Part shown: positions 1 through 64,000 of the stretch, piece by piece
How the letters are laid out: each line of letters opens with the position of its first letter
Numbering within the stretch: the stretch's first letter is position 1
Source: an uncultured bacterium
GTDB taxonomy: Bacteria > Patescibacteriota > Patescibacteriia > CAIQCM01
Direction of reading: 5' to 3'
DNA: 64,000 nucleotides
Assembly (NCBI GenBank): GCA_963708045.1
Contig: OY970181.1
Location: 195,740-259,739, forward strand
Made by a program: the position numbers and the translations under genes
The notes under the pieces: model-generated
Databases searched by the model: none
Told to the model about the DNA's origin: nothing
The model's input: only the letters and a program-made list of their open reading frames with translations

Positions 1-198
1 CCCATCCGCGTTCACAAGCTCGGTTTTAAATGACGCGAGGCTTGGCGAAAGGTCGGGTGAACGCACCATAAGCGGCGCTTCTATTTCGGTAAATCCTTCC
101 AAAGCAAAAAAATCACGGATTGTTTCCATGATCTTTTTTCTAATTTCTATGTTGCGACGATATACTTCGTCGGTTTTATAGCGCTGCCAGGTATTCAC
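1..198 (-). CDS. class II aminoacyl-tRNA-synthetase-like protein (EpmA/LysRS/AsnRS-type catalytic core), N-terminal part only; gene runs off the window start
   Basis: The minus-strand translation ...NTWQRYKTDEVYRRNIEIRKKIMETIRDFFALEGFTEIEAPLMVRSPDL... matches the motif-1 region of class II aaRS. A possible GTG start lies at 196-198. The gene is co-directional with rpsR. Confidence 0.4.
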   Translation of the reverse strand, partial: MNTWQRYKTDEVYRRNIEIRKKIMETIRDFFALEGFTEIEAPLMVRSPDLSPSLASFKTELVNADG

Positions 199-199
199 A

Positions 200-270
200 A
201 CGGGGTTTTAACTTTTAACTGTTAACTATTAAGTGACGTAGGCCTAAAAGTTAAAAGTTCACAGTTAAAA
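200..270. repeat. hairpin-forming inverted repeat of the 'agttaaaagtt' intergenic repeat family
   Basis: aacttttaactgttaac...aaaagttaaaagttcacagttaaaagtt. The same motif family recurs at 58430-58465. Confidence 0.6.
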
Positions 271-272
271 GT

Positions 273-497
273 TTATTGATTAACCACAAACGGCATGAGA
301 CCAGTAACGCGCGCGCGCTTAATGGCGGTCGCGAGTTTACGCTGGTGCCAAGCGCAGACGCCAGAGCGGCGGCGTGGCATAATTTTGCCGTACGACGAAA
401 CAAACCGGCGCAGCGTCGGCGTTTCTTTGTAGTCAATCGCGTTCTGGTTATTGGCGCAGAACGGACAAATATCAAATTTTGGTTTTCTTTCGGCCAT
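273..497 (-). CDS. rpsR: 30S ribosomal protein S18
   Basis: 74 aa with [26 protein letters not shown], the S18 signature. It is the last gene of an rpsF-ssb-rpsR arrangement. Confidence 0.85.
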
Positions 498-534
498 CTT
501 TTTAGGGGTTAGCGTTTAGGGTATAGAGTTTAGT

Positions 535-990
535 TTAGAAAGGAATGTCTTCAACTTTTATTTCGTCGTCCGGTGAATTGGTTTTTGGTGGTTGGTTGTG
601 CTGTTCATCCTCAGCTGATACAGCAGGCCCAGTGCGCGGCGTAAAGTTATTAGTGCCTTCGGGTGCGCGGTCAAGCATGATCACATTCTCGGCAACAATT
701 TCGGTGCGGTATCGCTTAACGCCGTCCTGCCCTTCCCAATCACGCGTTTGCAAACGGCCTTCGGCGTAAACCTTGCGTCCTTTTCCTAAGTATTGCTGGC
801 AAATTTCGGCGAGCTTGCCCCAAGCGACAATGTTGTGATACTCGGTCTTTTCTTGGCGAACGCCAGCGGCGTCTTTCCAAAAATGCGACGTCGCGACGCT
901 AAAATTGGCAACCGTTTGACCGTTCGGTGTGGTGCGAGTTTCTGGGTCGCGGGTCAAGTTTCCAATAATCGTGGCGCGATTGAGATTCAT
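535..990 (-). CDS. ssb: single-stranded DNA-binding protein
   Basis: MNLNRATIIGNLTRDPETRTTPNGQTVANFSVAT... is an OB-fold SSB N-terminus with an acidic C-terminal tail (DDEIKVEDIPF). It lies between rpsF and rpsR. Confidence 0.85.
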   Translation of the reverse strand: MNLNRATIIGNLTRDPETRTTPNGQTVANFSVATSHFWKDAAGVRQEKTEYHNIVAWGKLAEICQQYLGKGRKVYAEGRLQTRDWEGQDGVKRYRTEIVAENVIMLDRAPEGTNNFTPRTGPAVSAEDEQHNQPPKTNSPDDEIKVEDIPF

Positions 991-1079
991 ACTTGATTAG
1001 AGATTTGAGATTTGAGATTAGAATGAAGAAGTTGGTCGTCCGTCTTCTAACATCAAATCTCTAATCTCTTTATCTTTAT

Positions 1080-1535
1080 TTACAATTCTTTAGTAATATC
1101 TTCTTCAAGCGCAGAAAGCTTTTTGTCTATTTCTTCTTGAGTCAAAGCTGGCGCGGAAACGGTCGGCTTGGAAGAAACGGAAACAGCCACTGGTTCGCGG
1201 CGCTCATAGCGCGCTTCAGGATCAGCCAGTTTGCCAAAAGGCTTGGCACCGACGTCGGGTTTGGTAATTTGAAAGCGCAGAACATCATTTCGCAAGCTAA
1301 AGAAGCGATTTACTTTTTCCAAAATCGTCGGTTCGGCATCAAATTCAACAAAAATATAATGCCCGTGACGGATGTGCTGCATTGGATAAGCAAGTTTGAT
1401 TTTTCCGACATCTTCATTGCGCCCAAGCTTGAGGCCAAGGGCAGTGAGTTCGGCGGAAATCACGTCTTTAAGAGCCGACGTTTCTTCGTCGGTCTGTTTC
1501 GCGGGTAAGGTATAGAGTAGTTCGTATTTGGCCAT
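1080..1535 (-). CDS. rpsF: 30S ribosomal protein S6
   Basis: The start is trimmed to MAKYELLYTL. The ...KLAYPMQHIRHGHYIFVEFDA... region is S6-like. Confidence 0.8.
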   Translation of the reverse strand: MAKYELLYTLPAKQTDEETSALKDVISAELTALGLKLGRNEDVGKIKLAYPMQHIRHGHYIFVEFDAEPTILEKVNRFFSLRNDVLRFQITKPDVGAKPFGKLADPEARYERREPVAVSVSSKPTVSAPALTQEEIDKKLSALEEDITKEL

Positions 1536-1591
1536 ATTGTCCGCATAAAGTATCATACCCTTATCAACATTGCAAGTCCGAGCAAATAGCA

Positions 1592-1632
1592 TCGTTCCGA
1601 ATACCTAATATCTAATGTCTAATGTCTAATCC
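1592..1632. repeat. 'ctaatgtctaat' short-motif repeat (left inverted copy flanking the 4HB gene)
   Basis: cgaatacctaatatctaatgtctaatgtctaat. An identical 26-mer occurs at 3236-3262. Confidence 0.6.
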
Positions 1633-1984
1633 GGATAAATTCAATCTGAATGAAAGAACAGCTATTTTTGGCGAAAAAATTATTGATTTTGCGCAAACGA
1701 TTCCAAAAACGGCCGTTACTTTTCCTTTGATTAATCAATTTATAAGATCAGGAACAAGTGTTGGCGCTAATTACTGCGAAGCCGACCACGCCGAGACACA
1801 TAAAGATTTTGAACACAAATTAGGTATTTGTAAAAAAGAAGCTAGCGAGACACAATATTGGTTAAGAATTCTGGTTCGAGCCATGCCGAGCTTAAAACCC
1901 CAAGCTGTGATACTTTGGAAAGAGGCGGACGAGTTAAGACGAATATTCATCGCCAGCATAAGAACATCGCAGAAATCGGATTAG
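1622..1984 (+). CDS. four-helix-bundle protein (23S rRNA intervening-sequence protein family)
   Basis: 120 aa with ...SGTSVGANYCEADHAETHKDFEHKLGICKKEASETQYWLRIL..., typical of the 4HB / 23S-IVS family. The gene is bracketed by inverted copies of the ctaatgtctaat repeat. Confidence 0.65.
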   Translation: MSNPDKFNLNERTAIFGEKIIDFAQTIPKTAVTFPLINQFIRSGTSVGANYCEADHAETHKDFEHKLGICKKEASETQYWLRILVRAMPSLKPQAVILWKEADELRRIFIASIRTSQKSD

Positions 1985-2040
1985 ATATTAGGTATTAGAC
2001 ATTAGATATTAGTCATTCAACATTAGACATTAGTCATTAT
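1981..2040. repeat. 'tagacattag' short-motif repeat (right inverted copy)
   Basis: attagatattaggtattagacattagatattagtcattcaacattagacattagtcatt is the reverse complement of the 1592-1632 motif. Confidence 0.6.
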
Positions 2041-3234
2041 ATGAAATACATCTTCATCTTAGGTCGTGAGCCGGCGCTCTCAATTGCGGAAATAATGCGC
2101 GCTGTGCCAAACGTGGAAATAATAAACGTTTCAACCGAAACCGCGGTTTTGGAGTGCGAGCCGCTGACGCCGGGATTTTTAAATATGCTCGGCGGCACGA
2201 TAAAAATTGCCGAGGTCGTTTCAGAATTTAACGATGCGGCCGCGCTTAACGAAGAAATTTTACGCGCCGCGATTCCGCCGCGCGATGGCCGAATTATTTT
2301 TGGCCTTTCGGCGTACGGACATTTTTCGGGAATGGAACGACGGGCCATGTATATGGCTGGACTGGCCTTAAAAAAATTAATTAAGGCCGAGGGGCGACGG
2401 TGCCGGCTCGTTGTTTCGCGCGAAACTCAGTTGTCTTCGGTTGTGGTTACAAAAAATAAATTAATTGAAGAGGGTGCGGAATTTATCATCGTAAAAAATA
2501 AACAAAAAGTTACGCTTGGACGAACGATCGCGATTCAAGAATTTGAAGCCTACGGCGAACGCGACTTTGACCGACCCGGCCGCTCGGCGCGCCGCGGAAT
2601 GTTGCCGCCAAAGCTCGCGCAAATGATGATCAATATTGCCAGCGCAAACAACGAATCGCTTTTGGATCCGTTTTGCGGCTCGGGCACGGTCTTGGGCGAA
2701 GCTTTGCTAATGGGTTTTAGAAAAGTAGTCGGTGCCGACCTAAGCGAAGAAGCGGCGCACGACTCGGTCGCCTATTTAAAATGGCTGGAAGAAAAACATA
2801 ATGAGTTTCGCGGACGCTGGCGCGTTACCACGGCCGACGCGCGACTGGCTGACAAAGTTTTTTCTGATGAAAAATTTAATGCCGTTGTTGCTGAACCGTT
2901 TTTAGGCCCGCCGCAAAAAGGCAGCGAGACACACGATCAACTTTTTAAAATGATGACAAACGAACTAGTGCCGCTTTATGCCGGTGCCCTCGCCGCGACT
3001 CAAAAAATTTTAGCCGTGGACGGAACCGCAGTTTTTGCTTTTCCAGTTTTTGGCAAAAACCAAAACCGAATTTTTGTGCCACTAGAAAAAATTTCGGCGG
3101 GATTTGAAGTTGTCCCGCTTATTCCGCAAATGCTTGAAAAGGACGGCCTCTTTCTTACGCCAAACAACGGCTGTCTTTACGAACGCCCCAACCAACTACT
3201 TGGCCGCGAGATTGTTTTATTAAAGAAGATTTAA
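2041..3234 (+). CDS. putative SAM-dependent RNA methyltransferase (UPF0020/Trm11/RlmL-like) with N-terminal extension
   Basis: Motif I LLDPFCGSGTVLGEA, and an EPFLGPP motif in the position of the (D/N)PP(F/Y) catalytic motif. 397 aa. Confidence 0.5.
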   Translation: MKYIFILGREPALSIAEIMRAVPNVEIINVSTETAVLECEPLTPGFLNMLGGTIKIAEVVSEFNDAAALNEEILRAAIPPRDGRIIFGLSAYGHFSGMERRAMYMAGLALKKLIKAEGRRCRLVVSRETQLSSVVVTKNKLIEEGAEFIIVKNKQKVTLGRTIAIQEFEAYGERDFDRPGRSARRGMLPPKLAQMMINIASANNESLLDPFCGSGTVLGEALLMGFRKVVGADLSEEAAHDSVAYLKWLEEKHNEFRGRWRVTTADARLADKVFSDEKFNAVVAEPFLGPPQKGSETHDQLFKMMTNELVPLYAGALAATQKILAVDGTAVFAFPVFGKNQNRIFVPLEKISAGFEVVPLIPQMLEKDGLFLTPNNGCLYERPNQLLGREIVLLKKI

Positions 3235-3352
3235 ACGAATACCTAATATCTAATGTCTAATTTCTTCCGCCCATCTCCCGCTCCGGCGGGATTGGGCGGA
3301 TCCGCTCAACCGCCCACGCGGTAGCGATGGGTGGGATGAGCGGAAATCCGTT

Positions 3353-3458
3353 GGCGTCATCCCGAGGAGCCGAAGCGATGAGGGAACTCAAAGTCTCTAA
3401 ACCAGCTACGAGATTCCTCGCTCTGGACAAAACGACCGTACGAGCTCGGAATGACGCC
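3353..3458. repeat. MITE-like palindromic element, copy A (short form)
   Basis: ggcgtcatcccgaggagccgaagcgatgagggaactcaaagtctctaaa...gagctcggaatgacgcc. Terminal inverted repeats ggcgtcatyccgag / ctcggaatgacgcc. Other copies at 29913, 34480 (inverted) and 49222. Confidence 0.7.
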
Positions 3459-3517
3459 TATAAAAAGAGAGCCGCCACATATTCTGTGCACGGCTCTTTT
3501 GTAACGTTCTTACACTG

Positions 3518-4759
3518 TCAGTCTCCGTGAAGATTCTCTGCCTCAGTTACGGTATCATCTTGCATTATCTCAACTGGAGACTCATCCTCAACCGACGGTG
3601 GCGGTGGTGGGGCAGACGGGCAGTTCACCAACCTAAGCGCTTGCGCGTCATACTTTCCACTCGCTATAAACTGACTAACCCTTTCTTCTACAATCGGTCG
3701 CCTTCTTGATTCACACTTACTGAGGTGTTCACCATTTCTCACCATCGTGCGCAGTCGCCCAACTTCAACCACATCTGGCAAATACCTTCCGAGAGTGTTT
3801 TCATCTGCAATGTACCGATTACCCGCCAGAACACCAGCAACCGCCGCTTCCCTCTTTTGAACCCAGTAGTCCGAAGTAGTGTCGCATCCGGGAATGGAAA
3901 CGGGGGTGGGCTTTTTTTCTATCGCGTTTTTGATCCGCTCTTTTAACGCTTCCACTTTCGTTTTTCCACACTCGCTAACCGTGTCTTTGGAAAGAATGAG
4001 CCTGATCCTTTCAGCGTCGCTGTGAATCCGACCCAGAAACTTTCTGTCTCCTTTGTATTCTTTACCTTCAATCACTCGCGCCACGGCGGCTTCTTTGTCT
4101 TGCGCAATACTGTAGTCGCTCTTCAAAAGATCAACAATGGACATATTGCTGCCATAATGGGATCTAGCCATAGCAACGACAACAATGACGGATATATAGA
4201 ACATTTTGCCGACAGCAATGGCGATGGCATAGTTTGATGCCAAGCTGATCGTACCGCAAAACAATACGAACGACAGAAGCAAGACGAGATCGTTTGTGAC
4301 ACCGAGCGGATATTCCATCTCAAGCGCCAAAGAAGCGCCCATTCCAAGAACCAGCCAGAATGCCGCGCCCAAACCTCTTATCAATGCCTTTTTCAAGTCT
4401 ACATCTTCGTCGTTTCGCGAGTTGCGCGAAGCATACCGAGGATACAAGCTAGCGAATTTTCCAAAGCCCAATTGGAAACGGATGATCAAGAAACAACCCG
4501 CGACGCAAGTAATCCCCCCGTAGCACAACAATCTTCCCACGAATTTAGCAGATCGCACGACCTCGGCATAATTGTCCAAAGAAAGAAAGTTATTGTTCGC
4601 ATACCTTGTTCCAAACATGAACAATAAAAATCCAGCGACAATGCTGAGTACCCCTGCAAAAAGCGCTGTCTCGGCAAAATTATACAATTCTCCGCCGGAG
4701 ACACCCGACTTTTCGTCGGAAAAATTGTTAACAAACATTTGATACAACCTTGTGAACAT
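3518..4759 (-). CDS. hypothetical membrane protein (about 5 TM helices N-terminal, ~170-aa soluble C-terminal domain with a PPPPP/acidic tail)
   Basis: Long ORF. Hydrophobic segments are ALFAGVLSIVAGFLLFMFG, LLCYGGITCVAGCFLII, LGAAFWLVLGMGASLAL, LVLLLSFVLFCGTISLA and MFYISVIVVVAMA. No recognisable family. Flanked by MITE copy A. Confidence 0.5.
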   Translation of the reverse strand: MFTRLYQMFVNNFSDEKSGVSGGELYNFAETALFAGVLSIVAGFLLFMFGTRYANNNFLSLDNYAEVVRSAKFVGRLLCYGGITCVAGCFLIIRFQLGFGKFASLYPRYASRNSRNDEDVDLKKALIRGLGAAFWLVLGMGASLALEMEYPLGVTNDLVLLLSFVLFCGTISLASNYAIAIAVGKMFYISVIVVVAMARSHYGSNMSIVDLLKSDYSIAQDKEAAVARVIEGKEYKGDRKFLGRIHSDAERIRLILSKDTVSECGKTKVEALKERIKNAIEKKPTPVSIPGCDTTSDYWVQKREAAVAGVLAGNRYIADENTLGRYLPDVVEVGRLRTMVRNGEHLSKCESRRRPIVEERVSQFIASGKYDAQALRLVNCPSAPPPPPSVEDESPVEIMQDDTVTEAENLHGD

Positions 4760-5006
4760 GGTGTCCTCCTTCTTCTAACCTGATTGTCAGCGGACTACTA
4801 CCCAAACAATTCCACTTTCGTAAAGTTGCCCAATCGGTGGCAACACTAGAATGTATATAAATAACGGGAATAAGTCAAGAATATCATCACACGTCGTCAT
4901 TGCGAGCGACCAAATAGTGGATAGAGAAATTATTTTGATAAAAATGTTTAAAAAACTCGTAACCCCTCCTACCTCCCCTTACCCTAAGGGGAGGAAAAGA
5001 TTCTTT

Positions 5007-5042
5007 CCCTCCCTTAAAGTAAGGGAGGGTAGGGTGGGTTAT
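5007..5042. repeat. 36-bp palindromic repeat 'ccctcccttaaRgtaagggagg...gggtgggttat' (intergenic copy)
   Basis: A near-identical copy lies inside polA at 36399-36434. A second hairpin, ccccttaccctaaggggagg, sits at 4976-4995. Confidence 0.7.
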
Positions 5043-5167
5043 CGGCGAAGTGATTATTTCGGACTAAAAAAAGAGGACTCAGAACTACCATCTTTTAAAG
5101 AAAACACCGTCTCCGAAAACTGGAGACGGTGTTTTCTATTTGCCATATACCAAGCGCCACGCGCCAA

Positions 5168-6244
5168 TTAAACCCCAACTCTAAAATTGCACACGTCGCC
5201 TTCTTGCATAATGTAATCCTTGCCTTCGGTGCGCATTAGGCCTTTGTCGCGGCAGCCGGATTCGCCGTATGCTAAAAAATCTTTCCAATTAATAACCTCG
5301 GCGCGAATAAACGCTTTTTCAAAATCAGTGTGAATGACGCCGGCGGCTTGCGGTGCCTTGCTCCCCTTCTTAATCGTCCAAGCGCGTGTTTCGTCTTCGC
5401 CGGTTGTTAAAAATGTCATTAGCCCGAGCGTGTCATAGCCAACGCGAATGAGTTGGTCTAGTCCGCTTTCTTTAAGACCAAGATCGGTGAGCATTGTTTT
5501 TGATTCGTCAGCTGAAAGTTCGGAAAGTTCGGCTTCTAGTTTGGCGCAAACCGGAAGACGCGGCGAAAGATCGGTAATGCCGTCGTTCCACGAACCGTCT
5601 TTTATTTGCTCTTCGTCGCAGTTAACGACATAAAGCATCGGCTTGGCCGTAAGCAGTTGGGCGGCTTTTAAAAACGGCGCTTCGTCTTCGGTTACTTCAA
5701 CACTTCGCGCGGGTTTGCCAGCAGAAAGAGCGGTGTGTAATTTTTCTAAAAGCGGAATTTCAATTTCTAAGTCGCGATTAGTGCCGGCGCGCAATTTGCT
5801 TTTGAGTGAATCCAATTTGCGGCCGACCGATTCCAGATCAGCGATGGCCAGTTCGGTCATAATGACTTCAACGTCGTCGTGCGGGTCAACGCGATTGGCA
5901 ACGTGAATAATGTTTGGATCTTTAAATGCGCGCACAACCATCGCAATTGCGTCAGTTTCCCTTATGTTTGCAAGAAACTTGTTTCCCAAGCCTTCACCTT
6001 TGCTTGCGCCGGCGACGAGGCCGGCGATATCCAAAAATTCAACCGTCGCATGGATGATCTTTTTTGAGTGCGATTTTTCCGCAAGCAGTTCCAACCGCTC
6101 GTCCGGCACTTCAACCACGCCGACGTTCGGGTCAATTGTCGCAAACGGATAATTAGCCGCCAAAACTTGTTTGCGGGTGAGTGCCGTGAATAAAGTTGAC
6201 TTACCGACGTTCGGAAGTCCGACGATGCCGATTTGAAGAGACAC
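5168..6244 (-). CDS. ychF: ribosome-binding ATPase YchF
   Basis: MSLQIGIVGLPNVGKSTLFTALT... P-loop, with a TGS-like C-terminus. 358 aa. Confidence 0.9.
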   Translation of the reverse strand: MSLQIGIVGLPNVGKSTLFTALTRKQVLAANYPFATIDPNVGVVEVPDERLELLAEKSHSKKIIHATVEFLDIAGLVAGASKGEGLGNKFLANIRETDAIAMVVRAFKDPNIIHVANRVDPHDDVEVIMTELAIADLESVGRKLDSLKSKLRAGTNRDLEIEIPLLEKLHTALSAGKPARSVEVTEDEAPFLKAAQLLTAKPMLYVVNCDEEQIKDGSWNDGITDLSPRLPVCAKLEAELSELSADESKTMLTDLGLKESGLDQLIRVGYDTLGLMTFLTTGEDETRAWTIKKGSKAPQAAGVIHTDFEKAFIRAEVINWKDFLAYGESGCRDKGLMRTEGKDYIMQEGDVCNFRVGV

Positions 6245-6375
6245 TTTGTTTGAAAGTTAAAGATTAGACGTTGAGGTAAGAATAAGGGGTTTGAATGATT
6301 TTGTAAACAAAAGAAAAAACGGGCCACGGAGCGGACACATGATGTGTCGCGCCGTGGCCCGCCGAAGCTGGTACG

Positions 6376-7620
6376 CTACCGTCTTGCCAGATCGTCGTCA
6401 AAAAGCGGACGCCAGTCACCGCTCGTCGGCTCATAGACCAACAAGTTGTGCCGCTGATCCTCGGCGCAGAGGTTGTTCATCTCGATGAAGCGTGTTGAAT
6501 CATCGGGGTCTATCCCGGCGCGTATCCGTTCCTCGCTCGTGTCCATCCCAGAAATCCACCTGACCGGGCCGGCGTTCTGTAGATAGATCGGGGCATCAAA
6601 GACATACTCGGAACCGCACATAGTCGGAACGAAAGTCCAGCCCCAGCAACTCCCCTTGCCCCCGCGCTCTATGACGCAAGTCGTTGTACCTGATCCGCCG
6701 ACGATAATTTCCGCCTCAGTTATCCCATTGACCGTCTCAACCAAGGGCTCACATGACGACCAGTACAAATCGTCATCGGCTGATCGCTCGGAGAAGAATC
6801 TCCGCGTTGTCCAGCGCCACACCGTCCCATCGCGCAAGACAGCATTGAAGATAGCGGCGTCAGCACTTATGTCTCTTACAGGCCCGATACCTGGAACCGT
6901 AATCGGCGGATAGGCGTATGGCTTGTCCGGACCCAAATACGGCTTTTCGCAAACAGCAGGGTCGCAATCCGGATCAAGATCCGGCGTCCACTCAACCGCC
7001 CGAGCGCACGTGACCTGTCCGTTTCCGAGCAGCGCGCAGACTGCGCCGTTATTAACTGCAATCTTCTCCGCGCCGACGATTCCCGGAACAATCTTCGGTG
7101 TCAACCGATACCAATCATGCGGATGGTCAAACATGAATCCCCAGCAGCGAACATCGCCTTCCTCAGAAAGTGCACAGTACGTCTTGTCGCCGAAGGCGAG
7201 CTGGAGCGTACCGTTGAGTTCAGATACACGAAAAGGTTCGCTCTGATACGACATGCCAAAAAGTTCGTCGTCTACCCAGGTGCCAACACCGCCCGCATAC
7301 GACCAACAGCTGACCCAAGAATCTGCTCCCGCCTCCCAACTTAAACGTTCTTGAGCGCAAACCATATCACGCCCAACATGGATGTCGTAGGCATGATTCA
7401 CGCCATTAACCGTCACGGCATTTGAACGATCAATCCAGCAGTCACGGCATTCGTGATCAAGGCGACCCCAGCACTTCACCCTGCCGTCCTGAAGCACCGC
7501 GCAGGAGACGAAGTCGGTTTGGCTCACCCGGAGGTTGCGGTTGTGGTTGAGCGCGGCCGAGGCCGAACTTACGAATAAAAGAACAAAAACGATGGATGCT
7601 ACGAACGACAATGGTTTCAT
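6376..7620 (-). CDS. secreted RCC1-repeat (beta-propeller) protein
   Basis: Signal peptide MKPLSFVASIVFVLLFVSSASA. The repeated motifs CAVLQDGRVKCWG, YCALSEEGDVRCWG, VCALLGNGQVTCA and NAVLRDGTVWRW are typical of RCC1 blades. The gene is markedly GC-richer than its neighbours. Confidence 0.55.
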   Translation of the reverse strand: MKPLSFVASIVFVLLFVSSASAALNHNRNLRVSQTDFVSCAVLQDGRVKCWGRLDHECRDCWIDRSNAVTVNGVNHAYDIHVGRDMVCAQERLSWEAGADSWVSCWSYAGGVGTWVDDELFGMSYQSEPFRVSELNGTLQLAFGDKTYCALSEEGDVRCWGFMFDHPHDWYRLTPKIVPGIVGAEKIAVNNGAVCALLGNGQVTCARAVEWTPDLDPDCDPAVCEKPYLGPDKPYAYPPITVPGIGPVRDISADAAIFNAVLRDGTVWRWTTRRFFSERSADDDLYWSSCEPLVETVNGITEAEIIVGGSGTTTCVIERGGKGSCWGWTFVPTMCGSEYVFDAPIYLQNAGPVRWISGMDTSEERIRAGIDPDDSTRFIEMNNLCAEDQRHNLLVYEPTSGDWRPLFDDDLARR

Positions 7621-7949
7621 GATGATGATCCCCTTTTCTTGTTTGTGGCGACTTATGAAATGTCAGAGAGCGATGGGGCAAAGTACCCCAAAATCGCATA
7701 TTTGTCAAGATTATCAAGCCGCTTGTTCCTTCCTCGGTATCAAATGATAATCTTTCCACCTTCATCTCTATCTATGATCATACAATCATGGCGGGGTAGA
7801 GGAAGAACAATCACGAAATTAAATGGCATGCGATGTCCCGATTTGTAGAGACATAAATTTAGGGTCTAGGGTATAGGGTTTAGTCGATGCTGTAAATATG
7901 GTAGTCTTAAATACTAATCTCTAAACTCTAATTTTTAACCCCTATAAAT

Positions 7950-8258
7950 ATGTCCGTAAAACGCGTTGTTAAAGGTTTTGCTATGGGCGCAGCCTTGGGC
8001 GCCATTGCTGGAATTTTGTTTGCCCCAAAAACTGGCAAGCAAACGCAAAAAATTTTAAAAAGCAAAGCTCACGAAATAAAAGGAATGGTCGCGACCAAAG
8101 CTGCCGAACTTAAAAAACTTTCCGAGGAAGCCTATGTAAAACTGGTTGACGAAGCGATAATGTTTGCTAAACAAAAAAAGATGACCGAAAAAGAGATTGT
8201 CGCGCTTAAAAAAGATTTGCTCGCGCGATATAAAGATTTGAAAAAGAAAATTAAATAG
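7950..8258 (+). CDS. YtxH-domain (DUF948) protein
   Basis: GFAMGAALGAIAGILFAPKTGKQTQ signature followed by a coiled-coil/lysine-rich tail. 102 aa. Confidence 0.6.
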   Translation: MSVKRVVKGFAMGAALGAIAGILFAPKTGKQTQKILKSKAHEIKGMVATKAAELKKLSEEAYVKLVDEAIMFAKQKKMTEKEIVALKKDLLARYKDLKKKIK

Positions 8259-8261
8259 CTA

Positions 8262-8300
8262 TCAAAATCCCCGCCCTGATTTACATTAGGGCGGGGATTT
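8262..8300 (+). terminator. rho-independent terminator
   Basis: aaaatccccgccctgatttacattagggcggggatttt followed by a T-run. Confidence 0.75.
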
Positions 8301-9169
8301 TATTTTATATAGAAAACCGGAGGTTATTTTCAAAGTGCGTTCACCTTGATAACCTCCGGTCCGAGCTCTTGCCCGAAATGGCTTTGGCTAGCTCGTGGAC
8401 GTGGAGCGATGACTTGCGCTGGTGGTGGTCGTGTTCGTCGTCATTGTGGAACCGCGTATGTGGCCGTGTCTCATGATTGGTCTCCTTCGGACAAATCGTT
8501 ACCTACAACTCTGTGCAGATCGTTTGTCCAAAATCAATATAACAAATAATGCTTTGGAGCGAAATAGCATCTATCCACAATTTAAAAACCGGAGCGGATC
8601 ATAGTGGCGTAGCCCACGTTTGATCCGTCCGGCTTTCTCTGACCGTCCGTTTAGACAGTCTGTTGTTTGTTTCGCTTAACTACCGCGAAAGCGCGCTTTC
8701 TGCACGGACTCGTCCGTGCTCGCTGGACACACCGTTCAGCTCCTGTTGCGGCTTGGGGTGATGCGTGCTTCGCTGGCGTCAATGAGCGTGACACACACTG
8801 CGAATACGCGTTGACAGATTTGGCCGTCGTGGTCAATCGTCATACTCGTCGGTCGTCCTCGGGACTTCGTCATCGGTATCCTCCTTGGGTTATGCTTTAG
8901 CACAAACGGCCACAGCTGCACCGTTCGTACTTGGCAATACAAATATACCAAAAATACTTTTCTTGGCAAGTCCGCACAACACAACCCAAAGCAGTCCACG
9001 ATCAACAAATTTTCTTAACAACTATTTCTTCCTACTTTTACCGATCGGTAAAAGTAGGAAGAAATAGGACAAGTTTGGTCGAGGCGAAACCTCAACCAAA
9101 ACAACCCCAAAGCATCTCAACAAGTTTTTTAGTATTTGATATATTCATAACTCGGCAAGCGCCGCGTTT

Positions 9170-9219
9170 GGGCCCATAGTAAAGTGGCATTACGGTCCGA
9201 TGGACATCGGACAGGTTCG
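9170..9219 (+). pseudogene. tRNA-like 5' fragment (acceptor 5' strand + D-arm + 18-nt palindrome replacing the anticodon arm + aggttcg)
   Basis: gggcccatagtaaagtggcattacg is identical to positions 1-25 of the downstream tRNA-Ala. It is followed by gtccgatggacatcggac and aggttcg. The GIY-YIG GTG start overlaps its last 1 nt (9219). Confidence 0.6.
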
Positions 9220-9494
9220 TGAAAAATATGAGATGCTTTGTGTATATTACAGTTTGTTCTAATGGCCAATACTATATCGGAAGCAGTATTGACGTGGCGA
9301 GAAGAATTGACGAGCACAACGCTGGCAAAACAAAATCGCTAGCCAATGTCTTACCAGTAAAACTTGTCTTTAAACAAGCGTTTGAAGATGAATTGACGGC
9401 GAGACGAGTTGAGTATCGGCTTAAACAAAAAAAGAGTAGAATCATCATTGAGAAAATAGTCCAAGAAGGACAGATCAAGTTCTTGGGCCCATAG
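9219..9494 (+). CDS. small GIY-YIG nuclease-domain protein (UPF0213/YhbQ-like)
   Basis: MKNMRCFVYITVCSNGQYYIGSSIDVARRIDEHN...KLVFKQAFEDELTARRVEYRLKQ. GTG start. The TAG stop lies at tRNA-Ala positions 8-10. Confidence 0.7.
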   Translation: MKNMRCFVYITVCSNGQYYIGSSIDVARRIDEHNAGKTKSLANVLPVKLVFKQAFEDELTARRVEYRLKQKKSRIIIEKIVQEGQIKFLGP

Positions 9495-9555
9495 TAAAGT
9501 GGCATTACGCTTCCATGGCATGGAAGAGGTTCGGGTTCGATTCCCGATGGGTCCA
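9485..9555 (+). tRNA. tRNA-Ala(GGC)
   Basis: Hand-folded cloverleaf. Acceptor gggccca/tgggtcc with a G3:U70 pair and A73. D-stem gtaa/ttac. Anticodon stem cttcc/ggaag with loop atGGCat. T-arm tcggg-ttcgatt-cccga. No encoded CCA. Confidence 0.7.
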
Positions 9556-10724
9556 TAAAAAATATCCTCCAATCAAGAGGATGTTTTTTATTTGGCATTA
9601 CGGTCCGATGTCCATCGGACAGGTTCGGGTTCAATTCCCGATGGGTCCATAAAAAATATCCTCCAATCAAGAGGATGTTTTTTATTTGGCATTACGGTCC
9701 GATGTCCATCGGACAGGTTCGGGTTCGATTCCCGATGGGTCCATAAAAAATATCCTCCAATCAAGAGGATGTTTTTTATTTGGCATTACGGTCCGATGTC
9801 CATCGGACAGGTTCGGGTTCGATTCCCGATGGGTCCATAAAAAATATCCTCCAATCAAGAGGATGTTTTTTATTTGGCATTACGGTCCGATGTCCATCGG
9901 ACAGGTTCGGGTTCGATTCCCGATGGGTCCATAAAAAATATCCTCCAATCAAGAGGATGTTTTTTATTTGGCATTACGGTCCGATGTCCATCGGACAGGT
10001 TCGGGTTCGATTCCCGATGGGTCCATAAAAAATATCCTCCAATCAAGAGGATGTTTTTTATTTGGCATTACGGTCCGATGTCCATCGGACAGGTTCGGGT
10101 TCGAATTCCCGATGGGTCCATAAAAAATATCCTCCAATCAAGAGGATGTTTTTTATTTGGCATTACGGTCCGATGTCCATCGGACAGGTTCGGGTTCGAT
10201 TCCCGATGGGTCCATAAAAAATATCCTCCAATCAAGAGGATGTTTTTTATTTGGCATTACGGTCCGATGGACATCGGACAGGTTCGGGTTCGATTCCCGA
10301 TGGGTCCATAAAAAATATCCTCCAATCAAGAGGATGTTTTTTATTTGGCATTACGGTCCGATGTCCATCGGACAGGTTCGGGTTCGATTCCCGATGGGTC
10401 CATAAAAAATATCCTCCAATCAAGAGGATGTTTTTTATTTGGCATTACGGTCCGATGTCCATCGGACAGGTTCGGGTTCGATTCCCGATGGGTCCATAAA
10501 AAATATCCTCCAATCAAGAGGATGTTTTTTATTTGGCATTACGGTCCGATGGACATCGGACAGGTTCGGGTTCGATTCCCGATGGGTCCATAAAAAATAT
10601 CCTCCAATCAAGAGGATGTTTTTTATTTGGCATTACGGTCCGATGTCCATCGGACAGGTTCGGGTTCGATTCCCGATGGGTCCACCAAAAAATCATACCT
10701 ATTTGGGTATGATTTTTTGTTTTA
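9556..10724 (+). repeat. tandem array: terminator + 12 head-to-tail 94-bp copies of [tRNA 3' part (D-loop 3' half, 18-nt palindromic arm, T-arm, acceptor 3' strand) + intrinsic terminator]; last copy ends gggtccaCCA with a distinct terminator
   Basis: ggcattacggtccgatgKccatcggac starts at 9594, 9688, 9782, 9876, 9970, 10064, 10159, 10253, 10347, 10441, 10535 and 10629. Each unit ends in atcctccaatcaagaggat + T-run. Copies are near-identical. Variants: loop tgtcca vs tggaca (copies 8 and 11), ttcaattcc (copy 1), ttcgaattcc (copy 6). Confidence 0.9.
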
Positions 10725-10803
10725 TCCGGTTGGTAAATTTAAAACCCGCGTCATAACTTTTGGAAATGACGCGGGGCGGGACAAATCTTTGTCGCGCCAA
10801 TTT

Positions 10804-11223
10804 TTAGATTGGCGCTTTTTGCTGCGTTAGAAGGTGCTCGTACATCATTTCCCATTCCCACACGCCGGATCTGCGGGTCCACGTCTCCCTATCAAACTCA
10901 ATTACCGTTACCCGGTCGGTGGCGTTAGCGTCCGAAAGTGGGTGTTGCCTGATCATATCTCTACTGGAGAGAACGATGACCAGGTTGGTGCCGCTATGAG
11001 CCGCCGCGGTTGCAATCCTTATGAGCTCAGAAACGATCGTGTGATTATCGGGTCGCCTGATAATGAAAATGTTGAACGGGTCACCGTTCTCGTGACTGCT
11101 TTTCAGAGCATCACCGGCCGCAATCGTGCCATCGGCAAACTCGGATTTCCAACCTGCCGGCATTGAGTGCATCAGCGCATTGGTCTCAGGTCTATCAACA
11201 CAAAGCGTCAGTAATACTCTCAT
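10804..11223 (-). CDS. hypothetical protein (139 aa, Rossmann-like alternation, no family recognised)
   Basis: Intact ORF, GC-richer than core genes. Lies immediately beside the tRNA-derived array. Confidence 0.4.
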   Translation of the reverse strand: MRVLLTLCVDRPETNALMHSMPAGWKSEFADGTIAAGDALKSSHENGDPFNIFIIRRPDNHTIVSELIRIATAAAHSGTNLVIVLSSRDMIRQHPLSDANATDRVTVIEFDRETWTRRSGVWEWEMMYEHLLTQQKAPI

Positions 11224-11437
11224 TTGACCAAGGTCCTTTCTTGGATGTTTGTTGTCTTTCAGAGCACCGACACGCCAGCTTACACAGCCAAACGCATCAT
11301 GTCAATAAAACCATTTATACATACGGTTTGATAACCCCAACGCTTAAACCATTGACAATTTTAGAAAAAAATGATACTACAAGCTGTGAATTCTCAGAAA
11401 TTCAGAACGACCGATACAGTAGAAAGAAGGAGACCAG

Positions 11438-12466
11438 ATGAAACGAAAAATGTTCACGGCTATGTTCTTTTACACCATCATATCAACCGCCTGCGGAGGC
11501 AGATCTGCGACCATACATGAAACAGTTCCAACGGATGCCGTTGCTTCTGACGATTCGGTGGCCACACTCCCTGTGCAGTACCTGGACAAATACGTGGCAG
11601 ACGACCTCGTGAATGACCTCCGGAAGAAAATCGGAAATGAATACGTGATAAGTCGGCCAGAAGAGTCTAGTGTCAAGGCAACACGTATAGAGCTCGGCGC
11701 CGACGGCCAGCGGATGCGCGAGAACTCGGAAACTCTCGTGTTTCATAAGGACAAGGACACGTGGACCCTCGTCCCGACTCAGGTCACCCGCACCCTGCGA
11801 AATGAAACGCGCGTAAGCGACCTCATCTTGAATGAATTCCGTTTCTACGCCTCCGCGGTAGCCGACCCGATCCAACTCATCTTCACCGAAGCCGTCCTGC
11901 GCAACTCAATGTGGCGGAAATATTATCAATCTTCCGATAACATTCCTGGCCGCATTGAAAGCGAGCGCCGCCCTTATCGCAAGTATCAATACACGGCTTG
12001 GGTGAAGTGCGACGAAAACAAGGCCTGTCGCTTGCCGGTCTGGGTCTATGACGGCGTCTGGGTAAAAGAAGAGCAAGGAGAGGTGGCGCTTGTCGCCGGT
12101 GAGATCACCGTCCTCCATGACCCGTCGAATCGGCACCTTGAAAAAGACTCTTTCTTCTACGTCATGCGGCTGAACGATCGCTACGAGGCGAGCAACCGCG
12201 GTATCCTATATCCGATCTCCGAGTCCACTTATCTGAGATTCGTGGACTATAGCATAGGCAAAACCAACGACTGGACACGCGATTACGCCGCCGACGACAA
12301 AGAAAGCTACATCGACATGGCGATGCTTGATAACATAAAAAACCGCCTACACAAAGTGCCGATAAGTGAAGTCTCTAAGCGACCCGAGATCAAGGAAGCG
12401 CCAATTGAGCAGCGCCCCAAGGGTTGCTGCGTGCCGGACTTCAACGAAACCGGCCCTCTGTTCTAA
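11438..12466 (+). CDS. hypothetical lipoprotein
   Basis: MKRKMFTAMFFYTIISTACGG lipobox-like signal. 342 aa, no recognisable domain. Followed by the hairpin gaaaccgcgacgc...gcgtcgcggtttc. Confidence 0.5.
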   Translation: MKRKMFTAMFFYTIISTACGGRSATIHETVPTDAVASDDSVATLPVQYLDKYVADDLVNDLRKKIGNEYVISRPEESSVKATRIELGADGQRMRENSETLVFHKDKDTWTLVPTQVTRTLRNETRVSDLILNEFRFYASAVADPIQLIFTEAVLRNSMWRKYYQSSDNIPGRIESERRPYRKYQYTAWVKCDENKACRLPVWVYDGVWVKEEQGEVALVAGEITVLHDPSNRHLEKDSFFYVMRLNDRYEASNRGILYPISESTYLRFVDYSIGKTNDWTRDYAADDKESYIDMAMLDNIKNRLHKVPISEVSKRPEIKEAPIEQRPKGCCVPDFNETGPLF

Positions 12467-12536
12467 GGGAAACGACCCTTGGAACGCGAAACCGCGACGC
12501 ATCAGCGTCGCGGTTTCTTTGTGTCCGTTTATTAAA

Positions 12537-14960
12537 TTACAGTCGGCTTTTTTCCGGAAGCGGTGTGGGTGTTCCTTTGTCTGGCGTGGTTGGGGCTTTA
12601 CCGTTCATTTCGGCGGTGACAGCGTCAACACGAGTTTTTACCGTCGCATTTTCCGGATCAGTTTTAAGAATGGCATTTAGCTGGGTAAGCGCTTCGGAAT
12701 ATTTTTTCGCGTCTTCGTAAACCGTGGCAAGAAGCCAGCGCGCGTCGGCATAAGTCTCGTCAATCGCAATGGCGCGTGTGAGTGCGGCCTCGGCTTTGTC
12801 TTTGGTGCCAGTGAGATAATACATTAACCCGAGGCTATAAACGACGCCGGCGTCATTCGGGTTTTGAGTGGCGACCTCTTCAAGTTTTTTAATCGCCTCA
12901 TTAGCTTTTCCTTGTCGCTCATAAACAACGGCTAGTTGATAACTTGCTTGCGCGTAGTCGGATTTTAATTCAAGCGCTTTTCCAAATTCAGCTTCCGCCG
13001 CCGCGAGTTCGTCAGTTTTTACTTTTTGCGCCGCCGCTTTGGCAGCATCGTCCTTGGCCGAGGTTGCGCTTGTAGATGCGCGGTTTGCGAGAATCATATG
13101 AACGCGACCAAGACCAAGATGTTGAACGGGCGAAGCCGGCTCAAGCAACACCGCTTGATTGTAGGCGGCAATGGCATTTTCCGGAGCATCCGAGACGTAG
13201 GCCGAAATGGTTTCATAAACCGCACCAAGAAGCGACCAATTTTGTACATTTTTTGACGAAATAACCGTCGCTTGCTTGGCGGTATTAATCGCTGCCATCG
13301 TAAGGTCATTTATTTTTTTGCCGCGCGCCGTGGCGTCCATTGTCTGGTCGTATAAAAGCGCTTGGATTTTGATTAAGTAAGCCTGGGCTAGATTGCGAAG
13401 AACAAGATCAGACTGTCCGTTTGCCGAAGCGGCTTTTTCAAATTCACCCAGAGCCAGATCAATTTGCTTAGATGCGTCACGCGAGCCAGCCTTGGCGGAA
13501 AGCGTGTCAGCATAAAGTTTTGTTCCGGTAACAAACCAACCGACCGTGAACAAAATGACCGTTAACACAAAGAAAAAAGTCATTCCCAAAGCCGCCCGCG
13601 GCGAATCGCTAAAACGAATCGTGACCGAATCTTTGGAAACGGCGCGCATCAGCAGGGCAAAAACCACCCAAAAGACAAAGAGGGTGGCGAGCGACGCGCC
13701 ATAAAAAATCATCCCGGCTACCGAAGCAAGAAAAGCCGCCGTAAGACCAAGGGTGGAAAGCCAGTTGGCATCATCGCGCTCTTTGCCAAAAATAAGATAA
13801 GCGGCCGATTTCCAAAGACCGATAACCACGAGAAAAAGCCAAGCGATTAAACCGGCAAAGCCCGTCGTTGCGGCAAGGGTGAGCAAAAATGAATTAGCGC
13901 GATCAAAACGCACGTACCAGACCGAGCTTTTGTTAATGAGCGTGTCGCGGAAGCGCGAAAAATCATCGGCAAAAGTGCCAGGGCCGCTTCCTAAGATCGG
14001 ACTGCTTTTTAGCGCTTCGCCCGTAATTTTAAACGACTGCTGGGTTGAAGGGAAAATTTCAACCGGCGCGCGAACAGGAAGCGGCACATTCACAAAAAGA
14101 AACAACGCTGCTAAAACCAACACGCCCATTGGAACGGCGAGCCAAGTAAGTCGGCTAATGGAGCGAGGACGAACCAGCGCATAAGCCAGCAGAGCGACCA
14201 AACCGACGATCACCGCGACCCAGATTGGCCAAAAATTTATGACCAAAACTATGAGCAGGGAAAAAAACCCAAAAACTCCAGCAACAATCCTTTTCGCAAG
14301 CGTGTTTTTTCCAAGATCAGCAACAAGAAAATAAGTAGCGGTCGCAACCACCGCCACCGCCGAAAGCAAACCCAGCGTAACGGTTGAACCGACAAAATTA
14401 AATGATTGATTTTTGATAAACGGCAAAACATTAAGGCCAGCGTATGACAAAAATGCTTGAAGCGCGGCGAGACCGGTTACGACAATAAAAACCAGAATAA
14501 CTTTATTCGCAATCTTGACGCGGGCAGGCAAGTTAACAATGGCAAAAAACAAAAAAACAAAAAGCGCTGTTGTTGCGAGCGAGACATACTCCTCGCCCCC
14601 GTCGCCGATGCCGGAAATATATTTTGCATTGGAAAACAGCGTCGCAACAATCATCACGCCCAAAAAAATGAGCGCGCCAAGATTGGCAATGGTGCGGCGC
14701 AAAACAATCGCTTTTTCAATAAGCATTGAACCGACCCATGAAAGAAAAATGATTGTCACGAGAACAAGCAGGGCGACTTGTTTAGGAAGTTCTAGTGCCT
14801 GGCTTGTAAACGGCAAGAAAAAAAGCGGGATGAGCGCCGCGGCGACTAGCACGACCCACTCGTTTATTTTTATAAGGAAGGCACCGAACTTGTTCGGTGA
14901 CGCGAGCTTAGGCTCGTTTGCCGCGGAAACGCCGGCCGAGGAAATAAATTGTTTGGCCAT
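12537..14960 (-). CDS. polytopic membrane protein with O-antigen-ligase-like TM core and C-terminal TPR repeats
   Basis: 807 aa. About 12 TM helices in the first ~480 aa. The C-terminal ~300 aa hold TPR-like repeats (YQLAVVYERQGKANEAIKKLEEV, YSLGLMYYLTG, ARWLLATVYEDAKKYSEA). Confidence 0.5.
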   Translation of the reverse strand: MAKQFISSAGVSAANEPKLASPNKFGAFLIKINEWVVLVAAALIPLFFLPFTSQALELPKQVALLVLVTIIFLSWVGSMLIEKAIVLRRTIANLGALIFLGVMIVATLFSNAKYISGIGDGGEEYVSLATTALFVFLFFAIVNLPARVKIANKVILVFIVVTGLAALQAFLSYAGLNVLPFIKNQSFNFVGSTVTLGLLSAVAVVATATYFLVADLGKNTLAKRIVAGVFGFFSLLIVLVINFWPIWVAVIVGLVALLAYALVRPRSISRLTWLAVPMGVLVLAALFLFVNVPLPVRAPVEIFPSTQQSFKITGEALKSSPILGSGPGTFADDFSRFRDTLINKSSVWYVRFDRANSFLLTLAATTGFAGLIAWLFLVVIGLWKSAAYLIFGKERDDANWLSTLGLTAAFLASVAGMIFYGASLATLFVFWVVFALLMRAVSKDSVTIRFSDSPRAALGMTFFFVLTVILFTVGWFVTGTKLYADTLSAKAGSRDASKQIDLALGEFEKAASANGQSDLVLRNLAQAYLIKIQALLYDQTMDATARGKKINDLTMAAINTAKQATVISSKNVQNWSLLGAVYETISAYVSDAPENAIAAYNQAVLLEPASPVQHLGLGRVHMILANRASTSATSAKDDAAKAAAQKVKTDELAAAEAEFGKALELKSDYAQASYQLAVVYERQGKANEAIKKLEEVATQNPNDAGVVYSLGLMYYLTGTKDKAEAALTRAIAIDETYADARWLLATVYEDAKKYSEALTQLNAILKTDPENATVKTRVDAVTAEMNGKAPTTPDKGTPTPLPEKSRL

Positions 14961-15061
14961 ATTATATTTAATAAATTAAAGCTTGTATGATTATAACATA
15001 TTTGGCGGCAACAAAAAATGGGGACGCGTGATAAACCTACTTTGTTAAATGATGGTTTTAT

Positions 15062-15742
15062 TTATTTTTTTCTTTTTCCAAAAATTCGCGCGTAGAAAAT
15101 TATCATTATCGCCGAGAGCACACCGCCAGCTGCCGCCGCTAAAAGCGCGTGCCACCATATCTCGGCGTTATTACTAACTATTGGCACGACCATGTGAACT
15201 GGCTGATTAGTGTTAACATTCCCTTCGCTTTCCGAACCACCAATATTTAACGAAAATGTTCCGCGCGACGAAATAACGTTTGTGCCAAGTCCGTCATTTG
15301 CATAAAGTCCGGACGCCTCAGAAATATCAATCATCGCTTGCCCGGTTTTTTTTGCGTAAAACGTTATTTCGCCGACGCTATCGTTTTTTAAAATCTTGGC
15401 CGGCTCAATTCCACCCTCTATTGTTATTAACCCATTGGAAATTGTCCCCTTTGTGACATAAAGAGTTATAACCGAACGATCGGTAACGTTTTTAACTTCC
15501 AGCATATCGGTTGGATATAAAATTTCCGCGCCAATCGCGTTAACTGCAACGTCGCTTGAAGCAAGAACATTAACAACAAACGTTTGACCTTCTTTAACTG
15601 TCGTTGGATTAACGTCAAAAAAGAGCGTGCCCGAAGCAGCTTTGGCAAAATTTTCACTGGGAGCAGAAAATATTATGAGCGCCAAAAATAATCCGATTCC
15701 GATATTTTTTGACAGAATTAATTTCATATTTATTTTTTCCAA
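15062..15742 (-). CDS. cohesin-domain protein with C-terminal membrane anchor
   Basis: Signal peptide, then a beta-sandwich-like segment TLFFDVNPTTVKEGQTFVVNVLASS...AEILYPTDMLEV...GEITFYAKKTG. C-terminal TM helix + KRKK. Overlaps the upstream dockerin gene by 13 nt. Confidence 0.5.
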   Translation of the reverse strand: MEKINMKLILSKNIGIGLFLALIIFSAPSENFAKAASGTLFFDVNPTTVKEGQTFVVNVLASSDVAVNAIGAEILYPTDMLEVKNVTDRSVITLYVTKGTISNGLITIEGGIEPAKILKNDSVGEITFYAKKTGQAMIDISEASGLYANDGLGTNVISSRGTFSLNIGGSESEGNVNTNQPVHMVVPIVSNNAEIWWHALLAAAAGGVLSAIMIIFYARIFGKRKK

Positions 15743-16740
15743 TAATAAAGAAGGATGGAGAAATCAACCAAATTTATTTTCCCGTCGGCGTTTAGGTCGT
15801 AATTAATCGGAAAAGTTTTCTTTTTAAAGAAAGCGATCAGAATGGAAACGTCCTGCAAATTTACTTTGCCATCGCAATTAAAATCGCCTTTAAGCGAACA
15901 GCTTTTCACGGGCGCAGGCGCCGCCTTGGTTATTGAATCGCTTAGGGTTGAGGTGGCGCTTGCGCCCAAAAAGCTAGCCGTCGCTTCAATACTAAAAACG
16001 CCTTCGGCAAACCCGGCCGTGTCAAAAACCGTTTGCCACGCTCCGTCTATTCCCGGAACAACGACGTGAAGAATCGATCTGCCCGAACTCGGCGGCTTTA
16101 AAACGACCGAGAGGATTGAACCGGGCATGGCGCTACCGGTCACAATAATTTTGTCGCCGACCGTAACTACTACCGGCGTAGAAGAAATTGACGGCGAAAA
16201 TAAAATACCAGAAACTACGGCCGACGCTGAAAGATTTTTATCGCGAATAACCGATACCGTTCGGCCGTTTGTGTCAGTTGATAAAATTGTTGCCGTATAC
16301 GCTCCGTCACGGCTAACTGAAATCGCAAAGCTTCCGGATGAGTTGGCATACGACGAGCCAACGAGAACGTTATCAATATATATTTGCACAAGTGCCTTGG
16401 GCGAGGTTAGGCCGGAAAAAACCACCGATGGAAAATAAATACTACCGCCGCCACTACCACTCGTTCCCCCGCTCGGCACTGGCGTATTTGATAAGAGCGT
16501 CGCCGCAAAACCGTCGCTTGCGCGAAAATTTGTAGACGAGGCGGTGCCCGAAACCGCTGAGCCAAGCACGCCACCGACTTGAAAATTCGCCGATGATGAA
16601 GAAATACCGCCGTCGTTTAAACTGTCCGAGACCACACTATAGTTTGACGACGACATCGCGGCAAACGATAAGTTTGGAAATATAAATACGCCAAAAACAA
16701 TAACGACAATAATTTTATAGCAAAACTTGTTTCGGAACAT
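15730..16740 (-). CDS. dockerin-domain secreted protein
   Basis: The C-terminus GDFNCDGKVNLQDVSILIAFF...DLNADGKINLVDFSILLYYW holds two canonical Ca-binding dockerin repeats. N-terminal signal peptide. Ser/Gly/Thr-rich beta-rich body. Confidence 0.65.
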   Translation of the reverse strand: MFRNKFCYKIIVVIVFGVFIFPNLSFAAMSSSNYSVVSDSLNDGGISSSSANFQVGGVLGSAVSGTASSTNFRASDGFAATLLSNTPVPSGGTSGSGGGSIYFPSVVFSGLTSPKALVQIYIDNVLVGSSYANSSGSFAISVSRDGAYTATILSTDTNGRTVSVIRDKNLSASAVVSGILFSPSISSTPVVVTVGDKIIVTGSAMPGSILSVVLKPPSSGRSILHVVVPGIDGAWQTVFDTAGFAEGVFSIEATASFLGASATSTLSDSITKAAPAPVKSCSLKGDFNCDGKVNLQDVSILIAFFKKKTFPINYDLNADGKINLVDFSILLYYWKK

Positions 16741-16794
16741 TTGCGTATTAAAACCAAAATAAAATCTTTGATTTAAATTTTTACGGGCATTTTA

Positions 16795-19700
16795 TTATTC
16801 CTGCGACACGGGAATTGTTTCTGTCGGTGTTGGTTCAGCTTGAGGCGCCGGACTAATTTCGGCGGACGGTTCGGAAACTGTGGGCTCGGGCATTGGTTCG
16901 TCCGTCGGCGGCGCGCTTTCGGCCGCGGGTTCATTTATGGTATCGGGGTCGGTTGCTGGTTCATTCACCACGGGTTCTTCGGTTGACGGCGTTGTTGTAA
17001 CGGGTTCAACGGGTGGCGTTGGCGTATTTGTAACAGGTTCGTTAACGACCGGAACGGGAGCGGGCGGAGCGGACGGCGCGTTCACGTTTTGTTGACTATT
17101 AAGCAATTGGTCTAGTTGATCTTTGGTAATGCACGTTTCGTTTCCGGTTTTAGCATCACCCACACAAAGTTTGCGCTGGTGCGTTTCATCAAAGTAGCCA
17201 CGGATCGCAGTTACCCGTGCGGCGACAAAGTCGGCAGCAATCTTAGCACCGGCGTTTATTCGGTCAATAAGAGCAGCGATCGGGTCGTGTGGTGTTTCGG
17301 CTTGAATGTCTAGAGCAAAAGATGTAATGCCGTTCGGCAAATCCTTGGAATCAATCAAGCGACCCATAACAAGTGACAGTGCCGGTTCGTCACCAGGATA
17401 ATAAGTATTTTTTATCAACATAATCGCTTCGCTCGCGTCATCGCCATTTGCAGACGAAAGAACCTGACCAATGACGAAACCAGGCGAAGTTGCTTTCATC
17501 GCAACTCCCGGCACCGACGACAAGGTCAAATAATCTCCAGCTCCAATTGCGCCGTTTTCGTCGGAGACCTTAACTGGAACACGACCAGCAAGAGCGAGGC
17601 GAACCGAATGACCATCGTCTTTACCAAGCGTGGTATGTGGGAGAGTAGAAACAACGCCAATTAATTTTTTATTATCTGTTCCCGACGAACGGACAACGGT
17701 TACGGGATTATTAGTGTCCAGACTGACCAACTCGCCGGCAACCGGTTCGTCGCCGGAATAAGGGATCCATTCCGCCAAGTCGGCCGAGTCGGCCGTTCCC
17801 GGCGTGCCGACGACGCGCCAAGCGCCGTTTGCGCGGACAATGGTGTAGTTTTCAATGATTACCACCGAGTTGGTATTGGCGGCACCGGCAGTAACCGTAC
17901 TAACCTGCGTACCGTTTACCTGAACAATGATCGTCGCGTTTTCATTGGCGCCACCACCAACGCCAATGCGTTGAACCTGAGTTTCAATGAAAGCAAACGT
18001 ACCGTCGGTGTTTGGTAATCCAGTAATATTAAAGGTGGTGGTTGGCGCCGCGCCTTGCGTGCCATTTCCTGTTGAACAAGTAGTTGTCACATTGCAAAGG
18101 CTCAAAAAATAAACAAGCGCTTTGGTTGAGACCGTTACCGTGTCGTTGGCTGTGGTTAGGTGGACGTTGTTCAAGCTGTTGCCGCCCCAGTTGCCGGCGA
18201 CATCAATAGTGCGGCCAGTCGTAGCGCTCGGGGTCACGCCGATTGTTAAACCTTGATCCCATCCGGCACCAATGTTGATCGCCGTTTCTGTTCCGGCGCC
18301 GCCGGTGATATTAGAGATACCCAAACCGTTCAATGATCCGGCGCCGATGCCCGCGGCGGCAATCTCAACGCCGTTTGCTGTTCCGTTGGTCGTGATCGTA
18401 CCAGTGTTTACCATGACGCCACTTGCCGTGACTGCGCCGCCGGCGGATTGCGTGATTCCCGGCAGGGTGACATTGACGCCGTGCCAGAGGAATGATCCAG
18501 CTGTCCCGTTCGTGATCGCGCCAGCCGTTGTCAAATTGTAGCCGTTATAAATGGTTGCGTTAGAAGTTGTTGAGGCGGTCGGCAGTTTCAAATCAAAACC
18601 GGTGATATTTTGTCCGGCGGATGGCGCGGTCAAGTTGGCGTTCATATCAAAAGCAAGCCCGATCAAAGCGCCTGCGCCTTGATTCGTCGCTGCGCCGTAA
18701 GCGCCGTTCATGATCGTGCCGGTGGTGTTGGTAAAATTAATGTCCACGATTTTTCCGGAAGTCGAAGTTGAGTTAAGCCGCAACAAAGTTCCGGAGGTAA
18801 GCGAGGTATCGTTAAAGACAAAGGACGAAGCCGTCGTCACACCGGTCGCATTTGACGAAGTAAAAGTTTGTGCGCCCGTGCCGGAAGTAAAGCCGATAGA
18901 GGCTAAGGAAGAGTTACCGATTATGACCGTGCCGGTTGAGGTGCCAGCGTTAATTGAGGTGTTAAAGTTGGAGTTATCATTCAAACTCACCGCCGCACCG
19001 GAAACGGTGAGGCCGAGATTACCAGTAAGCAAACCCGCTGAGGTGATTGTACCGCTTCCCGTTGTTGAAATGTTGTTTGACGTTGAAATCGTGTTCGCGG
19101 TCGCAATCGTGCCAAAGCCGGAGGCGATGGATCCAGAAGTAAGAATGCCAACCGTTGTTAAAGAAGAAGTGACCACGCCCGAAGCCAGTGTCGTGCCGGA
19201 AATATCAGCGGCCGCGTTCACGGTGATGGTTGCGTTCGGGAAAGTAATTGTTTTAGAAGTAACCGTCGGATCGGTAATCGCAAAAATTGTTTTCACGGCA
19301 TCGGCGGTCGCACCGTCAAAGGAAAGTGGCGAGGCGCCGGTCACGTTGCCCGAAGAAAGCGTAATGTTTCCGTTCGCGGTAAGGGTTTGAGTGACGGTAA
19401 GCGCGCCATTATTCGTTGTCGTAATCCCCGTCTTGCCCAAGGAAACCGAGGTTGCGCCGGACGTGCCAAGGTTGAGGGCGGAGGCGGAATCAACCGTAAG
19501 CGCGCCCACCAAAGTACTCCAAGTGGAAGCAGCGCCAGCTGTGAGTGTTAAGGCGCCGGACGAAGTTGACCAAGTTGAAGCCGCACCAGCTGTGAGTGTA
19601 AGTGCGCCACCAGAAGTAAACTGTGACGCACTGGTCGGCGTAAGATTAACAGCACCAGCGCCGGTCGCATTAAAATTTCCCGAGGTTAAGGTGTAGGCGA

Positions 19701-22700
19701 TATTCGCGCCCGAGGTCGTGATTGTCGCTCCGTTATCATAAGCTTCTTGAAGCGTTGTCGCGCCCGCGGTATCGCAATCTTTCCAAGCAATATTTTCAAA
19801 ACAACGGAATTTATTCGCGTTAGCGTTATAGTACATCGCGCCAACTGATCCCGTGGGGTCGCCGGCGCTAGATTTTATGTCGGTAACCAAAAGGTCAGGT
19901 GTGGTCACGCCGGCACCAGAACCGATTTGAACATTTGCAGTCTGCCCCGCGCCCGCAACTTGCAGTGAAAGATTTCCCGCGCTCGTGCCCCAGGTAGCGG
20001 CGGCGGCAGAAGTAAGCGTTAAGGCACCGGATGATGATTGCCAAGTTGCCGCGCCGGCCGAAGTAATATTCATTGAGCCCGCAGCAGTCAAAATTGTTGA
20101 TGTACCAAGTGAAACCGTGCCCGAACCAGCTTGGAGCGTTAAATTTCCGGCTGAAGTTGACCAGGTTGAAGCCACGCCAGCGGTAACGGTAATGGCCGCG
20201 CCCGAGACAACACCAATCGCGCCAGCCGCCCCACTCCCAATTGTCACCGTTCCCGTGGACGTTCCATTATTAATATTTGTATTAAAATTTGACGAAGAGT
20301 TTAAATTAACCGCCGCGCCCGTAACATTCAAACCAAGCGAGCCAGTAAGCAGTTGACTCGCGGTTAAGGCGCCGTTTATTGTTGTGGTTATTCCGCTTCG
20401 CGAAATGGAAATTGCCGAGGCATTCGTCGTGCCAACGTTCACCGTTCCCGCCGTACCCGTCGCCGTTCCCGCGTCAATCGTGACGTTACCAGAATTTGAT
20501 GTTGCCCCACCAGCATTTCCCGTAACAAGCGACACGGCGGCGGAATTGGTAGAGCCGGCGGTTTGATTTAAAGTTTTTAATGTAAGGGTGCCGGTGCTTC
20601 CCGAAGAAATCGTTGTCGTTTGGGCAAAAGTTAGGTTGCCCAGATTATCAATCCGCGCGCGTTCAACCGGCGAACCGACATTAAGCGTTTCAAAACGGAT
20701 CGCGCCGGTTTCGGCGCCTGGCGTCACGTTGGTAAGAATTCCAGAAAGCCGCGCGGCCGGGACTTCGGTGCCAATATTATTTTGCGCGCGCAAAAGCATT
20801 CCCACGCCAAGACCGGCAGCCGGCGTGCCCGAGGTTGCATGTTCCAAAACAAGAACGTCGGAAATGTCGTTATTGATCGCGTCTTCTTGTTCCACATAAA
20901 GCTTAGTACCAGTATGCGGCGTACTAGTTCCAAGGCTAAGCTGTTTACTCGCGTTGTCCCAGTAAAATTCATTATCGCCCGTTTGCGTATTTGATCCGTT
21001 CCAAAAAGAAACTTGTCCGGACGTACCTGTACCCGACACACTCGCGCCGCCAGCGCAGTCAATCCAAGCATTATCAATGTAGCAGCGAAAAGTTTTAGTA
21101 ACCGTATTATAATAGGTGGCGCCGTTGGTTGACGGCGGGGTGGCGGGGTCGGAGGCTTTGTTTGAAAAAATTAAAAGCGACGAGTTGGCAATTTTAATAT
21201 TTCTTGTCGCCGAAAGATTAAGGTCGGTTGTTGCGTCAGAGTTTGTAATTGTGTTTGTTCCAGCAGCAAACGTAAGCGTGCCTGATGAAGAAGAAAGTGA
21301 AAGCGCCGCGCCGCCGCCAGACGAAACCGCGAGTGCCCCAGTACTTGCAAGCGAACTACCCGAGAGTGTTGTCGCGCCAGTAACTAGACTTGTGCCAAAA
21401 TAACCCGTGCGCCAGCGATTTCCACTCGCGCCAACATCCAAAGCATTATCGGTTGTACCAGGTTGAAGCGTGCCCACTTCGGTGATGCGCAATTGTTCGG
21501 TCAGAACGCCGCCGCCCACGCGCGTAAAGAAACCAAGCATTGAATCTTCGGTGCCATTTGCGGTGTTGGTTAAGACTGCAGAAATACCACCGCTATCGGC
21601 GAGCGCGCCAGCATCATTTTCATTTCTAAATAAAAGATTTGAACCAATACCGTTTCCGGCCACGGCGGTCGTGGTGTGATCAAGCACAAGAACGGTTGAT
21701 GAATTATTATTAACCGCGTCATCCAACGAAATATCGGCCTTGGTTCCGGCGGGCGGTGCAGTGGCGCCAATTTGCAACTGATCGGCGAAATTTTTCATTT
21801 GATTAATGAGCCCGACTTCGGTCCACGTTCCCAAACAATCTTGCCAAACACCGGCTTTATAGCAACGGAATTTATCATCAGCAGAATTGTAATACATCGC
21901 GCCGTTAACACCACTTGGATCGCCGGAAGTTGATTTGGCGTCCATAACCAATAGATCAGGCGTTGCCGATGGCGCACCCGTTCCAATCTGGATATTTCCC
22001 GTTCCGGAACCGGCAGCAATGAACGAAAGGTTACCTGCCAAAGTTCCCCAAGTGGCGGCCGAAGCCGAAGTTAACGTAAGCGCGCCGGCGGAAGTTGACC
22101 AGGTAGAAGTTGCACCGGCGGTGAATGTCAGCGCACCGGCGGAAGTGAATTGCGACGCGGCGGTTGGCGTAAGGTTAACAGCGCCCGTGCCGGTCGCGTT
22201 AAAGTCGCCCGAAGTTAAGGTGAAAAGAATCGGCGTTGATGACGAGGTTGTTACCGAAGCGCCAGCGTTATAAGCCGTCTGAAGCGTTGTCGTGCCGCCC
22301 GTCGTATCACAGTCTTTCCACCCTCCACCTTCGTAACAGCGAAATTTTGCGGCTATGGAATTGTAATACATGGCGCCGTTCGCGCCCCCCGCAGGATCGC
22401 CAGCGTTTGATTTCAAATCAACAACCAATAAATCAGGCGTTGTTGATCCTCCGGCGCCGATTTGAACATCGGCCGTCACTCCAGTTCCAGCCGCCTGCAA
22501 AGAAAGATTTCCAGCCGACGTTCCCCAAGTTGAAGCCGCGCCGGCGGTAAAAGTGAGCGCACCGGCCGAAGTAAATTGCGAGGCGGCTGTCGGCGTAAGG
22601 TTAACCGCGCCGGTGCCAGTGGCGTTAAAGTCGCCCGAAGTTAAGGTGAAAAGAATCGGCGTTGATGAACCGGTAATAATCGCGTTTCCATTATTATATG

Positions 22701-25700
22701 CCGTTTGTAAATTAACCGTGCCGCCTGTTGTGTCACAGTCGGACCACGAACCGTTTAAATAACAACGAAATTTATTTGTAGCTGAGCTGTAGTAAATAGC
22801 GCCATCCACGCCAGACGGATCAGCAAGCTGACTTCCCAAAACCAACAAATTTGAATCATCTATTTTTGTGTTAGCCGTTGCTTTCAAAATTATATCCGTC
22901 GTTGCGTTGGTGTTAGATATCGTATTAGTACCAGCGGCGAGTTTCAAAATTCCCGAACCCGAATCAAGCGAAAGGTCGCCACTCGTCGTTCCCCAAGTTG
23001 AGGCCGCGCCGGCGGTAAAGGTGAGTGCACCAGCCGAAGTAAATTGCGAGGCGGCGGTTGGCGTGAGATTAACAGCGCCGGTGCCGGTCGCATTAAAGTC
23101 GCCCGAGGTTAAAGTGAAAAGAATCGGCGTCGATGACGAGGTCGTAATTGAACTGCCGTTATCGTACGCACTTTGCAAAGTAGTCGCGCCTGAAGTATCG
23201 CAATCTTTCCAACTGATATTTTCATAGCAACGGAATTTATTAAGGTTAACATTATAGTACATTGCGCCAACCGATCCCGTTGGATCGCCGGCATTTGATT
23301 TTAAATCAACAACCAAAAGATCGGGCGTGACTGATCCAGCGCCAGAACCGATTTGAATATTCGCAGTTGTCCCGCTTCCGGCTGGCTGAAAAACTAGATT
23401 ACCCGTTGCCGTGGCAAGCGAACCATCAGCCAGGGTCGTGTTTGCGTTCACAATCGCGCTTGTGCCAAGATATGCTGTACGCCAAACATTTCCCGTTGCG
23501 CCGATGTCTTCGGCGTTGCTGGTCAAAGCTGGCAACAAGCCAGCGGCTGTTATACGCAGGCGTTCGGTCGCGGCCCCGCCGCCGGTTCTAGTTTCAAAAC
23601 TTATTGCCGAGGCTTCAGCGCCCGAGGCCGCGTTGGTAAGAAGGGCATTAATGTGCCCGACGTTGGTTATGGAACCGGCGTCATTTTCGCTCCTAAAATT
23701 TATTCCCAATCCAATCCCCGCCGCCGCCGTTCCGCTAGTCGTATGATCAATCGTCACGACATTTGAAATATCGTTAGCCGTCGCGTCGTCGGAAACGATC
23801 TGTAGTTTGGTGTCTGCAACTGGCGACGCCGTACCAATACCAACCTGATCAGAAATAGTGGTAAGCCGCGTAACGCCGCTCGCGCTTATAAAAGCGCCAA
23901 CTGCGCAGCCGCCCCAGACTCCGTTTAAATAACAGCGCATTTGATTTGTCGCGGTGTTGTAGTACATCGCGCCGTTTGTCGCGGGCGGCGAAGCTGGGTC
24001 AGCTGCTTTTGATGACATCACAACAAGCGACGAATCGGCGATCTTCACGTTGCGCTGACTGCCGATAATAAGGTCGGTGCCAACGTCGGTGTTTGACAAA
24101 GAATTTGATCCGGCACCCAAAGAAACCGTACCCGAGCTGGAAGCAAGGCTTAGCCCACCAGTCGCATTGACCGTAAACGAACCAGTTGAAGTTACAGAGC
24201 TGCCGGCATAAGTTGCTGAACCGATTACGACGCTCGTTCCAAAATAACCCGTGCGCCAGCGATTTACCGCCGAACCAATATCCTGACCATTGTCGCTCGC
24301 GCCAGGAATAAGAAAACCCTGATCATCTATACGCAAGCGCTCGGTGAGCGGACCGCCAGCCGTGCGTGTTTGAAAAGTAAAAGCGCTATCTTGCGCGCCC
24401 GAAGTCACATCGGTAAGAATTGAAGTTATGCGACCGCTTAAACTTGGAGTACCAACACTGTTTTCCGCGAGAAAAACCAAACCGTTGCCAATTCCGTTTG
24501 CCGCCGCTCCTGTCGTTGAATGAACAAAAGCGCCAACGTCGGTATAAGTATTATTTGCCGTGTCGTTGACGGAAACAGAAAGCGGTGCCGTTGTCGTGTT
24601 TGTTCCAATGCCTAAATGTTTGGTCGTGTTATCCCAAAACAATCCGCTATCGCCGGTTTGCGAATTTGTCCCATTCCAAAAAGCAACCTGACCAGCAGAA
24701 CCAATACCGGTTACCGTGCCGCCCGTAATGCAATCCATCCACCCGCCACCAGCAAAACAGCGAAACTTATCCGTTGCTGTATCGTAATACATTGCGCCAT
24801 TAACGCCAGTTGGATCGGTTGCTTGTGAGCCCAAAATTAAAGTGTCAGCATCGGCAATTTTTATATCGCCCTCGGCATCAAGCACAAGATTAGTGCCGAG
24901 GTCGGTATTAATAATCGTATTTGTTCCCGCGCCCAAATGTAAAAATCCAGAACCAGCGGTCAAAGAAAGGTCGTTTGCGCCGCCCGAGGCAATTTCTAGC
25001 GCGCCTGTTGCATTAAGGTTGGTAGTGGTTCCCAAAGAAATAATTCCCGACCCGGCCTGCAGAGTTAAGTTGCCAGCGGTCGTGCTCCAAGTAGAAGCAC
25101 CCGCGCCAGTAATTGTTAGCGCGCCTGTACCCGAAGACAAGTTTACCGCGCCTGTGCCAGTGTATGATTGGCCAGGCGCCACGCTTACGCTTCCAGTACC
25201 GGAGAAAGAAATTAAATCAGCGCCGCCGAAAGTTTCAAACCGAACAAGCGGCGCGGTCTGTGTTGAAAATCCTGTTACGGTAAATTGCGTTTCGTCGGCT
25301 GTAGGTACGCCAGCCGTACTTAAATCAGAAAGATAGGCGACGGTACCGGATTCATTTTTAAAAGTAATTGTTCGCGACGAAGTTGGATCGGTAATTGCAA
25401 AAGTTGTTTTGTTGGCGTTTGCCGTTGCTCCGTCAAAAACAAGCGGCGAAGCGCCGAGAATATTTCCTGAAGAAAAGACAATTCCCCCGTTTGCCGTTAA
25501 CGTCGCCGCCGTTGTTAAATCACTTTGAACCGTAGTTGTGATGCCGGTTTTTCCAAGGGTAATCGCCATTGCATTTAAAGTACCGAGGTTAAGGGTTGTT
25601 GCCGAATCCAACGTAAGTGCGCCGGCCGAAGTTGACCACACCGAAGCCGCGCCAGCCGTAAGCGTAAGGGCGCCGGACGAAGTAAATTGCGACGCGCTGG

Positions 25701-26664
25701 TCGGCGTTAAATTTATCGCTCCCGCGCCAGTCGCATTAAAATTTCCGTTTGCCAAATTAAATAAAATCGCATCTCCCCCACTCGTATTAATTGTTTGGCC
25801 ATTATTATAAACCGATTGCAGGGTTGAAGTACCGCCAGTTGTGTCACAGTCAGCCCACGAACCATTTACAAAACAACGAAATTTATTTGTTAGCGTATTG
25901 TAATATGTCTGACCATTAACACCCGACGGATCAGCGACAGCCGAGCCCAAAATTAAACCGCCGCCGATTGTCGTGAGCATTCCCGCGCTACCCAAATTTA
26001 CATTTTGCGTTAGCGTTAAATTTCCCGAGGCGTCGGTAACCGGCACAAACGCCGAGGCGCCGCCGACAGCCGACGTGCCAAATGAATTTAATTTCAAACT
26101 ATTTAACGATTGATATACCGCCGACATCCGCGTGCGCGGTGTCATTTCGGCATCGGTATTAATTTTTAAACCCAAGTAACGACTGTCGTCGGAAAATATC
26201 GCGTCTGGCAAATTATTTTGTCCGCCCGAAGTTGAGTCGCCTAAAAGTACAGAAAATAATCCATTAGTAACACCGACCGATACCGTCCCAAGCAACCCGC
26301 AATCAGTCGTATTTGCGTTTGCATCAGTATCAGCCGCTGACCAAACACAGGTGCCGCCCGAAGCAGAATCGTAAATAGCGATCTGCATATTGTAAGTTCC
26401 ATTTGCAACATTGCTTCCAGCTGTATCAGTCAACCGTCCTTGGTAATTTAAAAGTCTAACAACACCACTTGCACCAAAGGCCGGCTTAGCAATTCCAAAA
26501 AATAGTGAAGAAAAAATTAAAAACGACAAAACAAAACCAGACCAAGCCGCGCGGCGCGCACTTGGCAAAAAATGTTTCAATGTATTTTTAAAATTCATTG
26601 AATTTGTCTGTTTTTTTATAAACAACAGAACAAATAATTTCTCTGGTCGGTTTATAACAACCAA
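16795..26664 (-). CDS. giant secreted/surface repeat protein (3289 aa)
   Basis: Single uninterrupted ORF. N-terminal signal/TM. Very Gly/Thr/Ser/Ala/Asn-rich with many internal repeats (recurrent ...DPSGVNGAMYYN...KFRCY.NG.W.DCDT.GGT... modules). Globular C-terminal domain followed by a Pro/Thr/Glu-rich tail. Confidence 0.8.
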   Translation of the reverse strand: MVVINRPEKLFVLLFIKKQTNSMNFKNTLKHFLPSARRAAWSGFVLSFLIFSSLFFGIAKPAFGASGVVRLLNYQGRLTDTAGSNVANGTYNMQIAIYDSASGGTCVWSAADTDANANTTDCGLLGTVSVGVTNGLFSVLLGDSTSGGQNNLPDAIFSDDSRYLGLKINTDAEMTPRTRMSAVYQSLNSLKLNSFGTSAVGGASAFVPVTDASGNLTLTQNVNLGSAGMLTTIGGGLILGSAVADPSGVNGQTYYNTLTNKFRCFVNGSWADCDTTGGTSTLQSVYNNGQTINTSGGDAILFNLANGNFNATGAGAINLTPTSASQFTSSGALTLTAGAASVWSTSAGALTLDSATTLNLGTLNAMAITLGKTGITTTVQSDLTTAATLTANGGIVFSSGNILGASPLVFDGATANANKTTFAITDPTSSRTITFKNESGTVAYLSDLSTAGVPTADETQFTVTGFSTQTAPLVRFETFGGADLISFSGTGSVSVAPGQSYTGTGAVNLSSGTGALTITGAGASTWSTTAGNLTLQAGSGIISLGTTTNLNATGALEIASGGANDLSLTAGSGFLHLGAGTNTIINTDLGTNLVLDAEGDIKIADADTLILGSQATDPTGVNGAMYYDTATDKFRCFAGGGWMDCITGGTVTGIGSAGQVAFWNGTNSQTGDSGLFWDNTTKHLGIGTNTTTAPLSVSVNDTANNTYTDVGAFVHSTTGAAANGIGNGLVFLAENSVGTPSLSGRITSILTDVTSGAQDSAFTFQTRTAGGPLTERLRIDDQGFLIPGASDNGQDIGSAVNRWRTGYFGTSVVIGSATYAGSSVTSTGSFTVNATGGLSLASSSGTVSLGAGSNSLSNTDVGTDLIIGSQRNVKIADSSLVVMSSKAADPASPPATNGAMYYNTATNQMRCYLNGVWGGCAVGAFISASGVTRLTTISDQVGIGTASPVADTKLQIVSDDATANDISNVVTIDHTTSGTAAAGIGLGINFRSENDAGSITNVGHINALLTNAASGAEASAISFETRTGGGAATERLRITAAGLLPALTSNAEDIGATGNVWRTAYLGTSAIVNANTTLADGSLATATGNLVFQPAGSGTTANIQIGSGAGSVTPDLLVVDLKSNAGDPTGSVGAMYYNVNLNKFRCYENISWKDCDTSGATTLQSAYDNGSSITTSSSTPILFTLTSGDFNATGTGAVNLTPTAASQFTSAGALTFTAGAASTWGTTSGDLSLDSGSGILKLAAGTNTISNTNATTDIILKATANTKIDDSNLLVLGSQLADPSGVDGAIYYSSATNKFRCYLNGSWSDCDTTGGTVNLQTAYNNGNAIITGSSTPILFTLTSGDFNATGTGAVNLTPTAASQFTSAGALTFTAGAASTWGTSAGNLSLQAAGTGVTADVQIGAGGSTTPDLLVVDLKSNAGDPAGGANGAMYYNSIAAKFRCYEGGGWKDCDTTGGTTTLQTAYNAGASVTTSSSTPILFTLTSGDFNATGTGAVNLTPTAASQFTSAGALTFTAGATSTWSTSAGALTLTSASAATWGTLAGNLSFIAAGSGTGNIQIGTGAPSATPDLLVMDAKSTSGDPSGVNGAMYYNSADDKFRCYKAGVWQDCLGTWTEVGLINQMKNFADQLQIGATAPPAGTKADISLDDAVNNNSSTVLVLDHTTTAVAGNGIGSNLLFRNENDAGALADSGGISAVLTNTANGTEDSMLGFFTRVGGGVLTEQLRITEVGTLQPGTTDNALDVGASGNRWRTGYFGTSLVTGATTLSGSSLASTGALAVSSGGGAALSLSSSSGTLTFAAGTNTITNSDATTDLNLSATRNIKIANSSLLIFSNKASDPATPPSTNGATYYNTVTKTFRCYIDNAWIDCAGGASVSGTGTSGQVSFWNGSNTQTGDNEFYWDNASKQLSLGTSTPHTGTKLYVEQEDAINNDISDVLVLEHATSGTPAAGLGVGMLLRAQNNIGTEVPAARLSGILTNVTPGAETGAIRFETLNVGSPVERARIDNLGNLTFAQTTTISSGSTGTLTLKTLNQTAGSTNSAAVSLVTGNAGGATSNSGNVTIDAGTATGTAGTVNVGTTNASAISISRSGITTTINGALTASQLLTGSLGLNVTGAAVNLNSSSNFNTNINNGTSTGTVTIGSGAAGAIGVVSGAAITVTAGVASTWSTSAGNLTLQAGSGTVSLGTSTILTAAGSMNITSAGAATWQSSSGALTLTSAAAATWGTSAGNLSLQVAGAGQTANVQIGSGAGVTTPDLLVTDIKSSAGDPTGSVGAMYYNANANKFRCFENIAWKDCDTAGATTLQEAYDNGATITTSGANIAYTLTSGNFNATGAGAVNLTPTSASQFTSGGALTLTAGAASTWSTSSGALTLTAGAASTWSTLVGALTVDSASALNLGTSGATSVSLGKTGITTTNNGALTVTQTLTANGNITLSSGNVTGASPLSFDGATADAVKTIFAITDPTVTSKTITFPNATITVNAAADISGTTLASGVVTSSLTTVGILTSGSIASGFGTIATANTISTSNNISTTGSGTITSAGLLTGNLGLTVSGAAVSLNDNSNFNTSINAGTSTGTVIIGNSSLASIGFTSGTGAQTFTSSNATGVTTASSFVFNDTSLTSGTLLRLNSTSTSGKIVDINFTNTTGTIMNGAYGAATNQGAGALIGLAFDMNANLTAPSAGQNITGFDLKLPTASTTSNATIYNGYNLTTAGAITNGTAGSFLWHGVNVTLPGITQSAGGAVTASGVMVNTGTITTNGTANGVEIAAAGIGAGSLNGLGISNITGGAGTETAINIGAGWDQGLTIGVTPSATTGRTIDVAGNWGGNSLNNVHLTTANDTVTVSTKALVYFLSLCNVTTTCSTGNGTQGAAPTTTFNITGLPNTDGTFAFIETQVQRIGVGGGANENATIIVQVNGTQVSTVTAGAANTNSVVIIENYTIVRANGAWRVVGTPGTADSADLAEWIPYSGDEPVAGELVSLDTNNPVTVVRSSGTDNKKLIGVVSTLPHTTLGKDDGHSVRLALAGRVPVKVSDENGAIGAGDYLTLSSVPGVAMKATSPGFVIGQVLSSANGDDASEAIMLIKNTYYPGDEPALSLVMGRLIDSKDLPNGITSFALDIQAETPHDPIAALIDRINAGAKIAADFVAARVTAIRGYFDETHQRKLCVGDAKTGNETCITKDQLDQLLNSQQNVNAPSAPPAPVPVVNEPVTNTPTPPVEPVTTTPSTEEPVVNEPATDPDTINEPAAESAPPTDEPMPEPTVSEPSAEISPAPQAEPTPTETIPVSQE

Positions 26665-27260
26665 GACTCTTTCTCCTCATATATATTATACACCTCGCCG
26701 GACGTTTAAGAAATATATATATCCACAAATTTTTTATTTAAAAACAATAAAAAAATAGCAGGGATGGTAATGCCAACCCCGAATTGTATCTGTCTTCCTT
26801 CCTACCAACTTCCTAATTGCAGAATACTAATTTTGGTTGATAATACGATCCCTGCATGATTCCGCTTACGGCACGCCGATGACGCAATGGAATTTTTGCA
26901 GAAAACTCTGGCTAGTGATTTTTCACATCCAGTAATTTTATGCTTAGCGATGTATCCATCAAAAGATGGACTTTATAAAGAGCTATAGGTCAAACCCCTA
27001 ACGCTTAACAACATTTACGTAATTTGACGTAAATATTTGCCGAAAGTAATTTTCTGCAATTATTTGCGTAAAACTAAGCAAATTTTTAAGAACCATTTTC
27101 ACCCCTAACTTACCGTGTTTTTATAATACCATTTTTTTACAAAATTTTCAACCCCCAAAAGTGGACAACTCTGTGTATAGATTGTGTATTTGTATACACT
27201 AGCGTACACAAATACCTTATCCACCCTCTGTGTTTAACCTTATTCGTAGTTTCTTTTAGC

Positions 27261-27290
27261 TTGACAAGTAATTAACTTGTCTGATATATT
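27261..27290 (+). promoter_or_regulatory. sigma70-like promoter (TTGACA-18-TATATT) overlapping a palindrome gacaagtaattaacttgtc
   Basis: ttgacaagtaattaacttgtctgatatatt lies directly upstream of the LAGLIDADG ORF. Confidence 0.5.
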
Positions 27291-27305
27291 GTTCCACGTG
27301 GAACT

Positions 27306-27698
27306 ATGTTATCTGAAGATTTTCTCGCGGGATATATATCTGGTCAAGGCACGTTTATGAATATCAGGGTTAGAAATACTCACTACCCCGTTTTTCAAAT
27401 TAAATCGTCGGTTGATAATTATGGTTTACTGCTTAAAATTGCCAAGTCGTTAAATGCCTTTAACTGTGTTCATAAATACAAACATGGTAAACAAACTTAT
27501 TCAATCTTGATTATCAGAGACCGGCAAACGATTTTAGAAACCCTGATACCACTTTTAAACGATCGGATTGAGGGCGAGAAAAAAACTAAATTTTTTGTGT
27601 GGAGAGATGAGTTTCTAAAAAATTGTTCCACGTGGAACTATAGGGAAATAAAAAATACTAAAAATATCCAAATTGATGACGAGCCCAAAGAAGAGTAG
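27306..27698 (+). CDS. single-motif LAGLIDADG homing endonuclease-like protein
   Basis: MLSEDFLAGYISGQGTFMNIR... carries the LAGLIDADG-type motif. 130 aa, free-standing. Confidence 0.6.
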   Translation: MLSEDFLAGYISGQGTFMNIRVRNTHYPVFQIKSSVDNYGLLLKIAKSLNAFNCVHKYKHGKQTYSILIIRDRQTILETLIPLLNDRIEGEKKTKFFVWRDEFLKNCSTWNYREIKNTKNIQIDDEPKEE

Positions 27699-28116
27699 TT
27701 ATTCCGTATGGAACAATAATCTATACACATATTTGGATTTAACGGCTAATAGTAGGGGAATAATTTGGGGACACAATGTTTATAACTAAAATACACCCCG
27801 TTTATAACGGGGTGTATTTTATTGGACTCTAGGAGAATCGGACTCCTGTCTCCGCAATGCGAATGCGGCGTACTACCACTGTACGAAGAGCCCGAGCGAG
27901 GCGCAAAGTACAAAATAATATTTTGGACTTTTGCCGAGCGAGGGCTCTAAAATCGCGACTACTGTCTTTAAGAGCGATTTTCAGAGCCTACGTATGGATA
28001 TTGGTACTCCACGACTATTTGATTGAATACTAACGTTTGACTGTATATTTATACACAAGTTGACAAATATTTGCAAATGAAATATAGTACCGTACTAGAA
28101 CGAATTTATATTTCAT

Positions 28117-28746
28117 ATGCCAAAATTAATACCAGAACAAAAAATCGCGCTTATAAAGGAACTCCGTAGAACCGGTCACAGTATTCCAGAAATAAGCACT
28201 GTGACCAGTTTACCAAAATCTTCTGTTTTTAGATATATCCAAGGCGTGGATATAGATAAAGACTTTCAAGGACGATTAAATGATCGGCGCCGCGCTTCTA
28301 CCGTTAGAAAAAACAGATTAGTCAACGAATCCAACCGCCACGCAAACGATCTAATAACGAGCATATCAAAAAATGAATTACTTCTTATAACAGCTTCGTT
28401 GTATTGGGCTGAGGGAGCAAAAAAAGATTTTTCTTTTGCAAACACCGACCCAGAAATGGTTAGGTTGTTTATCAATTCGTTACGAAGAAACTTTAATGTC
28501 AAAGATGACGAATTAACGATTAGTATTAGATTATACGAAGATTTAGATGAAAAAATAGCAATAATTTTTTGGTCTAAAATTGTCGGATTCCCTTTGGAGG
28601 GAAAGGTTCATATAAATTTATTAAAGGGAAAGAAGAACGGTAAATTACCTTATGGTATGTGCCGGGTTCGAGTTCGTAAAGCTTCCAAACTGCACAAATT
28701 GATATTTTCAATCATAAATCGTATGATTGATCTTACGCTCCCATAG
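28117..28746 (+). CDS. HTH + LAGLIDADG-like homing-endonuclease-family protein
   Basis: N-terminal resolvase-type HTH (LRRTGHSIPEISTVTSLPKSSVFRY). The central ...LLLITASLYWAEGAKKDFSF... resembles the catalytic helix. The TAG stop lies at tRNA-Arg positions 8-10. Confidence 0.45.
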   Translation: MPKLIPEQKIALIKELRRTGHSIPEISTVTSLPKSSVFRYIQGVDIDKDFQGRLNDRRRASTVRKNRLVNESNRHANDLITSISKNELLLITASLYWAEGAKKDFSFANTDPEMVRLFINSLRRNFNVKDDELTISIRLYEDLDEKIAIIFWSKIVGFPLEGKVHINLLKGKKNGKLPYGMCRVRVRKASKLHKLIFSIINRMIDLTLP

Positions 28747-28808
28747 TTCAATGGATAGAACGAGAGACTCCTAAGCTCTAGATCCATGTTCGATTCATGG
28801 TGGGGGCA
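28737..28808 (+). tRNA. tRNA-Arg(CCT)
   Basis: Hand-folded. Acceptor gctccca/tgggggc (one G-U pair), A73. D-stem gttc/gaac with a GG loop. Anticodon loop ctCCTaa (one A-G mismatch at the base of the stem). T-arm ccatg-ttcgatt-catgg. No encoded CCA. Confidence 0.6.
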
Positions 28809-28821
28809 CTTAGAAAAAAAT

Positions 28822-29886
28822 ATGGACACCAGCTTACTTATAATCATCTGCGTTCTCGTCGGCGTAATTATTTTTTTGAGTTTGCGCAGTCGTAAATCCG
28901 AAAATGGCGACGAGATCGCGAGCAAACTTGGCGACGTTAGAAAAGAACTTCAAGAAAGAATGGATCGGATTGACGACCAGTTGGACAAAAAACTTCAACA
29001 CTCGCATTCAACGATTCAGGAAAACTTTAAACAGACTTCAAAAATTATTTCCGACGTCACGGAAAAATTAGTTACCTTGGACAATACCAATAAACAGGTT
29101 TTGGATTTTTCTTCACAGTTGCAAAATTTGCAAAACATTTTAAAAAATCCAAAACAGCGCGGGGTACTTGGTGAGTACTGGTTGGAAACACTGCTCGCAA
29201 ACGTTTTGCCAAAAGACGGATACAAAATGCAATACGCAATGGGCGAGGATGAAAAAACCGGTAAGGCGCTAATTGCCGACGCGGTTATTTTTATTCGCGA
29301 TTTAATTATTCCGATTGACGCAAAATTTAGTTTGGAAAACTATAACCGGATGGCGGCAGAAAACGATCTTGCCAAACACGAAGAGTTGGAAAAACAATTT
29401 AAGGCCGACGTTAAAATTCGCATTGATGAAACTTCAAAATACATCCGCCCGGAAAAGGGGACAGCCAATTTTGCCTTTATGTTTATTCCTGCCGAAGGAG
29501 TTTATTACAACCTTTTGAATGCCGAGGTTGGTTCGGGAATTAGCAGCCGCGACTTGGTAAAATATTCCGCCGACAAACACGTGATGATTGTTTCGCCGAC
29601 TTCGTTTTATGCTTACCTGCAAACGGTTTTGCTCGGACTGCGCGAACTACAATTGGAAAAATCAACAACCGAAATTATTAAAAAGGTGGGAGAACTTGGA
29701 AAACACTTTGCGGTTTATTCCGACTATCATAAAAAATTGGGAATGAATTTGGGCACGGTCGTTAATCAATTTAATTTAGCGTCTGGCGAACTGCGCAAGG
29801 TTGGCAAAGATGTTTCAAAAATTTATTCCGGCGAAACCGGCGAAGTCTTGGATACCGAAGTTGTCATAAAGCCGCTTTTGGAATAA
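28822..29886 (+). CDS. rmuC: DNA recombination protein RmuC
   Basis: N-terminal TM + coiled coil, then QRGVLGEYWLETLL and FMFIPAEGVYY. The start is trimmed to MDTSLL so the gene does not overlap the tRNA. Confidence 0.8.
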   Translation: MDTSLLIIICVLVGVIIFLSLRSRKSENGDEIASKLGDVRKELQERMDRIDDQLDKKLQHSHSTIQENFKQTSKIISDVTEKLVTLDNTNKQVLDFSSQLQNLQNILKNPKQRGVLGEYWLETLLANVLPKDGYKMQYAMGEDEKTGKALIADAVIFIRDLIIPIDAKFSLENYNRMAAENDLAKHEELEKQFKADVKIRIDETSKYIRPEKGTANFAFMFIPAEGVYYNLLNAEVGSGISSRDLVKYSADKHVMIVSPTSFYAYLQTVLLGLRELQLEKSTTEIIKKVGELGKHFAVYSDYHKKLGMNLGTVVNQFNLASGELRKVGKDVSKIYSGETGEVLDTEVVIKPLLE

Positions 29887-29912
29887 TAAAAATGGCGGAA
29901 CTTCTAGTCCCC

Positions 29913-30038
29913 GGCGTCATCCCGAAGAGCGGTAGCGATGAGGGAACTCAACGTCTCTAAATCGTCTGCGAGATTCCTCGCCGAGCTGAGCTCGGCCGAG
30001 CCCTAGCCAGATCAACCTCACGGGCTCGGAATGACGGC
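29913..30038. repeat. MITE-like palindromic element, copy B (long form, followed by a T-run)
   Basis: ggcgtcatcccgaagagcggtagcgatgagggaactcaacgtctctaaa...ccgagctgagctcggccgagccctag...ctcggaatgacggc tttttt. Confidence 0.7.
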
Positions 30039-30151
30039 TTTTTTAATAACCTCTTGTGGTAAAAAATGATAGAATGACTAACGTACAAACCCGTCAGGAT
30101 TAGACATTAGTCATTCGTTGTTTTTCCCATAAGCCATTTGCCACAAACTAC

Positions 30152-30658
30152 ATGCCAAACTCTCGTCGCGCTTTTACCTTAATTGAACTCCTTGTCGTGA
30201 TTGCAATCATTGGCTTATTGTCAACGATCGCGGTTGTTAGTTTGAGTTCGGCTCGTTCTCGGGGCAACGCCGCCAAAATGGCGGGCGATCTTCACGCGAT
30301 TAAGGTAGCTTTAGATATATATTTAAATACTAATGATACTTATCCGTGTTTTGATCATTTGTGGAGCGACACTTGGGAATCAACATGGTCAGCGCCAAAT
30401 ATTAAATGGCCAAAAACTCCCTATAATTCTCATTATCATTTTGAAGATAAAGTTGGTTGGGCAACAGACCCCTTCACATACTCAATCAGTTTAGAAAATA
30501 TTCCGCTTCGCGATGCGCAAGCCTTAGACAAACTGATAGACGACAATTCGTTGGGCACGGGCATGGTTCGTCAGACTACAGGCACCGACCCAATACGAGT
30601 TGAGTGGGGCGGAATTGACCAAAACCCTCCAACACCAAATCCTGAAACTTGCCCATAA
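30152..30658 (+). CDS. type IV pilin-like protein (class III signal peptide)
   Basis: MPNSRRAFTLIELLVVIAIIGLLSTIAVVSL is a prepilin N-terminus, with Ala rather than Gly at -1. Confidence 0.75.
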   Translation: MPNSRRAFTLIELLVVIAIIGLLSTIAVVSLSSARSRGNAAKMAGDLHAIKVALDIYLNTNDTYPCFDHLWSDTWESTWSAPNIKWPKTPYNSHYHFEDKVGWATDPFTYSISLENIPLRDAQALDKLIDDNSLGTGMVRQTTGTDPIRVEWGGIDQNPPTPNPETCP

Positions 30659-30698
30659 AATATATCTTTAAAAAACGTGGTTATAAACACAAGCATTA

Positions 30699-31226
30699 AT
30701 GTCTCGTCGCGCTTTTACTTTAATTGAACTCCTGGTTGTCATTGCGATTATTGGCCTTCTTAGCACGATCGCGGTTGTGTCATTGAGTTCAACGCGAGTA
30801 AATGCGCGCAATACGCAGCGCAAAGCCAACCTCGTGCAAATTTCAAAAGCATTGGAATTGTATTATGCCGACAACGGCTCATATCCTGATTCAGGTGGTG
30901 TAGGACATGGCGTTTGTAACTATGCTACTGGTTCCCGCCCGGATACAGGTTCTGGTGCGTGGATTCCTAACTTTTCTAATTACATGACACAATTGCCGCA
31001 CGATCCAAACACGAATCAAACCAATCCGAGTAGCGGCAATGGCACGTGTCAAACGGTGGGGTCATTCAATTGCTATATTTATCAATCAAATGGAATCGAC
31101 TATAAACTTTTGGCCCACTGTACGCCCGAGGGCCCTTTAAGCACGACTGATCCTTTTTACGACCCCCTTCGCCCCACATGGGCTTGGCAAATCACGAACA
31201 ACCCTACCGTCACAAGCGGTTGGTAA
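30699..31226 (+). CDS. type IV pilin-like protein, paralog 2
   Basis: MSRRAFTLIELLVVIAIIGLLSTIAVVSLSSTRVNARNTQRKANL..., with a Cys-containing C-terminal domain. Confidence 0.75.
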   Translation: MSRRAFTLIELLVVIAIIGLLSTIAVVSLSSTRVNARNTQRKANLVQISKALELYYADNGSYPDSGGVGHGVCNYATGSRPDTGSGAWIPNFSNYMTQLPHDPNTNQTNPSSGNGTCQTVGSFNCYIYQSNGIDYKLLAHCTPEGPLSTTDPFYDPLRPTWAWQITNNPTVTSGW

Positions 31227-31229
31227 TTT

Positions 31230-31800
31230 ATGCAAAGAAATGCCTTCACGCTTATTGAACTTCTTGTCGTGATTGCGATCATTGGACTACTTAGCACGAT
31301 CGCGGTAGTTAGTTTGAGCACAACAAGAATGAACGCGCGCAACACGCAGCGCAAAGCAAATCTTGTTCAAGTTTCAAAATCACTAGAACTATATTATTCT
31401 GATTTTGGAAAATATCCAGATACAAGCGGTGCAATGTACGGAAACTGTACCGGCGCCGGCGGTTCAACCCGATGTTGACACTCTTAACGCCAGCCCAACA
31501 AATTGCAATGATATACTTACGCCTTCGTGGATTCCCGGACTTGTGTCCTGTGGTTATATAACCAAACTTCCTCGCGACCCAAATACCGAAAAAAGTAACC
31601 CTAATAGCGCTTCTCTCTCTTGCCAAACAACACCCGCAAGTAATTGTTTTCGTTATCATTCAAACGGGACCGACTACAAACTACTTGCCGTTTGTACACC
31701 CGAAGGGACGCTTAGCGCCTCCGACCCATTCTATGATCCACCAAGACCAACCTACACTTGGCAAATTACGAACAATCTAGGTGTAACAAGTGCTTGGTAG
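31230..31800 (+). pseudogene. type IV pilin-like paralog 3, reading frame interrupted (frameshift near 31465-31490)
   Basis: The N-terminal 82 aa read in frame 1 (MQRNAFTLIELLVVIAIIG...). The C-terminal ~100 aa read in another frame and align with the pilin-2 C-terminus (...DPNTEKSNPNS...CFRYHSNGTDYKLLAVCTPEG...TWQITNN). Confidence 0.55.
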
Positions 31801-31933
31801 ACAAAGTTCTTGAGTAAAAGAAATTGACACAACTAAGCCGATATTGTAATCTTCACTTCTAACTGATATCTATTGATTCGCTCTCAATTCATTAGATACT
31901 AGTCATTAAACATTAGATATTAATTATAAAAAC

Positions 31934-32200
31934 ATGGCTATCAAACACGCCGCCGCAAAGGCGATCCGCAAGTCGGCAAAAAATCACGCCTTTAACATTA
32001 AGACGCGATCGGAATTTAAAAAACTAGTTAAGGAAGCACGCAAGCTCATTACTGCCGGTTCTGCCGACGCCAAAAAAGCCGTCGCCGCCGCCGTCAAATC
32101 TTTGGACAAATCGTCCCGAAAAGGCGTAATTGCAAAAAACACCGCCGCCCGATTAAAATCACGGCTCATGAAGGCGTTGAATAAAATTGCAAAGAAATAA
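31934..32200 (+). CDS. rpsT: 30S ribosomal protein S20
   Basis: 88 aa. MAIKHAAAKAIRKSAKNHAFNIKTRSEFKK... basic helical protein. Divergent from holA, as in many bacteria. Confidence 0.75.
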   Translation: MAIKHAAAKAIRKSAKNHAFNIKTRSEFKKLVKEARKLITAGSADAKKAVAAAVKSLDKSSRKGVIAKNTAARLKSRLMKALNKIAKK

Positions 32201-32337
32201 TTTCTATAAATAAAAACACTCCGAGTATTTCTCGGAGTGTTTTTTAATTTCACCAAAACCCTCACCCCAACTCCGCTTAAGCTCCGCTGGGCAAGCCGGC
32301 CTTCGGCCACCCTCACCCATTTTTGGGAAAGAGTTAT

Positions 32338-33300
32338 TTATCGTCCCGCAAGGACGGCGCGCGCGACAATGAGATCAAGAGCAACGCGCGGTGTTGGAAC
32401 AAGGCCGGATTTTATTTTTCGGTCAGCATCCAAAAGCGCAAAGTGCAAATTTTTTAAAATACTCATTTCAAAACCGCGTGCTTGCGCCAGCGATTTTTTT
32501 ACAGCAAACGGATGCGCGCCGATTTCGTTAGTTGCGGCGTCTGTTCCCAAACCGCGTTCCAAACAATCTTTCGCCTGAATAAGCAAACGTACCGAACGCG
32601 CGAGCATCGCTAAAATCTGCATCGGCTCCACGCCGGCGTTGATTTGATTTTCCAAAAGCTCGGCGGCGCAAGAACTGTTTTTTGTCGCGACCGCGTCCAA
32701 AAATCCAAACATATCTTCTTCGGGTTCGCCGAGCACCATTTCATAAACATCGTTCGCCTCAATCCGCCGTCCTGTTGCATACGCCGCAAGTTTGGCGACT
32801 TCGTTATACGTTCGCGCTGAATCGTTTTTAACAATCTGCGCGAGCGCGGCGACCGCTGGCGCGGAAAAGTCTGCGTTCAAACGCTTGGCTTCGGACAAAA
32901 TAAAGGCGGATGTTTCCAATTCGGTAAGCGGCGAAAATTCCCAATGATATTTGTCGGTAATAAGCAGGGGATAGAGCAGACTTTTTTTGCAGGCCGCCGC
33001 GTCAATTGTTTCATAAAAAACCGCGGTTGTTGACGACGGCATTTTTCCAAGAATATAAACCATCTGTTCTTGCTCGTCTTTGCCGCGACCGAGCATTCCG
33101 CTTATGACAACCATTCGTTTGTTTCCCAAAAACGCCGACGAAAGCATTGCCCGGCTTATTTCTTCAAGCGATGTTTTGCCTGCCTCAAGAATAGCGGTGT
33201 TAAAACCCGTCTTATCTTCGCGATTTCTAAAATTATCAACAATTTCATTTAATTTTTTCCGCGACCGAAACGCGTCCTTACCATAAAGGAAGATGATCAT
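32338..33300 (-). CDS. holA: DNA polymerase III delta subunit
   Basis: The start is trimmed to MIIFLYGKDAFRSRKKLNEI. An all-helical C-terminus matches the delta fold. Adjacent to rpsT. Confidence 0.6.
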   Translation of the reverse strand: MIIFLYGKDAFRSRKKLNEIVDNFRNREDKTGFNTAILEAGKTSLEEISRAMLSSAFLGNKRMVVISGMLGRGKDEQEQMVYILGKMPSSTTAVFYETIDAAACKKSLLYPLLITDKYHWEFSPLTELETSAFILSEAKRLNADFSAPAVAALAQIVKNDSARTYNEVAKLAAYATGRRIEANDVYEMVLGEPEEDMFGFLDAVATKNSSCAAELLENQINAGVEPMQILAMLARSVRLLIQAKDCLERGLGTDAATNEIGAHPFAVKKSLAQARGFEMSILKNLHFALLDADRKIKSGLVPTPRVALDLIVARAVLAGR

Positions 33301-33363
33301 AGGTGTGTGTATTTTAAACAGTCTAACGCGATTACGCAACAATATTGACATTTTGCCAATTTT

Positions 33364-33711
33364 ATGCTATATTTAGTCGTCCGAGTAACCCAGAAACCCA
33401 GGAGTATCCAGATGTATGACCGTTCTTTTTCAGAGTTCGCTCGTCACTACCTCAAGCAAATCGTCGCCTACCTTGTCGTCCTTGCGGGGCTAATCGTCTT
33501 CCGCAACTCCGAGGCGATCGCGGCCTGCGATACTCACATCTTTGTGGGCACGCTTACACTCGGCGTTGTTGCAGTGGCGAATCTCCATAAACTACTTGCA
33601 ACACGATGGTTTGACAGAATCATTGACTCTATCACCGACCGACTCAAGTCCCTATTCAGCGAATACGATCACCGGGAAGCTATGATCGACGAAGCCATTA
33701 ACCGGGGCTAA
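33364..33711 (+). CDS. hypothetical small membrane protein
   Basis: TM helix LKQIVAYLVVLAGLIVF. GC-rich. Followed by the hairpin aagagcc...ggctcttttt. Confidence 0.35.
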   Translation: MLYLVVRVTQKPRSIQMYDRSFSEFARHYLKQIVAYLVVLAGLIVFRNSEAIAACDTHIFVGTLTLGVVAVANLHKLLATRWFDRIIDSITDRLKSLFSEYDHREAMIDEAINRG

Positions 33712-33862
33712 CGAGCGCCGAATTTGCCCAGGGTTCGCCTGAGCAAAACAAAGAGCCAAACACTTCAGGTGCGCGGCTCTTTTTAAATATCAAGATAATA
33801 AAAATTTCAAAACCCACCAGCGGTCGTTAGACATGGTGGGTTTGCGCGGTTTCCTGGGTCGT

Positions 33863-34378
33863 TTACTCTATAAACGTTTGAGTTGTGGAGATAGCCACCC
33901 GGCCTTCATCATCCAAAAAACAACGAAAGTTCCAGTGCGGTGAGTCTGCGTTGATACGGCGACCGGTTTTGTCCAAAAGAACAACCTCAACGTTGGCAGA
34001 CTTCCACTCGCCGCCACCACTCATGCAACTCACTGCGCAGTTGACGCGGACATAGTTCCCCGACGCGATGAGGATCCGAAACACGATCATGCGCTCAAAC
34101 ATAAGCCCGCGCTCAATAGGATTCTTGATAACCATGTCCATCTGCGCCCACAATCCACAAAGGCGGACGTTCGTCGTCGGTTGACAGAGGCACGCCCGCA
34201 CGACTTCGGTTGCGAAACAAACTGCTTTGCCTTGAGAAACCCTGATCTCCTTTTTCGTCCTTTGACACTTCATCGTCATCCTCCCGTCAAGGGATTTGCT
34301 TGGAGTTTTCTCCAAACAGCTACCGTCTCGGTGGCGATTTAGCAAGAAAAAATTCTTACCAAGTCGCCGCCGAGACAA
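33863..34378 (-). CDS. hypothetical Cys-rich protein
   Basis: 171-aa ORF with no family recognised. GC-rich. Lies between holA and polA next to MITE copy C. Confidence 0.35.
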   Translation of the reverse strand: MSRRRLGKNFFLLNRHRDGSCLEKTPSKSLDGRMTMKCQRTKKEIRVSQGKAVCFATEVVRACLCQPTTNVRLCGLWAQMDMVIKNPIERGLMFERMIVFRILIASGNYVRVNCAVSCMSGGGEWKSANVEVVLLDKTGRRINADSPHWNFRCFLDDEGRVAISTTQTFIE

Positions 34379-34479
34379 ATATTTAATGAACGATTTTGAC
34401 CAATAAATATATCATTTTTTGCCAATTTTGTCAATCATCAAAAACCCGCGCCAAGCGCGGGTTTTTCTTTTATTTTAAA

Positions 34480-34585
34480 GCCGTCATTCCGAGCCCATGA
34501 GGTCGGTCTGGCCAAGGCGAGGGATCTCGCAGGCGACTTAGAGACGTTGAGTTCCCTCATCGCTCCCGCTCTTCGGGATGACGCC
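34480..34585. repeat. MITE-like palindromic element, copy C (inverted orientation, short form)
   Basis: gccgtcattccgagcccatgaggtcggtctggccaaggcgagggatctcgcaggcgacttagagacgttgagttccctcatcgctcccgctcttcgggatgacgcc. Confidence 0.7.
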
Positions 34586-34598
34586 CGAGGATTAGACA

Positions 34599-37433
34599 TT
34601 AGATATTCGGTTCATCATGTTTCTCCTCCGCATTCTCCAACTCTCCCCAACTCCGGCCAACGCGAATATCAACTTTAACCGGCACGCGTAATTTAATCGC
34701 GCTTTCCATTTTTTCACGAATAAGCGGAAGAATAATTGCCGCCATCCCGTGCTTTACTTCAAAAACTAATTCGTCGTGAACTTGTAAAATCATTTTCGCG
34801 CCAGCATCAGGTTGAAGCCCCCAGCGCTCGGCGATAATTTTATTAAGTTCAATCATCGCGAGCTTAATTGCGTCAGCGTTGGTTCCTTGAATTGGCGCGT
34901 TTACCGCCATCCGTTCGCCCGCGGCACGAAGGTAGGGGATGTTTGATTTTAATTCCGGCAAATAACGGCGGCGGCCAAAAATTGTTTCAATGTACCCTTG
35001 CGCGTAAGCGAGCGTTTTGGTGTTGTCCAAATATTCGCGCACTTTGGGAAAGGTTAAAAAATATTTTTCAATAAAGGCGCGCGCCTCGGTGCGGGGAATG
35101 CCGGCCGATTCCGCAAGCGCGTTTTCGCCCATACCATAGGCAATGCCAAAGTTGATCGCCTTAGCCGCCGAGCGTTGCTCCTTAGTAACTTTAGGGAGTG
35201 GCACGCCCCAGACTTCGGACGCCGTGCGCCGATGAATATCTTCGCCATTTTGAAAAGCGGCAGTCAGCGCCGGATCTTCCGAAAGGTGCGCGAGGATGCG
35301 CAATTCTATTTGCGAATAGTCGGCAACAATTAACTCGCTCCCGGCGGGCGCAACAAAAGCCTTTCGTATTTCGCGACCAAGCTCGGTTCTAATAGGAATA
35401 TTCTGCAAATTCGGGTCAGACGACGACAAGCGACCGGTGGCCGTAACCGTTTGGTTAAAAGTCGTGTGCACGCGATGCGTGTCTTGCCGCACCAACTTTG
35501 GCAAAGCGTCTACATAGGTAGAAACCAATTTCGCGAGTTCGCGATGTTCCAAAATAAGCGGCACAATTGGGTGGGCGTCTTTTAGTTTTTCCAATTCATC
35601 GGCCGAGGTTGAATAGCGCGAGCCGCCAGCGGTTTTGCGCACCCGGGCGTTTTGCTGAATTTGTAATTTTTCAAACAAAACTTCGGCCAGCTGTTTGGGC
35701 GAATTTACGTTGACTTCGTCGCCGGCGTATTTTTTTATCTCAAGTTCAAGCTCGCCAATCCGCGCCGTGAGTTTAACACTTAGTGTTTCCAAAAATTTTG
35801 AATCCAGATCTACCCCGTGTCGCTCCATTCCAGCAAGGACTGGCGCGAGCGGCAATTCAAACTTTTCTAAAATATGGATCAAATTTTCTTTTTGCAAACG
35901 TTCAGCTAGCTTTGGCGCCACGTCCCAAATCGCTTGCGCTTCGGCCGCATCGTGGGCATAACTGTCCGACGGCATTGGGAGGAGCGAAGCCTGCACCTTA
36001 GGGAGTTCGCGGCTAAGTTCGGAAAACGCGAGCGCTTCTATTTCGTGCGCTCGCGTTCCCGGATTTAAAACATACGACGCAAGCATCGTGTCAAAAACAA
36101 TGCCGCGCACGTCCATTCCGAGCGTGCCAAAAATTTCTATGTCCGTTTTGGCGTTATGGCAAATCTTTTTTGTTTCGTCCGAAGCCAGCCAGCTTGCTAA
36201 TTTTTTTAGATTTTCTTTTGTCGCCGGCACAATGTAAACCAAATCGGTCCAAGCAAAAACAATCGTTTCCAGTTTTCCATCCAAAAAGTAGCCATTATAA
36301 AAAGTCCGCATCGCCACTTTTTCCTGTTCCTTTAATTCTTTAACCAGCTCCACCATTTCGTTGTCTGTGGTGACTATAGAATAACCGCCGCCTTTTTTCC
36401 CTCCCTTAAGGTAAGGGAGGGGAGGGTGGGTTATGAGCGCCGCTTTTTTCTTTAAAGCAGTTTTCAATGCGCCATTGTCACTTTGAGCTTCCTCACTTCC
36501 ATTCAAAATAACGCCAGCCGCCTTTGGGAACGTTTCAACCACCCGCGGCATCAAGCTTTTAAAATCCAAATCCGCGAGCGCGGCAATAAGATCCAAATGA
36601 TCCGGTTCAACCAAACGCGCCGCGTCTAAATCAAAGTCAACGTCCACGTCGGAAACAAGTTTTACCAAACTCTTTGCTTCAAGCGCGTCATTTTTAAATT
36701 CTATTAAATTCGCTTTTTGTTTTTTGGGAATCGTTTTTGCTTTTTCGGAATCGTTTTCAATTTCTTTATACAAATTTTCCAAGGTGCCATAAGCCCCAAG
36801 CAAGGTAGCCGCGCCAACTTCGCCAATGCCGCGCACGCCAGGGATATTGTCACTTGGGTCGCCGCGCAAAGCTTTATAGTCAATCATTTGCTCGGGCTTT
36901 AAACCAAAGCGCGCGATCACTGCCGCCGGGTCGTACATGAGCGTGTCTTTAATCCCTTTTCCCGGCGTGAGCACCGAGGTTGTTTCGTCAATCAGTTGAA
37001 ACGTGTCTTTGTCGCCCGTAAGAATAACGCGCGATAAATTTTTTTTATTTTTTGTTTTAACGCACAGCGTGGCAATAATGTCGTCAGCCTCAAAACCAGC
37101 TTTTGATAAAGTCGGAATTTTTAAAACTTTTAGAATATCTTGCACGATCGGAATTTGCGTATAGAGATCGTCTGGTTTTTTTTCGCGCTGCGCTTTGTAT
37201 TTGGCAAACGCTTTGTGGCGAAAAGTTTGTTCTTTGCGGTCAAAAGCCACGGCAATATATTCTGGGTGTGTGTCTTTAATCGCTTTTAATAATATGGAAA
37301 TAAATCCGTAGACAGCATTAACCACGCGGCCGTCTTTGGTCTGGAGCGGCGGCACGGCATGAAAAGCGCGATGAATAAGCGCGAGCGCGTCAACGATTAA
37401 AAAAACTTCGGTTTTTTGTTGTTTGTCAGTCAT
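34599..37433 (-). CDS. polA: DNA polymerase I
   Basis: 944 aa. 5'-3' exonuclease N-terminus (MTDKQQKTEVFLIVDALALIHRAFHA), Klenow-like polymerase core (...RRAAKAINFGIAYGM..., ...QVHDELVFE...). Confidence 0.9.
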   Translation of the reverse strand: MTDKQQKTEVFLIVDALALIHRAFHAVPPLQTKDGRVVNAVYGFISILLKAIKDTHPEYIAVAFDRKEQTFRHKAFAKYKAQREKKPDDLYTQIPIVQDILKVLKIPTLSKAGFEADDIIATLCVKTKNKKNLSRVILTGDKDTFQLIDETTSVLTPGKGIKDTLMYDPAAVIARFGLKPEQMIDYKALRGDPSDNIPGVRGIGEVGAATLLGAYGTLENLYKEIENDSEKAKTIPKKQKANLIEFKNDALEAKSLVKLVSDVDVDFDLDAARLVEPDHLDLIAALADLDFKSLMPRVVETFPKAAGVILNGSEEAQSDNGALKTALKKKAALITHPPLPYLKGGKKGGGYSIVTTDNEMVELVKELKEQEKVAMRTFYNGYFLDGKLETIVFAWTDLVYIVPATKENLKKLASWLASDETKKICHNAKTDIEIFGTLGMDVRGIVFDTMLASYVLNPGTRAHEIEALAFSELSRELPKVQASLLPMPSDSYAHDAAEAQAIWDVAPKLAERLQKENLIHILEKFELPLAPVLAGMERHGVDLDSKFLETLSVKLTARIGELELEIKKYAGDEVNVNSPKQLAEVLFEKLQIQQNARVRKTAGGSRYSTSADELEKLKDAHPIVPLILEHRELAKLVSTYVDALPKLVRQDTHRVHTTFNQTVTATGRLSSSDPNLQNIPIRTELGREIRKAFVAPAGSELIVADYSQIELRILAHLSEDPALTAAFQNGEDIHRRTASEVWGVPLPKVTKEQRSAAKAINFGIAYGMGENALAESAGIPRTEARAFIEKYFLTFPKVREYLDNTKTLAYAQGYIETIFGRRRYLPELKSNIPYLRAAGERMAVNAPIQGTNADAIKLAMIELNKIIAERWGLQPDAGAKMILQVHDELVFEVKHGMAAIILPLIREKMESAIKLRVPVKVDIRVGRSWGELENAEEKHDEPNI
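36399..36434. repeat. 36-bp palindromic repeat inserted in frame inside polA
   Basis: ccctcccttaaggtaagggaggggagggtgggttat encodes ...THPPLPYLKGGKKGGGYS... in the PolA interdomain region. Near-identical to 5007-5042. Confidence 0.75.
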
Positions 37434-38058
37434 ATTTAAAGCTTACATTATCCCGCCCGGCATTGCGAGCCACCCCTTGAAAAAACTTTAATAATATACT
37501 AAGTTGTTTTAATAAACACTTAAACATAAATATATGGCTACCATTACCGCTATCGCCATTGCCGCTTTTGCCTGGATGCTCACCATTCTGATTCTTTTTT
37601 TACTGTTTTTCCACGAAGTAATTGAAGGTAGCGAGGGCAATATGGCCGTTAGTTTTATGCTACAAGCCGCGGTGCCGGTCGCCGTTTTTTGGTTTATGAC
37701 CCACCGCGTCGCAACGGGTTTTTAACTTTAAAAAAATTAGCGGAATAGAAAAAACGGCCAGAGCACATCTGACCGTGTTTTTCGAGGAGAGCGAGCGGCA
37801 CTCGTATAGATTAGGTGGGTAGGAGTGCGCTTTTAAAAAAGAACAAAGAAGGATTGGAGGCGTCTGACGGTAAGAGCGACATAGGAGGTGAGGGGAGGGA
37901 AAGGTAGGGAAACGCCCCTCTGAACAGTGACCGAACGGTGGTACCATTTTTCGCTCCAAATCGTCAGACGCCATAACCACCATAACACTATTCCTAAAAA
38001 AGCAAAACCCCCAAGCGATGTCGTGTCGCAAGGGGGGTTACGCGAAGAAAGGTACTTA

Positions 38059-38916
38059 CTATTGTGAAATCGTGGCGGGTGTAGTTGGAAAATACCGTAA
38101 AGAGGATCCGCCAATCCAATCACCGGAAATCAGAGAACACAGATCGGAGCAGTCCGACCACAAGAAGTAATTGAACGGGTGTGAATCAATCATTCCTCTT
38201 GTAGAGTCAAATGGGTCAGCTTGGATATTGCTAGTGACTGTTGACCCCGGATGACCGCCAGAAAACGTTGCCCTAAGATCAAACACCTTTGTGGTACCAG
38301 CCGAGATTATAATCATGTTGTCGGCGGTTACGACAATATCCAAAGATCCTGCAGGATTCTTAATCGCGCCCGTCTCAAGGTCAACACCCCACGTTCCGCC
38401 CGGCACACCGATTGATACAGGGTACGTTGGCGATCCGTTCACAAAAAGTCGTGCGTTGCCAATACTACCTACTTCCCAGAACATAGACGTCACCGTGAAC
38501 CGCTTCAAGGCAATATCTCCAGAAGAAGGAGCGCTGACGGAGAATTTGTAGAACGTTTGTTCTCCGTTTATATACTGGCCGGAGGTGGCAATGGTTGCGA
38601 CCATTGGGTGAATCAGATCAATGACCGTGTCGCTATTTGCAACAAACGAATCGGTTGTTGCCTGACTATCAGGGAGAGAAACCGAATCACTTGCAATCAT
38701 AGTGTCCGCAATCACGGACGCGGTGTCGGGCAACTGACGAACGTCAACCGCTATCTGGGTGTCCGCCGGCAGCGTATCTGGCGGCACCGACGCGTCGCGC
38801 GGGTGTATTGGATCAGGATTTTCCGCGCCGCACCTATCCAACAGGTGAAGCAGGCGAACATCGCACCCGGACAAACCGAGCAAACCGAGAACAAGAGCAA
38901 TGGTAACTGTTTTCAT
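38059..38916 (-). CDS. hypothetical lipoprotein
   Basis: The start is trimmed to MKTVTIALVLGLLGLSGC (lipobox). Ser/Thr/Asp-rich, GC-rich. No family recognised. Confidence 0.45.
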   Translation of the reverse strand: MKTVTIALVLGLLGLSGCDVRLLHLLDRCGAENPDPIHPRDASVPPDTLPADTQIAVDVRQLPDTASVIADTMIASDSVSLPDSQATTDSFVANSDTVIDLIHPMVATIATSGQYINGEQTFYKFSVSAPSSGDIALKRFTVTSMFWEVGSIGNARLFVNGSPTYPVSIGVPGGTWGVDLETGAIKNPAGSLDIVVTADNMIIISAGTTKVFDLRATFSGGHPGSTVTSNIQADPFDSTRGMIDSHPFNYFLWSDCSDLCSLISGDWIGGSSLRYFPTTPATISQ

Positions 38917-39416
38917 GAAACAATCCTTCCTCTGGGTTTTAACGATCCGAAGTTTGTAAGAGAACATTTTGTTCCCAAGAAACAAATGTCTTGCAAAAAG
39001 AGTCTTAAAACACGCATTTCTAGAGAACAAACTAAATAATAATATAGCACGAAATAGCGATTTTGTCAATCATTATAATATCAAAATACGCTTCCCAGCG
39101 AGGAAGCGCATTTGTGTGAGGATCGCTGAATTTACTAAAGAACAAAAAATAACGTGCTTGGCGAACCTGATACCGTTTTTGGTTTCGTCGGATTACCGAC
39201 AAATGAGCGCAAACCGGAGAAACGCTCCAGCCAGCCATCCGATGGATCCAGGAGAATAATCTCCTGCCGCCCCGCGCCTCGAGCGGAGCAGACGACGTCG
39301 TCGTCCGCCAAGCACGTTTTTACCCTAACACAATTAAAATATCTCGCCAAACAAAAAACTCCGTATCTTGTCGGAGTTTTTTAGGCAATAATTATATGGT
39401 AATATAGAATACTGAT

Positions 39417-40064
39417 GTGGGAATTAAATATAGTATCAACGAGACGTTTTTTACCAAATGGTCATCTAATATGGCTTATGTCTTGGGTTTCTTTTGTGCC
39501 GACGGCACAATGATTGATGACAAGATAAGCCGTGGCAAATACGTTCGTTTTATTAATACAGATAAAAATATTCTGATAAAAATTAAGGAGGCACTTAACT
39601 CCGAGCACAACATATATACAACCAAGGCTACAGCAAACCGTAAGGCTAAATACGTATTGAGTATTGGAAACAAAACTATTTATTCAAGTCTGATAGTTCT
39701 TGATTTAACGCCAAATAAATCATTGGACATTGCACCGCCGTCGGTTCCCAAACAATATATCAACGATTTTGTTCGTGGATACTGCGATGGCGATGGTTGT
39801 ATATATATTGAGAAACAGAGCAATACACTTAGGCTGATATTTACTTCTGGAAGCTCAGGTTTTCTTGTCGGTCTTGCGAAAATGATTACATTAATGAGCG
39901 GTGTTAGTATTAAAAATATATTAAACAGCCACCGAAGCTACCAATTGCGATACACACAAAACGACGCCATTACTATACTTCGTAGTATTTACAAAAATAC
40001 AAAATCTGGTCTATACTTGGAACGGAAAAGAAAAATATTCCAAAAATTTATTAAAAACAGATAA
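39417..40064 (+). CDS. double-motif LAGLIDADG homing endonuclease
   Basis: Two motifs, LGFFCADGT and RGYCDGDGC, about 100 aa apart. 215 aa. Ends 4 nt before tRNA-Cys. Confidence 0.7.
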   Translation: MGIKYSINETFFTKWSSNMAYVLGFFCADGTMIDDKISRGKYVRFINTDKNILIKIKEALNSEHNIYTTKATANRKAKYVLSIGNKTIYSSLIVLDLTPNKSLDIAPPSVPKQYINDFVRGYCDGDGCIYIEKQSNTLRLIFTSGSSGFLVGLAKMITLMSGVSIKNILNSHRSYQLRYTQNDAITILRSIYKNTKSGLYLERKRKIFQKFIKNR

Positions 40065-40068
40065 TTTC

Positions 40069-40142
40069 GGCCGCGTGGTGGAGTGGTTACACAAGGGTCT
40101 GCAAAACCCTGTACATCGGTTCAATTCCGATCGCGGCCTCCA
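40069..40142 (+). tRNA. tRNA-Cys(GCA)
   Basis: Acceptor ggccgcg/cgcggcc. U73 discriminator (a Cys identity element). Encoded CCA. Anticodon stem agggt/accct with loop ctGCAaa. T-arm atcgg-ttcaatt-ccgat. Short D-stem. Confidence 0.65.
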
Positions 40143-40320
40143 AAAAACGTCCACAACCTTCTTGTTTGGGCGTTTTTTGATACCAATTTGAAAATTAATA
40201 TCATTCCTGCAGTAAGCAGGAGACCAGAATAATCATTACGCTGGGTCCCAGCTTACCGCTGGGATGACAACTAACCAAAAACACCCCACCTAATATAAGG
40301 CAGGGTGTTTTTAAAATTCT

Positions 40321-40821
40321 TTACAAAACTTCAATCGTCAAATGGCGGAGACCAAAGGCGACGGCGTCGCCGCGTTCTTCCATCCAGATGTCTAAGCGGT
40401 CGTCAAAGCGCGTATTCATCCGGTCGGTTACGACGAACACTTTGTCGCCGAACATTTCCGGAATCCGAACGCGGGTACCAAACCTTAACCAATTAGCTGC
40501 AACAATACCGTCGCGAACATGCGTGCCGTTTGCCGTAATAAACGGCGTATCGTCGCACTGGTCAACGGTAGAAGAATAAGCCGTTACCGTCCGAATCGTC
40601 GTATAACGTTCTTCCGCTTGCGTTTGACGAGCCGGAATAAGGCGCGATTCGTTGCTTTCCGCGTCACGATCAGCACTAAAGATAATGCCATCCGCGAGCA
40701 AAACTGGAATTTCCGGGGCATTAAGCAAACCGGTCATACCCATGGCTTTAGCTGTCGCTGGATTGACGAGAAAGAGCAAAACCATTAAACTTAACGCGAT
40801 TTTTATTGAATATTGCTTCAT
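40321..40821 (-). CDS. secreted 3D-domain protein (MltA/YabE-type)
   Basis: Signal peptide, then TAYSSTVDQCDDTPFITANGTHVRDGIVAANWLRFGTRVRIPEMFGDKVFVVTDRMNTRFDDRLDIWM, the 3D-domain signature. Confidence 0.65.
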   Translation of the reverse strand: MKQYSIKIALSLMVLLFLVNPATAKAMGMTGLLNAPEIPVLLADGIIFSADRDAESNESRLIPARQTQAEERYTTIRTVTAYSSTVDQCDDTPFITANGTHVRDGIVAANWLRFGTRVRIPEMFGDKVFVVTDRMNTRFDDRLDIWMEERGDAVAFGLRHLTIEVL

Positions 40822-40921
40822 AAATCAAAGTCGCCAAAATCCATTGGCGACTGCGGGAATATATCATATTTCGCTGTTTTTGTCAATGGTCGGAAACAGG
40901 ATATAATGAGAATACAAAAAT

Positions 40922-43426
40922 ATGCCTTTTAGAAAAGATTTATACGTGCGTTGGGTTGATCGCAGTGAAAAACGTCCAAAAAAGGGGCGCGTTAAAAAAA
41001 TAATCATGGGTGTCCTCGCCGCCGGCTTTCTTTTGGCTGGAATTATCGCCGTTGGCGCGACAATTTTCTTTGCCACGACCATTCGTGACCTTCCCGACCC
41101 TAACAATATTGCGTCGCGCCAAGTTGAACAGTCAACCAAATTTTACGATCGCACCGGCACCCACCTCTTATATGAACTTCACGGCGACGAGCGCCGCACT
41201 GTTGTCCCGCTCGCCGATATTGCTAAAGATGCCGTAAACGCCACCGTTGCCGTTGAAGACAAACATTTTTACGAACACGGCGGTTTTCGCATAACCAGCT
41301 TAATTCGCGCAGTGCTGATTGATGTTGTTACCGGCAAAAAATCGCAAGGCGGCTCAACAATTACCCAGCAACTCGTTAAAAACGCCATTCTCACCAACGA
41401 AAAATCAATCGGCCGAAAAATCCGCGAACTTATTTTGGCTTCGGAAATAGAACGCCGTTTTAGCAAGGACGACATTCTTAAGATGTATTTTAACGAAATT
41501 CCTTACGGCTCAAACATTTACGGAATAGAAGCCGCGGCGCAAAATTTTTTCGGCAAAAAAGCCAAAGATTTAAATCTTGGCGAAGCCGCCCTCTTGGCCG
41601 CGCTCCCGCAAAGCCCGACATATTATTCACCGTGGGGTTCGCACCGCGAAGCTTTGCTTAATCGCTGGAAAATGATTTTGGATATGATGGTTGAACAGGG
41701 TTATGCGACCAAAGAACAAATCGCCGCCGCCGAAAGCGCTGATATTTTAAAAACGATCGTGCCGAAACGCGAAGCAATCGTGGCGCCGCATTTTATTTTT
41801 TACGTTCAGGAACAGCTGGCCGAAAAATACGGCGAACAAACGGTGGAAACTGGCGGCATGAAAATTATTACCACCATAGACTACGACAAACAGTTGGCCG
41901 CGGAAAAAGCCGTTGCCGATCACATTAAAGATATTGAAAAATTCGGCGGCTCAAACGCTTCGCTTGTTTCCATTGACCCCAAAACCGGACAAATTTTGGC
42001 AATGGTCGGATCGCGCGATTATTTTGACGCCAAAAATGACGGCGCCGTAAACGTCGCGCTTCAACCGCGCCAACCCGGCTCGTCCATTAAGCCACTTGTT
42101 TATCTGACGTCGTTTGTAAAAGGATACACGCCAAACACGGTGCTTATGGATGCCGACACGATTTTCCCAACGCCCCAAGGACCCTACGCGCCTAAAGATT
42201 ATAAGTTAAGTGAAAACGGCCCCGTGACCGTGCGCCAAGCAATCGCCGGCTCGCTAAATACGCCGGCCGTGAAAATGCTTTACCTAACAGGCATTGATAA
42301 TGTTTTTAATATGGCCGAAAAGTTTGGCTACACAACCTGGTCCGACCGCTCGCGCTTTGGTTTGTCGCTGGTGCTTGGCGGCGGTGAAGTCACACTGCTT
42401 GAACACACGGCGGCCTATGGCGTTTTTGCGACCGAAGGAATAAAACACCCAACCGTTTCTGTTCTTAAAGTTGAAGACGCCAAAGGCGCGACGCTTCAGG
42501 AATGGAAAGCCGAAGATGGCACGCGGGTTGTTGACGCCGAGATCGTCCGCAACATTACCGACATTCTTCAAGACGACGCGTCACGACAATTTGTTTTTGG
42601 CGCCGTAACTGGGCTCACCCTTCCCGACCGGCAAGTGGCAGCCAAAACCGGCACAACGAACGATGTTAAAGACGCTTGGACAATGGGCTACACGCCGTCG
42701 CTTGTGGCCGGCGTTTGGGTCGGCAATAACCACCCTAAAGCAATGCAAAAATCTTCGTCAGCCGTGATGATCTGGAACGAATATATGCGCTTGGCGCTTA
42801 AAGGCACAGCGCCCGAAGGCTTTACGCCGCCCCAGCCGATTGTCACTGGCAAACCAATTTTGGACGGCAGCAAAATGCCCGGCCAAACCGTGGTTATAGA
42901 TAAAATTTCCGGCAAACTCGCGACCGACTTTACGCCCGTGGAAATGCGCGAGGAGCGAACTTATAACGCCGTTCACGACATTCTTTACTACATAAACAAA
43001 GACGATCCGCGCGGACTTACCCCGCCCGACCCGACCGACCAAATGTATCAGCCGTTTGAAGATTCGGCCGCGCGCTGGGCAGGAAAAAACAATCTTATTC
43101 CGGCCGTGCCGCCGACCGCGTATGACGATGTGCATTTGCCCGAGGACAAACCAACAATTAGTTTTGCAAGCCCGCTAGACGGCAACGCTGTTTCCACAAA
43201 TTTTAGCGCCAGCGTCAACGCCTCCTCACGCCGCGGCGTTCGCAAAATAATTTTTGCGCTTGATGGAATAAAGATTGGCGAGACGAGCGGCTCGGGCACA
43301 GCCTTTTATGCCAACCTTATCGTTCCCACAGGAACCGAAAAAGGTTTTCACACCCTGACCGCCACCGCCGAAGACGATCTCTATAACTCCGCGTCGGTTG
43401 GTCTTAATATAAATTTCAATCCTTAA
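40922..43426 (+). CDS. penicillin-binding protein 1A (bifunctional glycosyltransferase/transpeptidase)
   Basis: GT51 motifs EDKHFYEHGGF and GGSTITQQL. TP motifs SSIKP, SLN and KTGTT. N-terminal TM anchor. Extra C-terminal beta domain. 834 aa. Confidence 0.9.
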   Translation: MPFRKDLYVRWVDRSEKRPKKGRVKKIIMGVLAAGFLLAGIIAVGATIFFATTIRDLPDPNNIASRQVEQSTKFYDRTGTHLLYELHGDERRTVVPLADIAKDAVNATVAVEDKHFYEHGGFRITSLIRAVLIDVVTGKKSQGGSTITQQLVKNAILTNEKSIGRKIRELILASEIERRFSKDDILKMYFNEIPYGSNIYGIEAAAQNFFGKKAKDLNLGEAALLAALPQSPTYYSPWGSHREALLNRWKMILDMMVEQGYATKEQIAAAESADILKTIVPKREAIVAPHFIFYVQEQLAEKYGEQTVETGGMKIITTIDYDKQLAAEKAVADHIKDIEKFGGSNASLVSIDPKTGQILAMVGSRDYFDAKNDGAVNVALQPRQPGSSIKPLVYLTSFVKGYTPNTVLMDADTIFPTPQGPYAPKDYKLSENGPVTVRQAIAGSLNTPAVKMLYLTGIDNVFNMAEKFGYTTWSDRSRFGLSLVLGGGEVTLLEHTAAYGVFATEGIKHPTVSVLKVEDAKGATLQEWKAEDGTRVVDAEIVRNITDILQDDASRQFVFGAVTGLTLPDRQVAAKTGTTNDVKDAWTMGYTPSLVAGVWVGNNHPKAMQKSSSAVMIWNEYMRLALKGTAPEGFTPPQPIVTGKPILDGSKMPGQTVVIDKISGKLATDFTPVEMREERTYNAVHDILYYINKDDPRGLTPPDPTDQMYQPFEDSAARWAGKNNLIPAVPPTAYDDVHLPEDKPTISFASPLDGNAVSTNFSASVNASSRRGVRKIIFALDGIKIGETSGSGTAFYANLIVPTGTEKGFHTLTATAEDDLYNSASVGLNINFNP

Positions 43427-43561
43427 CCAAATAACACCTTACACCAAACACCCAGCCCTCGTGCCGGGTGTTTTGCTTTATAAATTAGAAATTTAAAGAG
43501 GCCCGATTCCGCGTGCGGATTCAGACCTCTTCGTGTGCTTGAAAAAACTGTCAGGCTGTTT

Positions 43562-44371
43562 TTAGCTTACGCAAGACAAAGCTTCCAAAAGCGCCCCCCT
43601 TCGTCCCAAATCGTCAACCTTCCTAACCGATGAACCAAAGCTTTCCAAATCCTCCGAATTATGAGTCGCGGAATATACTTCCAAATAGATTAGCGCGGCC
43701 TCTTCGGCGCCAATCCCAGCCGCATGGGCGGTCTGTTTCGCGACAAACAAATCAAGCTCTTCGTGCTTTTCGCCAAAAATAGCAAGGTAGGCGCGTGCGC
43801 GAGCAAAGTGCTTTTTATGAATCCCTGGACATTTTTCCAGTCCATCGGCCATCCCGCGAACAATTGACCACGCGGGTGGGTCGTCCTGGAGCTTGGCAAC
43901 AGACAAGCCCGTCTGAAACTGCACCAGCGGCGAACCAAAGTCGACTGTGTTCAATATAGCCCACACCCTCCCCCATTGCTTAGTTTTGGCTAGATTTAGG
44001 ACAAAACCAGAGAAAATGCACGCACGCGTGAGCGAAAAATTGATTGTGCGAATGAGTGGAATAGCAAGATCTTTGTCGGAATATCCGTCCGGCAAAGACG
44101 TCTCGCAGACAACTTCTTCCAACACCCCAAGAAGACGTTTATGATGACGAACTGCCAAAAAAAGATGGCCCTTTTCTATCTCCACCATTCCTCTTCGCCA
44201 AGCCATGGCGTCACAATTACGACTATCCGCTTCATCGACTCGGACGATTGCCAAAAGAGCTTCTGCCCCTTCGGCTTCATCTTCTTGCATTGGAATGTTG
44301 TTGTAAAAACTTGCTACACTTATATCTAGAAGACTCTGCCAGGAACCTCTGATTTCTTTCAATGTACGCAT
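43562..44371 (-). CDS. hypothetical protein (GC-rich orphan)
   Basis: 269-aa ORF with no family recognised. Abuts IS copy 1. Confidence 0.4.
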   Translation of the reverse strand: MRTLKEIRGSWQSLLDISVASFYNNIPMQEDEAEGAEALLAIVRVDEADSRNCDAMAWRRGMVEIEKGHLFLAVRHHKRLLGVLEEVVCETSLPDGYSDKDLAIPLIRTINFSLTRACIFSGFVLNLAKTKQWGRVWAILNTVDFGSPLVQFQTGLSVAKLQDDPPAWSIVRGMADGLEKCPGIHKKHFARARAYLAIFGEKHEELDLFVAKQTAHAAGIGAEEAALIYLEVYSATHNSEDLESFGSSVRKVDDLGRRGALLEALSCVS

Positions 44372-44438
44372 CGGTCGCCTCCCTTGTTCTTCGTTTCCTC
44401 TAAAGCTAATTGCGTCTTATCTAAATTACGATAAAAAG

Positions 44439-45317
44439 TCAACTATTTGTACTAGACGGGTACATCGGTAACAAGTGCTCGTGCTTGTAGATGAAATTGA
44501 TCGGTGACATATACCCCAGGGTTTGGTGCGGCCGACGGAAGTTGTATTCGATCAGCCACTCAGTGAGCCGTCGGTTGAATTCGGCGCAGTCGTCGGTCAT
44601 GTTCCCGAGCTGAACAAACTCCTCTTGTAGGGTTCGGTTGAACCGTTCGTTCGTCGCGTTGTCCTTGGGTGTTTTGATCCGCGAATGATATTGGGGAATA
44701 TTTAGAGCAAGACACGCGTCAGCAAACCGTCCCTTGAACTCGCTGCCGTTGTCATGCCCAACGTTCTCTATCTTCCCATCAACGAGATGATGGAGGCGAT
44801 AAAGAAAATCGCGAGAATTTGATGAACTCTTTGACGTATACATCCGGGCAAAAGCTAGTTTAGAGTGTTTGTCGATGGCGGTGAAGATGAAACGCTTCTT
44901 GCTTTTCCAATAAATAACGACGGTATCGAGGCAGAGTAGAAACCCCGATCGTTTCTTGGTCTTGAGGTCGGTGATCTTCTTGCGTTTAACACTATTCTTT
45001 CGTTTTTTGTTGATCCTGGCTTGTTTTATTGGGTGGTAATAGAGACGGTACTTCTCAATAGTCTTCTGCACCTTCCACTCAGAAATGATCTCGTGATATT
45101 CTGTGTTATAGAGAGTGGCGATCTTCGCTTTTCCATAGCGGATATGCGTCCTCTTCAACGAAATGATTCGTTCAGCTTGGAGCGGGGTAATGGCCCGCTC
45201 TTTGCGTTTCTTGGGGGTACGATCAAGTTCTTCAAGGGTGCGGAGGTTGGCATCGTTAAAGCGTTTCTTCCATTTCCAAAAGGTCTTGGGGGCGATGCCA
45301 AAATGACGAGCCGTCAA
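44439..45317 (-). CDS. DDE (rve-family) transposase
   Basis: HTH FGIAPKTFWKWKKRF. DDE region DTV...HDNGSEF...NERFNRTL. 292 aa. The stop codon lies in the flank outside the IS end. Confidence 0.8.
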   Translation of the reverse strand: MTARHFGIAPKTFWKWKKRFNDANLRTLEELDRTPKKRKERAITPLQAERIISLKRTHIRYGKAKIATLYNTEYHEIISEWKVQKTIEKYRLYYHPIKQARINKKRKNSVKRKKITDLKTKKRSGFLLCLDTVVIYWKSKKRFIFTAIDKHSKLAFARMYTSKSSSNSRDFLYRLHHLVDGKIENVGHDNGSEFKGRFADACLALNIPQYHSRIKTPKDNATNERFNRTLQEEFVQLGNMTDDCAEFNRRLTEWLIEYNFRRPHQTLGYMSPINFIYKHEHLLPMYPSSTNS

Positions 45318-45577
45318 AAGAGCGTTGCCGCCGTGCTCCTCGTGCCAAAGGAACCAATCTAGTCAACGTCTAGCGGGAACGGAGATGCCGATCAGGTCGG
45401 CGACGGCGCGAAGGCGCGCCCGACGCGATTTAGTTAAAACGATACCGGGTTTGAAATACCCGCCGGTGTGGAACCAACGAAGCGTATGATTGCTCATAGA
45501 AAGATGAGTTAGATGGGTAACAGTCTCATTTTAACCCCATTCGAGGAGTGTTACCGATGTATCTCATCTTCTCCACT
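44448..45577 (-). mobile_element. insertion sequence copy 1 (~1.13 kb, rve/DDE transposase, IS481/IS3-like), 3-bp TSD ATT
   Basis: Near-identical to 51001-52131. Flanked by att|IS|att. Target ...gtcaact|att. Subterminal inverted repeats around tacatcggtaaca. Confidence 0.8.
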
Positions 45578-45637
45578 ATTTACCTTCCCCCAAGTGTGGG
45601 GGAAGGTGCCCGAAGGGCGGATGAGGGCTGTGAAATG

Positions 45638-45666
45638 TTGACAGAATTCAGCCAAAATGGTAGTAT
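45638..45666 (+). promoter_or_regulatory. sigma70-like promoter for rpsO (TTGACA-17-TAGTAT)
   Basis: ttgacagaattcagccaaaatggtagtat. It lies just past the IS end, preceded by the hairpin ccttcccccaagtgtgggggaagg. Confidence 0.5.
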
Positions 45667-45744
45667 TGTTTAATAATTATTTAATTAGTAGGACACTTGG
45701 TTAAACCGCCGGCGGCGATTTTACTCGGTTTCCCACACGAAAAT

Positions 45745-46014
45745 ATGTTAGACAAAAACGCCAAAGAGAAAATTATTGAAAAATTTAAGACGCACGCGAC
45801 CGACACCGGCTCGCCGAACGTCCAGGTCGCCATCCTTTCGGCTGAAATCGGCGACCTTACCAAACACCTTCAATCGCACAAAAAGGATTTTTCTTCGCGT
45901 CGCGGACTTCTTAAAAAAGTTTCCGAGCGCCGCCGTTTGCTTAAATATATGTCGCACGAAGACCCGAGCGGATACAAAAAGCTCGTGGAAGCGCTTGAAA
46001 AAACCAAATTTTAA
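45745..46014 (+). CDS. rpsO: 30S ribosomal protein S15
   Basis: ...TGSPNVQVAILSAEIGDLTKHLQSHKKDFSSRRGLLKKVSERRRLLKYM... is an S15 match. Confidence 0.85.
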   Translation: MLDKNAKEKIIEKFKTHATDTGSPNVQVAILSAEIGDLTKHLQSHKKDFSSRRGLLKKVSERRRLLKYMSHEDPSGYKKLVEALEKTKF

Positions 46015-46133
46015 TTTTTTATTTTTTAATTTAATTGGAGACAGAGAGATTAGAGATTAGAGATTTGAATGAAGAAGTCGGACGACGTTCTTCTAAAATC
46101 TAATCTCCAATCTCTAATCTCAATAATAAAACA

Positions 46134-46775
46134 ATGGCCGTCATCAAACACCCGGAGCAAAGAGTCGGAATTTTTATTGATACACAAAATATGTATCACT
46201 CGGCGCGCGATCTTTATAACGCGCGCGTTAATTTTGGCAAGTTGGTTGAAGAAGCAGTCGGCGATCGTCGCCTTGTCCGCGCTATTGCCTACGTCATCAG
46301 CACGACCGGCGGCGAAGAAAAACCGTTTTTTGAAGCGCTTAAGCATGCCGGCATTGAAACGCGCGAAAAAGATTTGCAAATTTTTTACGGCGGCGGCAAA
46401 AAAGCCGACTGGGACGTTGGTCTCGCGATTGACGCAATCCGCATCGCGCCGCTTTTGGACGTTGTCATTATCGTTTCGGGCGACGGCGACTTTTGCCCGC
46501 TCGTTGAATACTTGCGCAACCACGGACTTCAAGTTGAAGTCGCCGGCTTCCGCAAAACTACGGCTACCAAACTCGCTGAGGCGGCCGACGCCTTTACCGA
46601 TCTTTCCGAAGTCGCCGAAAATATTCTTATTCAATCAAATTCAAAACCGCAGGTTGAATTTTCCCGCCCCAAAACTGATTTCCCGAAAAAAGAATATCTC
46701 GCGCCGACCAGAGACAATCGTCCGCCTAGAAAAACCAATGTCCGTACCGAACGCAAACCAATTACTGATTTTTAA
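46134..46775 (+). CDS. NYN-domain (LabA-like) putative RNase
   Basis: IFIDTQNMY...ADWDVGLAIDA...VSGDGDF is the NYN/LabA acidic-residue pattern. Lies between rpsO and pnp. Confidence 0.65.
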   Translation: MAVIKHPEQRVGIFIDTQNMYHSARDLYNARVNFGKLVEEAVGDRRLVRAIAYVISTTGGEEKPFFEALKHAGIETREKDLQIFYGGGKKADWDVGLAIDAIRIAPLLDVVIIVSGDGDFCPLVEYLRNHGLQVEVAGFRKTTATKLAEAADAFTDLSEVAENILIQSNSKPQVEFSRPKTDFPKKEYLAPTRDNRPPRKTNVRTERKPITDF

Positions 46776-46928
46776 AAATAATTAAGAGATAAGATTTAGG
46801 AATTAAGAAAACGGTTATACGTTTCTTAATTCCTAATTCATAAATCTTAAATCTAATTAACGTGGCCCCCAAACAATATGATCTCTCGCAAGATGCGGGA
46901 AGTCAGCTGTTTGCGGGTCAAAAAATAT

Positions 46929-49172
46929 ATGACCCAGAAAGAATTTTCTATAGAGTGGGGCGGCCGAACGCTCACACTCTCTACCGGCTTACTCGCCAAA
47001 CAAGCGACCGCTTCGGTTGAAGCGCGCTATGGCGACACCGTTGTTCTCGCGACCGTCGTTCTCGGCGGCATTCGCGACGGCATTGATTATTTTCCGCTAA
47101 TGGTTGATTTTGAAGAGCGTCTTTACGCCGCCGGCAAAATCAAATCTTCCCGCTTTATTAAGCGCGAAGGCAAACCAAGCGACGAAGCGGTTTTAACCGG
47201 TCGTCTGATTGACCGTTCCATTCGTCCGCTTTTCCCGTGGGAATTAAAAAACGAAGTACAAGTAACGGTTACTTGTTTGTGCTATGACGAAGAAAACGAT
47301 CCCGCCACCTTGGGACTTATTGCCGCTTCGGCCGCGCTTCATATTTCGCGCATCCCGTGGATGGGACCGATCGGCGCTTCACGCATTAGCCGCGCCGAAG
47401 GCAAACTTATTTTAAACGCCTCGCTTATTAACCGCGACGCGGGTGATCTGGACATCGTTGTTGCTGGCACCAAAGACAAACTCATCATGGCCGAAGCGGG
47501 CGCCAAAGAAGTTTCCGAAGACGACGCCGTCGCTTCGGTTCGTTTTGGTTTAGAAGCCAACGCCGCGGTGGTTGAACTGATAGAAAAAATGCGCAAAGAA
47601 ATTGGCGTGCCTAAAGTTGACGTCAACGAATTAAATAACGAAACCGACGAAATTGTTGCCGCTAAAAAGCAAGCCTACGAAACGACGCGCGCTTTCTTAA
47701 TGCCAAAAATTGAAGAGCTTTTCTTTAACGCGCCCAAAGCCGACAAGGTTGAACGCGCCACGGCTAAAAAGAAGTTGCACGAACTTTTGGAAGCCGAACT
47801 TGAAACAAAAACTGCTGACGACGATGCGCGCAAACTCGCGCACTCGCAAGTTGAAGAAGTTATTGAAGAAGCGGTGACGACGGCGATTTTGGAAAAAAAC
47901 CGCCGCGTTGACGGACGAAAAATTGACGAGGTGCGCACGCTTGCGTCCAAAGTTGGTTTGCTTCCGCGCACGCACGGTTCGGGACTTTTTGAGCGCGGCG
48001 ACACGCAAGTTTTGTCGGTCGTTACTTTGGGCGGTCCGGGCGACGCGCAAATTTTGGACGGAATGGAACAGGCCGATCTTAAAAAGCGTTACATGCACCA
48101 CTACAACTTCCCTGGCTATTCGGTCGGCGAAGCTAAACCCAACCGCGGCCCGGGTCGCCGCGAAGTCGGCCATGGCGCTTTGGCTGAACGCGCGCTAGAG
48201 CCAGTTCTTCCGACCGTTGATAAATTTCCTTACGTCATCCGCGTTGTTTCCGAAGTCCTTGGCTCAAACGGTTCGTCCTCAATGGCCTCGGCTTGCGGTT
48301 CAACCCTCGCGCTTATGGATGCGGGCGTGCCGATTACAGCGCCGGTTGCCGGCGTCGCGATGGGCATTGCGACCCGCCACGGTTCCGATGAATACAAAAT
48401 CATTACCGACCTTCAGGATTTGGAAGACGGCATCGGCGGAATGGACTTTAAAATCTGCGGCACCAAAAAAGGCATTACCGCGATTCAAATGGACACCAAA
48501 ACGCTCGGCCTTTCAATGAAAATCGTTGAAGAAACTTTTGCCAAAGCCAAGGATGGCCGAATGAAAATTTTGGAAGTAATGGAAAAATGTTTGGCCGCGC
48601 CGCGCGCCGAACTTTCGGCTTGGGCGCCGCGCATTGAAACGATTATGATCAATCCGGAAAAAATCCGCGACGTGATCGGACCCGGCGGCAAGATGATTAA
48701 TAAAATTATTGCCGAAACCGGCGCGACAATTGACGTTGAAGATGATGGCCGCGTCACCGTTACCTGCGCCAAGCCAGAAGGAATGAAGAAGGCTGTTGAG
48801 TGGATCAAGATGCTAACGAAAGAAGTCGTGGTCGGCGAAATTTATCGCGGCAAAGTTGTCCGCACAATGGACTTTGGCGCGTTTGTGGAACTCACACCAA
48901 ACCAAGACGGCATGGTGCACATTTCCCAACTCGCCCCATGGCGCGTTAACCGCATTGAAGACGTCGTCCACATTGGCGACGAAGTGCCAGTTAAAGTAAT
49001 TGAAATTGATGAAATGGGTCGCGTTAACTTGTCGGTAAAAGCCGCGCGCGAGGAATTAAAAGAAGCACAATTCGTAATGCCGGAAGGCTACGAGTCGGCG
49101 CCGCAGGCGCCACGCAGCCCGCGCCCAAGTTTTGGCGGCGGCTCTCGCGGCGGCCACGGCGGACGAAGATAA
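46929..49172 (+). CDS. pnp: polynucleotide phosphorylase
   Basis: Two RNase PH domains, then KH (GPGGKMINKIIAETG) and S1 (GKVVRTMDFGAFVEL) domains. The start is trimmed to MTQKEF. Confidence 0.9.
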   Translation: MTQKEFSIEWGGRTLTLSTGLLAKQATASVEARYGDTVVLATVVLGGIRDGIDYFPLMVDFEERLYAAGKIKSSRFIKREGKPSDEAVLTGRLIDRSIRPLFPWELKNEVQVTVTCLCYDEENDPATLGLIAASAALHISRIPWMGPIGASRISRAEGKLILNASLINRDAGDLDIVVAGTKDKLIMAEAGAKEVSEDDAVASVRFGLEANAAVVELIEKMRKEIGVPKVDVNELNNETDEIVAAKKQAYETTRAFLMPKIEELFFNAPKADKVERATAKKKLHELLEAELETKTADDDARKLAHSQVEEVIEEAVTTAILEKNRRVDGRKIDEVRTLASKVGLLPRTHGSGLFERGDTQVLSVVTLGGPGDAQILDGMEQADLKKRYMHHYNFPGYSVGEAKPNRGPGRREVGHGALAERALEPVLPTVDKFPYVIRVVSEVLGSNGSSSMASACGSTLALMDAGVPITAPVAGVAMGIATRHGSDEYKIITDLQDLEDGIGGMDFKICGTKKGITAIQMDTKTLGLSMKIVEETFAKAKDGRMKILEVMEKCLAAPRAELSAWAPRIETIMINPEKIRDVIGPGGKMINKIIAETGATIDVEDDGRVTVTCAKPEGMKKAVEWIKMLTKEVVVGEIYRGKVVRTMDFGAFVELTPNQDGMVHISQLAPWRVNRIEDVVHIGDEVPVKVIEIDEMGRVNLSVKAAREELKEAQFVMPEGYESAPQAPRSPRPSFGGGSRGGHGGRR

Positions 49173-49221
49173 ATAATAAAATAAAAACTCGTTCTGAAAA
49201 ATCAGAGCGAGTTTTTGTTAT

Positions 49222-49346
49222 GGCGTCATCCCGAAGAGCCGAAGCGATGAGGGAACTCAAAGTCTTTAGCAAGTTTCGTGATTCCTCGCCGAGCTGAGCT
49301 CGGCCGAGCCCTAGACAAAACGTCCTTACGGGCTCGGAATGACGCC
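49222..49346. repeat. MITE-like palindromic element, copy D (long form)
   Basis: ggcgtcatcccgaagagccgaagcgatgagggaactcaaagtctttagc...ccgagctgagctcggccgagccctag...ctcggaatgacgcc. Confidence 0.7.
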
Positions 49347-49436
49347 ATAAAAATTATTATTACGCACTTTATCATAAAAAAACGACGCAGCCTGGGAATT
49401 CCAGACTGCGCGTGGTGGGCGAGATGTACGGCGGGG

Positions 49437-49940
49437 TCAGCGACTAGCGCTAGCGTATAAACGGTTATGGTGTCCAACCCATGCGCGAGCTTGTTCTTCA
49501 TCTTCGCTCGCAAAGACCCGCATCGTGTTGTTGGCGTAGCGGCCATTGTTTTGCTTCTGGCCAAACGGAAAGGCAATTCCTGGCACAAGCGCGATATAGA
49601 AGAGCGACGTGAATACAAGCGCGAAGGTGGGATCGGTCTTGCCTTCGTCTTCGGTCGGATTTTGACAAATACAAACAGGATGACCGACCAAAAAAACCTG
49701 AGTATCAACCTCCGACGAGACGCCGTAGAGTACAGCCGTTTGGCCGTCGTCAAAAGCGACAAACAGTTGCGCTGTGAGATAGGCCAAACGGTTTTGAACC
49801 AGAATAGCCTCACGCCGTAGGGTTATTGCCCAGTCCTCGTTTGATTTTCCTGCCGCCTCGCGCAAAACCCTGATCCTCGTGCGTGCCGCTTCTGGCGTAA
49901 CAATTGTTGCTGTATCAACCTTAGGAATTCCTGTCTGCAT
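49437..49940 (-). CDS. hypothetical protein (GC-rich orphan)
   Basis: 167-aa ORF. Followed (3') by the hairpin cgcagcctgggaattccagactgcg. Confidence 0.4.
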   Translation of the reverse strand: MQTGIPKVDTATIVTPEAARTRIRVLREAAGKSNEDWAITLRREAILVQNRLAYLTAQLFVAFDDGQTAVLYGVSSEVDTQVFLVGHPVCICQNPTEDEGKTDPTFALVFTSLFYIALVPGIAFPFGQKQNNGRYANNTMRVFASEDEEQARAWVGHHNRLYASASR

Positions 49941-50103
49941 CGCTGTTTCTCCTTACGTAATGAACAACGGTTTCCCGACCGTCAGGGTGAATTTTGGGGA
50001 AAAAATATTATCCTTTTAAATCCATTTTTTGTCAAACCCGCTTAAAACAGAGACACGCAGCCCGGACGAACCAGACTGCGTGTGAATACGAACGGTTGAG
50101 TGA

Positions 50104-50922
50104 TTAAATGTCCCCTTGTCTCCACCGCTGTCGTTGCGCCTCGGCCTCGGCGGCACGAAGTGCGGCTTTCTCTTTTTCTTTCTCTATTCCGCGCAAGTTA
50201 CTTCTTACCTCTTCAAACAAACGCAGAAGCAGTTCAACTCTTGGCGCGTAGTATGCTCTGGCGTCCGTTTGATCAATCGGCATTTTTTCAAGCAGCCCTA
50301 CCACCTCGCGCCTGATTGGCTGAGTTAATTCTTTGCCAAATTCCCACGGTATTTTTCTTCTGCAGCCGTGCAGGTAAACCAAAGCAATGACGAGCAGTTT
50401 TTCAACTCCAATGCGGTCGTTAAAAACACCAAGACAATCATTAGCCGCCCGCAGGTAAGCATTCAGGAAGCCAATTTGTTGAGCAAACGAAATGTCAAAA
50501 AGTCGTCGCGCAAGCTGAGCCCTTTCGCTGGTTTGATATATAGACGTTAGTTCGCCAGGAGTTCTAAAAACGAAAAACCCGGAGATGACCACGTCCATCG
50601 CAAACAGATTCGTCGCAATCTGTGTTCCACGGTTATCGGAAATCGTTTGAAAAACCTTGGGCAGAACCGGAGTGTTAACTGTCCAGGGCGGCGTTGGACG
50701 CTTCACAAGTTTTTGACGCAGTAAATTCAAACCACTTTGCGCAAAAACAATTGCACGTGTTTGAATTTTTGTGACTGGTCGCAAACCACCCAACCATTCT
50801 TTCAAGTCTGCGGCAACGTTGTCTGCAAGACCACCTTCGTCGCGCCAAACCTTTAGGATTTCCGTGATTTGAAAGGTTGTCAAAGCCAAACGGGCTCGTG
50901 AGCTTATGAATTTTCGTCTCAT
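50104..50922 (-). CDS. hypothetical protein (GC-rich orphan, Arg/Glu-rich C-terminal coiled coil)
   Basis: 272-aa ORF. Followed (3') by the hairpin cgcagcccggacgaaccagactgcg, related to the one after 49437. Confidence 0.4.
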   Translation of the reverse strand: MRRKFISSRARLALTTFQITEILKVWRDEGGLADNVAADLKEWLGGLRPVTKIQTRAIVFAQSGLNLLRQKLVKRPTPPWTVNTPVLPKVFQTISDNRGTQIATNLFAMDVVISGFFVFRTPGELTSIYQTSERAQLARRLFDISFAQQIGFLNAYLRAANDCLGVFNDRIGVEKLLVIALVYLHGCRRKIPWEFGKELTQPIRREVVGLLEKMPIDQTDARAYYAPRVELLLRLFEEVRSNLRGIEKEKEKAALRAAEAEAQRQRWRQGDI

Positions 50923-50991
50923 TTGTTCACCTCGCGTTTTCGTAAAAAGAGCTATAACCTGCTAACTGTTTAATTGTTTTCCGCACTTATG

Positions 50992-51870
50992 TCAACTCTG
51001 TGTACTAGACGGGTACATCGGTAACAAGTGCTCGTGCTTGTAGATGAAATTGATCGGTGACATATACCCCAGGGTTTGGTGCGGCCGACGGAAGTTGTAT
51101 TCGATCAGCCACTCAGTGAGCCGTCGGTTGAATTCGGCGCAGTCGTCGGTCATGTTCCCGAGCTGAACAAACTCCTCTTGTAGGGTTCGGTTGAACCGTT
51201 CGTTCGTCGCGTTGTCCTTGGGTGTTTTGATCCGCGAATGATATTGGGGAATATTTAGAGCAAGACACGCGTCAGCAAACCGTCCCTTGAACTCGCTGCC
51301 GTTGTCATGCCCAACGTTCTCTATCTTCCCATCAACGAGATGATGGAGGCGATAAAGAAAATCGCGAGAATTTGATGAACTCTTTGACGTATACATCCGG
51401 GCAAAAGCTAGTTTAGAGTGTTTGTCGATGGCGGTGAAGATGAAACGCTTCTTGCTTTTCCAATAAATAACGACGGTATCGAGGCAGAGTAGAAACCCCG
51501 ATCGTTTCTTGGTCTTGAGGTCGGTGATCTTCTTGCGTTTAACACTATTCTTTCGTTTTTTGTTGATCCTGGCTTGTTTTATTGGGTGGTAATAGAGACG
51601 GTACTTCTCAATAGTCTTCTGCACCTTCCACTCAGAAATGATCTCGTGATATTCTGTGTTATAGAGAGTGGCGATCTTCGCTTTTCCATAGCGGATATGC
51701 GTCCTCTTCAACGAAATGATTCGTTCAGCTTGGAGCGGGGTAATGGCCCGCTCTTTGCGTTTCTTGGGGGTACGATCAAGTTCTTCAAGGGTGCGGAGGT
51801 TGGCATCGTTAAAGCGTTTCTTCCATTTCCAAAAGGTCTTGGGGGCGATGCCAAAATGACGAGCCGTCAA
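50992..51870 (-). CDS. DDE (rve-family) transposase
   Basis: Identical to the copy-1 protein except the last residues (TQS vs TNS), which are flank-encoded. An upstream overlapping 80-aa HTH-like ORF (51809-52051) is intact only in this copy. Confidence 0.8.
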   Translation of the reverse strand: MTARHFGIAPKTFWKWKKRFNDANLRTLEELDRTPKKRKERAITPLQAERIISLKRTHIRYGKAKIATLYNTEYHEIISEWKVQKTIEKYRLYYHPIKQARINKKRKNSVKRKKITDLKTKKRSGFLLCLDTVVIYWKSKKRFIFTAIDKHSKLAFARMYTSKSSSNSRDFLYRLHHLVDGKIENVGHDNGSEFKGRFADACLALNIPQYHSRIKTPKDNATNERFNRTLQEEFVQLGNMTDDCAEFNRRLTEWLIEYNFRRPHQTLGYMSPINFIYKHEHLLPMYPSSTQS

Positions 51871-52131
51871 AAGAGCGTTGCCGCCGTGCTCCTCGTGCCA
51901 AAGGAACCAATCTAGTCGAACGTCTAGCGGGAACGGAGATGCCGATCAGGTCGGCGACGGCGCGAAGGCGCGCCCGACGCGATTTAGTTAAAACGATACC
52001 GGGTTTGAAATACCCGCCGGTGTGGAACCAACGAAGCGTATGATTGCTCATAGAAAGATGAGTTAGATGGGTAACAGTCTCATTTTAACCCCATTCGAGG
52101 AGTGTTACCGATGTATCTCATCTTCTCCACT
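51001..52131 (-). mobile_element. insertion sequence copy 2, 3-bp TSD CTG
   Basis: Flanked by ctg|IS|ctg. Target ...gtcaact|ctg. 1-nt indel relative to copy 1 in the region upstream of the transposase start. Confidence 0.8.
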
Positions 52132-52372
52132 CTGGCACACCCCTCCCATCTTGGCGCGGCCGCGCCAAGATGGGAGGGCAAAAAAATAATCAATTACTAA
52201 TTTAATATTAACGATCCAAAATCGGTCTATAGATTTAAAACACAGCATCACATTAAATCGCGATCGCGAATTAATGTGATGCGTGAAAAAATATTACAAA
52301 ATATAAATCAACATAGAAAATAGGGAAGCGACTGTTGGCCACTTCCCTATCATGCGCGATTGTCATTCGGAT

Positions 52373-53146
52373 CTATGGAGTCTTCGCCGATTCAGCAAGT
52401 GGTAGTTTACCAACGACGTCGCTCACGACAGTGCTAAGCACTTTCGCACCAACGCGTTGTACAATCGTGGCTAGTTCGCCAGTGACCCTTTCAAGCTCAG
52501 CACCCATGAGAGACGTGTGCGCTCTTAGTGCTATAGCAACTTGGTCGCGACATTCTTGCATTGTACCGAACGCGTGCGCCCGTTGAACGACAGCGCCTGG
52601 CCGCCAATCGGTCGGAACAACCATTCCGGCGCGTAGTCTTGGAAACAACTTGCGTCCGTAGTCCACCTGAAACCACATCCAATCGGTCGGCCGCAATTTC
52701 GCAAAACCCATAATAAGCTCTCCGACCGAACTCGTACTGATTACTCCGTACAATTTTTTTCCGGTTTGAGTAAGTTGCACTACGTTAAAAAGCGGCGTGT
52801 CAAGAAACACCCGCCATTCCGCGTCTTTCCAATACGGCGGTTGCCAACCAAGGGCAATCGGGTCGTTGCCAAAAGAAAGACCAAGCTGATTAAGTAGTCC
52901 ACCAAGCTCTTCACGATCTTCGGATATATCACGTGCGGATGCAAAGTTTAACCGACATGCTTCCCCAAGATACAGAACGCCGTACCGACGGCAGTAGTTA
53001 GCTAGCGTCGGAGTACAATTTAAACAATCAATCATTGTGGAGAGCGCCGCAAGCGCCTCTTTTTCAAGAGCGGCGGGGTTCAAACCATCATTATAAAGTG
53101 CGCGTTGTATGCTTACCATTTTTCTCCTCGTGTTTCGTGTTTCCAA
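52373..53146 (-). CDS. hypothetical protein (GC-rich orphan)
   Basis: 257-aa ORF. Followed by paired palindromes (atcacattaa...ttaatgtgat, then ccctcccatct...agatgggaggg). Confidence 0.4.
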   Translation of the reverse strand: METRNTRRKMVSIQRALYNDGLNPAALEKEALAALSTMIDCLNCTPTLANYCRRYGVLYLGEACRLNFASARDISEDREELGGLLNQLGLSFGNDPIALGWQPPYWKDAEWRVFLDTPLFNVVQLTQTGKKLYGVISTSSVGELIMGFAKLRPTDWMWFQVDYGRKLFPRLRAGMVVPTDWRPGAVVQRAHAFGTMQECRDQVAIALRAHTSLMGAELERVTGELATIVQRVGAKVLSTVVSDVVGKLPLAESAKTP

Positions 53147-53366
53147 AATGAAACTAGAACCTGTTTAAGGTTTAGTCGTTAACTGTGTCCTTGTCAACTT
53201 ACCCCACCCTCCCATCTTTCCACGATCGTGGAAAGATGGGAGGGTAAGAGATAACACCGCATCACATTTAACCGCGATCGCGAATTAATGTGATGCGAAA
53301 AAAATTTTAAAAAAACAGCCCGCCCCGATGACCATCGGAGCGGGCTTGTGACGACATTCGGATCGT

Positions 53367-54233
53367 CTAAGTGTTTGGATCGGCTTTGCACGGTGGAAAA
53401 TATTCATCAAGCAAACGTGCAAGCAAGAGCATCGCGTCGCCAAGACGAAACCATCGGAGCTGTGGCTTCCAAAATAAAAAATGACAAAGCACTGAAGGAG
53501 CAAGCAAGTCTTCCGAAAAAAGCCACTTCGCCGCCGCGCTAATCGCACGATCTTTTTCCATCCGCATTTTCAATTCGTATGCTTCACTGTCAAGGATCGC
53601 AATAAACATCCCCATTACACTGCTTTCTGCCGAGGCCAGTCTTGCTACCACCCCAGCCAAAGCAACAACAACATGGTCTGGTTCGTGGTTGCCGATGCCA
53701 TTATTCATAAGCGCGAATAGATAATCCTCAAGCAGACAGATCTCGGCGGAGTGACGATGAACCGATCGACGGCACGCGTACGAAGAAATTAGCCAATTCA
53801 TTCTGTTCACAAGAAGTTTTTTTGCGCGTTCCGCGGCGTCAATTTCGTCAGGGTGTCTAATTCCAGCCTCGACAAACTCTTGACGCCATTTTATTGTTCC
53901 GGCGCGCACTTCTTCCACAATCGGATAAAACGCCGGTTCTAATCCTGTGTTATAGCAAAGCAGTATTGAGTTAACGATTTTCTCGGGGACAGGCAAAGAC
54001 ATAATCTCACGATACGCTTTGTGGCCAACCTCGCGAACAACCGGATTTGCGGGCAACCGCCAAGCACTTATCTTCTGACCACGGAAACCCGCCAAATATG
54101 CATTGTCAAGGGTAGTCTTCTGAATGACCGAGAGTCGTCGCAAAAATTCCGTCGCTCGCCAAGAAGCGACAAAGTTTCGCTCGTTGGTCCGACCGAGGAT
54201 GGCAACGTTTTCTCTACCGTCTCTGTATGACAT
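53367..54233 (-). CDS. hypothetical protein (GC-rich orphan)
   Basis: 288-aa ORF. The same paired palindrome module follows at 53205-53300. Confidence 0.4.
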   Translation of the reverse strand: MSYRDGRENVAILGRTNERNFVASWRATEFLRRLSVIQKTTLDNAYLAGFRGQKISAWRLPANPVVREVGHKAYREIMSLPVPEKIVNSILLCYNTGLEPAFYPIVEEVRAGTIKWRQEFVEAGIRHPDEIDAAERAKKLLVNRMNWLISSYACRRSVHRHSAEICLLEDYLFALMNNGIGNHEPDHVVVALAGVVARLASAESSVMGMFIAILDSEAYELKMRMEKDRAISAAAKWLFSEDLLAPSVLCHFLFWKPQLRWFRLGDAMLLLARLLDEYFPPCKADPNT

Positions 54234-54510
54234 GCCAACCCCACAACCAAAAGCATTCTCAAAGACAAACGGCGTACACTTTATTGGCGTTTCGTCTCTA
54301 CCCGAACCCGTGCCATAAACGGTTCGTTCTTAAAATGAATTATGATTGGCTCAAACATTAGACAACCTCCTTGTTTTCAATTGTAATGTCCGTTAAAGCT
54401 CACCAAAATCCGTCGCTTTAATATCGTCTTGTATCATTAAAATATCTTCGCGTCAATAATCTTCACTGCGAACTGACTATTGAAAAACGGGGGAATGTGG
54501 TAATAATTAC

Positions 54511-55254
54511 TTGTTAACAATGTTTGACTTTGCCTCAAAAAAAGAAGCGACCATAACCGTAGCCCTGGCGGCGTTTTTTGTTTTGGTCACGATCGGGTTT
54601 ACTTTTGAACCGCTCGCGACGGTTATCTTAAAATCACGCGACCTACCGCAAGAAACTGTCCTTTTGGCGAAAATTTTAGCTGACACTAGCAACGAACAAA
54701 TATTAGCAGACGGAAAAATGCTCTTGGGCGAAAAAGGCGTGGTTTTTAAAGAGGGGGAAACATTAAAACGAAGCGTGAACGCTTTGCTTTCATCGGTTAC
54801 TGGCGAACGAACCCTGAACATTATTACTCAAAGCGCCGGCGCCTTGCCCGTCACTTTAACGCTTTCTGGAAAAACTAACGAAGAATATGCAGCAAAACCG
54901 CTAGTTAAATTGATTGCCGCCTATGAAAATCCTTCGGAAAACCGCATAACAATGCCAGATAATACAACTTACATTGAATTTGTCGCTGATCCTGACAAGG
55001 CCAATCCAACCAAGCTCCCTATTCCACTTTCAATAAACACCCACGAAGATATCACCACAATATCCACAAGCAAAAATCCGCTAGAAAAAGCAAATAAATA
55101 CTTATCACCACTTAGCTGTGAAGAACTCCCCTCAGGCACAAAAATCATAAATTTCGCTAAAAATAGGGATTATTTCTTGAGAAACGTGCTTTTTTCAACA
55201 AAGCAATATTTAGCTAATTTTGAATGTTTCCAGAGTTTTTCCACATTTCATTAA
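54511..55254 (+). CDS. hypothetical secreted/membrane-anchored protein
   Basis: N-terminal TM ITVALAAFFVLVTIGFTF. AT-rich native composition. 247 aa. Confidence 0.45.
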   Translation: MLTMFDFASKKEATITVALAAFFVLVTIGFTFEPLATVILKSRDLPQETVLLAKILADTSNEQILADGKMLLGEKGVVFKEGETLKRSVNALLSSVTGERTLNIITQSAGALPVTLTLSGKTNEEYAAKPLVKLIAAYENPSENRITMPDNTTYIEFVADPDKANPTKLPIPLSINTHEDITTISTSKNPLEKANKYLSPLSCEELPSGTKIINFAKNRDYFLRNVLFSTKQYLANFECFQSFSTFH

Positions 55255-55394
55255 ATTTCTTGAGAAAAAAGGGGGATAACCTTGGGGATAAACTATTGAT
55301 AAGTATTGCCTAACCCTGTGTTTAACTAAGTTTTTAGATTTGTTTGTTAATTTTTTCATCTATTTATAGATGATTTTAGCGCCTGTTCACAGAA

Positions 55395-55423
55395 TTGACG
55401 AAAACCGTTTTTTGTGATATTAT
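55395..55423 (+). promoter_or_regulatory. strong sigma70-like promoter (TTGACG-17-TATTAT)
   Basis: ttgacgaaaaccgttttttgtgatattat. Confidence 0.55.
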
Positions 55424-55429
55424 ATATAT

Positions 55430-55752
55430 GTACTCAAGAGAGTGCATTGTTCTTTAGAGAAGTTCCTCAGTCCCTCATAAAGAGACGGAGAAATATCTTT
55501 CACCTGTACTGATTCCATCAACGGAATACATAAGTTGATCTGGAGGCTCCCAAAAGAATCGCTTTGGCGATTCGGGAAAAACCTCCACGGATTCGGTAAA
55601 GGTGATCGCACTACGGCCTGTGCTATCATCAACGAGCATTCCCACCATAAACCTGAGCAATCGGATTTATAGTGGGGATGCCCTTGTGGGCAAGGGCCGA
55701 AAGGCCCAGCAGACTTTGAAACCATATTATAGTCCAGCTAGGGCCTTTTTTT
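55430..55752 (+). ncRNA. candidate structured non-coding RNA (~320 nt), family unidentified
   Basis: Promoter upstream. No plausible ORF on either strand. Internal perfect hairpins (gcccttg...caagggc) and a GAAA-tetraloop helix (gggccgaaaggccc). A terminal hairpin + T-run ends at 55752. Confidence 0.45.
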
Positions 55753-55944
55753 ATTGAAAAATTTTCAACTTGTTTGGGCGATTGACTATATCGCGCCCAA
55801 AGGATAATATTGAATATACCTAAGGAACGAGACAAAACTCTGTTCGCAGAGCTTTTTCGTGCGTTGCTCAGGAGTTTGTAAATAATTAATCTTAAAATCA
55901 CGTCGCGTTTTGTCTTTACTGACCTTAAACGTCGTGTTACAGCT

Positions 55945-56322
55945 ATGGCTCTTAGCGCCAAAACCTTAAAAGAAATAGAAACAAAACTTTTAGAAGAAAA
56001 AACTAAGCTTGAAAACGAGCTCGGCCAAATTTCTACAAAGAACACAAAAAACCCGACTGACTATCAGGCAAATTTTCCCGACTTCGGAAGTTCTGAAGAC
56101 GAAAACGCCGCCGAGGTCACCACCTTTACCGACAACCTTACTTTAGAGAGGACGCTTGAAGCAGCACTCCGCGACACCAACAAAGCCTTGGAAAGCATTA
56201 AGACGGGAAAATACGGCACCTGCAAATATTGCGAAAAAGAAATTGACGAAAAACGTTTGCTCGCGCGACCAGCTTCTTCTTCTTGCATTGATTGCAAAAA
56301 GCGTTTGACTTTAGAAAGTTAA
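55945..56322 (+). CDS. DksA/TraR-family C4 zinc-finger protein
   Basis: Coiled-coil N-terminus. CKYCEKEI...SSCIDCK zinc finger. Own promoter TTGACT-17-TAATAT at 55782-55810. Confidence 0.65.
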   Translation: MALSAKTLKEIETKLLEEKTKLENELGQISTKNTKNPTDYQANFPDFGSSEDENAAEVTTFTDNLTLERTLEAALRDTNKALESIKTGKYGTCKYCEKEIDEKRLLARPASSSCIDCKKRLTLES

Positions 56323-56326
56323 TTTT

Positions 56327-56815
56327 ATGTCGTGGAAACGGACACTTGCCGTTTCTTGCGCCTTGCTTGCGGTTGTTTTTGACCGCTTCCTAAAATGGCA
56401 CTCATTTGCCGCGCTCCCTGGGGAGGGCGCGGTTTTGTTTCCGGGTTTTGATTATAAATATTTTTTAAATACCGGACTAACTTTTTCCCTATTCAATAAC
56501 CCGCTCGCGATTACCGCTTCGCTCGTTGCCGCCGTCGCGCTAACTGTTTGGTTGGTTTATAAAATTAAACGCGAGCCAAACTGGTTTGCTTTGCCAACAA
56601 ATATGATCGGCGTTCTGCTTGTTGCTTTGGGCGGCGCGAGCAATTTGTTTGATCGGTTTTATTTTCACGGCGTTATTGATTACCTACTTTTCTTTTCTCG
56701 GTCTGCGTGGAATATCGCAGATATCATGATCCTCGCAGGAATTTTGTTTCTCATTCTGAAACGAGATTCCAAAGGCGGTTTTTCCGACAACGAGCGTTTA
56801 GCGGATAGCGGATAG
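56327..56815 (+). CDS. lspA: lipoprotein signal peptidase II
   Basis: Four TM helices. FDRFYFHGVIDYL and WNIADIMI motifs. Confidence 0.75.
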   Translation: MSWKRTLAVSCALLAVVFDRFLKWHSFAALPGEGAVLFPGFDYKYFLNTGLTFSLFNNPLAITASLVAAVALTVWLVYKIKREPNWFALPTNMIGVLLVALGGASNLFDRFYFHGVIDYLLFFSRSAWNIADIMILAGILFLILKRDSKGGFSDNERLADSG

Positions 56816-56884
56816 CGGATAGCGTTTAGTTTTCTAGACCCTATACGCTAAACCCTATACCCTGTTTCTGTTGTCTTCCAAAAT

Positions 56885-58393
56885 ATGGCGACAGCTATAA
56901 TGAGTGCGGCTTTGGGCGGAATTTGCGCCCGGCCGCTTCGTGTTGAAGCCGACGTCTCGTCGGGTCTTCCTTCTTTTAACGTTGTCGGTCTTCCCGACGC
57001 CGCCGTTTCCGAGTCGCGCGACCGCGTTCGCGCGGCCATTAAAAATAGTGGCTTTTCTTTTCCCGGCGGCCGCGTCACGGTTAACCTTGCGCCGGCTGAT
57101 TCAAAAAAAGCCGGTTCGTCTTATGATCTCCCCATTGCCGCGGCGATTTTGGGCGAGTGTGGTTTTTTGCGAAAGCTTCCCGAAGGCGCAATTTATGTTG
57201 GCGAGCTGTCGCTTGACGGCGCCGTGCGTCCAGTCGCGGGCGTGCTCGCCATTGCCGAACTCTGCCGCGAAACAAAAGCGTCGTGCTTGTTTGTACCGGT
57301 AGAAAACGCCGCCGAAGCGGCGCTTGTTCCTGGGATAAAAATAATTCCCATTGCTTCACTGCTTAAGTTAGTAATGCATTTGGACGAAACGGAAATAATT
57401 ATAGGAACACCACATCATCTTCCAGAAATTGACGACACGCCTTGGGAAACCGATTTTGCCGCGATCCGCGGACAACAAACAGCGAAACGCGTTCTCACCA
57501 TTGCCGCCGCTGGCGCACACAATATTATTTTGTCGGGTCCGCCCGGCTCGGGCAAAACAATGCTTTCGCATGCGCTCGCCGGAATCCTCCCATCACTGAC
57601 ATATAATGAGGCTTTAGAAATTACCCGAATTTATTCCGCCGCCGGCCTACTTGGTAGTAAGGGTCTTATTAAGACGCGACCGTTTCGTCATCCACACCAC
57701 TCGGCCTCGGCTGTCGCCATTGTCGGCGGCGGCAGTAATGCCCGGCCTGGCGAAATTTCGCTCGCGCATCGGGGCATATTATTCATGGATGAATTTCCAG
57801 AGTTTCCGCATTCGGTTTTGGAACACTTGCGCGAACCGCTTGAAGACGGCACGATTACCGTTTCGCGCGCCGCCGGAACCAATACCTATCCCGCAAAATT
57901 TTTACTTATCGCCGCAAAAAATCCGTGTCCCTGCGGCTATGCCTCTGACCCGCAAGTAAGTTGCACTTGTCCGCCGCACCGACTTGATCTCTACAAAAAG
58001 AAATTATCCGGACCGCTTTTGGATCGCATTGACCTAACCGCCGAGGTGCCGCGTCAGTCTTGGACCGAACTTGCGAAAGGTGGAGACGGCGAAAACTCGG
58101 CAACCATCCGCGCGCTGGTTACCGCGGCGCGCAGTCGGCAAACTGATCGTTTTTCACAAACAAAAATTTTGGCGAACAGCGAAATTCCACCGCGAATGTT
58201 AGAAAAATTTTGTCCGCTTACGCCCGAGGCCGCAAACATGATCGCGCTCGCCGTGGATCGCTTCCGCCTTTCCGCGCGTTCGTATCATCACTTATTAAAA
58301 GTTTCCCGCACTATTGCCGACCTAGACGCGGTAGAAATAATTTCCGAGTCACACATTACCGAAGCCTTGCAGTATCGGCCGAAGAGAGAATAG
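56885..58393 (+). CDS. ComM/YifB-family Mg-chelatase-like AAA+ ATPase
   Basis: N-terminal Lon-like domain. Walker A GPPGSGKT. ...HRGILFMDEFPEF..., C-terminal helical domain. 502 aa. Confidence 0.85.
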   Translation: MATAIMSAALGGICARPLRVEADVSSGLPSFNVVGLPDAAVSESRDRVRAAIKNSGFSFPGGRVTVNLAPADSKKAGSSYDLPIAAAILGECGFLRKLPEGAIYVGELSLDGAVRPVAGVLAIAELCRETKASCLFVPVENAAEAALVPGIKIIPIASLLKLVMHLDETEIIIGTPHHLPEIDDTPWETDFAAIRGQQTAKRVLTIAAAGAHNIILSGPPGSGKTMLSHALAGILPSLTYNEALEITRIYSAAGLLGSKGLIKTRPFRHPHHSASAVAIVGGGSNARPGEISLAHRGILFMDEFPEFPHSVLEHLREPLEDGTITVSRAAGTNTYPAKFLLIAAKNPCPCGYASDPQVSCTCPPHRLDLYKKKLSGPLLDRIDLTAEVPRQSWTELAKGGDGENSATIRALVTAARSRQTDRFSQTKILANSEIPPRMLEKFCPLTPEAANMIALAVDRFRLSARSYHHLLKVSRTIADLDAVEIISESHITEALQYRPKRE

Positions 58394-58461
58394 TCTTTAG
58401 GAAATTTAAAATATCCCAGTTGGGGATATTTTAATAAAAGTTAAAAGTTAACAGTTAAAAG

Positions 58462-59826
58462 TTATTTAATATAAGGCAACGGATTAGTAACCTTACCATT
58501 CAAGCGCACTTCAAAATGCAAATGCGAGCCCGTGGAAAAACCGGTACTACCCATAAGCATGATTGGGTCGCCGCGGTGCACCTGATCGCCGGACGAAACG
58601 AGCAAACGCGAGGCGTGGCCATAGCGCGTAATAATTCCGTTGCCGTGGTCAATGTCTACATAATATCCGTAGCCTTTTTTGCATGACACGCCACAACCAG
58701 AGTGTGTCACAATGCCGTCATCAGCCGCATAAATTGTGTCGCCGGTGTCGCCATCCAAATCCAAACCCGTGTGGCGACCCAGGCTTTTTCTTCCAAGTTC
58801 CCAAACGCCATAATATTGTGAAATACGATGCGACGCAGCCGGCCAAAGCAAATCGGTTTTGCCGGCGTCCACAGCCGCGGGCGGGGTGGTCAAAATTTTT
58901 ACCGGCGAAGCAATGGCTTTTGGTTTTGGCGCAACCGGCGCCGCAATCTGTCCGCCCGGAATAAATAACGCTTGACCCTTGGCGATCTTTTCATCGGACA
59001 AATTATTCCAAGAAATTATTTCGTCTACCGAGGCGTTAAATGTTGTGGCGATTTTGTTTACCGTGTCGCCGCTTTTTACGGTGTAGCTCACACCCGAGGA
59101 AGGTAGAATGGACAGTTCTTGCCCAGGTTTAATATAATCGCGAACAGTTAATTTATTTTCCCAAAGAATTGTCGCAATGGAGATACCAAACTTATCAGCG
59201 ATCCCCGAGAGTGTATCGCCGTTCGCAACAATATATTTCTCAACCTGCGTTCGGTGTGGCGTGCCCGGCGGAAGAACTGTACCCGGCATTAGCGCGCCAA
59301 GTTCAATTAACGCGGCCGAGCCTTCGGTTTCAGGACTTTCGCCAAAATTATTTTGCGCGTCAGCTGCTTGGTCGCCTAGCGTATTGTCGGCGATGTCCTG
59401 CTCGTCATTTAATTTTGGTGCACCCGACTCCACAACTAATTCTTCTTCGCCAGAAAGATAGCGATACAAAACCGATTGTTCGCCGGTATAAACAATATTT
59501 TTTGTTCGCGCATAAATATTACCACCCGAAACAAGCAATACGAGCGACCCCAAAACAATGTGCAAAAAACGCCGATGTGAAACAGCAAAAGTAATCTGTC
59601 GCTCGGTTGGCTCTAAAGCCTTAGAAAAACGCTTAATGATTTTATAAATTGAAATTAAAAACGGTAAAATGATTTTTTTCGCAATTATAGCCAAAATCCT
59701 ATAAAGCGTGCGCCCGACCCAAATAATCAGCTTTTTTAGCATCATTACAAGCCGGATCAAACCAACCAGAATCTTTATGAGAATTTTTTTAAGTTTGTGA
59801 GACAGATTTTGGCTAAATTTAAACAA
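58462..59826 (-). CDS. LysM-domain M23 metallopeptidase
   Basis: N-terminal TM. Two LysM motifs (GDTLSGIADKFGISIATILWENKL and GDTVNKIATTFNASVDEIISWNNL). C-terminal M23 (HTGLDLD...GSTGFSTGSHLHFEV). Confidence 0.8.
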   Translation of the reverse strand: MFKFSQNLSHKLKKILIKILVGLIRLVMMLKKLIIWVGRTLYRILAIIAKKIILPFLISIYKIIKRFSKALEPTERQITFAVSHRRFLHIVLGSLVLLVSGGNIYARTKNIVYTGEQSVLYRYLSGEEELVVESGAPKLNDEQDIADNTLGDQAADAQNNFGESPETEGSAALIELGALMPGTVLPPGTPHRTQVEKYIVANGDTLSGIADKFGISIATILWENKLTVRDYIKPGQELSILPSSGVSYTVKSGDTVNKIATTFNASVDEIISWNNLSDEKIAKGQALFIPGGQIAAPVAPKPKAIASPVKILTTPPAAVDAGKTDLLWPAASHRISQYYGVWELGRKSLGRHTGLDLDGDTGDTIYAADDGIVTHSGCGVSCKKGYGYYVDIDHGNGIITRYGHASRLLVSSGDQVHRGDPIMLMGSTGFSTGSHLHFEVRLNGKVTNPLPYIK

Positions 59827-59985
59827 TTATATACGAAAGAACGCGTCCACTCTTGATCTTCAATGTACTACTAATACGACTTCGTTTCAACCTGGCGATC
59901 CTTTTACCGATTGACCAAAAAGTCTTTTTAGCCTAAATTATGAGTATAAAAAGACCCAGCGTCTTTATTTAATTTAATAAAAATT

Positions 59986-61980
59986 ATGAATTCAACACTC
60001 ATTTTCGCACTCGTGACCGGAGTCATCGCTGTTATCTACGGCGCGGTTCTTATTAAACTGATAATGAAAATTGCCGTCCCCGAAGGAAAGGGACGGGGAA
60101 TTGCTTTGGCAATTGAAGAAGGCGCCAAAGCCTATCTCGGTCGCCAGTCTAAAATGATCGGCATCATCGGCGCGGTCGTTTTCTTAATCTTGCTTTTTGC
60201 TTTGGGTTGGAAAGTCGCTGTCGGTTTCGCAATCGGCGCGATTCTTTCCGGACTCGCCGGTTACATTGGAATGCTTGTTTCCACCAAAGCCAATATCCGC
60301 ACGGCCGAGTCGGCCAGAATTGGTTTGGCGAAAGCGCTTGAAACCGCGGTTCGCGGCGGCACGGTTACCGGGATGCTCGTTGTTGGTTTTGGTATTATCG
60401 GTGTTGCCGGTTACTACATGATCACGCGCGATCTTTCGTCGCTTGTTGGTTTGGCTTTTGGCGGATCGCTTATTTCTGTTTTCGCTCGTCTTGGTGGCGG
60501 CATCTTTACCAAAGCCGCCGACGTTGGTGCCGACCTTGTTGGAAAAGTTGAAAAAGGAATCCCCGAAGACGACCCACGAAATCCGGCCGTGATTGCGGAT
60601 AACGTTGGCGATATGGTGGGCGACGACGCTGGAATGGCCGCTGATCTTTTTGAAACTTATGCCGTCACAACCATTGCCGCGATGTTGCTTGCTAACCTCG
60701 CTTTTAACGGCAACGAGCGCGCCATTGTTTTCCCATTACTACTTGGCGGCGTTTCTATTATCGCTTCTATCATCGGTTCGTTCGCGATTCGCCTTGGCGC
60801 AAGCAAAAATATTATGGGCGCGCTTTACAAAGGACTGGTGGCCGCGGGCGTTCTTGCTTTCCTTGCTTTCTGGGTAATCATTCCACGCTTCCTTTCGGGC
60901 GTCGTAGACAAACCGCTTAATATTTTCTGGTCAGCGGCAATCGGTCTTGCGGTGACTGGCATTATTGTCGTCATCACCGATTACTACACTTCAACAAAAT
61001 ATTCTCCGGTAAAAGAAATTGCCAAGTCGTCAACCACTGGTCACGGCACCAACATCATTCAGGGTTTGGCCGTTTCTATGAAATCAACCGCCGCGCCGGT
61101 TGTCGTCATTGTCGCCGCGATTCTTGGCTCGTATTTCTTAGCCGGACTTTTCGGCATCGCGATTGCCGCTGTTGCCATGCTTTCTATGACTGGCATTATT
61201 GTCGCCATTGACGCCTATGGCCCAATCACCGACAACGCCGGCGGCATTGCCGAAATGTCGGGAATGCCCGAAGAGGTTCGCGCCATTACCGATCCTTTGG
61301 ACGCCGTTGGCAACACAACCAAAGCTGTTACCAAGGGCTATGCCATTGGCTCGGCCGCGCTTGCTTCGCTCGTTCTCTTTGCTTCATACACGCAAGAATT
61401 TGTTGCCAAGGGAATCAAAGTTGATTTCTCGCTAACCGATCCAATGCTTATGGCCGGACTTTTTCTCGGCGGCTTGCTCCCTTATCTTTTTGGCGCGCGC
61501 GCCATGGAGGCTGTCGGCAAAACTGCCGGCCGCGTTGTTGAAGAAGTTCGCCGCCAATTTAAAGAGATCCCGGGCATTATGGAAGGAACGGCCAAGCCCG
61601 ATTACGCTCGTTGCGTTGACGTTGTGACCAAAGGCGCGATTGAACAAATGATTGTCCCGGCGCTAATTCCGGTTGTCGCACCGATTGTCGTTGGTTTGGT
61701 TCTTGGTCGCGTCGCCCTTGGCGGATTACTCATTGGTTCAATTGTTACCGGCGTTTTCGTTGCCATCTCAATGACAACCGGCGGCGCCGCTTGGGACAAT
61801 GCCAAGAAATATATTGAAGCGGGAAACTACGGCGGCAAGGGTTCGTTTGCCCACCAAGCCGCAGTCACGGGCGACACCGTTGGCGATCCTTACAAAGACA
61901 CCGCTGGCCCGGCGATCAACCCGATGATCAAAATTTTGAACATCGTCGCCCTTCTCTTGGTCACCCTACTCGTCAGATAA
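59986..61980 (+). CDS. hppA: membrane-bound H+-translocating pyrophosphatase
   Basis: 664 aa, polytopic. [19 protein letters not shown] and DNVGDMVGD motifs. Confidence 0.9.
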
Positions 61981-61984
61981 ACTA

Positions 61985-62030
61985 ATATTTGATATTTAAA
62001 AAGACTCCGCGCGGAGTCTTTTTAAATATC
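61985..62030 (+). terminator. rho-independent terminator
   Basis: aaaaagactccgcgcggagtcttttt. Confidence 0.7.
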
Positions 62031-62094
62031 AAAAAAACGGCCAGGCGAACCCAACCGTTTTATTGTGACAGTATTTGCCACTAGAGAAATCTAA

Positions 62095-62592
62095 CTATTT
62101 TTCCATCGCGGCGACACCTCTTAGCATCTTTGCTAAAAGACCCGCCAGGTCTGTTACGGTGTGTTCGTTGTGGCCGCGATGGTCGCTTCCTTGACTTTTT
62201 TCACACCCACCCATTTCAATATCTAAAAAAGTGTGCACGGCCAGAACAAACCACGGCGGCGCTTCGCTGTTACAGTGTGAAACAATCTTCCAGCCTCCCT
62301 GGCTTTTGTCACAAAGAATCTTGTTGTCATTGGACAAATCAATCCTTATGAGAACTATGGCACTGCACGAAACGGTTGCCTTAGAACCGACAAAAATTTT
62401 ACCATTGCCACAGTCAACCGACTTAAGCTCGGCCATTGAAAAAGAACCCGTTTGATAAACTATCGGCTGAGAAAGACCGATACCGGCACTTGTCAAAACT
62501 TTAACAATTGGCAAGAGGTCAGGTACCGCCGCCATTAGTTCTTCGAGCGAATTGAATGTACTCATCGTTCCCTCCTGGCCAAACCCTACCAA
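62095..62592 (-). CDS. hypothetical protein
   Basis: 165-aa ORF (probably starts at MSTFNS). Cys/His-containing with no confident family. Confidence 0.35.
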   Translation of the reverse strand: MVGFGQEGTMSTFNSLEELMAAVPDLLPIVKVLTSAGIGLSQPIVYQTGSFSMAELKSVDCGNGKIFVGSKATVSCSAIVLIRIDLSNDNKILCDKSQGGWKIVSHCNSEAPPWFVLAVHTFLDIEMGGCEKSQGSDHRGHNEHTVTDLAGLLAKMLRGVAAMEK

Positions 62593-62707
62593 AACTCCGT
62601 TCTTGACGCAAATTGAAAAAATGGGTAATATCCATTGACTTATTCAAGCTGTTTTTTGCGGCAAAAAAATTATTCTGTCGCAAAAAATAAACACCTAAAT
62701 TATAAAT

Positions 62708-63988
62708 ATGAACGTCTCCACAAAAAATTTACCAAAGTCCGAAATAGAAATCACGATTGAACTTTCCGCCGAGGAAATGAAACCGTATTTGGAAAAGGCC
62801 GCCGTGCGCCTGAGTACCGATCACGCGATTGAAGGCTTCCGCCCGGGTAAAGCGCCAGCGGACGTGATTGCAAAAAAATTTGGCGACAATGTTTTAATGG
62901 AAGCGGCGGCTGAAGAAGCCGTGCGCGCGACTTATGTTAAAACCGTTGTTGACCAAAAACTTAACACCGTCGGTACGCCAGCGGTGGCCGTAAAAAAGCT
63001 GGCCAAAGACAATCCTTTTATTTTCACCGCCACCGTGCCATTGCTTCCCGAGGTTAAATTGCCGGACATTGCTTCGCTTTCCGTCGCGAAAAAAGAAGTT
63101 AAAGTTGCCGACGCCGACCTTAATCGCGCCAAAGCCGACCTCCGTGAAATGCGTGCTAAAGAAACGGTGGTTGTGCGCGAAGCAAAAAAATCCGACAAGG
63201 TTGTTGTGGATATGGATATGAAACTGGACGGCGTGCCGCTGGAAGGCGGCCAAGCAAAAAACCATTCGGTTTACACTGCCGAGGAACATTACATTCCTGG
63301 TTTTTCCGACGAACTCATCGGCCTTAAAAAGGGCGACACAAAAAATTTCACTTTAACTTTTCCAAAAGAACACTTTCAAAAACACATTGCCGGCAAGCCA
63401 GTTGAATTTTCGGTTAAGGTGAACGACGTTTTTGAACGCCAGCTTCCGGAATGGGGGGACGAGCTCGCGCTTGGCTTTGGACAAAAAACTGTTGCTGATT
63501 TGGATAAAATTTTGAACGATAATTTGCTCCACGAAGCACAGAGCAAAGAAAACCAGCGCCAAGAAATCGCCGCCATTCTTGAAATCGTACAGAAAACAAA
63601 ATTTGGCGATATTCCTGAACTGCTTGTTAACGAAGAAATCGGGAAAATGGTTCACGAACTTCAGCACGGTTTGGAAGAACGGGGAATGAATTGGAAAGAA
63701 TATTTGGAAAAAGCCGGCAAGAGCGAAAATCAAATCAAGTTAGACTTTGCCGTGCAAGCGCTTGAGCGAATCAAGTCGGCGCTTGTCGTTCGCGCCATTG
63801 CCGAAGCCAATAATATTGATGCCTCGCCCGAAGAAGTTGCCGCCGAGGTTGAGCGCGAAATGAATTTAAACGTTGACGACGCTAAGGCACAAGAACAGAT
63901 TCGCTCGCTTGAATACGCTGAGCGTGTGCAGTTTGTTTTAAAGAACCGCAAGGTTATCGCCTTTATTAAGGAAAAGATGGTAAAGTAG
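62708..63988 (+). CDS. tig: trigger factor
   Basis: N-terminal ...IEGFRPGKAPADVI... ribosome-binding domain. Central PPIase-like region (IPGFSDELIGLKKGDTKNFTLTFPKE). 426 aa. Confidence 0.85.
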   Translation: MNVSTKNLPKSEIEITIELSAEEMKPYLEKAAVRLSTDHAIEGFRPGKAPADVIAKKFGDNVLMEAAAEEAVRATYVKTVVDQKLNTVGTPAVAVKKLAKDNPFIFTATVPLLPEVKLPDIASLSVAKKEVKVADADLNRAKADLREMRAKETVVVREAKKSDKVVVDMDMKLDGVPLEGGQAKNHSVYTAEEHYIPGFSDELIGLKKGDTKNFTLTFPKEHFQKHIAGKPVEFSVKVNDVFERQLPEWGDELALGFGQKTVADLDKILNDNLLHEAQSKENQRQEIAAILEIVQKTKFGDIPELLVNEEIGKMVHELQHGLEERGMNWKEYLEKAGKSENQIKLDFAVQALERIKSALVVRAIAEANNIDASPEEVAAEVEREMNLNVDDAKAQEQIRSLEYAERVQFVLKNRKVIAFIKEKMVK

Positions 63989-64000
63989 CTATATAAAACA

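Follow-up and report, generated by a model that had tools for sequence, protein, structure and literature searches.

The Rickettsia palindromic element RPE-1 is 100–150 bp long and Rickettsia-specific. Elements of this kind reportedly sit in frame within Rickettsia genes, as Ogata et al. are said to have described in 2000. REPs, too, have already been reported inside the genes for DNA polymerase I, UvrA/B/D, RecBCD and DnaE2 (PMC3733652), so an in-frame repeat in polA belongs to a known kind of phenomenon.

A second group of repeats, BoxC/PIT/TMECO of E. coli (Hoyne & Maher 2000, 2002; Holder et al. 2015, PMC4666352), carries intrastrand triplex motifs, which have been verified by CD, NMR and melting, and whose inverted pairs always combine two types. 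PIT elements stall DNA polymerase in vitro, purine-motif triplexes do not form in RNA, and in vivo DMS footprinting in E. coli did not show a triplex (PMC4666352). Holder et al. found no activities giving genetic mobility near TMECO sites (PMC4666352). As will be seen, these repeats and the one described here both adjoin genes for DUF559 proteins, which have been placed together with Vsr and I-Bth0305I, an EDxHD homing endonuclease (PMC3424549; PMC9403480); members of this clade include a repair enzyme that recognizes distorted DNA and nicks it, and a homing endonuclease whose spread relies on break repair (PMC3424549).

Results

A repeat unit in polA and its copies in the window

The window, i.e., the whole 64-kb stretch of DNA that we analyzed, comes from a Patescibacterium; the source organism is a tiny groundwater bacterium. 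An earlier note on this DNA had described a palindromic 36-bp repeat inserted in frame in polA, and the exact 36-mer CCCTCCCTTAAGGTAAGGGAGGGGAGGGTGGGTTAT is indeed found at 36399–36434 (plus strand) within the uninterrupted, 944-aa polA reading frame (34599..37433, minus strand). On the minus strand, the sense strand of polA, it encodes the 12 residues ITHPPLPYLKGG (aa 334–345), as the note had given them. On the plus strand, which is the G-rich one, the unit is composed of a pyrimidine arm CCCTCCCTTA (36399–36408), the loop AGG (36409–36411), a purine arm TAAGGGAGGG (36412–36421), the 2-nt turn GA (36422–36423) and a mirror tail GGGTGGGTTA(T) (36424–36434). A triplex-motif finder returned it as a perfect class II motif of nine triads with 0 mismatches. 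The note had called the element a hairpin; the stem CCCTCCCTTA/TAAGGGAGGG does fold (−9.7 kcal/mol as DNA and −16.4 kcal/mol as RNA, z about −4), but the unit is more than a hairpin, its 13-nt tail mirroring the purine arm.

The near-identical second copy that had been placed in a non-coding gap at 5007–5042 (plus strand) is likewise present; it is the same variant as the polA unit, with 2 mismatches, and forms the right half of a head-to-head doublet. What the note had registered beside it as another hairpin is the left half, a third copy that is inverted and diverged (4960..4994, minus strand; tail GGAGGGGTTA), whose stem CCTCCCCTTA/TAAGGGGAGG shows compensatory changes. The two halves are separated by a 12-nt spacer (4995–5006), and the 84-nt doublet was predicted to fold into a three-way structure at −25.6 kcal/mol. 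This doublet (4960–5042) joins a CCTCCCC with a CCCTCCC variant, and the same two-variant doublet recurs in metagenome loci.

Each of the three units detected in the window by the motif finder has nine triads without a mismatch (0) and loops of 5 and 2 nt, and none was found in 20 shuffles; the 36-mer, allowing up to 3 mismatches, had no match in 100 dinucleotide-preserving shuffles. A search of the whole window against Rfam at gathering thresholds returned four tRNAs only and nothing at the polA element, and a full-text literature search with the stem strings produced no relevant paper. The polA copy is flanked by the similar sequences GAAAAAAGCGGCG and GAAAAAAGGCGGCG, which would suggest a target-site duplication; they are absent at the orthologous copies and at the 5007 copy, and we put them down to chance, the linker being rich in Lys/Gly/Ala. 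Across the copies compared, neither a target-site duplication nor an insertion footprint recurred consistently.

The PolA linker and its orthologues

The host protein is an intact DNA polymerase I with the Pfam domains 5_3_exonuc_N, 5_3_exonuc, DNA_pol_A_exo1 and DNA_pol_A, and its best solved relative is 6vde (E 1e-169). Consistent with the note, which had located the insert between the 5'-3' exonuclease domain and the rest of the enzyme, the peptide lies between aa 278, where that domain ends, and aa 351, where the exo domain starts. It falls within an inter-domain linker (aa 305–348; 36390..36521, minus strand) that AlphaFold2 predicts to be disordered (pLDDT <50, no secondary structure). 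A surface-loop position had been anticipated; in agreement with this, the insert segment is unaligned to solved Pol I structures, aa 305–374 having no aligned counterpart in a structure comparison with M. smegmatis Pol I. Among 34 orthologues the linker is hypervariable in both length and sequence. This very PolA protein is found in two independent assemblies, on an NCBI contig of 1.19 Mb and on a Logan contig of 9.9 kb, which indicates that the insert is not an assembly artefact. The polA copy lengthens the linker between the 5'-nuclease and exo domains by 12 residues, and the peptide is probably neutral for PolA.

The checks suggested in the note all came out in its favor, among them the comparison with orthologues meant to show that the insert is lineage-specific. 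All PolAs at 46–48% identity lack the peptide, which speaks against an ancestral linker shared with distant orthologues, and among closer relatives the insert is patchy, being present or absent even between sister sequences and missing from a whole intermediate clade; it is not, however, private to the source genome. At least ten related PolAs carry it at the same place and in the same orientation and frame, and in one clade of related species each genome has its own stem variant at this site. The differences between orthologues within the insert are paired changes that preserve the hairpin and mirror tail, rather than conservative amino-acid changes. A distant PolA (P0021) carries the identical 36-mer, and in L004 and L008 the polA copy shares its stem variant with further copies on its contig. 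A single ancestral insertion followed by strict vertical descent fits neither the patchy tree nor the identical 36-mer in P0021. Orientation and frame are the same in every polA copy, which would also be expected after one old insertion and subsequent gene conversion.

Triplex architecture of the unit

The unit consists of a homopyrimidine and a homopurine arm, which form a 10-bp hairpin, and then, past a turn of 2 nt, a G-rich tail in mirror symmetry with the purine arm. In a sample of 142 units from 119 genome stretches, this mirror rule held at 7/7 in 134 units and at 6/7 in the remainder (11 distinct arm/tail types; permutation p <1e-4), and 407 of 420 hairpin arms were pure purine. The rule extends to unrelated sequence families around other DUF559 genes. 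The class II purine ITxF is defined by a pyrimidine stem, a purine stem and a mirror purine third strand, with stems of 6–15 nt, at most 1 mismatch and loops of 1–6 nt (PMC4666352); the window units fall within this definition, and covariation across variants follows the third-strand triad rules G*G.C and A*A.T / T*A.T. Judged by sequence, the window element is a new family within the intrastrand-triplex class of BoxC/PIT/TMECO; the mirror tail as a triplex motif is not new, this class being already published (PMC4666352). By analogy, a unit in single-stranded DNA is able to adopt an intrastrand triple helix of the purine motif (G*G.C, A*A.T, T*A.T), a fold that ViennaRNA does not model and that CD, NMR and melting have demonstrated in vitro for TMECO only (PMC4666352), and such a triplex may form in vivo.

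The family resembles BoxC/PIT/TMECO in having its C-rich arm, G-rich arm and mirror G-rich third strand in consecutive blocks, in its many dispersed copies with loops less conserved than stems and no transposase nearby, and in combining two types in inverted pairs, a trait also displayed by the window doublet. Unlike TMECO, it has a 10-bp stem ending TTA/TAA, a first loop of 3 nt and a second loop of 2 nt; the TMECO/BoxC consensus 5'-CCCTCNCCC N3-6 GGGNGAGGG N3 GGGNGAGGG is not matched by the window units, which read CCCTCCCTTA N3 TAAGGGAGGG N2 GGGTGGGTTA. It differs further in its hosts (Patescibacteria, Nitrospirota, Desulfobacterota and others, as opposed to Proteobacteria only), in occurring repeatedly in frame inside genes where TMECO is “always intergenic”, and in its link to DUF559, which sets it apart from TMECO as described in PMC4666352.

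The likeness to RPEs drawn in the earlier note applies to behavior but not to structure: multiple copies lie in frame in otherwise intact, conserved genes, whereas the element is an intrastrand-triplex repeat and, judged by description (a 36-nt unit in a Patescibacterium host), probably not a member of an RPE family. From REPs and RPEs alike it is distinguished by (i) the lack of a conserved GTAG/CGTC tag, (ii) the mirror tail, (iii) strict purine/pyrimidine arms and (iv) an occurrence that, by record label, spans several phyla.

Spread of the family and insertions into genes

Matches were found in records labelled as at least five phylum-level groups, including Patescibacteria, Nitrospirota and Desulfobacterota, although some MAG taxon labels may be unreliable. 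Carriage between phyla by phages was considered and set aside, only four viral contigs having matched. Units are mostly intergenic, in either orientation, and have no consistent class of neighbor; among doublets, 111 pairs were head-to-head and 21 tail-to-tail. A count of other copies, including further coding insertions, had been suggested in the note, and 24 of the 142 units proved to lie inside long ORFs. Only two of the six reading frames of a unit are open, the others containing TAA/TAG stops, and each open reading accounted for 12 of these copies. Pfam-confirmed hosts include MurC, MurB, UvrA, LeuRS, GT4 glycosyltransferases and a ClpB-like AAA protein, among others. Coding copies are usually found between domains, and two of those in GT4 glycosyltransferases are at the boundary of the two Rossmann halves. 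Both intragenic REPs (PMC3733652) and Rickettsia RPEs offer precedents for short palindromic repeats in frame in intact genes; the former, whose hosts include DNA polymerase I, UvrA/B/D, RecBCD and DnaE, are similar also in that head-to-head dimers predominate and that flexible linkers explain the tolerance of the host proteins.

DUF559 cassettes

Eighteen element loci contained a DUF559 ORF (PF04480, E 1e-26 to 1e-35), in most cases bounded by units with their tails inward. The cassette measures ~470 bp and comprises two inverted units, tails inward, around a DUF559 gene encoding a Vsr-like PD-(D/E)XK protein of ~125 aa, the closest solved relative of which is 3hrl. To our knowledge, no biochemical activity has been described for DUF559. 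In the source lineage and several others, the TAA stop codon of the gene constitutes the first 3 nt of the downstream unit; in very distant lineages, too, the start and stop of the gene are tightly fused to units, each lineage having its own unit sequence. When 14 DUF559 genes were chosen without regard to repeats, triplex motifs adjoined 13 of them, namely E. coli ycjD and those of Azospirillum, Neisseria, Photobacterium, Sphingomonas, Deinococcus, Sinorhizobium, Synechocystis, two further cyanobacteria and three MAG contigs; in shuffled sequence, 450 kb yielded 0 motifs. Doublets joined tail to tail by a short spacer, or by none at all (L040, GTTA|TAAC), exist without the gene and resemble a cassette with its interior deleted, several spacers looking like cassette ends. 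A MITE would be such a non-autonomous deletion derivative, of an element with terminal inverted repeats, but would also have target-site duplications, of which the copies compared gave no consistent case. The 64-kb window has no DUF559 gene: tblastn matches at 4612–4680 (E 0.2–4) are in the wrong frame of a membrane-protein ORF and were attributed to chance. Among 2320 ORFs from ~160 element loci, there was no recurrent RAYT/Y1 transposase cluster. We found no paper reporting units that flank DUF559, and the text of PMC4666352 contains none of the terms “ycjD”, “endonuclease” and “protein-coding”.

As in REPIN-RAYT systems, or REPtrons (Bertels & Rainey; Ton-Hoang et al.; as cited in PMC3733652), a single small nuclease-type gene is flanked by inverted dispersed repeats, often doublets, most repeat copies are far from the gene, and the gene is single-copy in E. 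coli; the flanked gene, however, is DUF559, with its Vsr-like fold, and not an HUH/Y1 transposase. Vsr and I-Bth0305I belong to the same nuclease clade (PMC3424549), yet the DUF559 proteins encountered here differ from both in being free-standing proteins of 115–135 aa with no intron or intein context. E-x-D...H residues are conserved in them.

We surveyed 60 evenly spaced E. coli genomes for ycjD and TMECO-like places. The median number of further TMECO-like places was 18 in genomes with ycjD vs 5 in those without (Mann-Whitney p 7e-10), i.e., about three times more, a correlation that is confounded by phylogroup: ycjD belongs to phylogroups A/B1/C, and in most of B2/D/E/F its place is taken by eefRABCD (PMC12817139). 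Some B2 strains have 1–5 motifs; outside E. coli, TMECO numbers reach 143 in Enterobacter, and Salmonella has none.

Discussion

We propose, with a probability of roughly 0.75, that what lies in polA, 36 nt long, is a solo copy of a non-autonomous and dispersed repeat of the triplex class, the complete form of which is the DUF559 cassette. Solo units and doublets would then be either derivatives of the cassette or substrates of the same enzyme, and copies in genes would survive only if read in one of the two frames (of six) that are free of TAA/TAG stops, and only where the protein tolerates them, for instance in disordered linkers between domains. Whether DUF559 cuts or nicks the units, and so drives their copying or homogenization, is to us an even bet. 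A wider proposal, which we hold tentatively and at a little under even odds, is that DUF559 nucleases (in E. coli, YcjD) have triplex repeats as a whole, BoxC/PIT/TMECO together with the new family, as their cognate repeats; the system would resemble a REPtron, with a Vsr-like nuclease in place of the tyrosine transposase. On recognizing the hairpin/triplex unit, DUF559 would nick or cut it; the units would be spread and homogenized when the lesion is repaired from other copies, and solo copies in essential genes, here polA, would be by-products. The earlier note's view of the element as selfish is better grounded by the link to a flanked DUF559 gene, although selfishness itself is something we infer.

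Alternatively, DUF559 might not move the repeats but be a small parasite of the homing type whose insertion sites are tail-to-tail doublets that already exist, the repeats spreading or persisting by host recombination, replication slippage or another enzyme. Gene-free doublets with spacers down to zero, the grouping with Vsr and I-Bth0305I (PMC3424549; PMC9403480) and the knowledge that REPs are insertion sequence targets (PMC1525189) are consistent with this idea. We nevertheless consider it rather unlikely: the tight fusion of gene ends to units in very distant lineages, with lineage-own unit sequences, points to co-evolution of gene and unit as one element, several tail-to-tail spacers look like cassette ends after internal deletion, and ycjD-carrying E. 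coli genomes hold more motifs. An ordinary REP or REPIN moved by RAYT (an IS200-like tyrosine transposase) would account for the 35–36 nt size, the GC-rich hairpin, the excess of head-to-head pairs, the intragenic copies in repair genes (PMC3733652) and the GTAG in the consensus of the source lineage. This GTAG is situated 3' of the hairpin on its strand, however, and its T is a free N position (A 55, T 19, C 16 and G 11 in the commonest type; G in the polA copy); taken with strict arms and a mirror tail that REPs do not require, and with DUF559 rather than a Y1 transposase as the recurrent flanked gene in the ~160 element loci, it leaves such an origin very improbable.

The remaining alternatives concern the sequence in polA and its structure. 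The four G3 runs of the window variant GGGAGGGGAGGGTGGG raise the prospect that, on the G-rich strand, the structure that matters is a G-quadruplex instead of a triplex; we regard this as improbable, as variants without four G-runs (e.g., GAGAGGG..GGGTGAG in L004 and L008) keep the mirror rule, and Holder et al., who set out to exclude a quadruplex for TMECO, concluded that a triplex forms (PMC4666352). The hairpin/triplex could also be kept in polA for a local cis function, such as a translational pause between domains, mRNA stability, or a pause in replication or transcription, given that the hairpin is stable in mRNA, that it lies exactly at a domain boundary, like several other coding copies, and that PIT elements block DNA polymerase in vitro (PMC4666352). 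Such a position is equally expected from purifying selection on random insertions, close relatives manage without the polA insert, and the mostly intergenic units, in either orientation, have no consistent neighbors (see also PMC4666352), so that we give a cis function only a slim chance. Finally, ITHPPLPYLKGG might be an ancestral feature of the PolA linker under protein-level selection, as its constant place, orientation and frame in at least ten PolAs could suggest; this is very unlikely and already contradicted by the data, for the peptide is absent from sister sequences, an intermediate clade and all PolAs at 46–48% identity, the differences among orthologues leave hairpin and mirror tail intact, copies of this DNA are found between genes and, in both readings, within unrelated genes, and the region is predicted to be disordered.

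For polA itself the outcome is reassuring, in that the 12-residue passenger of this essential enzyme sits in a tolerant linker, and Patescibacteria join the organisms in which short repeats decorate replication and repair proteins. Triplex-type repeats emerge as a much broader set of families, one that reaches candidate-phyla bacteria and can be written into proteins in either reading, and they are consistently wrapped around DUF559 genes, from groundwater MAGs to E. coli ycjD. If the proposed role of DUF559 is true, these proteins would gain a function, and there would be an explanation for the origin of the repeats, for their mobility and for their “genomic instability”, no mobilizing activity having been known for them since the 1990s. 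With this association, simple experiments in E. coli can address both what DUF559 does and how BoxC/PIT/TMECO arose and spread.

The insert in polA and its copies in the window

The 36-mer CCCTCCCTTAAGGTAAGGGAGGGGAGGGTGGGTTAT (36399-36434, plus strand) lies within a polA ORF of 944 amino acids (34599-37433, minus strand) that is uninterrupted and encodes the complete DNA polymerase I domain set, confirming the in-frame insertion proposed in the earlier note; two assemblies, obtained independently of each other, encode the identical protein. The names of the PolA relatives indicate a host within the Patescibacteria (CPR). Read in the polA sense, the insert is translated as ITHPPLPYLKGG (residues 334-345). 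Its placement after the 5'-3' exonuclease domain was likewise borne out by Pfam, as the SAM-fold of that domain ends at residue 278 and the 3'-5' exonuclease starts at residue 351. Full-length M. smegmatis Pol I (6vde), the top-ranking relative with a solved structure, aligned with residues 8-304 and 375-930, leaving 305-374 unaligned, and in an AlphaFold2 model built with 34 orthologues (mean pLDDT 83.8) residues 305-348 had pLDDT below 50 and lacked secondary structure. Together, these data place the insert in an inter-domain linker that is predicted to be disordered, in keeping with the surface loop expected earlier. This linker corresponds to the known protease-sensitive site at which the Klenow fragment joins the 5'-nuclease. 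The 12-residue peptide is presumably neutral for PolA.

A near-identical second copy was indeed present at 5007-5042, with two mismatches; none of 100 dinucleotide-preserving shuffles contained a 36-mer match. The other hairpin noted beside it is real and constitutes a third unit, inverted and diverged (4960-4994; stem CCTCCCCTTA/TAAGGGGAGG), which forms a head-to-head doublet with the second across 12 nt.

A triplex-type architecture

The description of the element as a hairpin holds, in that the stem of the polA copy (CCCTCCCTTA/TAAGGGAGGG) is stable (-9.7 kcal/mol as DNA, -16.4 as RNA; z approximately -4), but it is incomplete, as the tail mirrors the purine arm. Although the scan pattern imposed no arm-tail relation, this mirroring was always found in the scanned units: purine arms GAGGGGG, GGGGAGG, GAGGAGG, GAGAGGG, and GGGAGGG were accompanied by tails GGGGGAG, GGAGGGG, GGAGGAG, GGGTGAG, and GGGTGGG, respectively, with G opposite G and either A or T opposite A. 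Among the matches listed, 134 of 142 units obeyed the rule at 7/7 positions and the remainder at 6/7 (permutation over 11 distinct types, p <1e-4). Hairpin arms found without a purine constraint were purine-only in 407/420 cases. Judged from sequence, these rules are those of a purine-motif intramolecular triple helix, a structure that may form in vivo.

The term "potential intrastrand triplex" is Hoyne and Maher's re-description of the E. coli BoxC repeat (PMC4666352). The TMECO motif, 5'-CCCTCNCCC N3-6 GGGNGAGGG N3 GGGNGAGGG, is a later description of the same repeats; its triplex fold was demonstrated by CD, NMR, and melting, and it is present in 23 copies in K-12 and 3610 across 262 proteobacterial genomes (Holder et al. 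2015, PMC4666352). It is reported to be "always intergenic", its inverted pairs join type A to type B in every case, neither transposase nor integrase was found nearby, and, apart from an association with genomic rearrangement, no function was reported for it (PMC4666352). All units in the window fit the structural definition of this class (nine perfect triads, loops of 5 and 2 nt) but differ from TMECO in sequence, which none of them matched; they are a new sequence family within a known class.

Spread of the family and insertion into coding sequence

The element recurs well beyond the window. Scanning one genome per species with the degenerate pattern CCYYCYCTTANNNTAAGRGRRGGNAGGNNGRGTTA yielded at least 119 stretches, and the exact window variant occurred in 41 metagenome stretches; only four viral contigs matched. 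By record label, the matches listed include Patescibacteria (Uhr-, Jorgensen-, Doudna-, Komeili-, Ames-, and Saccharibacteria, Microgenomates) as well as Nitrospirota/Thermodesulfovibrionia, Desulfuromonadales/Geobacter, Thermodesulfobacteriota, Gammaproteobacteria, and Dehalococcoidia; labels of some MAG matches may be unreliable, but the matches also include contigs of 1.5-3 Mb. A general finder detected 357 units in the genome-scan loci listed and 125 in the metagenome loci. Head-to-head doublets were the commonest pair type (111 and 27, respectively) and tail-to-tail doublets were rarer (21 and 7), while many units were solo. In some relatives (L149 244-266, 1684-1706, and 2210-2232; L004 15691-15725; L153; L156) the unit occurs as part of a longer composite repeat (..atatcgaagcatctgcc + unit + tatggngagtcctctgcngcgg..), so that it can also be a building block of larger repeats.

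Of the 142 units among the matches listed, 24 fall within long ORFs, split evenly (12 each) between the two open readings, and encode peptides resembling ITPPxPSYxKRG (C-strand) or PPLKVRGGRGSY (G-strand). Direct reading of the unit gives one TAA/TAG-free frame per orientation, which explains why surviving coding copies are "in frame". Hosts confirmed with Pfam were MurC (unit between the middle and C-terminal ligase domains), MurB, UvrA, LeuRS (directly ahead of the anticodon-binding domain), three GT4 glycosyltransferases (between the two Rossmann halves; a doublet in one), a ClpB-like AAA protein, a Wzy_C-TPR protein, and a STAND-WD40 protein (between domains). The suggested resemblance to Rickettsia RPEs is supported by this recurrence: in-frame insertion into intact genes is common to both, and is of a known kind, given the intragenic repeats described in DNA polymerase I, UvrA/B/D, RecBCD, and DnaE2, and RPE-4/-6 of Rickettsia (Di Nocera et al., PMC3733652). 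Our data add that triplex-type repeats also insert in this way, and do so in CPR bacteria.

Gain, loss, and variation among PolA orthologues

In an alignment of 34 PolA proteins, the linker was hypervariable in both length and sequence. Forms of the peptide (ITHPTLPYIKGG, VTHPTLSYPKRG, LTHPTLSYNKRG, ITPPTPSYLKRG, and similar) occur in about 10 close relatives, while sister proteins lack it (e.g., orthologue P0006 vs. P0004, and P0010/P0012 vs. P0007). The expected lineage specificity was upheld, with a refinement: the peptide is patchy, and absent from one whole intermediate clade and from every PolA at 46-48% identity, but is shared by those close relatives and by the distant P0021.

At the DNA level, the orthologous polA copies are one element with differing stems: the window and loci L001 and L002 have arms CCCTCCCTTA/TAAGGGAGGG and tail GGGTGGG; L004 and L008 have CCCTCTCTTA/TAAGAGAGGG and GGGTGAG; and L007 has CCCCCTCTTA/TAAGAGGGGG and GGGGGAG. 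L001 and L002 share one and the same 36-mer, yet their proteins are only ~70% identical, and in L004 and L008 the polA variant is that of further copies on the same contig. This pattern is that of a repeat gained, lost, and homogenised within genomes, rather than that of a linker peptide that has been conserved.

DUF559 genes are recurrent neighbours

Clustering of 2320 ORFs from element loci revealed one cluster, a 115-135-aa protein at 18 loci, that belongs to DUF559 (PF04480, E 1e-26 to 1e-35), with a Vsr-like PD-(D/E)XK nuclease fold; among solved structures, N. gonorrhoeae 3hrl is the nearest relative (E 3e-23). DUF559 has been classed with Vsr and the EDxHD homing endonuclease I-Bth0305I (PMC3424549, PMC9403480). 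At most of the 18 loci units lie on both sides of the gene, tails inward, in the order [hairpin-tail] - ~10 nt - ATG ... DUF559 ... - [TAA CCC... tail'-hairpin], often with head-to-head doublets at both ends. The upstream unit's G-rich tail occupies the expected ribosome-binding-site position, and in the lineage of the window, as in several more, the downstream unit supplies the stop codon with its first three bases. The window's two variants flank DUF559 in nine metagenome loci (L140, L142, L146, L149, L160, L162, L164, L172, L173) and a DUF559 pseudogene in L144/L154. The cassette also occurs in Uhrbacteria, two proteobacterial-labelled loci, and Amesbacteria (one unit in opposite orientation).

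DUF559 genes selected independently of the element in L008, L081, and L100 have flanking triplex motifs of their own, which differ from the element but follow the same mirror rule. In an independent sample of 14 (E. coli K-12 ycjD, 10 diverse plasmid-collection matches, and three contigs via protein look-ups), triplex motifs adjoined 13 genes, mostly as a flanking pair whose tails point inward: Sinorhizobium (22 nt upstream, 51 nt downstream), L186 (32 nt upstream, and overlapping the 3' end), L188 (11 nt upstream, 4 nt downstream), Sphingomonas (doublet - gene - doublet), Deinococcus, Azospirillum, and Synechocystis (18, 43, and 46 nt upstream), Photobacterium (46 nt downstream, followed by an array), and two further cyanobacteria (short G5-G6 motifs, by visual inspection); the Methylobacterium locus was ambiguous. 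Shuffled sequences (450 kb) contained no triplex motif, and at a generous 3% per gene at least 10/14 would arise by chance with p ~5e-13. Alternating-orientation motif arrays lie 3' of DUF559 in N. gonorrhoeae (L176, 2005-2699) and Photobacterium (L177, 1891-3333), with periods of ~281 and 150 nt. No link between DUF559 or ycjD and BoxC, PIT, or triplex repeats was found in the literature searched, the coverage of which is incomplete.

At the E. coli K-12 locus, a degenerate C-rich stem overlaps the stop codon of ycjD and is followed by a duplicated ycjD 3' fragment, with a type A TMECO 168 nt downstream. This duplicated 3' end (ETVLENI..GLNR), between the ycjD stop and TMECO in the ycjD-fabI gap (L174, ~7300-7420), suggests that the locus was once rearranged or had another DUF559 copy that has since decayed. 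Single-copy ycjD was present in 3378 of 5426 complete E. coli genomes; it is reported from phylogroups A, B1, and C and two sequence types of D and E, with eefRABCD at its site in other genomes (PMC12817139). We queried with a composite of ycjD and its TMECO and took 60 genomes at even ranking steps. The 37 ycjD-positive genomes had 10-26 further TMECO-like places (median 18) and the 23 ycjD-negative ones 1-16 (median 5, many 1-5), a difference (Mann-Whitney p 7e-10) that is confounded by phylogroup and hence supportive, not decisive. It agrees with the 29 motifs in strain 55989 vs. one in IHE3034 (Holder et al., PMC4666352).

Other repeats and features in the window

A second family of ~120 nt (GGCGTCATCCCGAAGAGC...GATGAGGGAACTCAAAG...GGGCTCGGAATGACG) occurs at 3345-3465, 29913-30041, 34473-34593 (inverted), and 49222-49354, one of these copies directly following the stop codon of polA. 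In orthologues L004 and L007, the PolA linker carries the 5' hairpin part of this family as an in-frame insert (VIPSVSEGTQS; scoring 43 and 30 in alignment, against a shuffle maximum of 26); the window's linker (GVILNGSEEAQS) may contain a decayed remnant, with a score that is not significant. A 7-nt periodic motif (ATTAGAC/ATTAGAT...) clusters at 1966-2051, 1599-1635, 3237-3261, 30094-30122, and 31891-31948, and also lies 3' of triplex units in several metagenome loci (e.g., L137, L160, L163: ggattagacattagatattagg).

A tandem array (9446-10780) has ~14 copies of a 94-bp unit with the palindrome TGGCATTACGGTCCGATGTCCATCGGACAGGTTCG, and a tRNA gene (9485-9555) near its start. The 215-aa ORF at 39417-40064, which ends 5 nt ahead of another tRNA gene (40069-40139), has a faint LAGLIDADG_3 match in a contig look-up and is possibly a homing-endonuclease remnant. 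A further palindrome-framed gene, the 257-aa ORF at 52373-53146 (minus strand), is bracketed by two 38-nt perfect-stem palindromes (CCCTCCCATCTT...AAGATGGGAGGG; 52141-52178 and 53207-53244), unrelated in sequence to the triplex unit, and by a second inverted-repeat pair (52245-52283/53258-53296). Segments 99-100% identical and ~6.55 kb apart (44438-44737/50991-51290 and 45365-45577/51919-52131) suggest that a block of 1.1 kb or more was duplicated recently. The region 19200-26000 (minus strand), large, coding, and internally repetitive (several repeat families of 60-300 nt), probably encodes one or more large repeat-rich surface proteins.

Interpretation

The best-supported reading of the polA element is that of a solo unit from a triplex-type repeat that is mobile, or at least spreads its copies, and that is tolerated here because its landing site offered an open frame and a disordered linker. 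An ancestral linker peptide fits poorly beside sister proteins without it. Retention for a local cis function in polA also fits poorly; the same unit recurs in other hosts and between genes. A classical REP/RAYT system is a poor fit, the recurrent neighbour here being DUF559, and so is a G-quadruplex, given tails that mirror the purine arm.

For the copy-spreading repeat, the cassette architecture makes the DUF559 protein, a presumed nuclease, the leading candidate for an enzyme acting on the units. It could be either (i) a mobiliser or homogeniser of units, or (ii) a parasite homing into them. The observation in the earlier note was confirmed and its interpretation supported, with the refinements described here. 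Intragenic REP/RPE-like inserts and intrastrand-triplex repeats are both known kinds; the general association of DUF559 with triplex repeats is the lead that raises the value of the finding, and it can be tested in E. coli.

Follow-up and report, generated by a model that had tools for sequence, protein, structure and literature searches.

A syntenic series of lineage-specific single-gene transcription units with promoter-adjacent palindromes in a patescibacterial chromosome

Results and Discussion

Five minus-strand genes (A to E) lie within a 64,000-nucleotide stretch of chromosomal DNA from a member of the Patescibacteria (CPR), referred to here as the window. They form a run at 43562-54233, in the order A, rpsO-NYN-pnp, B, C, D, E, in which two insertion sequence (IS) copies and several long palindromes are embedded (Table 1). 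The locus raises the question of whether this is an accessory system built of modular genes, each with a private palindrome, as an original prediction from the sequence proposed, or a resident part of the chromosome. Our analysis shows that the region is a vertically inherited, syntenic series of lineage-specific single-gene transcription units. The locus as a whole is best explained by such units combined with small hairpin or cruciform palindromes that likely act on the adjacent promoter, a reading to which we assign a probability of roughly 0.55.

Table 1. Positions of genes, IS copies, transcription signals and palindromes in the window.
Feature	Position	Strand	Remarks
Terminator-like hairpin after A	43496..43531	-	AAGAGG...CCTCTT then TAAATTT, read from sequence
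Gene A	43562..44371	-	269 aa, lineage-specific helical protein family
IS copy 1	44442..45580	-	Core 44448-45574; 6-bp duplications ACTATT at 44442-44447 and 45575-45580
C-rich/G-rich hairpin	45582..45607	.	ACCTTCCCCCAAGTGTGGGGGAAGGT, between divergent A and rpsO
Conserved rpsO-NYN-pnp block	45638..49216	+	88-96% amino-acid identity to L004/L005
rpsO promoter	45638-45666	+	
rpsO	45745-46014	+	
NYN	46134-46775	+	
pnp	46878-49172	+	
Terminator of rpsO-NYN-pnp block	49183-49216	+	
Intrinsic terminator of B	49385..49411	-	Stem GCGCAGTCTGG/CCAGGCTGCGT then T-run
Gene B	49437..49940	-	167 aa, variable slot between C and pnp
Intrinsic terminator of C	50053..50083	-	Hairpin family common with B terminator
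Gene C	50104..50922	-	272 aa, lineage-specific
IS copy 2	50995..52134	-	Core 51001-52128; duplications ACTCTG at 50995-51000 and 52129-52134
P1a	52141..52178	.	38-bp perfect loop-less palindrome, CCCTCCCATCTT-GGCGCGG|CCGCGCC-AAGATGGGAGGG
P2a	52245..52283	.	38-39-bp palindrome, CGATCG centre, GCATCACATTAAATCGCGA|TCGCGAATTAATGTGATGC
Intrinsic terminator of D	52319..52351	-	Terminator scan
Gene D	52373..53119	-	248 aa, lineage-specific
D -35-like TTGACA	53192..53197	-	8 nt downstream of P1b on minus strand
P1b	53206..53245	.	40-bp perfect palindrome, CGATCG centre
P2b	53258..53297	.	P2 copy, 85% arm complementarity
Intrinsic terminator of E	53317..53346	-	-26 kcal/mol
Gene E	53367..54358	-	Frameshifted; annotated ORF 53367-54233; CPR-wide family, ~312-342 aa

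Genes A to E

All five ORFs were found where they had been predicted. The start of D was placed at 53119 instead of 53146. Homologues of E carry around 40 extra N-terminal residues, which are encoded here in another frame; one base is missing from a G-run at ~54301-54304, and the true ATG is at 54358, preceded by a GGAGG ribosome-binding site. None of the five proteins had a match in Pfam, PHROGs, PADLOC, NCBIfam or PDB sequences, nor a relative in IMG/VR, which agrees with the earlier failure to place them in a known family. They are real, uncharacterised genes and not fragments of housekeeping genes. Six homologues of A were found among 1.84 billion representative proteins and only three of D among 5.8 billion clusters. 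A word-indexed search returned no homologue of C, whilst B forms a singleton cluster with no detectable homologue and without a tblastn match in the related metagenomic contigs L004 and L005. The families of A, C, D and E are mutually unrelated (hhalign probabilities <0.5%). Structural modelling, which had been suggested as a check, did not assign a function: the AlphaFold model of D was unusable (pLDDT 42), and the model of an E orthologue (pLDDT 84) had no fold match in PDB or BFVD. A-E showed no DNA-binding domain. By eye the N-terminal part of D resembles the C-terminal domain of RNA polymerase alpha, but this likeness scored a probability of only 0.3%.

The original prediction also described the five genes as richer in GC than the core genes. 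This did not hold up, as their GC content (0.476-0.518, against 0.475 for the whole window) is exceeded by that of pnp (0.525), ComM (0.537) and H+-PPase (0.522), and A-E did not differ significantly from core genes (Mann-Whitney p = 0.10). No Rfam family scored above threshold.

Synteny and evolutionary rate

An acquired island, absent from close relatives, was rejected: related metagenomic contigs have orthologues of A, C, D and E that keep this order around rpsO-NYN-pnp and are syntenic across L004, L005 and L128. The order across L004 and L005 is g244, a set of variable genes, E, D, C, pnp, NYN, rpsO and A; B is missing from both, and E from L005, which retains C and D. In L128 and L129 the order is g247, E, D. 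Amino-acid identity to relatives is 60-63% for D, 51% for E, 46% for A (whose L004 orthologue likewise adjoins rpsO) and 31-34% for C, with B unmatched, against 88-96% for the neighbouring genes. The dN/dS ratio was 0.21 for A, 0.35 for C (L004 vs L005), 0.19-0.22 for D and 0.04 for pnp. Genes A-E encode genuine cytoplasmic proteins under relaxed purifying selection. Homologues of E are also found alone, without A-D, in three contigs from other CPR classes (L001, L002, L127). Given this and the unrelatedness of the families, the genes are therefore not one accessory system, as had been suggested.

Transcription signals and IS copies

Every gene from A to E has its own TTGAC(A/T) -35-like box, GGAGG ribosome-binding site and stem-plus-U-tract terminator. 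In the terminator scan, the top four minus-strand matches fall immediately behind E, D, C and B, the B terminator having a fold energy of -21.6 kcal/mol (z = -5.3). The hairpin after A failed the consensus scan; a matching AAGAGGC..GCCTCTT+TAAATTT hairpin is found behind both A-family paralogues of L131. The hairpins after B and C (49385-49414 and 50055-50084) are indeed related, as predicted, with 77% identity. However, they are generic intrinsic terminators and not private palindromes, so that the caveat attached to the original prediction, that its palindromes might be generic terminators, applies to these two. Homologues of the C terminator stand behind C in L004 (11727-11758) and L005, and a hairpin orthologous to the D terminator stands behind D in L004, L005 and L130.

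The B promoter (50035-50007) agrees with the consensus at 11 of 12 positions. The predicted promoters of A, C and D have weak -10 elements (TAAACC for D), none of which passes the consensus scan. Orthologous promoters in L004, L005 and L128 retain the TTGACA/TTGACT box, and the uninterrupted A promoter of L004 reads TTGACT-N18-TAAGAA. The hairpin between A and rpsO ended 6 nt upstream of the A -35 before the IS insertion; its region is 91% conserved with L004 15856-15910, where the orientation is inverted.

The two IS copies, also recognised beforehand, are 99-100% identical (44438-45577 vs 50991-52131) and IS481-like, each with an rve/HTH_32 transposase carrying a frame break near codon 45. 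The transposase of copy 2 is 90% identical to members of a 355-aa cluster over residues 46-354. Both copies entered at the first T of a -35 box, copy 1 in that of A (TTGACT) and copy 2 in that of C (TTGACA, 50995-50990), and copy 2 parts the C promoter from P1a and P2a.

Palindromes P1 and P2

The predicted two-part palindromes were present at both sites, but do not directly follow a gene, as the gene's own terminator intervenes. On the minus strand the order is terminator, P2, P1 and then the -35 of the next gene, and with the IS removed the upstream regions of D and C can be aligned over the whole stretch between P2 and the -35, P1 included. The module ends 8-11 bp upstream of that box (for C, before the IS insertion), a spacing found for P1 at three promoters, those of D and C here and that of D in L128. 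The sequence CCCTCCCATCT was found 4 times where 0.38 would be expected, a count reached in 0/100 shuffles, and 20 shuffled versions of the window contained no near-loop-less palindrome with arms of 14 bp or more. P1a has a fold energy of -38.2 kcal/mol. P1b matches it in the outer arms, whilst the inner 7 nt differ yet stay paired. The three P1 copies have identical 12-bp outer arms (conserved as CCCTCCCAT[CT]TT), with every difference confined to the 7 innermost of the 19 arm positions. In an alignment of 3-4 copies, five pairs had changed on both sides and none on one side only, and 94% of cells were paired compared with 50-56% when the partner was slid. The perfect pairing of P1 thus appears to be kept through compensatory changes. 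Arm-to-arm gene conversion within a palindrome yields the same pattern without selection. The left arm of P2b has diverged with no compensation, and this loss of pairing speaks against strict constraint on P2.

The position of P1 and P2 makes action on the neighbouring promoter, as operator or insulator, their most likely role, and C and D would then have a common upstream control region in P2+P1. P1 could also lie inside the 5′ UTR of the predicted transcript. Both are probably small hairpin- or cruciform-forming palindromic elements that are REP-like in behaviour only, REP elements proper being accompanied by a RAYT transposase and present in many copies.

A more specific account, possible but in our view improbable, is that P1 and P2 are non-mobile, dyad-symmetric operators for a dedicated DNA-binding regulator, perhaps itself among A-E, with C and D forming one regulon. 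The spacing from the -35 at the three promoters is consistent with this, as are the conservation of the outer arms where the flanking intergenic DNA has diverged, the C/G-rich hairpin at the A promoter, and a loose C[AC]TC[AC]CAT motif common to the arms of P1 and P2 (by eye, 6/12 positions, not significant). However, a dimer on the outer half-sites would not need palindromy of the inner 14 bp, which is perfect in all three copies, and 38-40 bp is long for an operator. Moreover, L004, L005 and L130 have neither element in their E-D and D-C spacers, so that the D orthologues there lack P1, and the domain searches of A-E gave no DNA-binding domain. Among the long loop-less palindromes of the lineage, 8/10 are centred on CGATCG with unrelated arms, which suggests a common generating mechanism and is a poor fit to each being a specific operator.

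This same centre favours a somewhat less probable alternative, in which the palindromes are non-functional by-products of a mutational process, for instance snap-back or template-switch synthesis nucleated at short GC-rich palindromes such as CGATCG, tolerated only between genes and kept perfect by arm-to-arm correction. Perfect symmetry is a known product of quasi-palindrome correction in template-switch mutagenesis and would be expected here. The palindromes also come and go between close relatives: that at 11681-11712 of L004 is missing from L005, and a clean ~46-bp indel containing P1 separates L128, where P1 is present, from L004, where it is not. Against this, the identical outer arms of P1 occur at non-orthologous promoters, and in genomes whose D proteins are ~60% identical, and are therefore unexplained by independent de novo formation. 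The confinement of P1 differences to the inner arm positions, and the lack of CGATCG over-representation in the window, likewise argue against it, leaving action on the adjacent promoter as our preferred reading.

Variable slots at the ends of the array

Each end of the array has a slot whose content varies among close relatives. Between C and pnp this slot is occupied by B here and by a Cys-rich 144-aa protein in L005, with hairpins of one family on either side in both cases, and it is empty in L004. Beside E, L004 carries an Eco57I-like methylase together with a Tsp45I-like nuclease, and L005 carries DUF3892 and others. These slots, the co-orientation of the genes and the bracketing of D by two P2-P1 modules in direct order would suit an integron-like or otherwise recombinase-driven cassette array, with P1/P2 or the CGCAGYCYGG hairpins as recombination sites for single genes. 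We nevertheless consider this very unlikely. The modular organisation originally predicted is real in that each gene is a promoter-gene-terminator unit, but genes with promoter-like sites of their own do not make a cassette array, and searches of the window ORFs of 150 aa or longer yielded neither an integrase nor a Y1 transposase. The scanned ORFs likewise gave no tyrosine or serine recombinase, the sole transposase in the window being that of the IS. In contrast to attC sites, which have RYYYAAC/GTTRRRY cores and extrahelical bases, P1 and P2 are perfect palindromes with neither; D holds the same place in relatives that have no P1 or P2; and the CGCAGYCYGG hairpins have U-tracts and score as terminators. 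We infer that P1 and P2 are not recombination sites for gene cassettes.

Least likely of all is that A-E are one uncharacterised defence or toxin-immunity system, for although the genes evolve fast, have no housekeeping annotation and lie in a variable neighbourhood with a restriction-modification pair in one slot of L004, they lack PADLOC matches, belong to unrelated families in separate transcription units with terminators in between, are divided by the rpsO operon, which parts A from the rest, and do not occur together consistently, E being found without the others in three CPR contigs, L004 lacking B, and L005 lacking both B and E. A-E may have accessory or conflict-related roles, a tentative guess based on the array ends being slots of gene turnover, one of which contains the restriction-modification pair in one relative.

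Terminators, promoters and palindromes in the gene run

All five genes A to E end in a terminator-like hairpin, and those of E, D, C and B are the four strongest matches of the terminator scan (Table). Each of these four is a GC-rich stem with a T-run directly after its gene, as expected of an intrinsic terminator. The related hairpins that the original prediction had placed after B and C as private palindromes are real, but their stems and T-runs make them the intrinsic terminators of these genes; C is terminated by the same hairpin family in two relatives with syntenic genes, contigs L004 and L005. The promoter of B matches 11 of the 12 consensus positions. For A, C and D, TTGAC(A/T) boxes with weak -10 elements were found by eye rather than by the promoter scan, and the boxes are kept in the orthologous promoters of the relatives.

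Two palindrome families, P1 and P2, occur with two copies each, 1 kb apart, in 64 kb. Their positions and those of the two insertion sequence (IS) copies are as first described, and the palindromes are far beyond chance. Neither family has a T-run, and neither qualifies as an intrinsic terminator. On the minus strand, the terminator of E is followed by P2b, 13 nt, P1b, 8 nt and the TTGACA of D, and the terminator of D by P2a, 66 nt, P1a, 6 nt and an IS. Once the IS and one copy of its target duplication are taken out, the distance from P1a to the downstream TTGACA of C is 11 nt, and the sequences preceding D and C can be aligned over P2, P1 and the -35 box. The module is therefore an element upstream of the promoters of D and C and not, as had been proposed, an attachment to the 3′ ends of E and D.

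The P1 copies are perfect palindromes with arms CCCTCCCATCTT; the arms of P2 are GCATCACATT, with three uncompensated changes in one arm of P2b. Neither P1 nor P2 is present in the E-D and D-C spacers of L004 or in the corresponding spacers of L005 and a further relative, L130. A third P1 copy (halves CCCTCCCATTTTGACGCGA and TCGCGTCAAAATGGGAGG) was found in the relative L128, where 8-9 nt separate it from the downstream TTGACA box of the D orthologue. Compared with L004, this copy is a clean indel of ~46 bp in surrounding DNA that is ~90% identical, with no evident target duplication. As L128 (k141_149381) is an independent metagenome contig, an assembly artefact was rejected. A strict P1 pattern had one match among 185,579 species genomes, which do not include the source genome: an unrelated-looking Paceibacterota hairpin, L006. 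Across the three copies and L006, the outer arm CCCTCCCAT[CT]TT is conserved, whilst no two copies agree in the inner 7 nt, which are always paired. Five pairs have changed on both sides and none on one side only, and 94% of alignment cells are paired, against 50-56% in slid controls.

We take P1 and P2 to be small REP-like hairpin elements that are gained and lost, and most likely they would influence the adjacent promoters, because they hold a constant position just upstream of the -35 boxes. The same position might suit a pure operator, a reading to be weighed against an inner stem that stays perfectly paired in every copy and an element missing from the spacers of close relatives. That the palindromes are a non-functional by-product of mutation would be compatible with this patchy presence and with the perfect symmetry; the outer arms shared by P1 copies at non-orthologous promoters point the other way.

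The strict P1 pattern had no match in IMG/VR. A looser version gave 96 viral matches, all ordinary hairpins and none centred on CGATCG, and a loose P2 pattern found essentially chance hairpins among the metagenome matches listed. Rfam returned only sub-threshold hairpin look-alikes of miRNA families. Long loop-less palindromes occur widely in this lineage and number 11 in 174 kb of CPR DNA and 0 in shuffles. In the lineage of the window, 8 of 10 are centred on CGATCG, with unrelated arms.

Six further loop-less perfect intergenic palindromes of 32-50 bp (Table) have unrelated arms; four of them have a CGATCG centre and some differ in presence between close relatives.

Coordinates of features in the window and in related contigs (L004, L005 and L131).
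Feature	Sequence	Position	Strand	Detail
Gene A	Window	43562-44371	-	
Gene B	Window	49437-49940	-	
Gene C	Window	50104-50922	-	
Gene D	Window	52373-53119	-	Start at 53119
Gene E	Window	53367-54358	-	ATG at 54358; frameshift in G-run ~54301-54304
rpsO-NYN-pnp	Window	45638-49216	+	Conserved block between A and B
Terminator of E	Window	53346-53317	-	
Terminator of D	Window	52351-52319	-	
Terminator of C	Window	50083-50053	-	
Terminator of B	Window	49411-49385	-	
P1a	Window	52141-52178		
P1b	Window	53206-53245		
P2a	Window	52245-52283		
P2b	Window	53258-53297		
IS copy 1, core	Window	44448-45574		Perfect 6-bp duplications ACTATT
IS copy 2, core	Window	51001-52128		Perfect 6-bp duplications ACTCTG
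C/G-rich hairpin upstream of A	Window	45582-45607		
Hairpin segment between A and rpsO	Window	45582-45636		
Counterpart of hairpin segment	L004	15788-15910		Inverted pair
Slot gene B with hairpins	Window	49385-50083		
Slot gene (144 aa) with hairpins	L005	6391-7085		
Slot terminator hairpin	L004	11727-11758		
Eco57I-like methyltransferase and Tsp45I-like enzyme	L004	6655-8640		Slot between g244 and E orthologue
Further palindromes	Window	9022-9067, 61986-62035		
Further palindromes	L004	11681-11712, 11883-11918		
Further palindrome	L005	6456-6489		
Further palindrome	L131	2026-2065		
Tandem A-family copies	L131	2-1941		
Region of the 94-bp tandem array	Window	9170-10693		12.4 copies, 98% identical
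tRNA-Ala(ggc), intact	Window	9484-9556		
GIY-YIG-like ORF	Window	~9240-9480		
3289-aa ORF and adjoining ORFs	Window	16795-26664 and 15062-16740		
LAGLIDADG_3 ORF and tRNA-Cys	Window	39417-40142		tRNA-Cys at 40069-40142
Inverted repeat, rpsO-NYN spacer	Window	46046-46121		
Inverted repeat, NYN-pnp spacer	Window	46772-46860		

Insertion sequences at promoter edges

The two IS copies, one upstream of A and one of C, have cores of 1127-1128 bp, and are later insertions with their target duplications intact. In both, the last base of the duplication is the first T of the -35 hexamer (AGT/TGAC), and 1-6 nt separate the element from the foot of a C/G-rich hairpin, which is P1a upstream of C and a separate hairpin upstream of A. 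The A promoter of L004 is uninterrupted, showing that TTGACT is host sequence. The transposase has rve, rve_3 and HTH_32 domains, and a frame break near codon 45 is common to the two copies when they are compared with cluster members of 353-355 aa. A single DDE transposase of ~355 aa with rve and an N-terminal helix-turn-helix, a length of ~1.13 kb (~1-1.3 kb in the family) and short, 6-bp duplications would class the copies as IS481-like, an assignment drawn from domains, size and duplications. They differ from the family in that both sit at AGT/TGAC, on the upstream -35 edge beside a hairpin, in terminal inverted repeats that match poorly in the outermost 12 nt, and in the frame break.

The hairpin segment that separates A from rpsO has a counterpart in L004 with 91% conservation but in the opposite orientation, which is part of an inverted pair there.

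Comparison with known repeat families

One close likeness is to the REP/BIME elements of proteobacteria, which are mobilised by RAYT transposases. Like these, P1 and P2 are extragenic palindromes of 35-40 bp (20-40 bp for REP) with a maintained stem, confined to intergenic DNA just after genes. They come as pairs of different palindromes with a variable linker (P2 + P1, 13 or 66 nt), compensatory changes keep their stems, and their presence varies between relatives. However, they are perfect palindromes without a loop, with CGATCG at the centre of most; a 5′ GTAG motif is absent from the palindrome feet; each family has only two copies in 64 kb; and P1 is fixed 8-11 bp from the -35 box. No RAYT (Y1_Tnp) match was found among window ORFs of at least 150 aa.

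The likeness to a cassette array that had been suggested would make P1 and P2 attC-like recombination sites. Integron cassettes are likewise co-oriented single genes separated by palindromes with conserved outer and variable but paired inner parts, and gene content at the array ends differs among the relatives. The reading fails on three defining tests, namely integrase, attC cores and promoters. Pfam searches of window ORFs of at least 150 aa gave no intI, Phage_integrase or other recombinase, the only mobile-element enzyme being the IS rve transposase. Whereas attC sites are imperfect palindromes, P1 and P2 have neither attC cores (RYYYAAC...GTTRRRY) nor extrahelical bases, and the genes have their own promoters and terminators where integron cassettes are mostly promoterless and depend on a common Pc. 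In addition, unlike cassettes, the core genes stay put in relatives that have no palindromes.

P1 also resembles the Correia elements (CREE) of Neisseria and promoter-proximal MITEs, which are small inverted-repeat elements beside promoters, indel-polymorphic between strains and able to form long hairpins if transcribed. Yet P1 is a single palindrome of only 38-40 bp, not a pair of terminal repeats around a core, and the indel between L128 and L004 lacks an evident target duplication. Lastly, the cyanobacterial HIP1 (GCGATCGC) is an 8-mer that is hyper-abundant throughout genes (PMC5861425). GCGATCGC lies in the centre of P2 and CGATCG recurs at palindrome centres, but the host is not a cyanobacterium and CGATCG is not over-represented in the window (an ordinary 25 per 64 kb); what is unusual is the 32-46-bp palindromes around it.

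The components are thus of known kinds: lineage-specific hypothetical genes, intrinsic terminators, extragenic palindromes and an IS481-like element. Text searches of the literature found no description of a class of CGATCG-centred loop-less palindromes, or of the promoter-edge position common to P1 and the IS. It is conceivable, though improbable in our estimate, that such palindromes of this Patescibacteria lineage, with P1 as the best example, form an undescribed class of small structured DNA elements which insert beside promoters, or which the IS and a host factor recognise there, and so rewire the expression of fast-evolving single-gene modules in a chromosomal gene-turnover hotspot. The case for function comes from 3-4 copies compared as sequence and is thin; we therefore rate the finding as modestly interesting. 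P1 and the CGATCG palindromes are the only parts that could lead somewhere new. Should they prove functional or mobile, they would give uncommon access to cis-regulation in organisms for which genetic manipulation is not yet possible.

Gene models and protein families

The five predicted minus-strand ORFs are present and, as had been noted, belong to no recognised family, with no match in Pfam, PHROGs, PADLOC or NCBIfam. They had no match to PDB sequences, no viral relatives in IMG/VR, and no paralogy with one another by BLASTP or profile-profile comparison. Homologues of E have ~40 additional N-terminal residues (IxFxNxPFMARVxGxGxxPIxCTP...), which the window encodes upstream in a different frame. 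The true ATG of E is preceded by a GGAGG ribosome-binding site, and one base is lost in a G-run, leaving the first ~19 codons in the other frame. A homopolymer error in long reads, a pseudogene or phase variation could each account for this split. Searches found 13 homologues of E and 3 of D among 5.8 billion clusters, 6 of A among 1.84 billion representatives, none of C by a word-indexed search, and none of B in the cluster search or IMG/VR.

The structure prediction proposed as a check was run with AlphaFold on a full-length E orthologue and was confident (pLDDT 84, pTM 0.71). The model has a predicted N-terminal five-strand domain and a helical domain, and Foldseek found no significant match in PDB or BFVD. 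E represents a CPR-wide family with a confidently predicted structure and no PDB match. The model of D (pLDDT 42) was discarded. A fold like the RNA polymerase alpha C-terminal domain, a by-eye lead for the D N-terminus, was rejected; hhalign aligned it as expected with 0.3% probability and Pfam gave no match. An HPD/J-domain-like motif in E was dropped, having neither Pfam nor fold support.

In a more distant relative, L131, the A family occurs as a tandem duplicate; both copies have a TTGACT box and an AAGAGGC...GCCTCTT terminator of their own, and after the second copy comes a palindrome of 40 bp.

Synteny and gene turnover beside rpsO-pnp

L004 (26,960 bp) and L005 (10,996 bp) come from one JGI metagenome, and both are syntenic with the window in the order H+-PPase - M23 - ComM - LspA - DksA - g244 - (variable genes) - E - D - C - pnp - NYN - rpsO - A. 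In L005, C and D are present, and E and B absent. The ENA contigs L128 and L129 carry g247 - E - D, g247 being, like g244, a gene on the E side. Amino acid identity between the window and L004/L005 is 96% for rpsO, 92% for DksA, 89% for pnp, 88-89% for NYN and 88% for ComM, against 71% for g247, 60-63% for D, 51% for E, 46% for A and 31-34% for C; B has no match there. Between L004 and L005, dN/dS is 0.35 for C, 0.22 for D and 0.04 for pnp. Judged by these comparisons, A, C, D and E are real genes that encode proteins and evolve under relaxed purifying selection.

In three other CPR contigs, homologues of E lie among housekeeping genes without A-D. Since E stands alone there, and L005 lacks E and B, the five genes are not one co-inherited system, and the block is not an island. 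Moreover, L004, L005 and L128 show synteny for A, C, D and E, and their GC in the window is typical of the window: A-E range over 0.476-0.518 against a mean of 0.475 (Mann-Whitney p = 0.10), and pnp, ComM and H+-PPase are higher, so the GC-rich contrast with core genes did not hold. A single defence system, one of the options in the original prediction, finds no support in PADLOC, where A-E had no match at E <= 1 and g247 none.

Gene content changes at two slots. Between C and pnp the window has B, L005 a Cys-rich 144-aa protein, and L004 nothing. Both slot genes lie between two copies of one terminator hairpin family (CGCAGYCYGG...CCRGRCTGCG), which also has a copy in L004. Beside E the window has no gene, L005 has DUF3892 and others, and L004 has an Eco57I-like methylase (25.7 bits; cut-off 25.3) and, adjoining it, a Tsp45I-like restriction enzyme with a weak match (E = 9e-4, under the cut-off). 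From these matches the two look like a type II restriction-modification pair that is missing from the window.

Taken together, the best-supported reading is that lineage-specific transcription units, each independent of the others, have been inherited vertically as a run around rpsO-NYN-pnp, with gene-turnover slots at both ends. The headline of the original prediction thus stands only in part: its genes and palindromes are real, whilst the cassette array, island and defence operon are a false lead now removed from the annotation. The models are corrected for the frameshift and start of E, the start of D, the IS boundaries and target duplications, and four terminators. What emerges is a small hotspot of gene turnover next to rpsO-pnp in a CPR lineage, and four protein families, under relaxed purifying selection, with no known fold or domain.

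Other features of the window

The window is part of a single contig of 1,188,223 bp, and homologues of its proteins come from MAGs of Candidatus Moranbacteria, Kaiserbacteria and Paceibacterota, which places the organism among the Patescibacteria (CPR) with small genomes. Core genes flank the A-E region: PBP1A on the left and, on the right, DksA/TraR (named through the Pfam match of its L004 orthologue), LspA, a ComM-like Mg-chelatase ATPase, M23 peptidase, H+-pyrophosphatase and trigger factor. The NYN gene is flanked by long, AT-rich, imperfect inverted repeats with arms of 32-39 nt that are 79-84% complementary.

Elsewhere, a tandem array directly after an intact tRNA-Ala has a 94-bp unit made of the 3′ part of tRNA-Ala(ggc) (T-arm and acceptor end), a hairpin and a T-run; a partial tRNA copy and the intact tRNA-Ala flank a GIY-YIG-like ORF. 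A 3289-aa ORF without a Pfam match adjoins ORFs with weak cohesin and dockerin/Big_6 matches, and a LAGLIDADG_3 ORF stops 5 nt ahead of tRNA-Cys.

Follow-up and report, generated by a model that had tools for sequence, protein, structure and literature searches.

The 64-kb window (the whole stretch of DNA that was analysed) carries, at approximately 55430–55752 on the plus strand, a gene of about 325 nt. Its product belongs, as a diverged member, to a large family of structured RNAs in Patescibacteria for which Rfam 15 has no model. This RNA family is uncatalogued yet widespread in the candidate phyla radiation. Comparison of related loci has shown that the gene, its structure, its promoter and its terminator are conserved and that it is non-coding. 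On balance, we favour the view that the locus is an independent non-coding RNA gene, the product of which would act in trans as a stable RNA and would probably be synthesized by Nus-modified RNA polymerase. From the features described below we infer the recruitment of Nus factors, control by DnaA, action in trans and protein binding, and likewise where the RNA starts and ends and that it is stable.

Genomic context, promoter and DnaA boxes

The RNA gene has a sigma-70-type promoter and ends in an intrinsic terminator (Table 1). The usual gene order in the family is pnp, a fast-evolving protein X, the RNA, dksA, lspA and comM, and in the window pnp and X have been split apart by an IS-flanked insertion. 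The membrane protein encoded upstream, which had previously been called an orphan, does have syntenic homologues; these evolve fast and lack a Pfam match. The locus combines the features expected of the proposed new family, namely a promoter of its own with a 17-nt spacer located after DnaA boxes, a terminator and the synteny pnp–X–RNA–dksA.

Table 1. Features of the RNA gene and its flanks in the 64-kb window
Feature	Position	Strand	Details
DnaA-box-like sequences	55237..55291	+	TTTTCCACA 55237-55245; GGGGGATAA 55271-55279 (2 mismatches); TGGGGATAA 55283-55291
Sigma-70-type promoter	55395..55423	+	-35 TTGACG 55395-55400, 17-nt spacer, -10 TATTAT 55418-55423
Helix H1 (5' hairpin)	55429..55446	+	GUACUC-AAGA-GAGUGC; 7 pairs, 94.6% of cells paired
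boxA-like element	55448..55461	+	UGUUCUUUAGAGAA; single-stranded; core UGUUCUUUA at 55448-55456
Helix H2 (long imperfect hairpin)	55457..55499	+	AGAGAAGUUCCUCAGUCCC...GAGACGGAGAAAUAUCUUU; 13 pairs, 6 compensatory, 94.2% of cells paired
Central three-way-junction domain	55500..55605	+	Closed by H3, encloses H-A and H-B
Long-range helix H3	55500-55515 with 55590-55605	+	14 pairs, 6 compensatory, 98.2% of cells paired
Hairpin H-A	~55518-55540	+	AUCAAC-GGAAUACAUAA-GUUGAU; inside the junction
Hairpin H-B	~55543-55586	+	GGAGG...CCUCC; inside the junction
3' domain	55613..55700	+	Outer helix H7 enclosing long hairpin H8
Helix H7	55613-55632 with 55684-55700	+	16 pairs, 8 compensatory
Hairpin H8	55636-55656 with 55661-55681	+	UUCCCACC...GGUGGGGAU; 17 pairs, 11 compensatory
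Intrinsic terminator	55701..55752	+	AAGGCCC-AGC...GCU-GGGCCUU, inner stem AGAC/GUC(U), T7 at 55746-55752
dksA-lspA promoter-like site	55782..55810	+	TTGACT-17-TAATAT; kept in L001-L006 (alignment A1)

The promoter is the best promoter-like site within 54500–56500 and matches the consensus at 10 of 12 positions, a type of match that is non-significant when taken alone (7 sites observed vs 2.9 expected). A TG at 55415–55416 in the spacer provides an extended -10, and transcription is predicted to start near G55430. The promoter is kept in the close-relative alignments A1 and A3, and the pattern TTGACn-17-TAnnnT occurs at the equivalent position in 48 of the 50 family loci, which bears out the near-consensus sigma-70 promoter (TTGACG-17-TATTAT) of the original prediction.

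Upstream of the promoter, a cluster of DnaA boxes has been found in nearly the entire family. At least two matches to TGTGGATAA, with one mismatch allowed, fall in the 260 nt that precede the RNA promoter in 46 of the 50 loci, and the density of such boxes is about 12 per kb there vs 0.22 per kb elsewhere in the loci (about 55-fold). The boxes of the window are degenerate, two of them having at most one mismatch, and an AT-rich stretch (55300–55390) lies downstream of them. The DnaA-box cluster, the boxA-like element and the membership in a large family did not form part of the original prediction.

Fold and covariation

The minimum free energy of 55430–55760 was -129.5 kcal/mol (z = -8.5), whereas its dinucleotide shuffles gave -84.9 ± 5.3; for the reverse strand, z was -7.6. 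The consensus of seven close relatives, obtained from an ordinary MAFFT alignment, comprises 91 pairs with 93.5 % of cells paired. Compensatory (double) changes were found in 42 of these pairs, as compared with 21.9 ± 3.1 in shuffled alignments (0 of 500 reaching the observed value) and 7–16 in slid controls. The predicted product consists of four parts: hairpin H2, the junction with its conserved closing helix, the 3' domain and the terminator hairpin. The short hairpin H1, which would form ahead of them, contains one compensatory pair (CG, UA, GC) and has variable loops.

The closing helix of the junction is conserved. In the family it is formed by ...CUUCUUUACU and GGUAGAGRAG..., and the same helix is formed in the window by UCACCUGUACUGA and UCGGUAAAGGUGA; its ACU/GGU core, which includes a U.G wobble, is invariant in the family. 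Inside the junction, the loop of H-A in most relatives is AAAACAAAAACAAAA (present in L009, L089, L094 and L091 as well as in most distant members). The window has GGAAUACAUAA in its place, the hairpin being kept and the motif lost, as is also the case in L001, L005 and L093. Pairing of the A-rich loop with the U-rich 3' tail was ruled out by inspection, as C would oppose C. A small ORF after the Shine–Dalgarno-like GAGGAG of helix A' was likewise discarded, no start codon being found downstream.

In the 3' domain, matches of distant loci to a covariance model (R2) were weak but consistent in position and strand, and homology of this domain across the entire family is provisional. The hairpin and T-run ending at 55752, already recognized in the original prediction, proved to be conserved: the terminator helices H9 and H10 contain 13 pairs, 8 of them compensatory among close relatives, and a terminator-like GC stem followed by a T-run was found 3' of the RNA in 43 of the 50 loci. 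A simple terminator scanner missed the window terminator because its loop is long.

The helix with a GNRA tetraloop that had been described earlier is present as a sequence (GGGCC-GAAA-GGCCC, approximately 55693–55706), but it probably lies outside the native fold. It cannot form in L009, L089 and L093 and was rejected as a structural element or antiterminator; the comparative analysis instead pairs GGGCCGA with ACGGCC in H7, and AAGGCCC with GGGCCUU in the terminator.

Distribution in Patescibacteria

Members of the family, with RNA lengths of 320–400 nt, were found in Uhrbacteria, Magasanikbacteria, Falkowbacteria, Paceibacter and other Patescibacteria. One-pass nhmmer recovered close relatives only. 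Iterated nhmmer linked 74 of the 89 regions upstream of dksA, although the model crept into the flanks and was not relied on alone. When the central domain was aligned broadly with MAFFT, RNAalifold returned the closing helix only, because the inner hairpins were misaligned. This was solved by a covariance model (R1) built from one coherent subgroup of distant relatives, with the window clade excluded. At E <= 0.01 it matched 45 loci, each of them on the plus strand and at the expected place, and it scored about 31–53 bits on the close relatives L009, L091, L089, L094 and L001. The top match of R1 in the whole window was 55491–55606 (+), a modest one (20.3 bits, E = 0.022, filters off).

In an alignment of 44 sequences, the junction has 93.7 % of its cells paired, 14 of its 21 pairs show compensatory changes, and the covariation score is 0.387 vs 0.171 for shuffled alignments (0 of 500 reaching the observed value); alignment A9, having been fitted to the model structure, is biased towards that structure. 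The search for covariation across relatives, which had been proposed as a check of the RNA, was thus positive both among close relatives and for the junction of the wider family. Among the pattern matches in metagenomes, 14 of 33 look like chance, with neither an R1 match nor dksA, and two pattern matches in viral contigs, considered as phage-borne copies, were not confirmed by R1. A literature search for an earlier description of the RNA family returned nothing relevant.

The boxA-like element and the proposed mode of action

The single-stranded segment that follows H1 resembles the boxA of ribosomal RNA leaders. Its columns are invariant and unpaired across the window clade (alignment A5). 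The core UGUUCUUUA agrees at 8 of 9 positions with the rrn boxA of E. coli, UGCUCUUUA (PMC2724277), a reference from outside Patescibacteria; the sole difference is at the Y position, and C4 is present. It is also compatible with the first 8 positions of the boxA search consensus GYTCTTTAANA (Baniulyte 2017). The element therefore has the traits of an rrn-type boxA, being single-stranded, having C at position 4 and lying shortly after a promoter. Variants such as GGUCUUUAACAAC, GUUCAUUGAAAAC and GAUCUUUGACAAC occur family-wide 2–24 nt from the predicted start. A boxA score of at least 10 out of 12 was reached in 35 of 48 loci vs 10 % of shuffles, for a short motif that was recognized post hoc and a scoring consensus that was partly shaped by the same family sequences. 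A literature search with boxA-variant sequence strings produced noise only.

The likeness to the rrn leader extends beyond this motif. In rrn leaders a hairpin precedes boxA (PMC10250234), and H1 is placed where these leaders have the boxB hairpin. Both the window RNA and the rrn leader begin with a short hairpin after a strong promoter, followed by a single-stranded boxA or boxA-like sequence (UGUUCUUUA in the window RNA, UGCUCUUUA in E. coli; search consensus GYUCUUUAANA), and the window RNA is likewise untranslated and highly structured, with long-range helices and an intrinsic terminator. In 26 of the 50 loci a second GUUCUUU-type copy lies 3' of the junction helix, reminiscent of the spacer boxA upstream of 23S in the rrn operon; the window has one site. 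In L081 both copies are extended by GACCUC. On the other hand, in L017 and L021 the GUUCUUU-type sequences can pair with nearby AAAGAAC or CUGAAAG, and in some members they may be helix strands rather than protein sites. Unlike an rrn leader, the unit is only 320–400 nt long and no rRNA gene follows it; no boxC was recognized in the RNA, and the link to Nus factors is drawn by analogy. A cluster of DnaA boxes upstream has not been described for rrn promoters.

The following mode of action may be proposed. Transcription of the RNA would be driven by the sigma-70 promoter and, since the DnaA-box cluster precedes this promoter, may be modulated by DnaA. The nascent RNA would form the short hairpin first and then expose the single-stranded UGUUCUUUA, which, by analogy with rrn leaders, may recruit NusB/NusE and other Nus factors; the binding of NusB/NusE is inferred from this analogy. 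Owing to the recruited factors, the untranslated structured transcript would be made processively and be protected from Rho, as ribosomal RNA is, until transcription stops at the intrinsic terminator. The product would then act in trans as a stable protein-binding RNA, serving as scaffold or sponge. A single-strand-binding protein would most obviously dock at the 15-nt A-rich loop that most relatives have; since the copy in the window is without this loop, the core function would have to reside in the junction and the 3' domain.

The foremost alternative as to function is that the RNA is a regulatory decoy, which would imitate the pre-rRNA leader by means of one or two boxA sites, long helices of leader-trailer type and A-rich single strands, and would titrate Nus factors (NusB/NusE, the KH domains of NusA) or rRNA-processing enzymes. 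Jointly with the DksA encoded alongside, it would thereby tune the synthesis of rRNA, and it would itself be controlled by DnaA. This proposal is speculative and we hold it to be unlikely, although several features point to it. The boxA-like element directly follows the 5' hairpin, many loci carry the second copy (with the shared GACCUC of L081), and the layout of promoter, hairpin, boxA, long-range helix, boxA, long-range helix and terminator is that of an rrn operon without the rRNAs (cf. PMC10250234). Linkage to dksA is tight, and extended single strands that contain A are ligands of the KH domains of NusA (PMC2724277). However, the case is argued purely by analogy. The window offers only one boxA-like site and no longer has the A-rich loop; in some members (L017) the second 'boxA' lies in a helix, and in several genomes the RNA and dksA are not linked.

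Comparison with known RNA classes

A search of Rfam 15 (4227 models, gathering thresholds and E <= 10) gave no match at the RNA locus, which answers the proposed cmscan check. The Rfam searches, which took in 20 genome loci and 13 metagenome loci besides the window and L017, returned only tRNAs and chance matches of microRNA type. For RNase P RNA, RF00010 had no match at the gathering threshold in the window, nor at E <= 10 with lax filters in 55200–56000 and in L017. Neither motif of the P4 core, GGAAAGUCC (CR-I) or ACAGAA..GGCUUA (CR-V), is present in the window RNA, and its ends form local 5' and 3' hairpins, no P1-like helix joining them. ARAGORN found four tRNAs in the window and no tmRNA (no tRNA-like domain or tag ORF), and Rfam gave no tmRNA match. 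For SRP RNA there was neither an Rfam match nor a domain IV motif, and the AGCAG that follows GGGCC-GAAA-GGCCC is not conserved in relatives. A rod with a central bubble, as in 6S and Ms1 RNAs, was not found, the fold being modular (H1, H2, junction, 3' domain, terminator). The reported absence of RNase P, tmRNA, SRP and 6S signatures was thus confirmed by Rfam (E <= 10) and ARAGORN. The original prediction allowed this structured RNA of about 320 nt and unknown family to be either novel or a divergent form of a known RNA; the evidence favours the novel family.

It is nevertheless conceivable that Rfam missed a highly diverged housekeeping RNA (RNase P RNA, tmRNA, SRP RNA or a 6S/Ms1-like RNA). 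The length would suit RNase P RNA or tmRNA, 6S RNAs are notoriously elusive by sequence, and the 64-kb window contains none of these RNAs. RNase P RNAs of CPR bacteria sometimes score below threshold: Lui et al. 2021 (PMC8172020) report that 10 of their 35 complete genomes from this group yielded the RNA only in sub-threshold searches. The same study, however, still found all CPR RNase P RNAs with a class A model at a lowered threshold. In our searches no Rfam match emerged at E <= 10 with lax filters in either the window or a well-conserved relative. The GGAAAGUCC/ACAGAA core, the tRNA-like domain, the tag ORF and SRP domain IV are all absent, and the fold is a string of local domains, neither a bubble rod closed by the 5' and 3' ends nor a P1–P4 core. 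We therefore regard this explanation as improbable.

Partial likenesses to several RNA classes are nonetheless instructive. With class A RNase P RNA the window RNA shares a similar length, occurrence in CPR bacteria, a GNRA-type loop and long-range helices; it differs in topology, in lacking the P4 core (GGAAAGUCC / ACAGAA...GGCUUA) and in giving no RF00010 alignment at E <= 10. As with 6S and Ms1 RNAs, it appears from its own promoter and terminator to be a stand-alone regulatory RNA gene of the abundant type, is elusive by sequence and is linked to dksA, the gene for a transcription factor acting on RNA polymerase; unlike them, it is composed of local domains with a three-way junction, is about twice as long as 6S and has no Rfam 6S match. 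OLE, raiA, ROOL, GOLLD and HEARO are, similarly to the present family, stand-alone, several-hundred-nt, multi-domain RNAs defined by covariation and confined to one lineage, with a conserved neighbourhood that includes an adjacent uncharacterized membrane or secreted protein; OLE RNA, for instance, adjoins oapA. The present family has no sequence or structure match to them in Rfam 15, is hosted by Patescibacteria and possesses the boxA-like element and DnaA boxes.

The strictly conserved single-stranded AAAACAAAAACAAAA loop of most family members also resembles the CrcZ/CrcY sponges. The loop sequence fits the patterns (AAN)n and AAnAAnAA, and the AAnAAnAA motifs of CrcZ/CrcY bind Hfq/Crc. In contrast to these sponges, each RNA of the family has one A-rich loop, which is set within a large conserved fold and is lost in some members, including the window.

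Relation to dksA

The gap between the terminator and dksA is about 190 nt long and contains a conserved, separate promoter. By its sequence, dksA has a start signal of its own, separate from the RNA; a hairpin at 55765–55809, outside the RNA, overlaps this promoter-like site. Some loci (L029) have a second terminator between the RNA and dksA. In L121 the RNA gene is inverted with respect to dksA (divergent), L117 and L124 have the dksA block inverted instead, and in L088 and L037 the RNA is more than 1 kb from dksA with other DNA between. Since the RNA is inverted to or apart from dksA in some genomes, it is not a dksA leader, and its independence of dksA has been shown.

It is accordingly very improbable that the RNA is a cis-acting leader, that is, a riboswitch or protein-dependent attenuator that would control read-through into dksA-lspA-comM by alternative pairings of GGCC segments. 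Such a role would accord with the location of the RNA, which in most loci immediately precedes dksA and has the same orientation, and with the mutually exclusive pairing of four GGCC-containing window segments (in the terminator, H7 and the GNRA hairpin). The gene order just described contradicts it, as do the separate promoter, the additional terminator and the inability of three relatives to form the alternative GNRA hairpin. No riboswitch or T-box model of Rfam matched, and neither an obligatory same-strand leader position nor conserved, exclusive terminator/antiterminator pairings were found.

Two unlikely alternatives: a DNA element or a small protein

The enrichment of DnaA boxes within 260 nt upstream of the promoter in most loci, together with the adjacent AT-rich stretch, might suggest that the locus is chiefly a DnaA-binding DNA element (an origin-like or titration site with an AT-rich unwinding region) and that the RNA is secondary. 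This is highly doubtful, as the strong RNA covariation is explained only by selection on the RNA. Moreover, the cumulative GC skew of the window has no turning point near 55 kb, the window boxes are degenerate, and dnaA and dnaN are not adjacent. The idea that the upstream gene encodes DnaA, which would make the locus an origin, was ruled out, the upstream proteins (450–550 aa) being without a Pfam match and the skew without a turning point.

The absence of credible ORFs that had been claimed for the region holds insofar as no reading frame is conserved, although a 101-aa ORF with an ATG start does exist on the minus strand (55420–55725). That the locus encodes a small protein such as this one, for which the start codon and a stop-free stretch of about 100 aa on the same strand in L001 could be cited, is already refuted for practical purposes: substitutions relative to L001 number 17/29/22 at codon positions 1/2/3, with no third-position excess, each of the 8 indels vs L001 disrupts the frame, none of the frames stays open throughout the 8 relatives, and G-U pairs and compensatory changes fit a plus-strand RNA. 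A conserved coding frame in comparative alignments, the finding named in advance as fatal to a non-coding RNA, was looked for and not found.

Significance

A considerable part of bacterial diversity belongs to Patescibacteria (the candidate phyla radiation), whose genomes are tiny and nearly all of whose members are uncultured; each conserved gene is therefore informative. A multi-domain covarying RNA of 320–400 nt that has its own strong promoter and a fixed genomic address across several candidate phyla points to an important role, one that falls beyond the known housekeeping RNAs. It may be speculated, with little confidence, that the RNA is a miniature look-alike of pre-rRNA, made by the same Nus-modified polymerase and controlled by DnaA, which serves either as a decoy or as a component or assembly factor of the translation apparatus. 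If this were true, it would constitute a new class of housekeeping RNA specific to a major bacterial radiation. Its target as a decoy would be Nus factors or rRNA-processing enzymes, and in the other case it would bear on the reduced translation apparatus of Patescibacteria. The boxA signal and the DnaA-box cluster offer testable handles on the coupling of replication, transcription and ribosome synthesis.

A covariance model of the family would improve the annotation of thousands of metagenome-assembled genomes and would remove spurious ORF calls of about 100 aa at the locus. The source contig of the window carries a 57-aa gene call of this spurious type at the RNA locus.

A structured, non-coding RNA between protein X and dksA

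The interval between the gene encoding protein X and dksA has been shown to contain an independent, conserved, structured and non-coding transcription unit, the features of which are listed in the table. The near-consensus sigma70 promoter of the original prediction (TTGACG-17-TATTAT) is the top promoter-like site within the surrounding 2 kb, and a TTGACn-17-TAnnnT promoter is found in 48/50 family loci. The hairpin and T-run proposed to end the unit at 55752 were likewise confirmed, a terminator (long hairpin plus U-run) being present in 43/50 loci.

Features of the RNA locus and its surroundings (window positions unless a locus is named)
Feature	Position	Strand	Description
Promoter	TTGACG 55395-55400; TATTAT 55418-55423	+	17-nt spacer with TG; sequence reading
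5' hairpin H1			directly precedes boxA-like element
boxA-like element	55448-55461		UGUUCUUUAGAGAA; single-stranded
Hairpin H2			between boxA-like element and three-way junction
Three-way junction			closed by H3; holds two hairpins, one with a AAAACAAAAACAAAA loop (most members), the other long
Second GUUCUUU-type motif			immediately after junction; 26/50 loci
3' domain			long hairpin enclosed by outer helix
Terminator	T-run 55746-55752	+	AAGGCCC...GGGCCUU, then seven T; sequence reading
DnaA-box-like sites	55237-55291		degenerate window copies: TTTTCCACA, GGGGGATAA, TGGGGATAA
Protein X	54511-55254	+	also related loci L001 1645-2379, L017 139-1791, L068 516-1877 and others
Insertion sequence, two copies	44438-45577; 50991-52131		99-100% identical, 6.55 kb apart
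rve-type integrase/transposase	44439-45317; 50992-51870		292 aa; one per insertion-sequence copy

Contigs encoding a DksA 66-92% identical to that of the window preserve the order PNPase, protein X, ~600-nt gap, dksA, lspA, comM, and their gap can be aligned to the window, promoter and terminator included. From ~G55430 the minimum free energy is -129.5 kcal/mol, compared with -84.9 ± 5.3 kcal/mol in shuffles (z = -8.5); the reverse strand folds similarly well (z = -7.6), so the strand cannot be deduced from folding energy alone. RNAalifold on eight distinct sequences yielded 10 helices with 91 pairs. In their ordinary MAFFT alignment 93.5% of cells are paired, a percentage inflated because the structure came from the same alignment. 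Covariation among relatives, one of the checks originally proposed, was observed: both sides have changed at 42 pairs, versus 21.9 ± 3.1 in column shuffles (0/500 as high) and 7-16 when partner columns are shifted by 1-3 positions, and the compensatory counts far exceed both controls. The many G-U pairs, for which the opposite strand would have A-C mismatches, fix the plus strand in combination with the promoter and terminator.

In the helix that closes the junction, the ACU/GGU core is invariant and includes a U.G wobble. The window copy has lost the A-rich loop motif while keeping the hairpin; it also lacks the second GUUCUUU motif, and its DnaA boxes are degenerate. Four GGCC-containing segments (ACGGCC 55613, GGGCCGA 55694, AAGGCCC 55701 and GGGCCUU 55741) make alternative pairings possible. 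The predicted GNRA-tetraloop helix does exist as a perfect GGGCC-GAAA-GGCCC hairpin (within 55693-55747), but it is incompatible with both the covarying H7, the outer helix of the 3' domain, and the terminator stem, and can form in only 5/8 close relatives.

The claim that neither strand carries a credible ORF requires qualification, as a minus-strand ORF of 101 aa is present within the RNA region, although it is not conserved. It was rejected as a gene on the basis of substitutions relative to locus L001 (17/29/22 at codon positions 1/2/3), indels, 8/8 of which disrupt its frame, and the failure to find any frame open throughout all eight sequences. An automatic 57-aa minus-strand gene call (2260-2433) inside the RNA locus of contig CN2HryGn, the source contig of the window's DksA, is probably spurious and caused by the unannotated RNA.

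Distribution and novelty of the family

The flanking genes of the window encode a DksA/TraR zinc-finger protein, LspA and a ComM/YifB-type Mg-chelatase-like ATPase, and DksA homologues place it in Patescibacteria, close to Uhrbacteria. A DksA-alignment scan (one genome per species) gave 80 Patescibacteria loci, from taxa including Uhrbacteria, Magasanikbacteria, Falkowbacteria, Veblenbacteria, Paceibacter, 'Parcubacteria' and Minisyncoccota. In most of them dksA is preceded by a gap of 600-700 nt, and these gaps have motifs in common. Iterated nhmmer joined 74/89 upstream regions, and since its model crept into the flanks, a covariance model of the central domain, R1, was built from 14 sequences with the window clade left out. 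R1 matches 45 loci at E <= 0.01, always on the plus strand and nearly always 250-500 nt upstream of dksA. It scores 52-31 bits on the window's close relatives (L009, L091, L089, L094, L001), and its top match in the 64-kb window is 55491-55606 (+), with 20.3 bits and E = 0.022 (filters off). On a 44-sequence alignment, which is biased towards the structure because it was fitted to R1, pairing across the 21 modelled pairs is 93.7%, 14/21 are compensatory (9.4 ± 1.6 in shuffles) and the covariation score is 0.387 versus 0.171 (0/500 shuffles as high).

A DNA-pattern scan of metagenome contigs, in which dksA was not used, returned 33 stretches, 18 of them confirmed by R1; dksA or comM lies near all 18, and dksA itself near 17. 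Model R2, of the window clade's 3' domain, gave weak matches in distant loci, all on the plus strand and immediately after the R1 match. A variant central domain (…CCCAACUUCUUCnCGGGUAAC…CUGGGGCUCUGCCCACAAGCGGUUAGGGU) with a 5' GUAGUUCAUUCUACA hairpin occurs ~400-500 nt upstream of dksA in L051, L055, L077, L083 and L084, was missed by R1 at E <= 1 and may represent a distinct subfamily.

The whole window matches four tRNAs and nothing else in Rfam 15, with no credible match at E <= 10 in 55200-56000, and ARAGORN found no tmRNA in the window. The original failure to recognise RNase P, tmRNA, SRP or 6S RNA holds for the window and a better-conserved relative: these RNAs have no model match at E <= 10 in either, their defining motifs are absent and their topology differs. 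Diverged CPR RNase P RNAs are still detectable by RF00010 at a reduced threshold (Lui et al. 2021). A phage-borne RNA was also rejected, R1 having confirmed neither of the two pattern matches in viral contigs. As the literature searched contains no prior description and no Rfam 15 family matches, the RNA class appears to be new, a multi-domain RNA widely conserved within a major radiation that is poorly understood; the novelty lies in the RNA family and not in any demonstrated mechanism.

Genomic context and DnaA boxes

The RNA is not a dksA leader, because dksA has its own conserved promoter and the two genes are not consistently coupled: they are divergent in L121 and > 1 kb apart in L088 and L037, while in L117 and L124 the RNA still follows pnp with comM and dksA inverted. 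A hairpin, UUUGGGCGAUUGACUAUAUCGCGCCCAAA (55765-55810), overlaps the conserved dksA promoter-like site TTGACT-17-TAATAT, and the equivalent spacer of L029 has a second terminator-like hairpin.

Upstream of the RNA promoter, 46/50 loci carry a cluster of 2-6 DnaA boxes (TGTGGATAA, <=1 mismatch) within 260 nt, at ~100-260 nt in, for example, L029, L042, L054, L059, L068, L070, L075 and L083. The box density is ~12 per kb, versus 0.22 per kb elsewhere (~55-fold), and an AT-rich stretch separates boxes and promoter. No dnaA gene adjoins the cluster, and a replication origin at the locus was rejected for this genome, as the GC skew of the window shows no switch around 55 kb. DnaA may modulate the RNA promoter.

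Protein X carries a hydrophobic anchor at its N-terminus and matches no Pfam family. It was originally regarded as an orphan, but it is syntenic family-wide and very fast evolving: members of the window clade share 25-50% identity, and only short, weak similarities connect them to the versions of 450-550 aa in other loci. That it always adjoins the RNA is reminiscent of RNA and membrane-protein pairs such as OLE/OapA, the likeness here being one of adjacency alone. In L002, L003 and L005 protein X directly or almost directly follows pnp; in the window several unannotated minus-strand genes lie between it and pnp (46878-49172). The window also contains a single 3289-aa ORF (16795-26664, minus strand); giant proteins are common in these genomes.

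Resemblance to boxA and possible function

The E. coli rrn boxA is 5'-UGCUCUUUA-3', or UGCUCUUUAACAAUUUA with its spacer (PMC2724277), and GYTCTTTAANA is the genome search consensus of Baniulyte et al., in which C at position 4 is critical. The window sequence UGUUCUUUA agrees with the E. coli boxA, a reference that may not equal these organisms' own rrn boxA, at 8/9 positions, the Y position being the sole mismatch. The element is AGCUCUUUA in L009; GGUCUUUAACAAC of L013 has 10 consecutive bases in common with the E. coli boxA plus spacer, and GUUCUUUAAAA of L082 fits GYTCTTTAANA perfectly. In nearly all loci the best match is found 2-24 nt from the predicted start, and a score >= 10/12 is reached in 35/48 loci versus 10% of shuffles, under a scoring consensus shaped partly by the same family sequences. 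In rrn operons the promoter is followed by the boxB hairpin, boxA and boxC, with a second set ahead of 23S, and the antitermination complex both requires boxA and needs no more than boxA to assemble (PMC10250234); the RNA family is alike in its hairpin-then-boxA order and its frequent second boxA-like copy. The two copies of L081 (2023-2300), 5' and post-junction, have a 13-nt sequence in common (GCUCUUUGACCUC, GUUCUUUGACCUC), a resemblance to the boxA duplication in rrn leaders and spacers. L088 (1083-1500) has two GYUCUUU-type copies that lack this common extension, and in L017 and L021 GUUCUUU-type sequences are able to pair with nearby AAAGAAC or CUGAAAG. The identity of the 5' element as boxA is about evenly balanced.

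A bolder reading starts from the overall layout, in which promoter and hairpin are followed by a first boxA-like element and long-range helix, a second boxA-like element and long-range helix, and the terminator. That the RNA accordingly imitates pre-rRNA, acting as a decoy or being itself part of the translation apparatus, is considered unlikely. In the proposed mechanism, the boxA-like element would recruit Nus factors, and the untranslated RNA would therefore be made processively and Rho-resistantly, with its folding aided; the product may then work in trans by binding a protein. Both the putative rRNA-type boxA and the DnaA boxes are directly testable. Judged from its sequence, the A-rich loop would fit (AAN)n-type single-strand binding sites; it is not the core function, because several members, the window included, have lost it.
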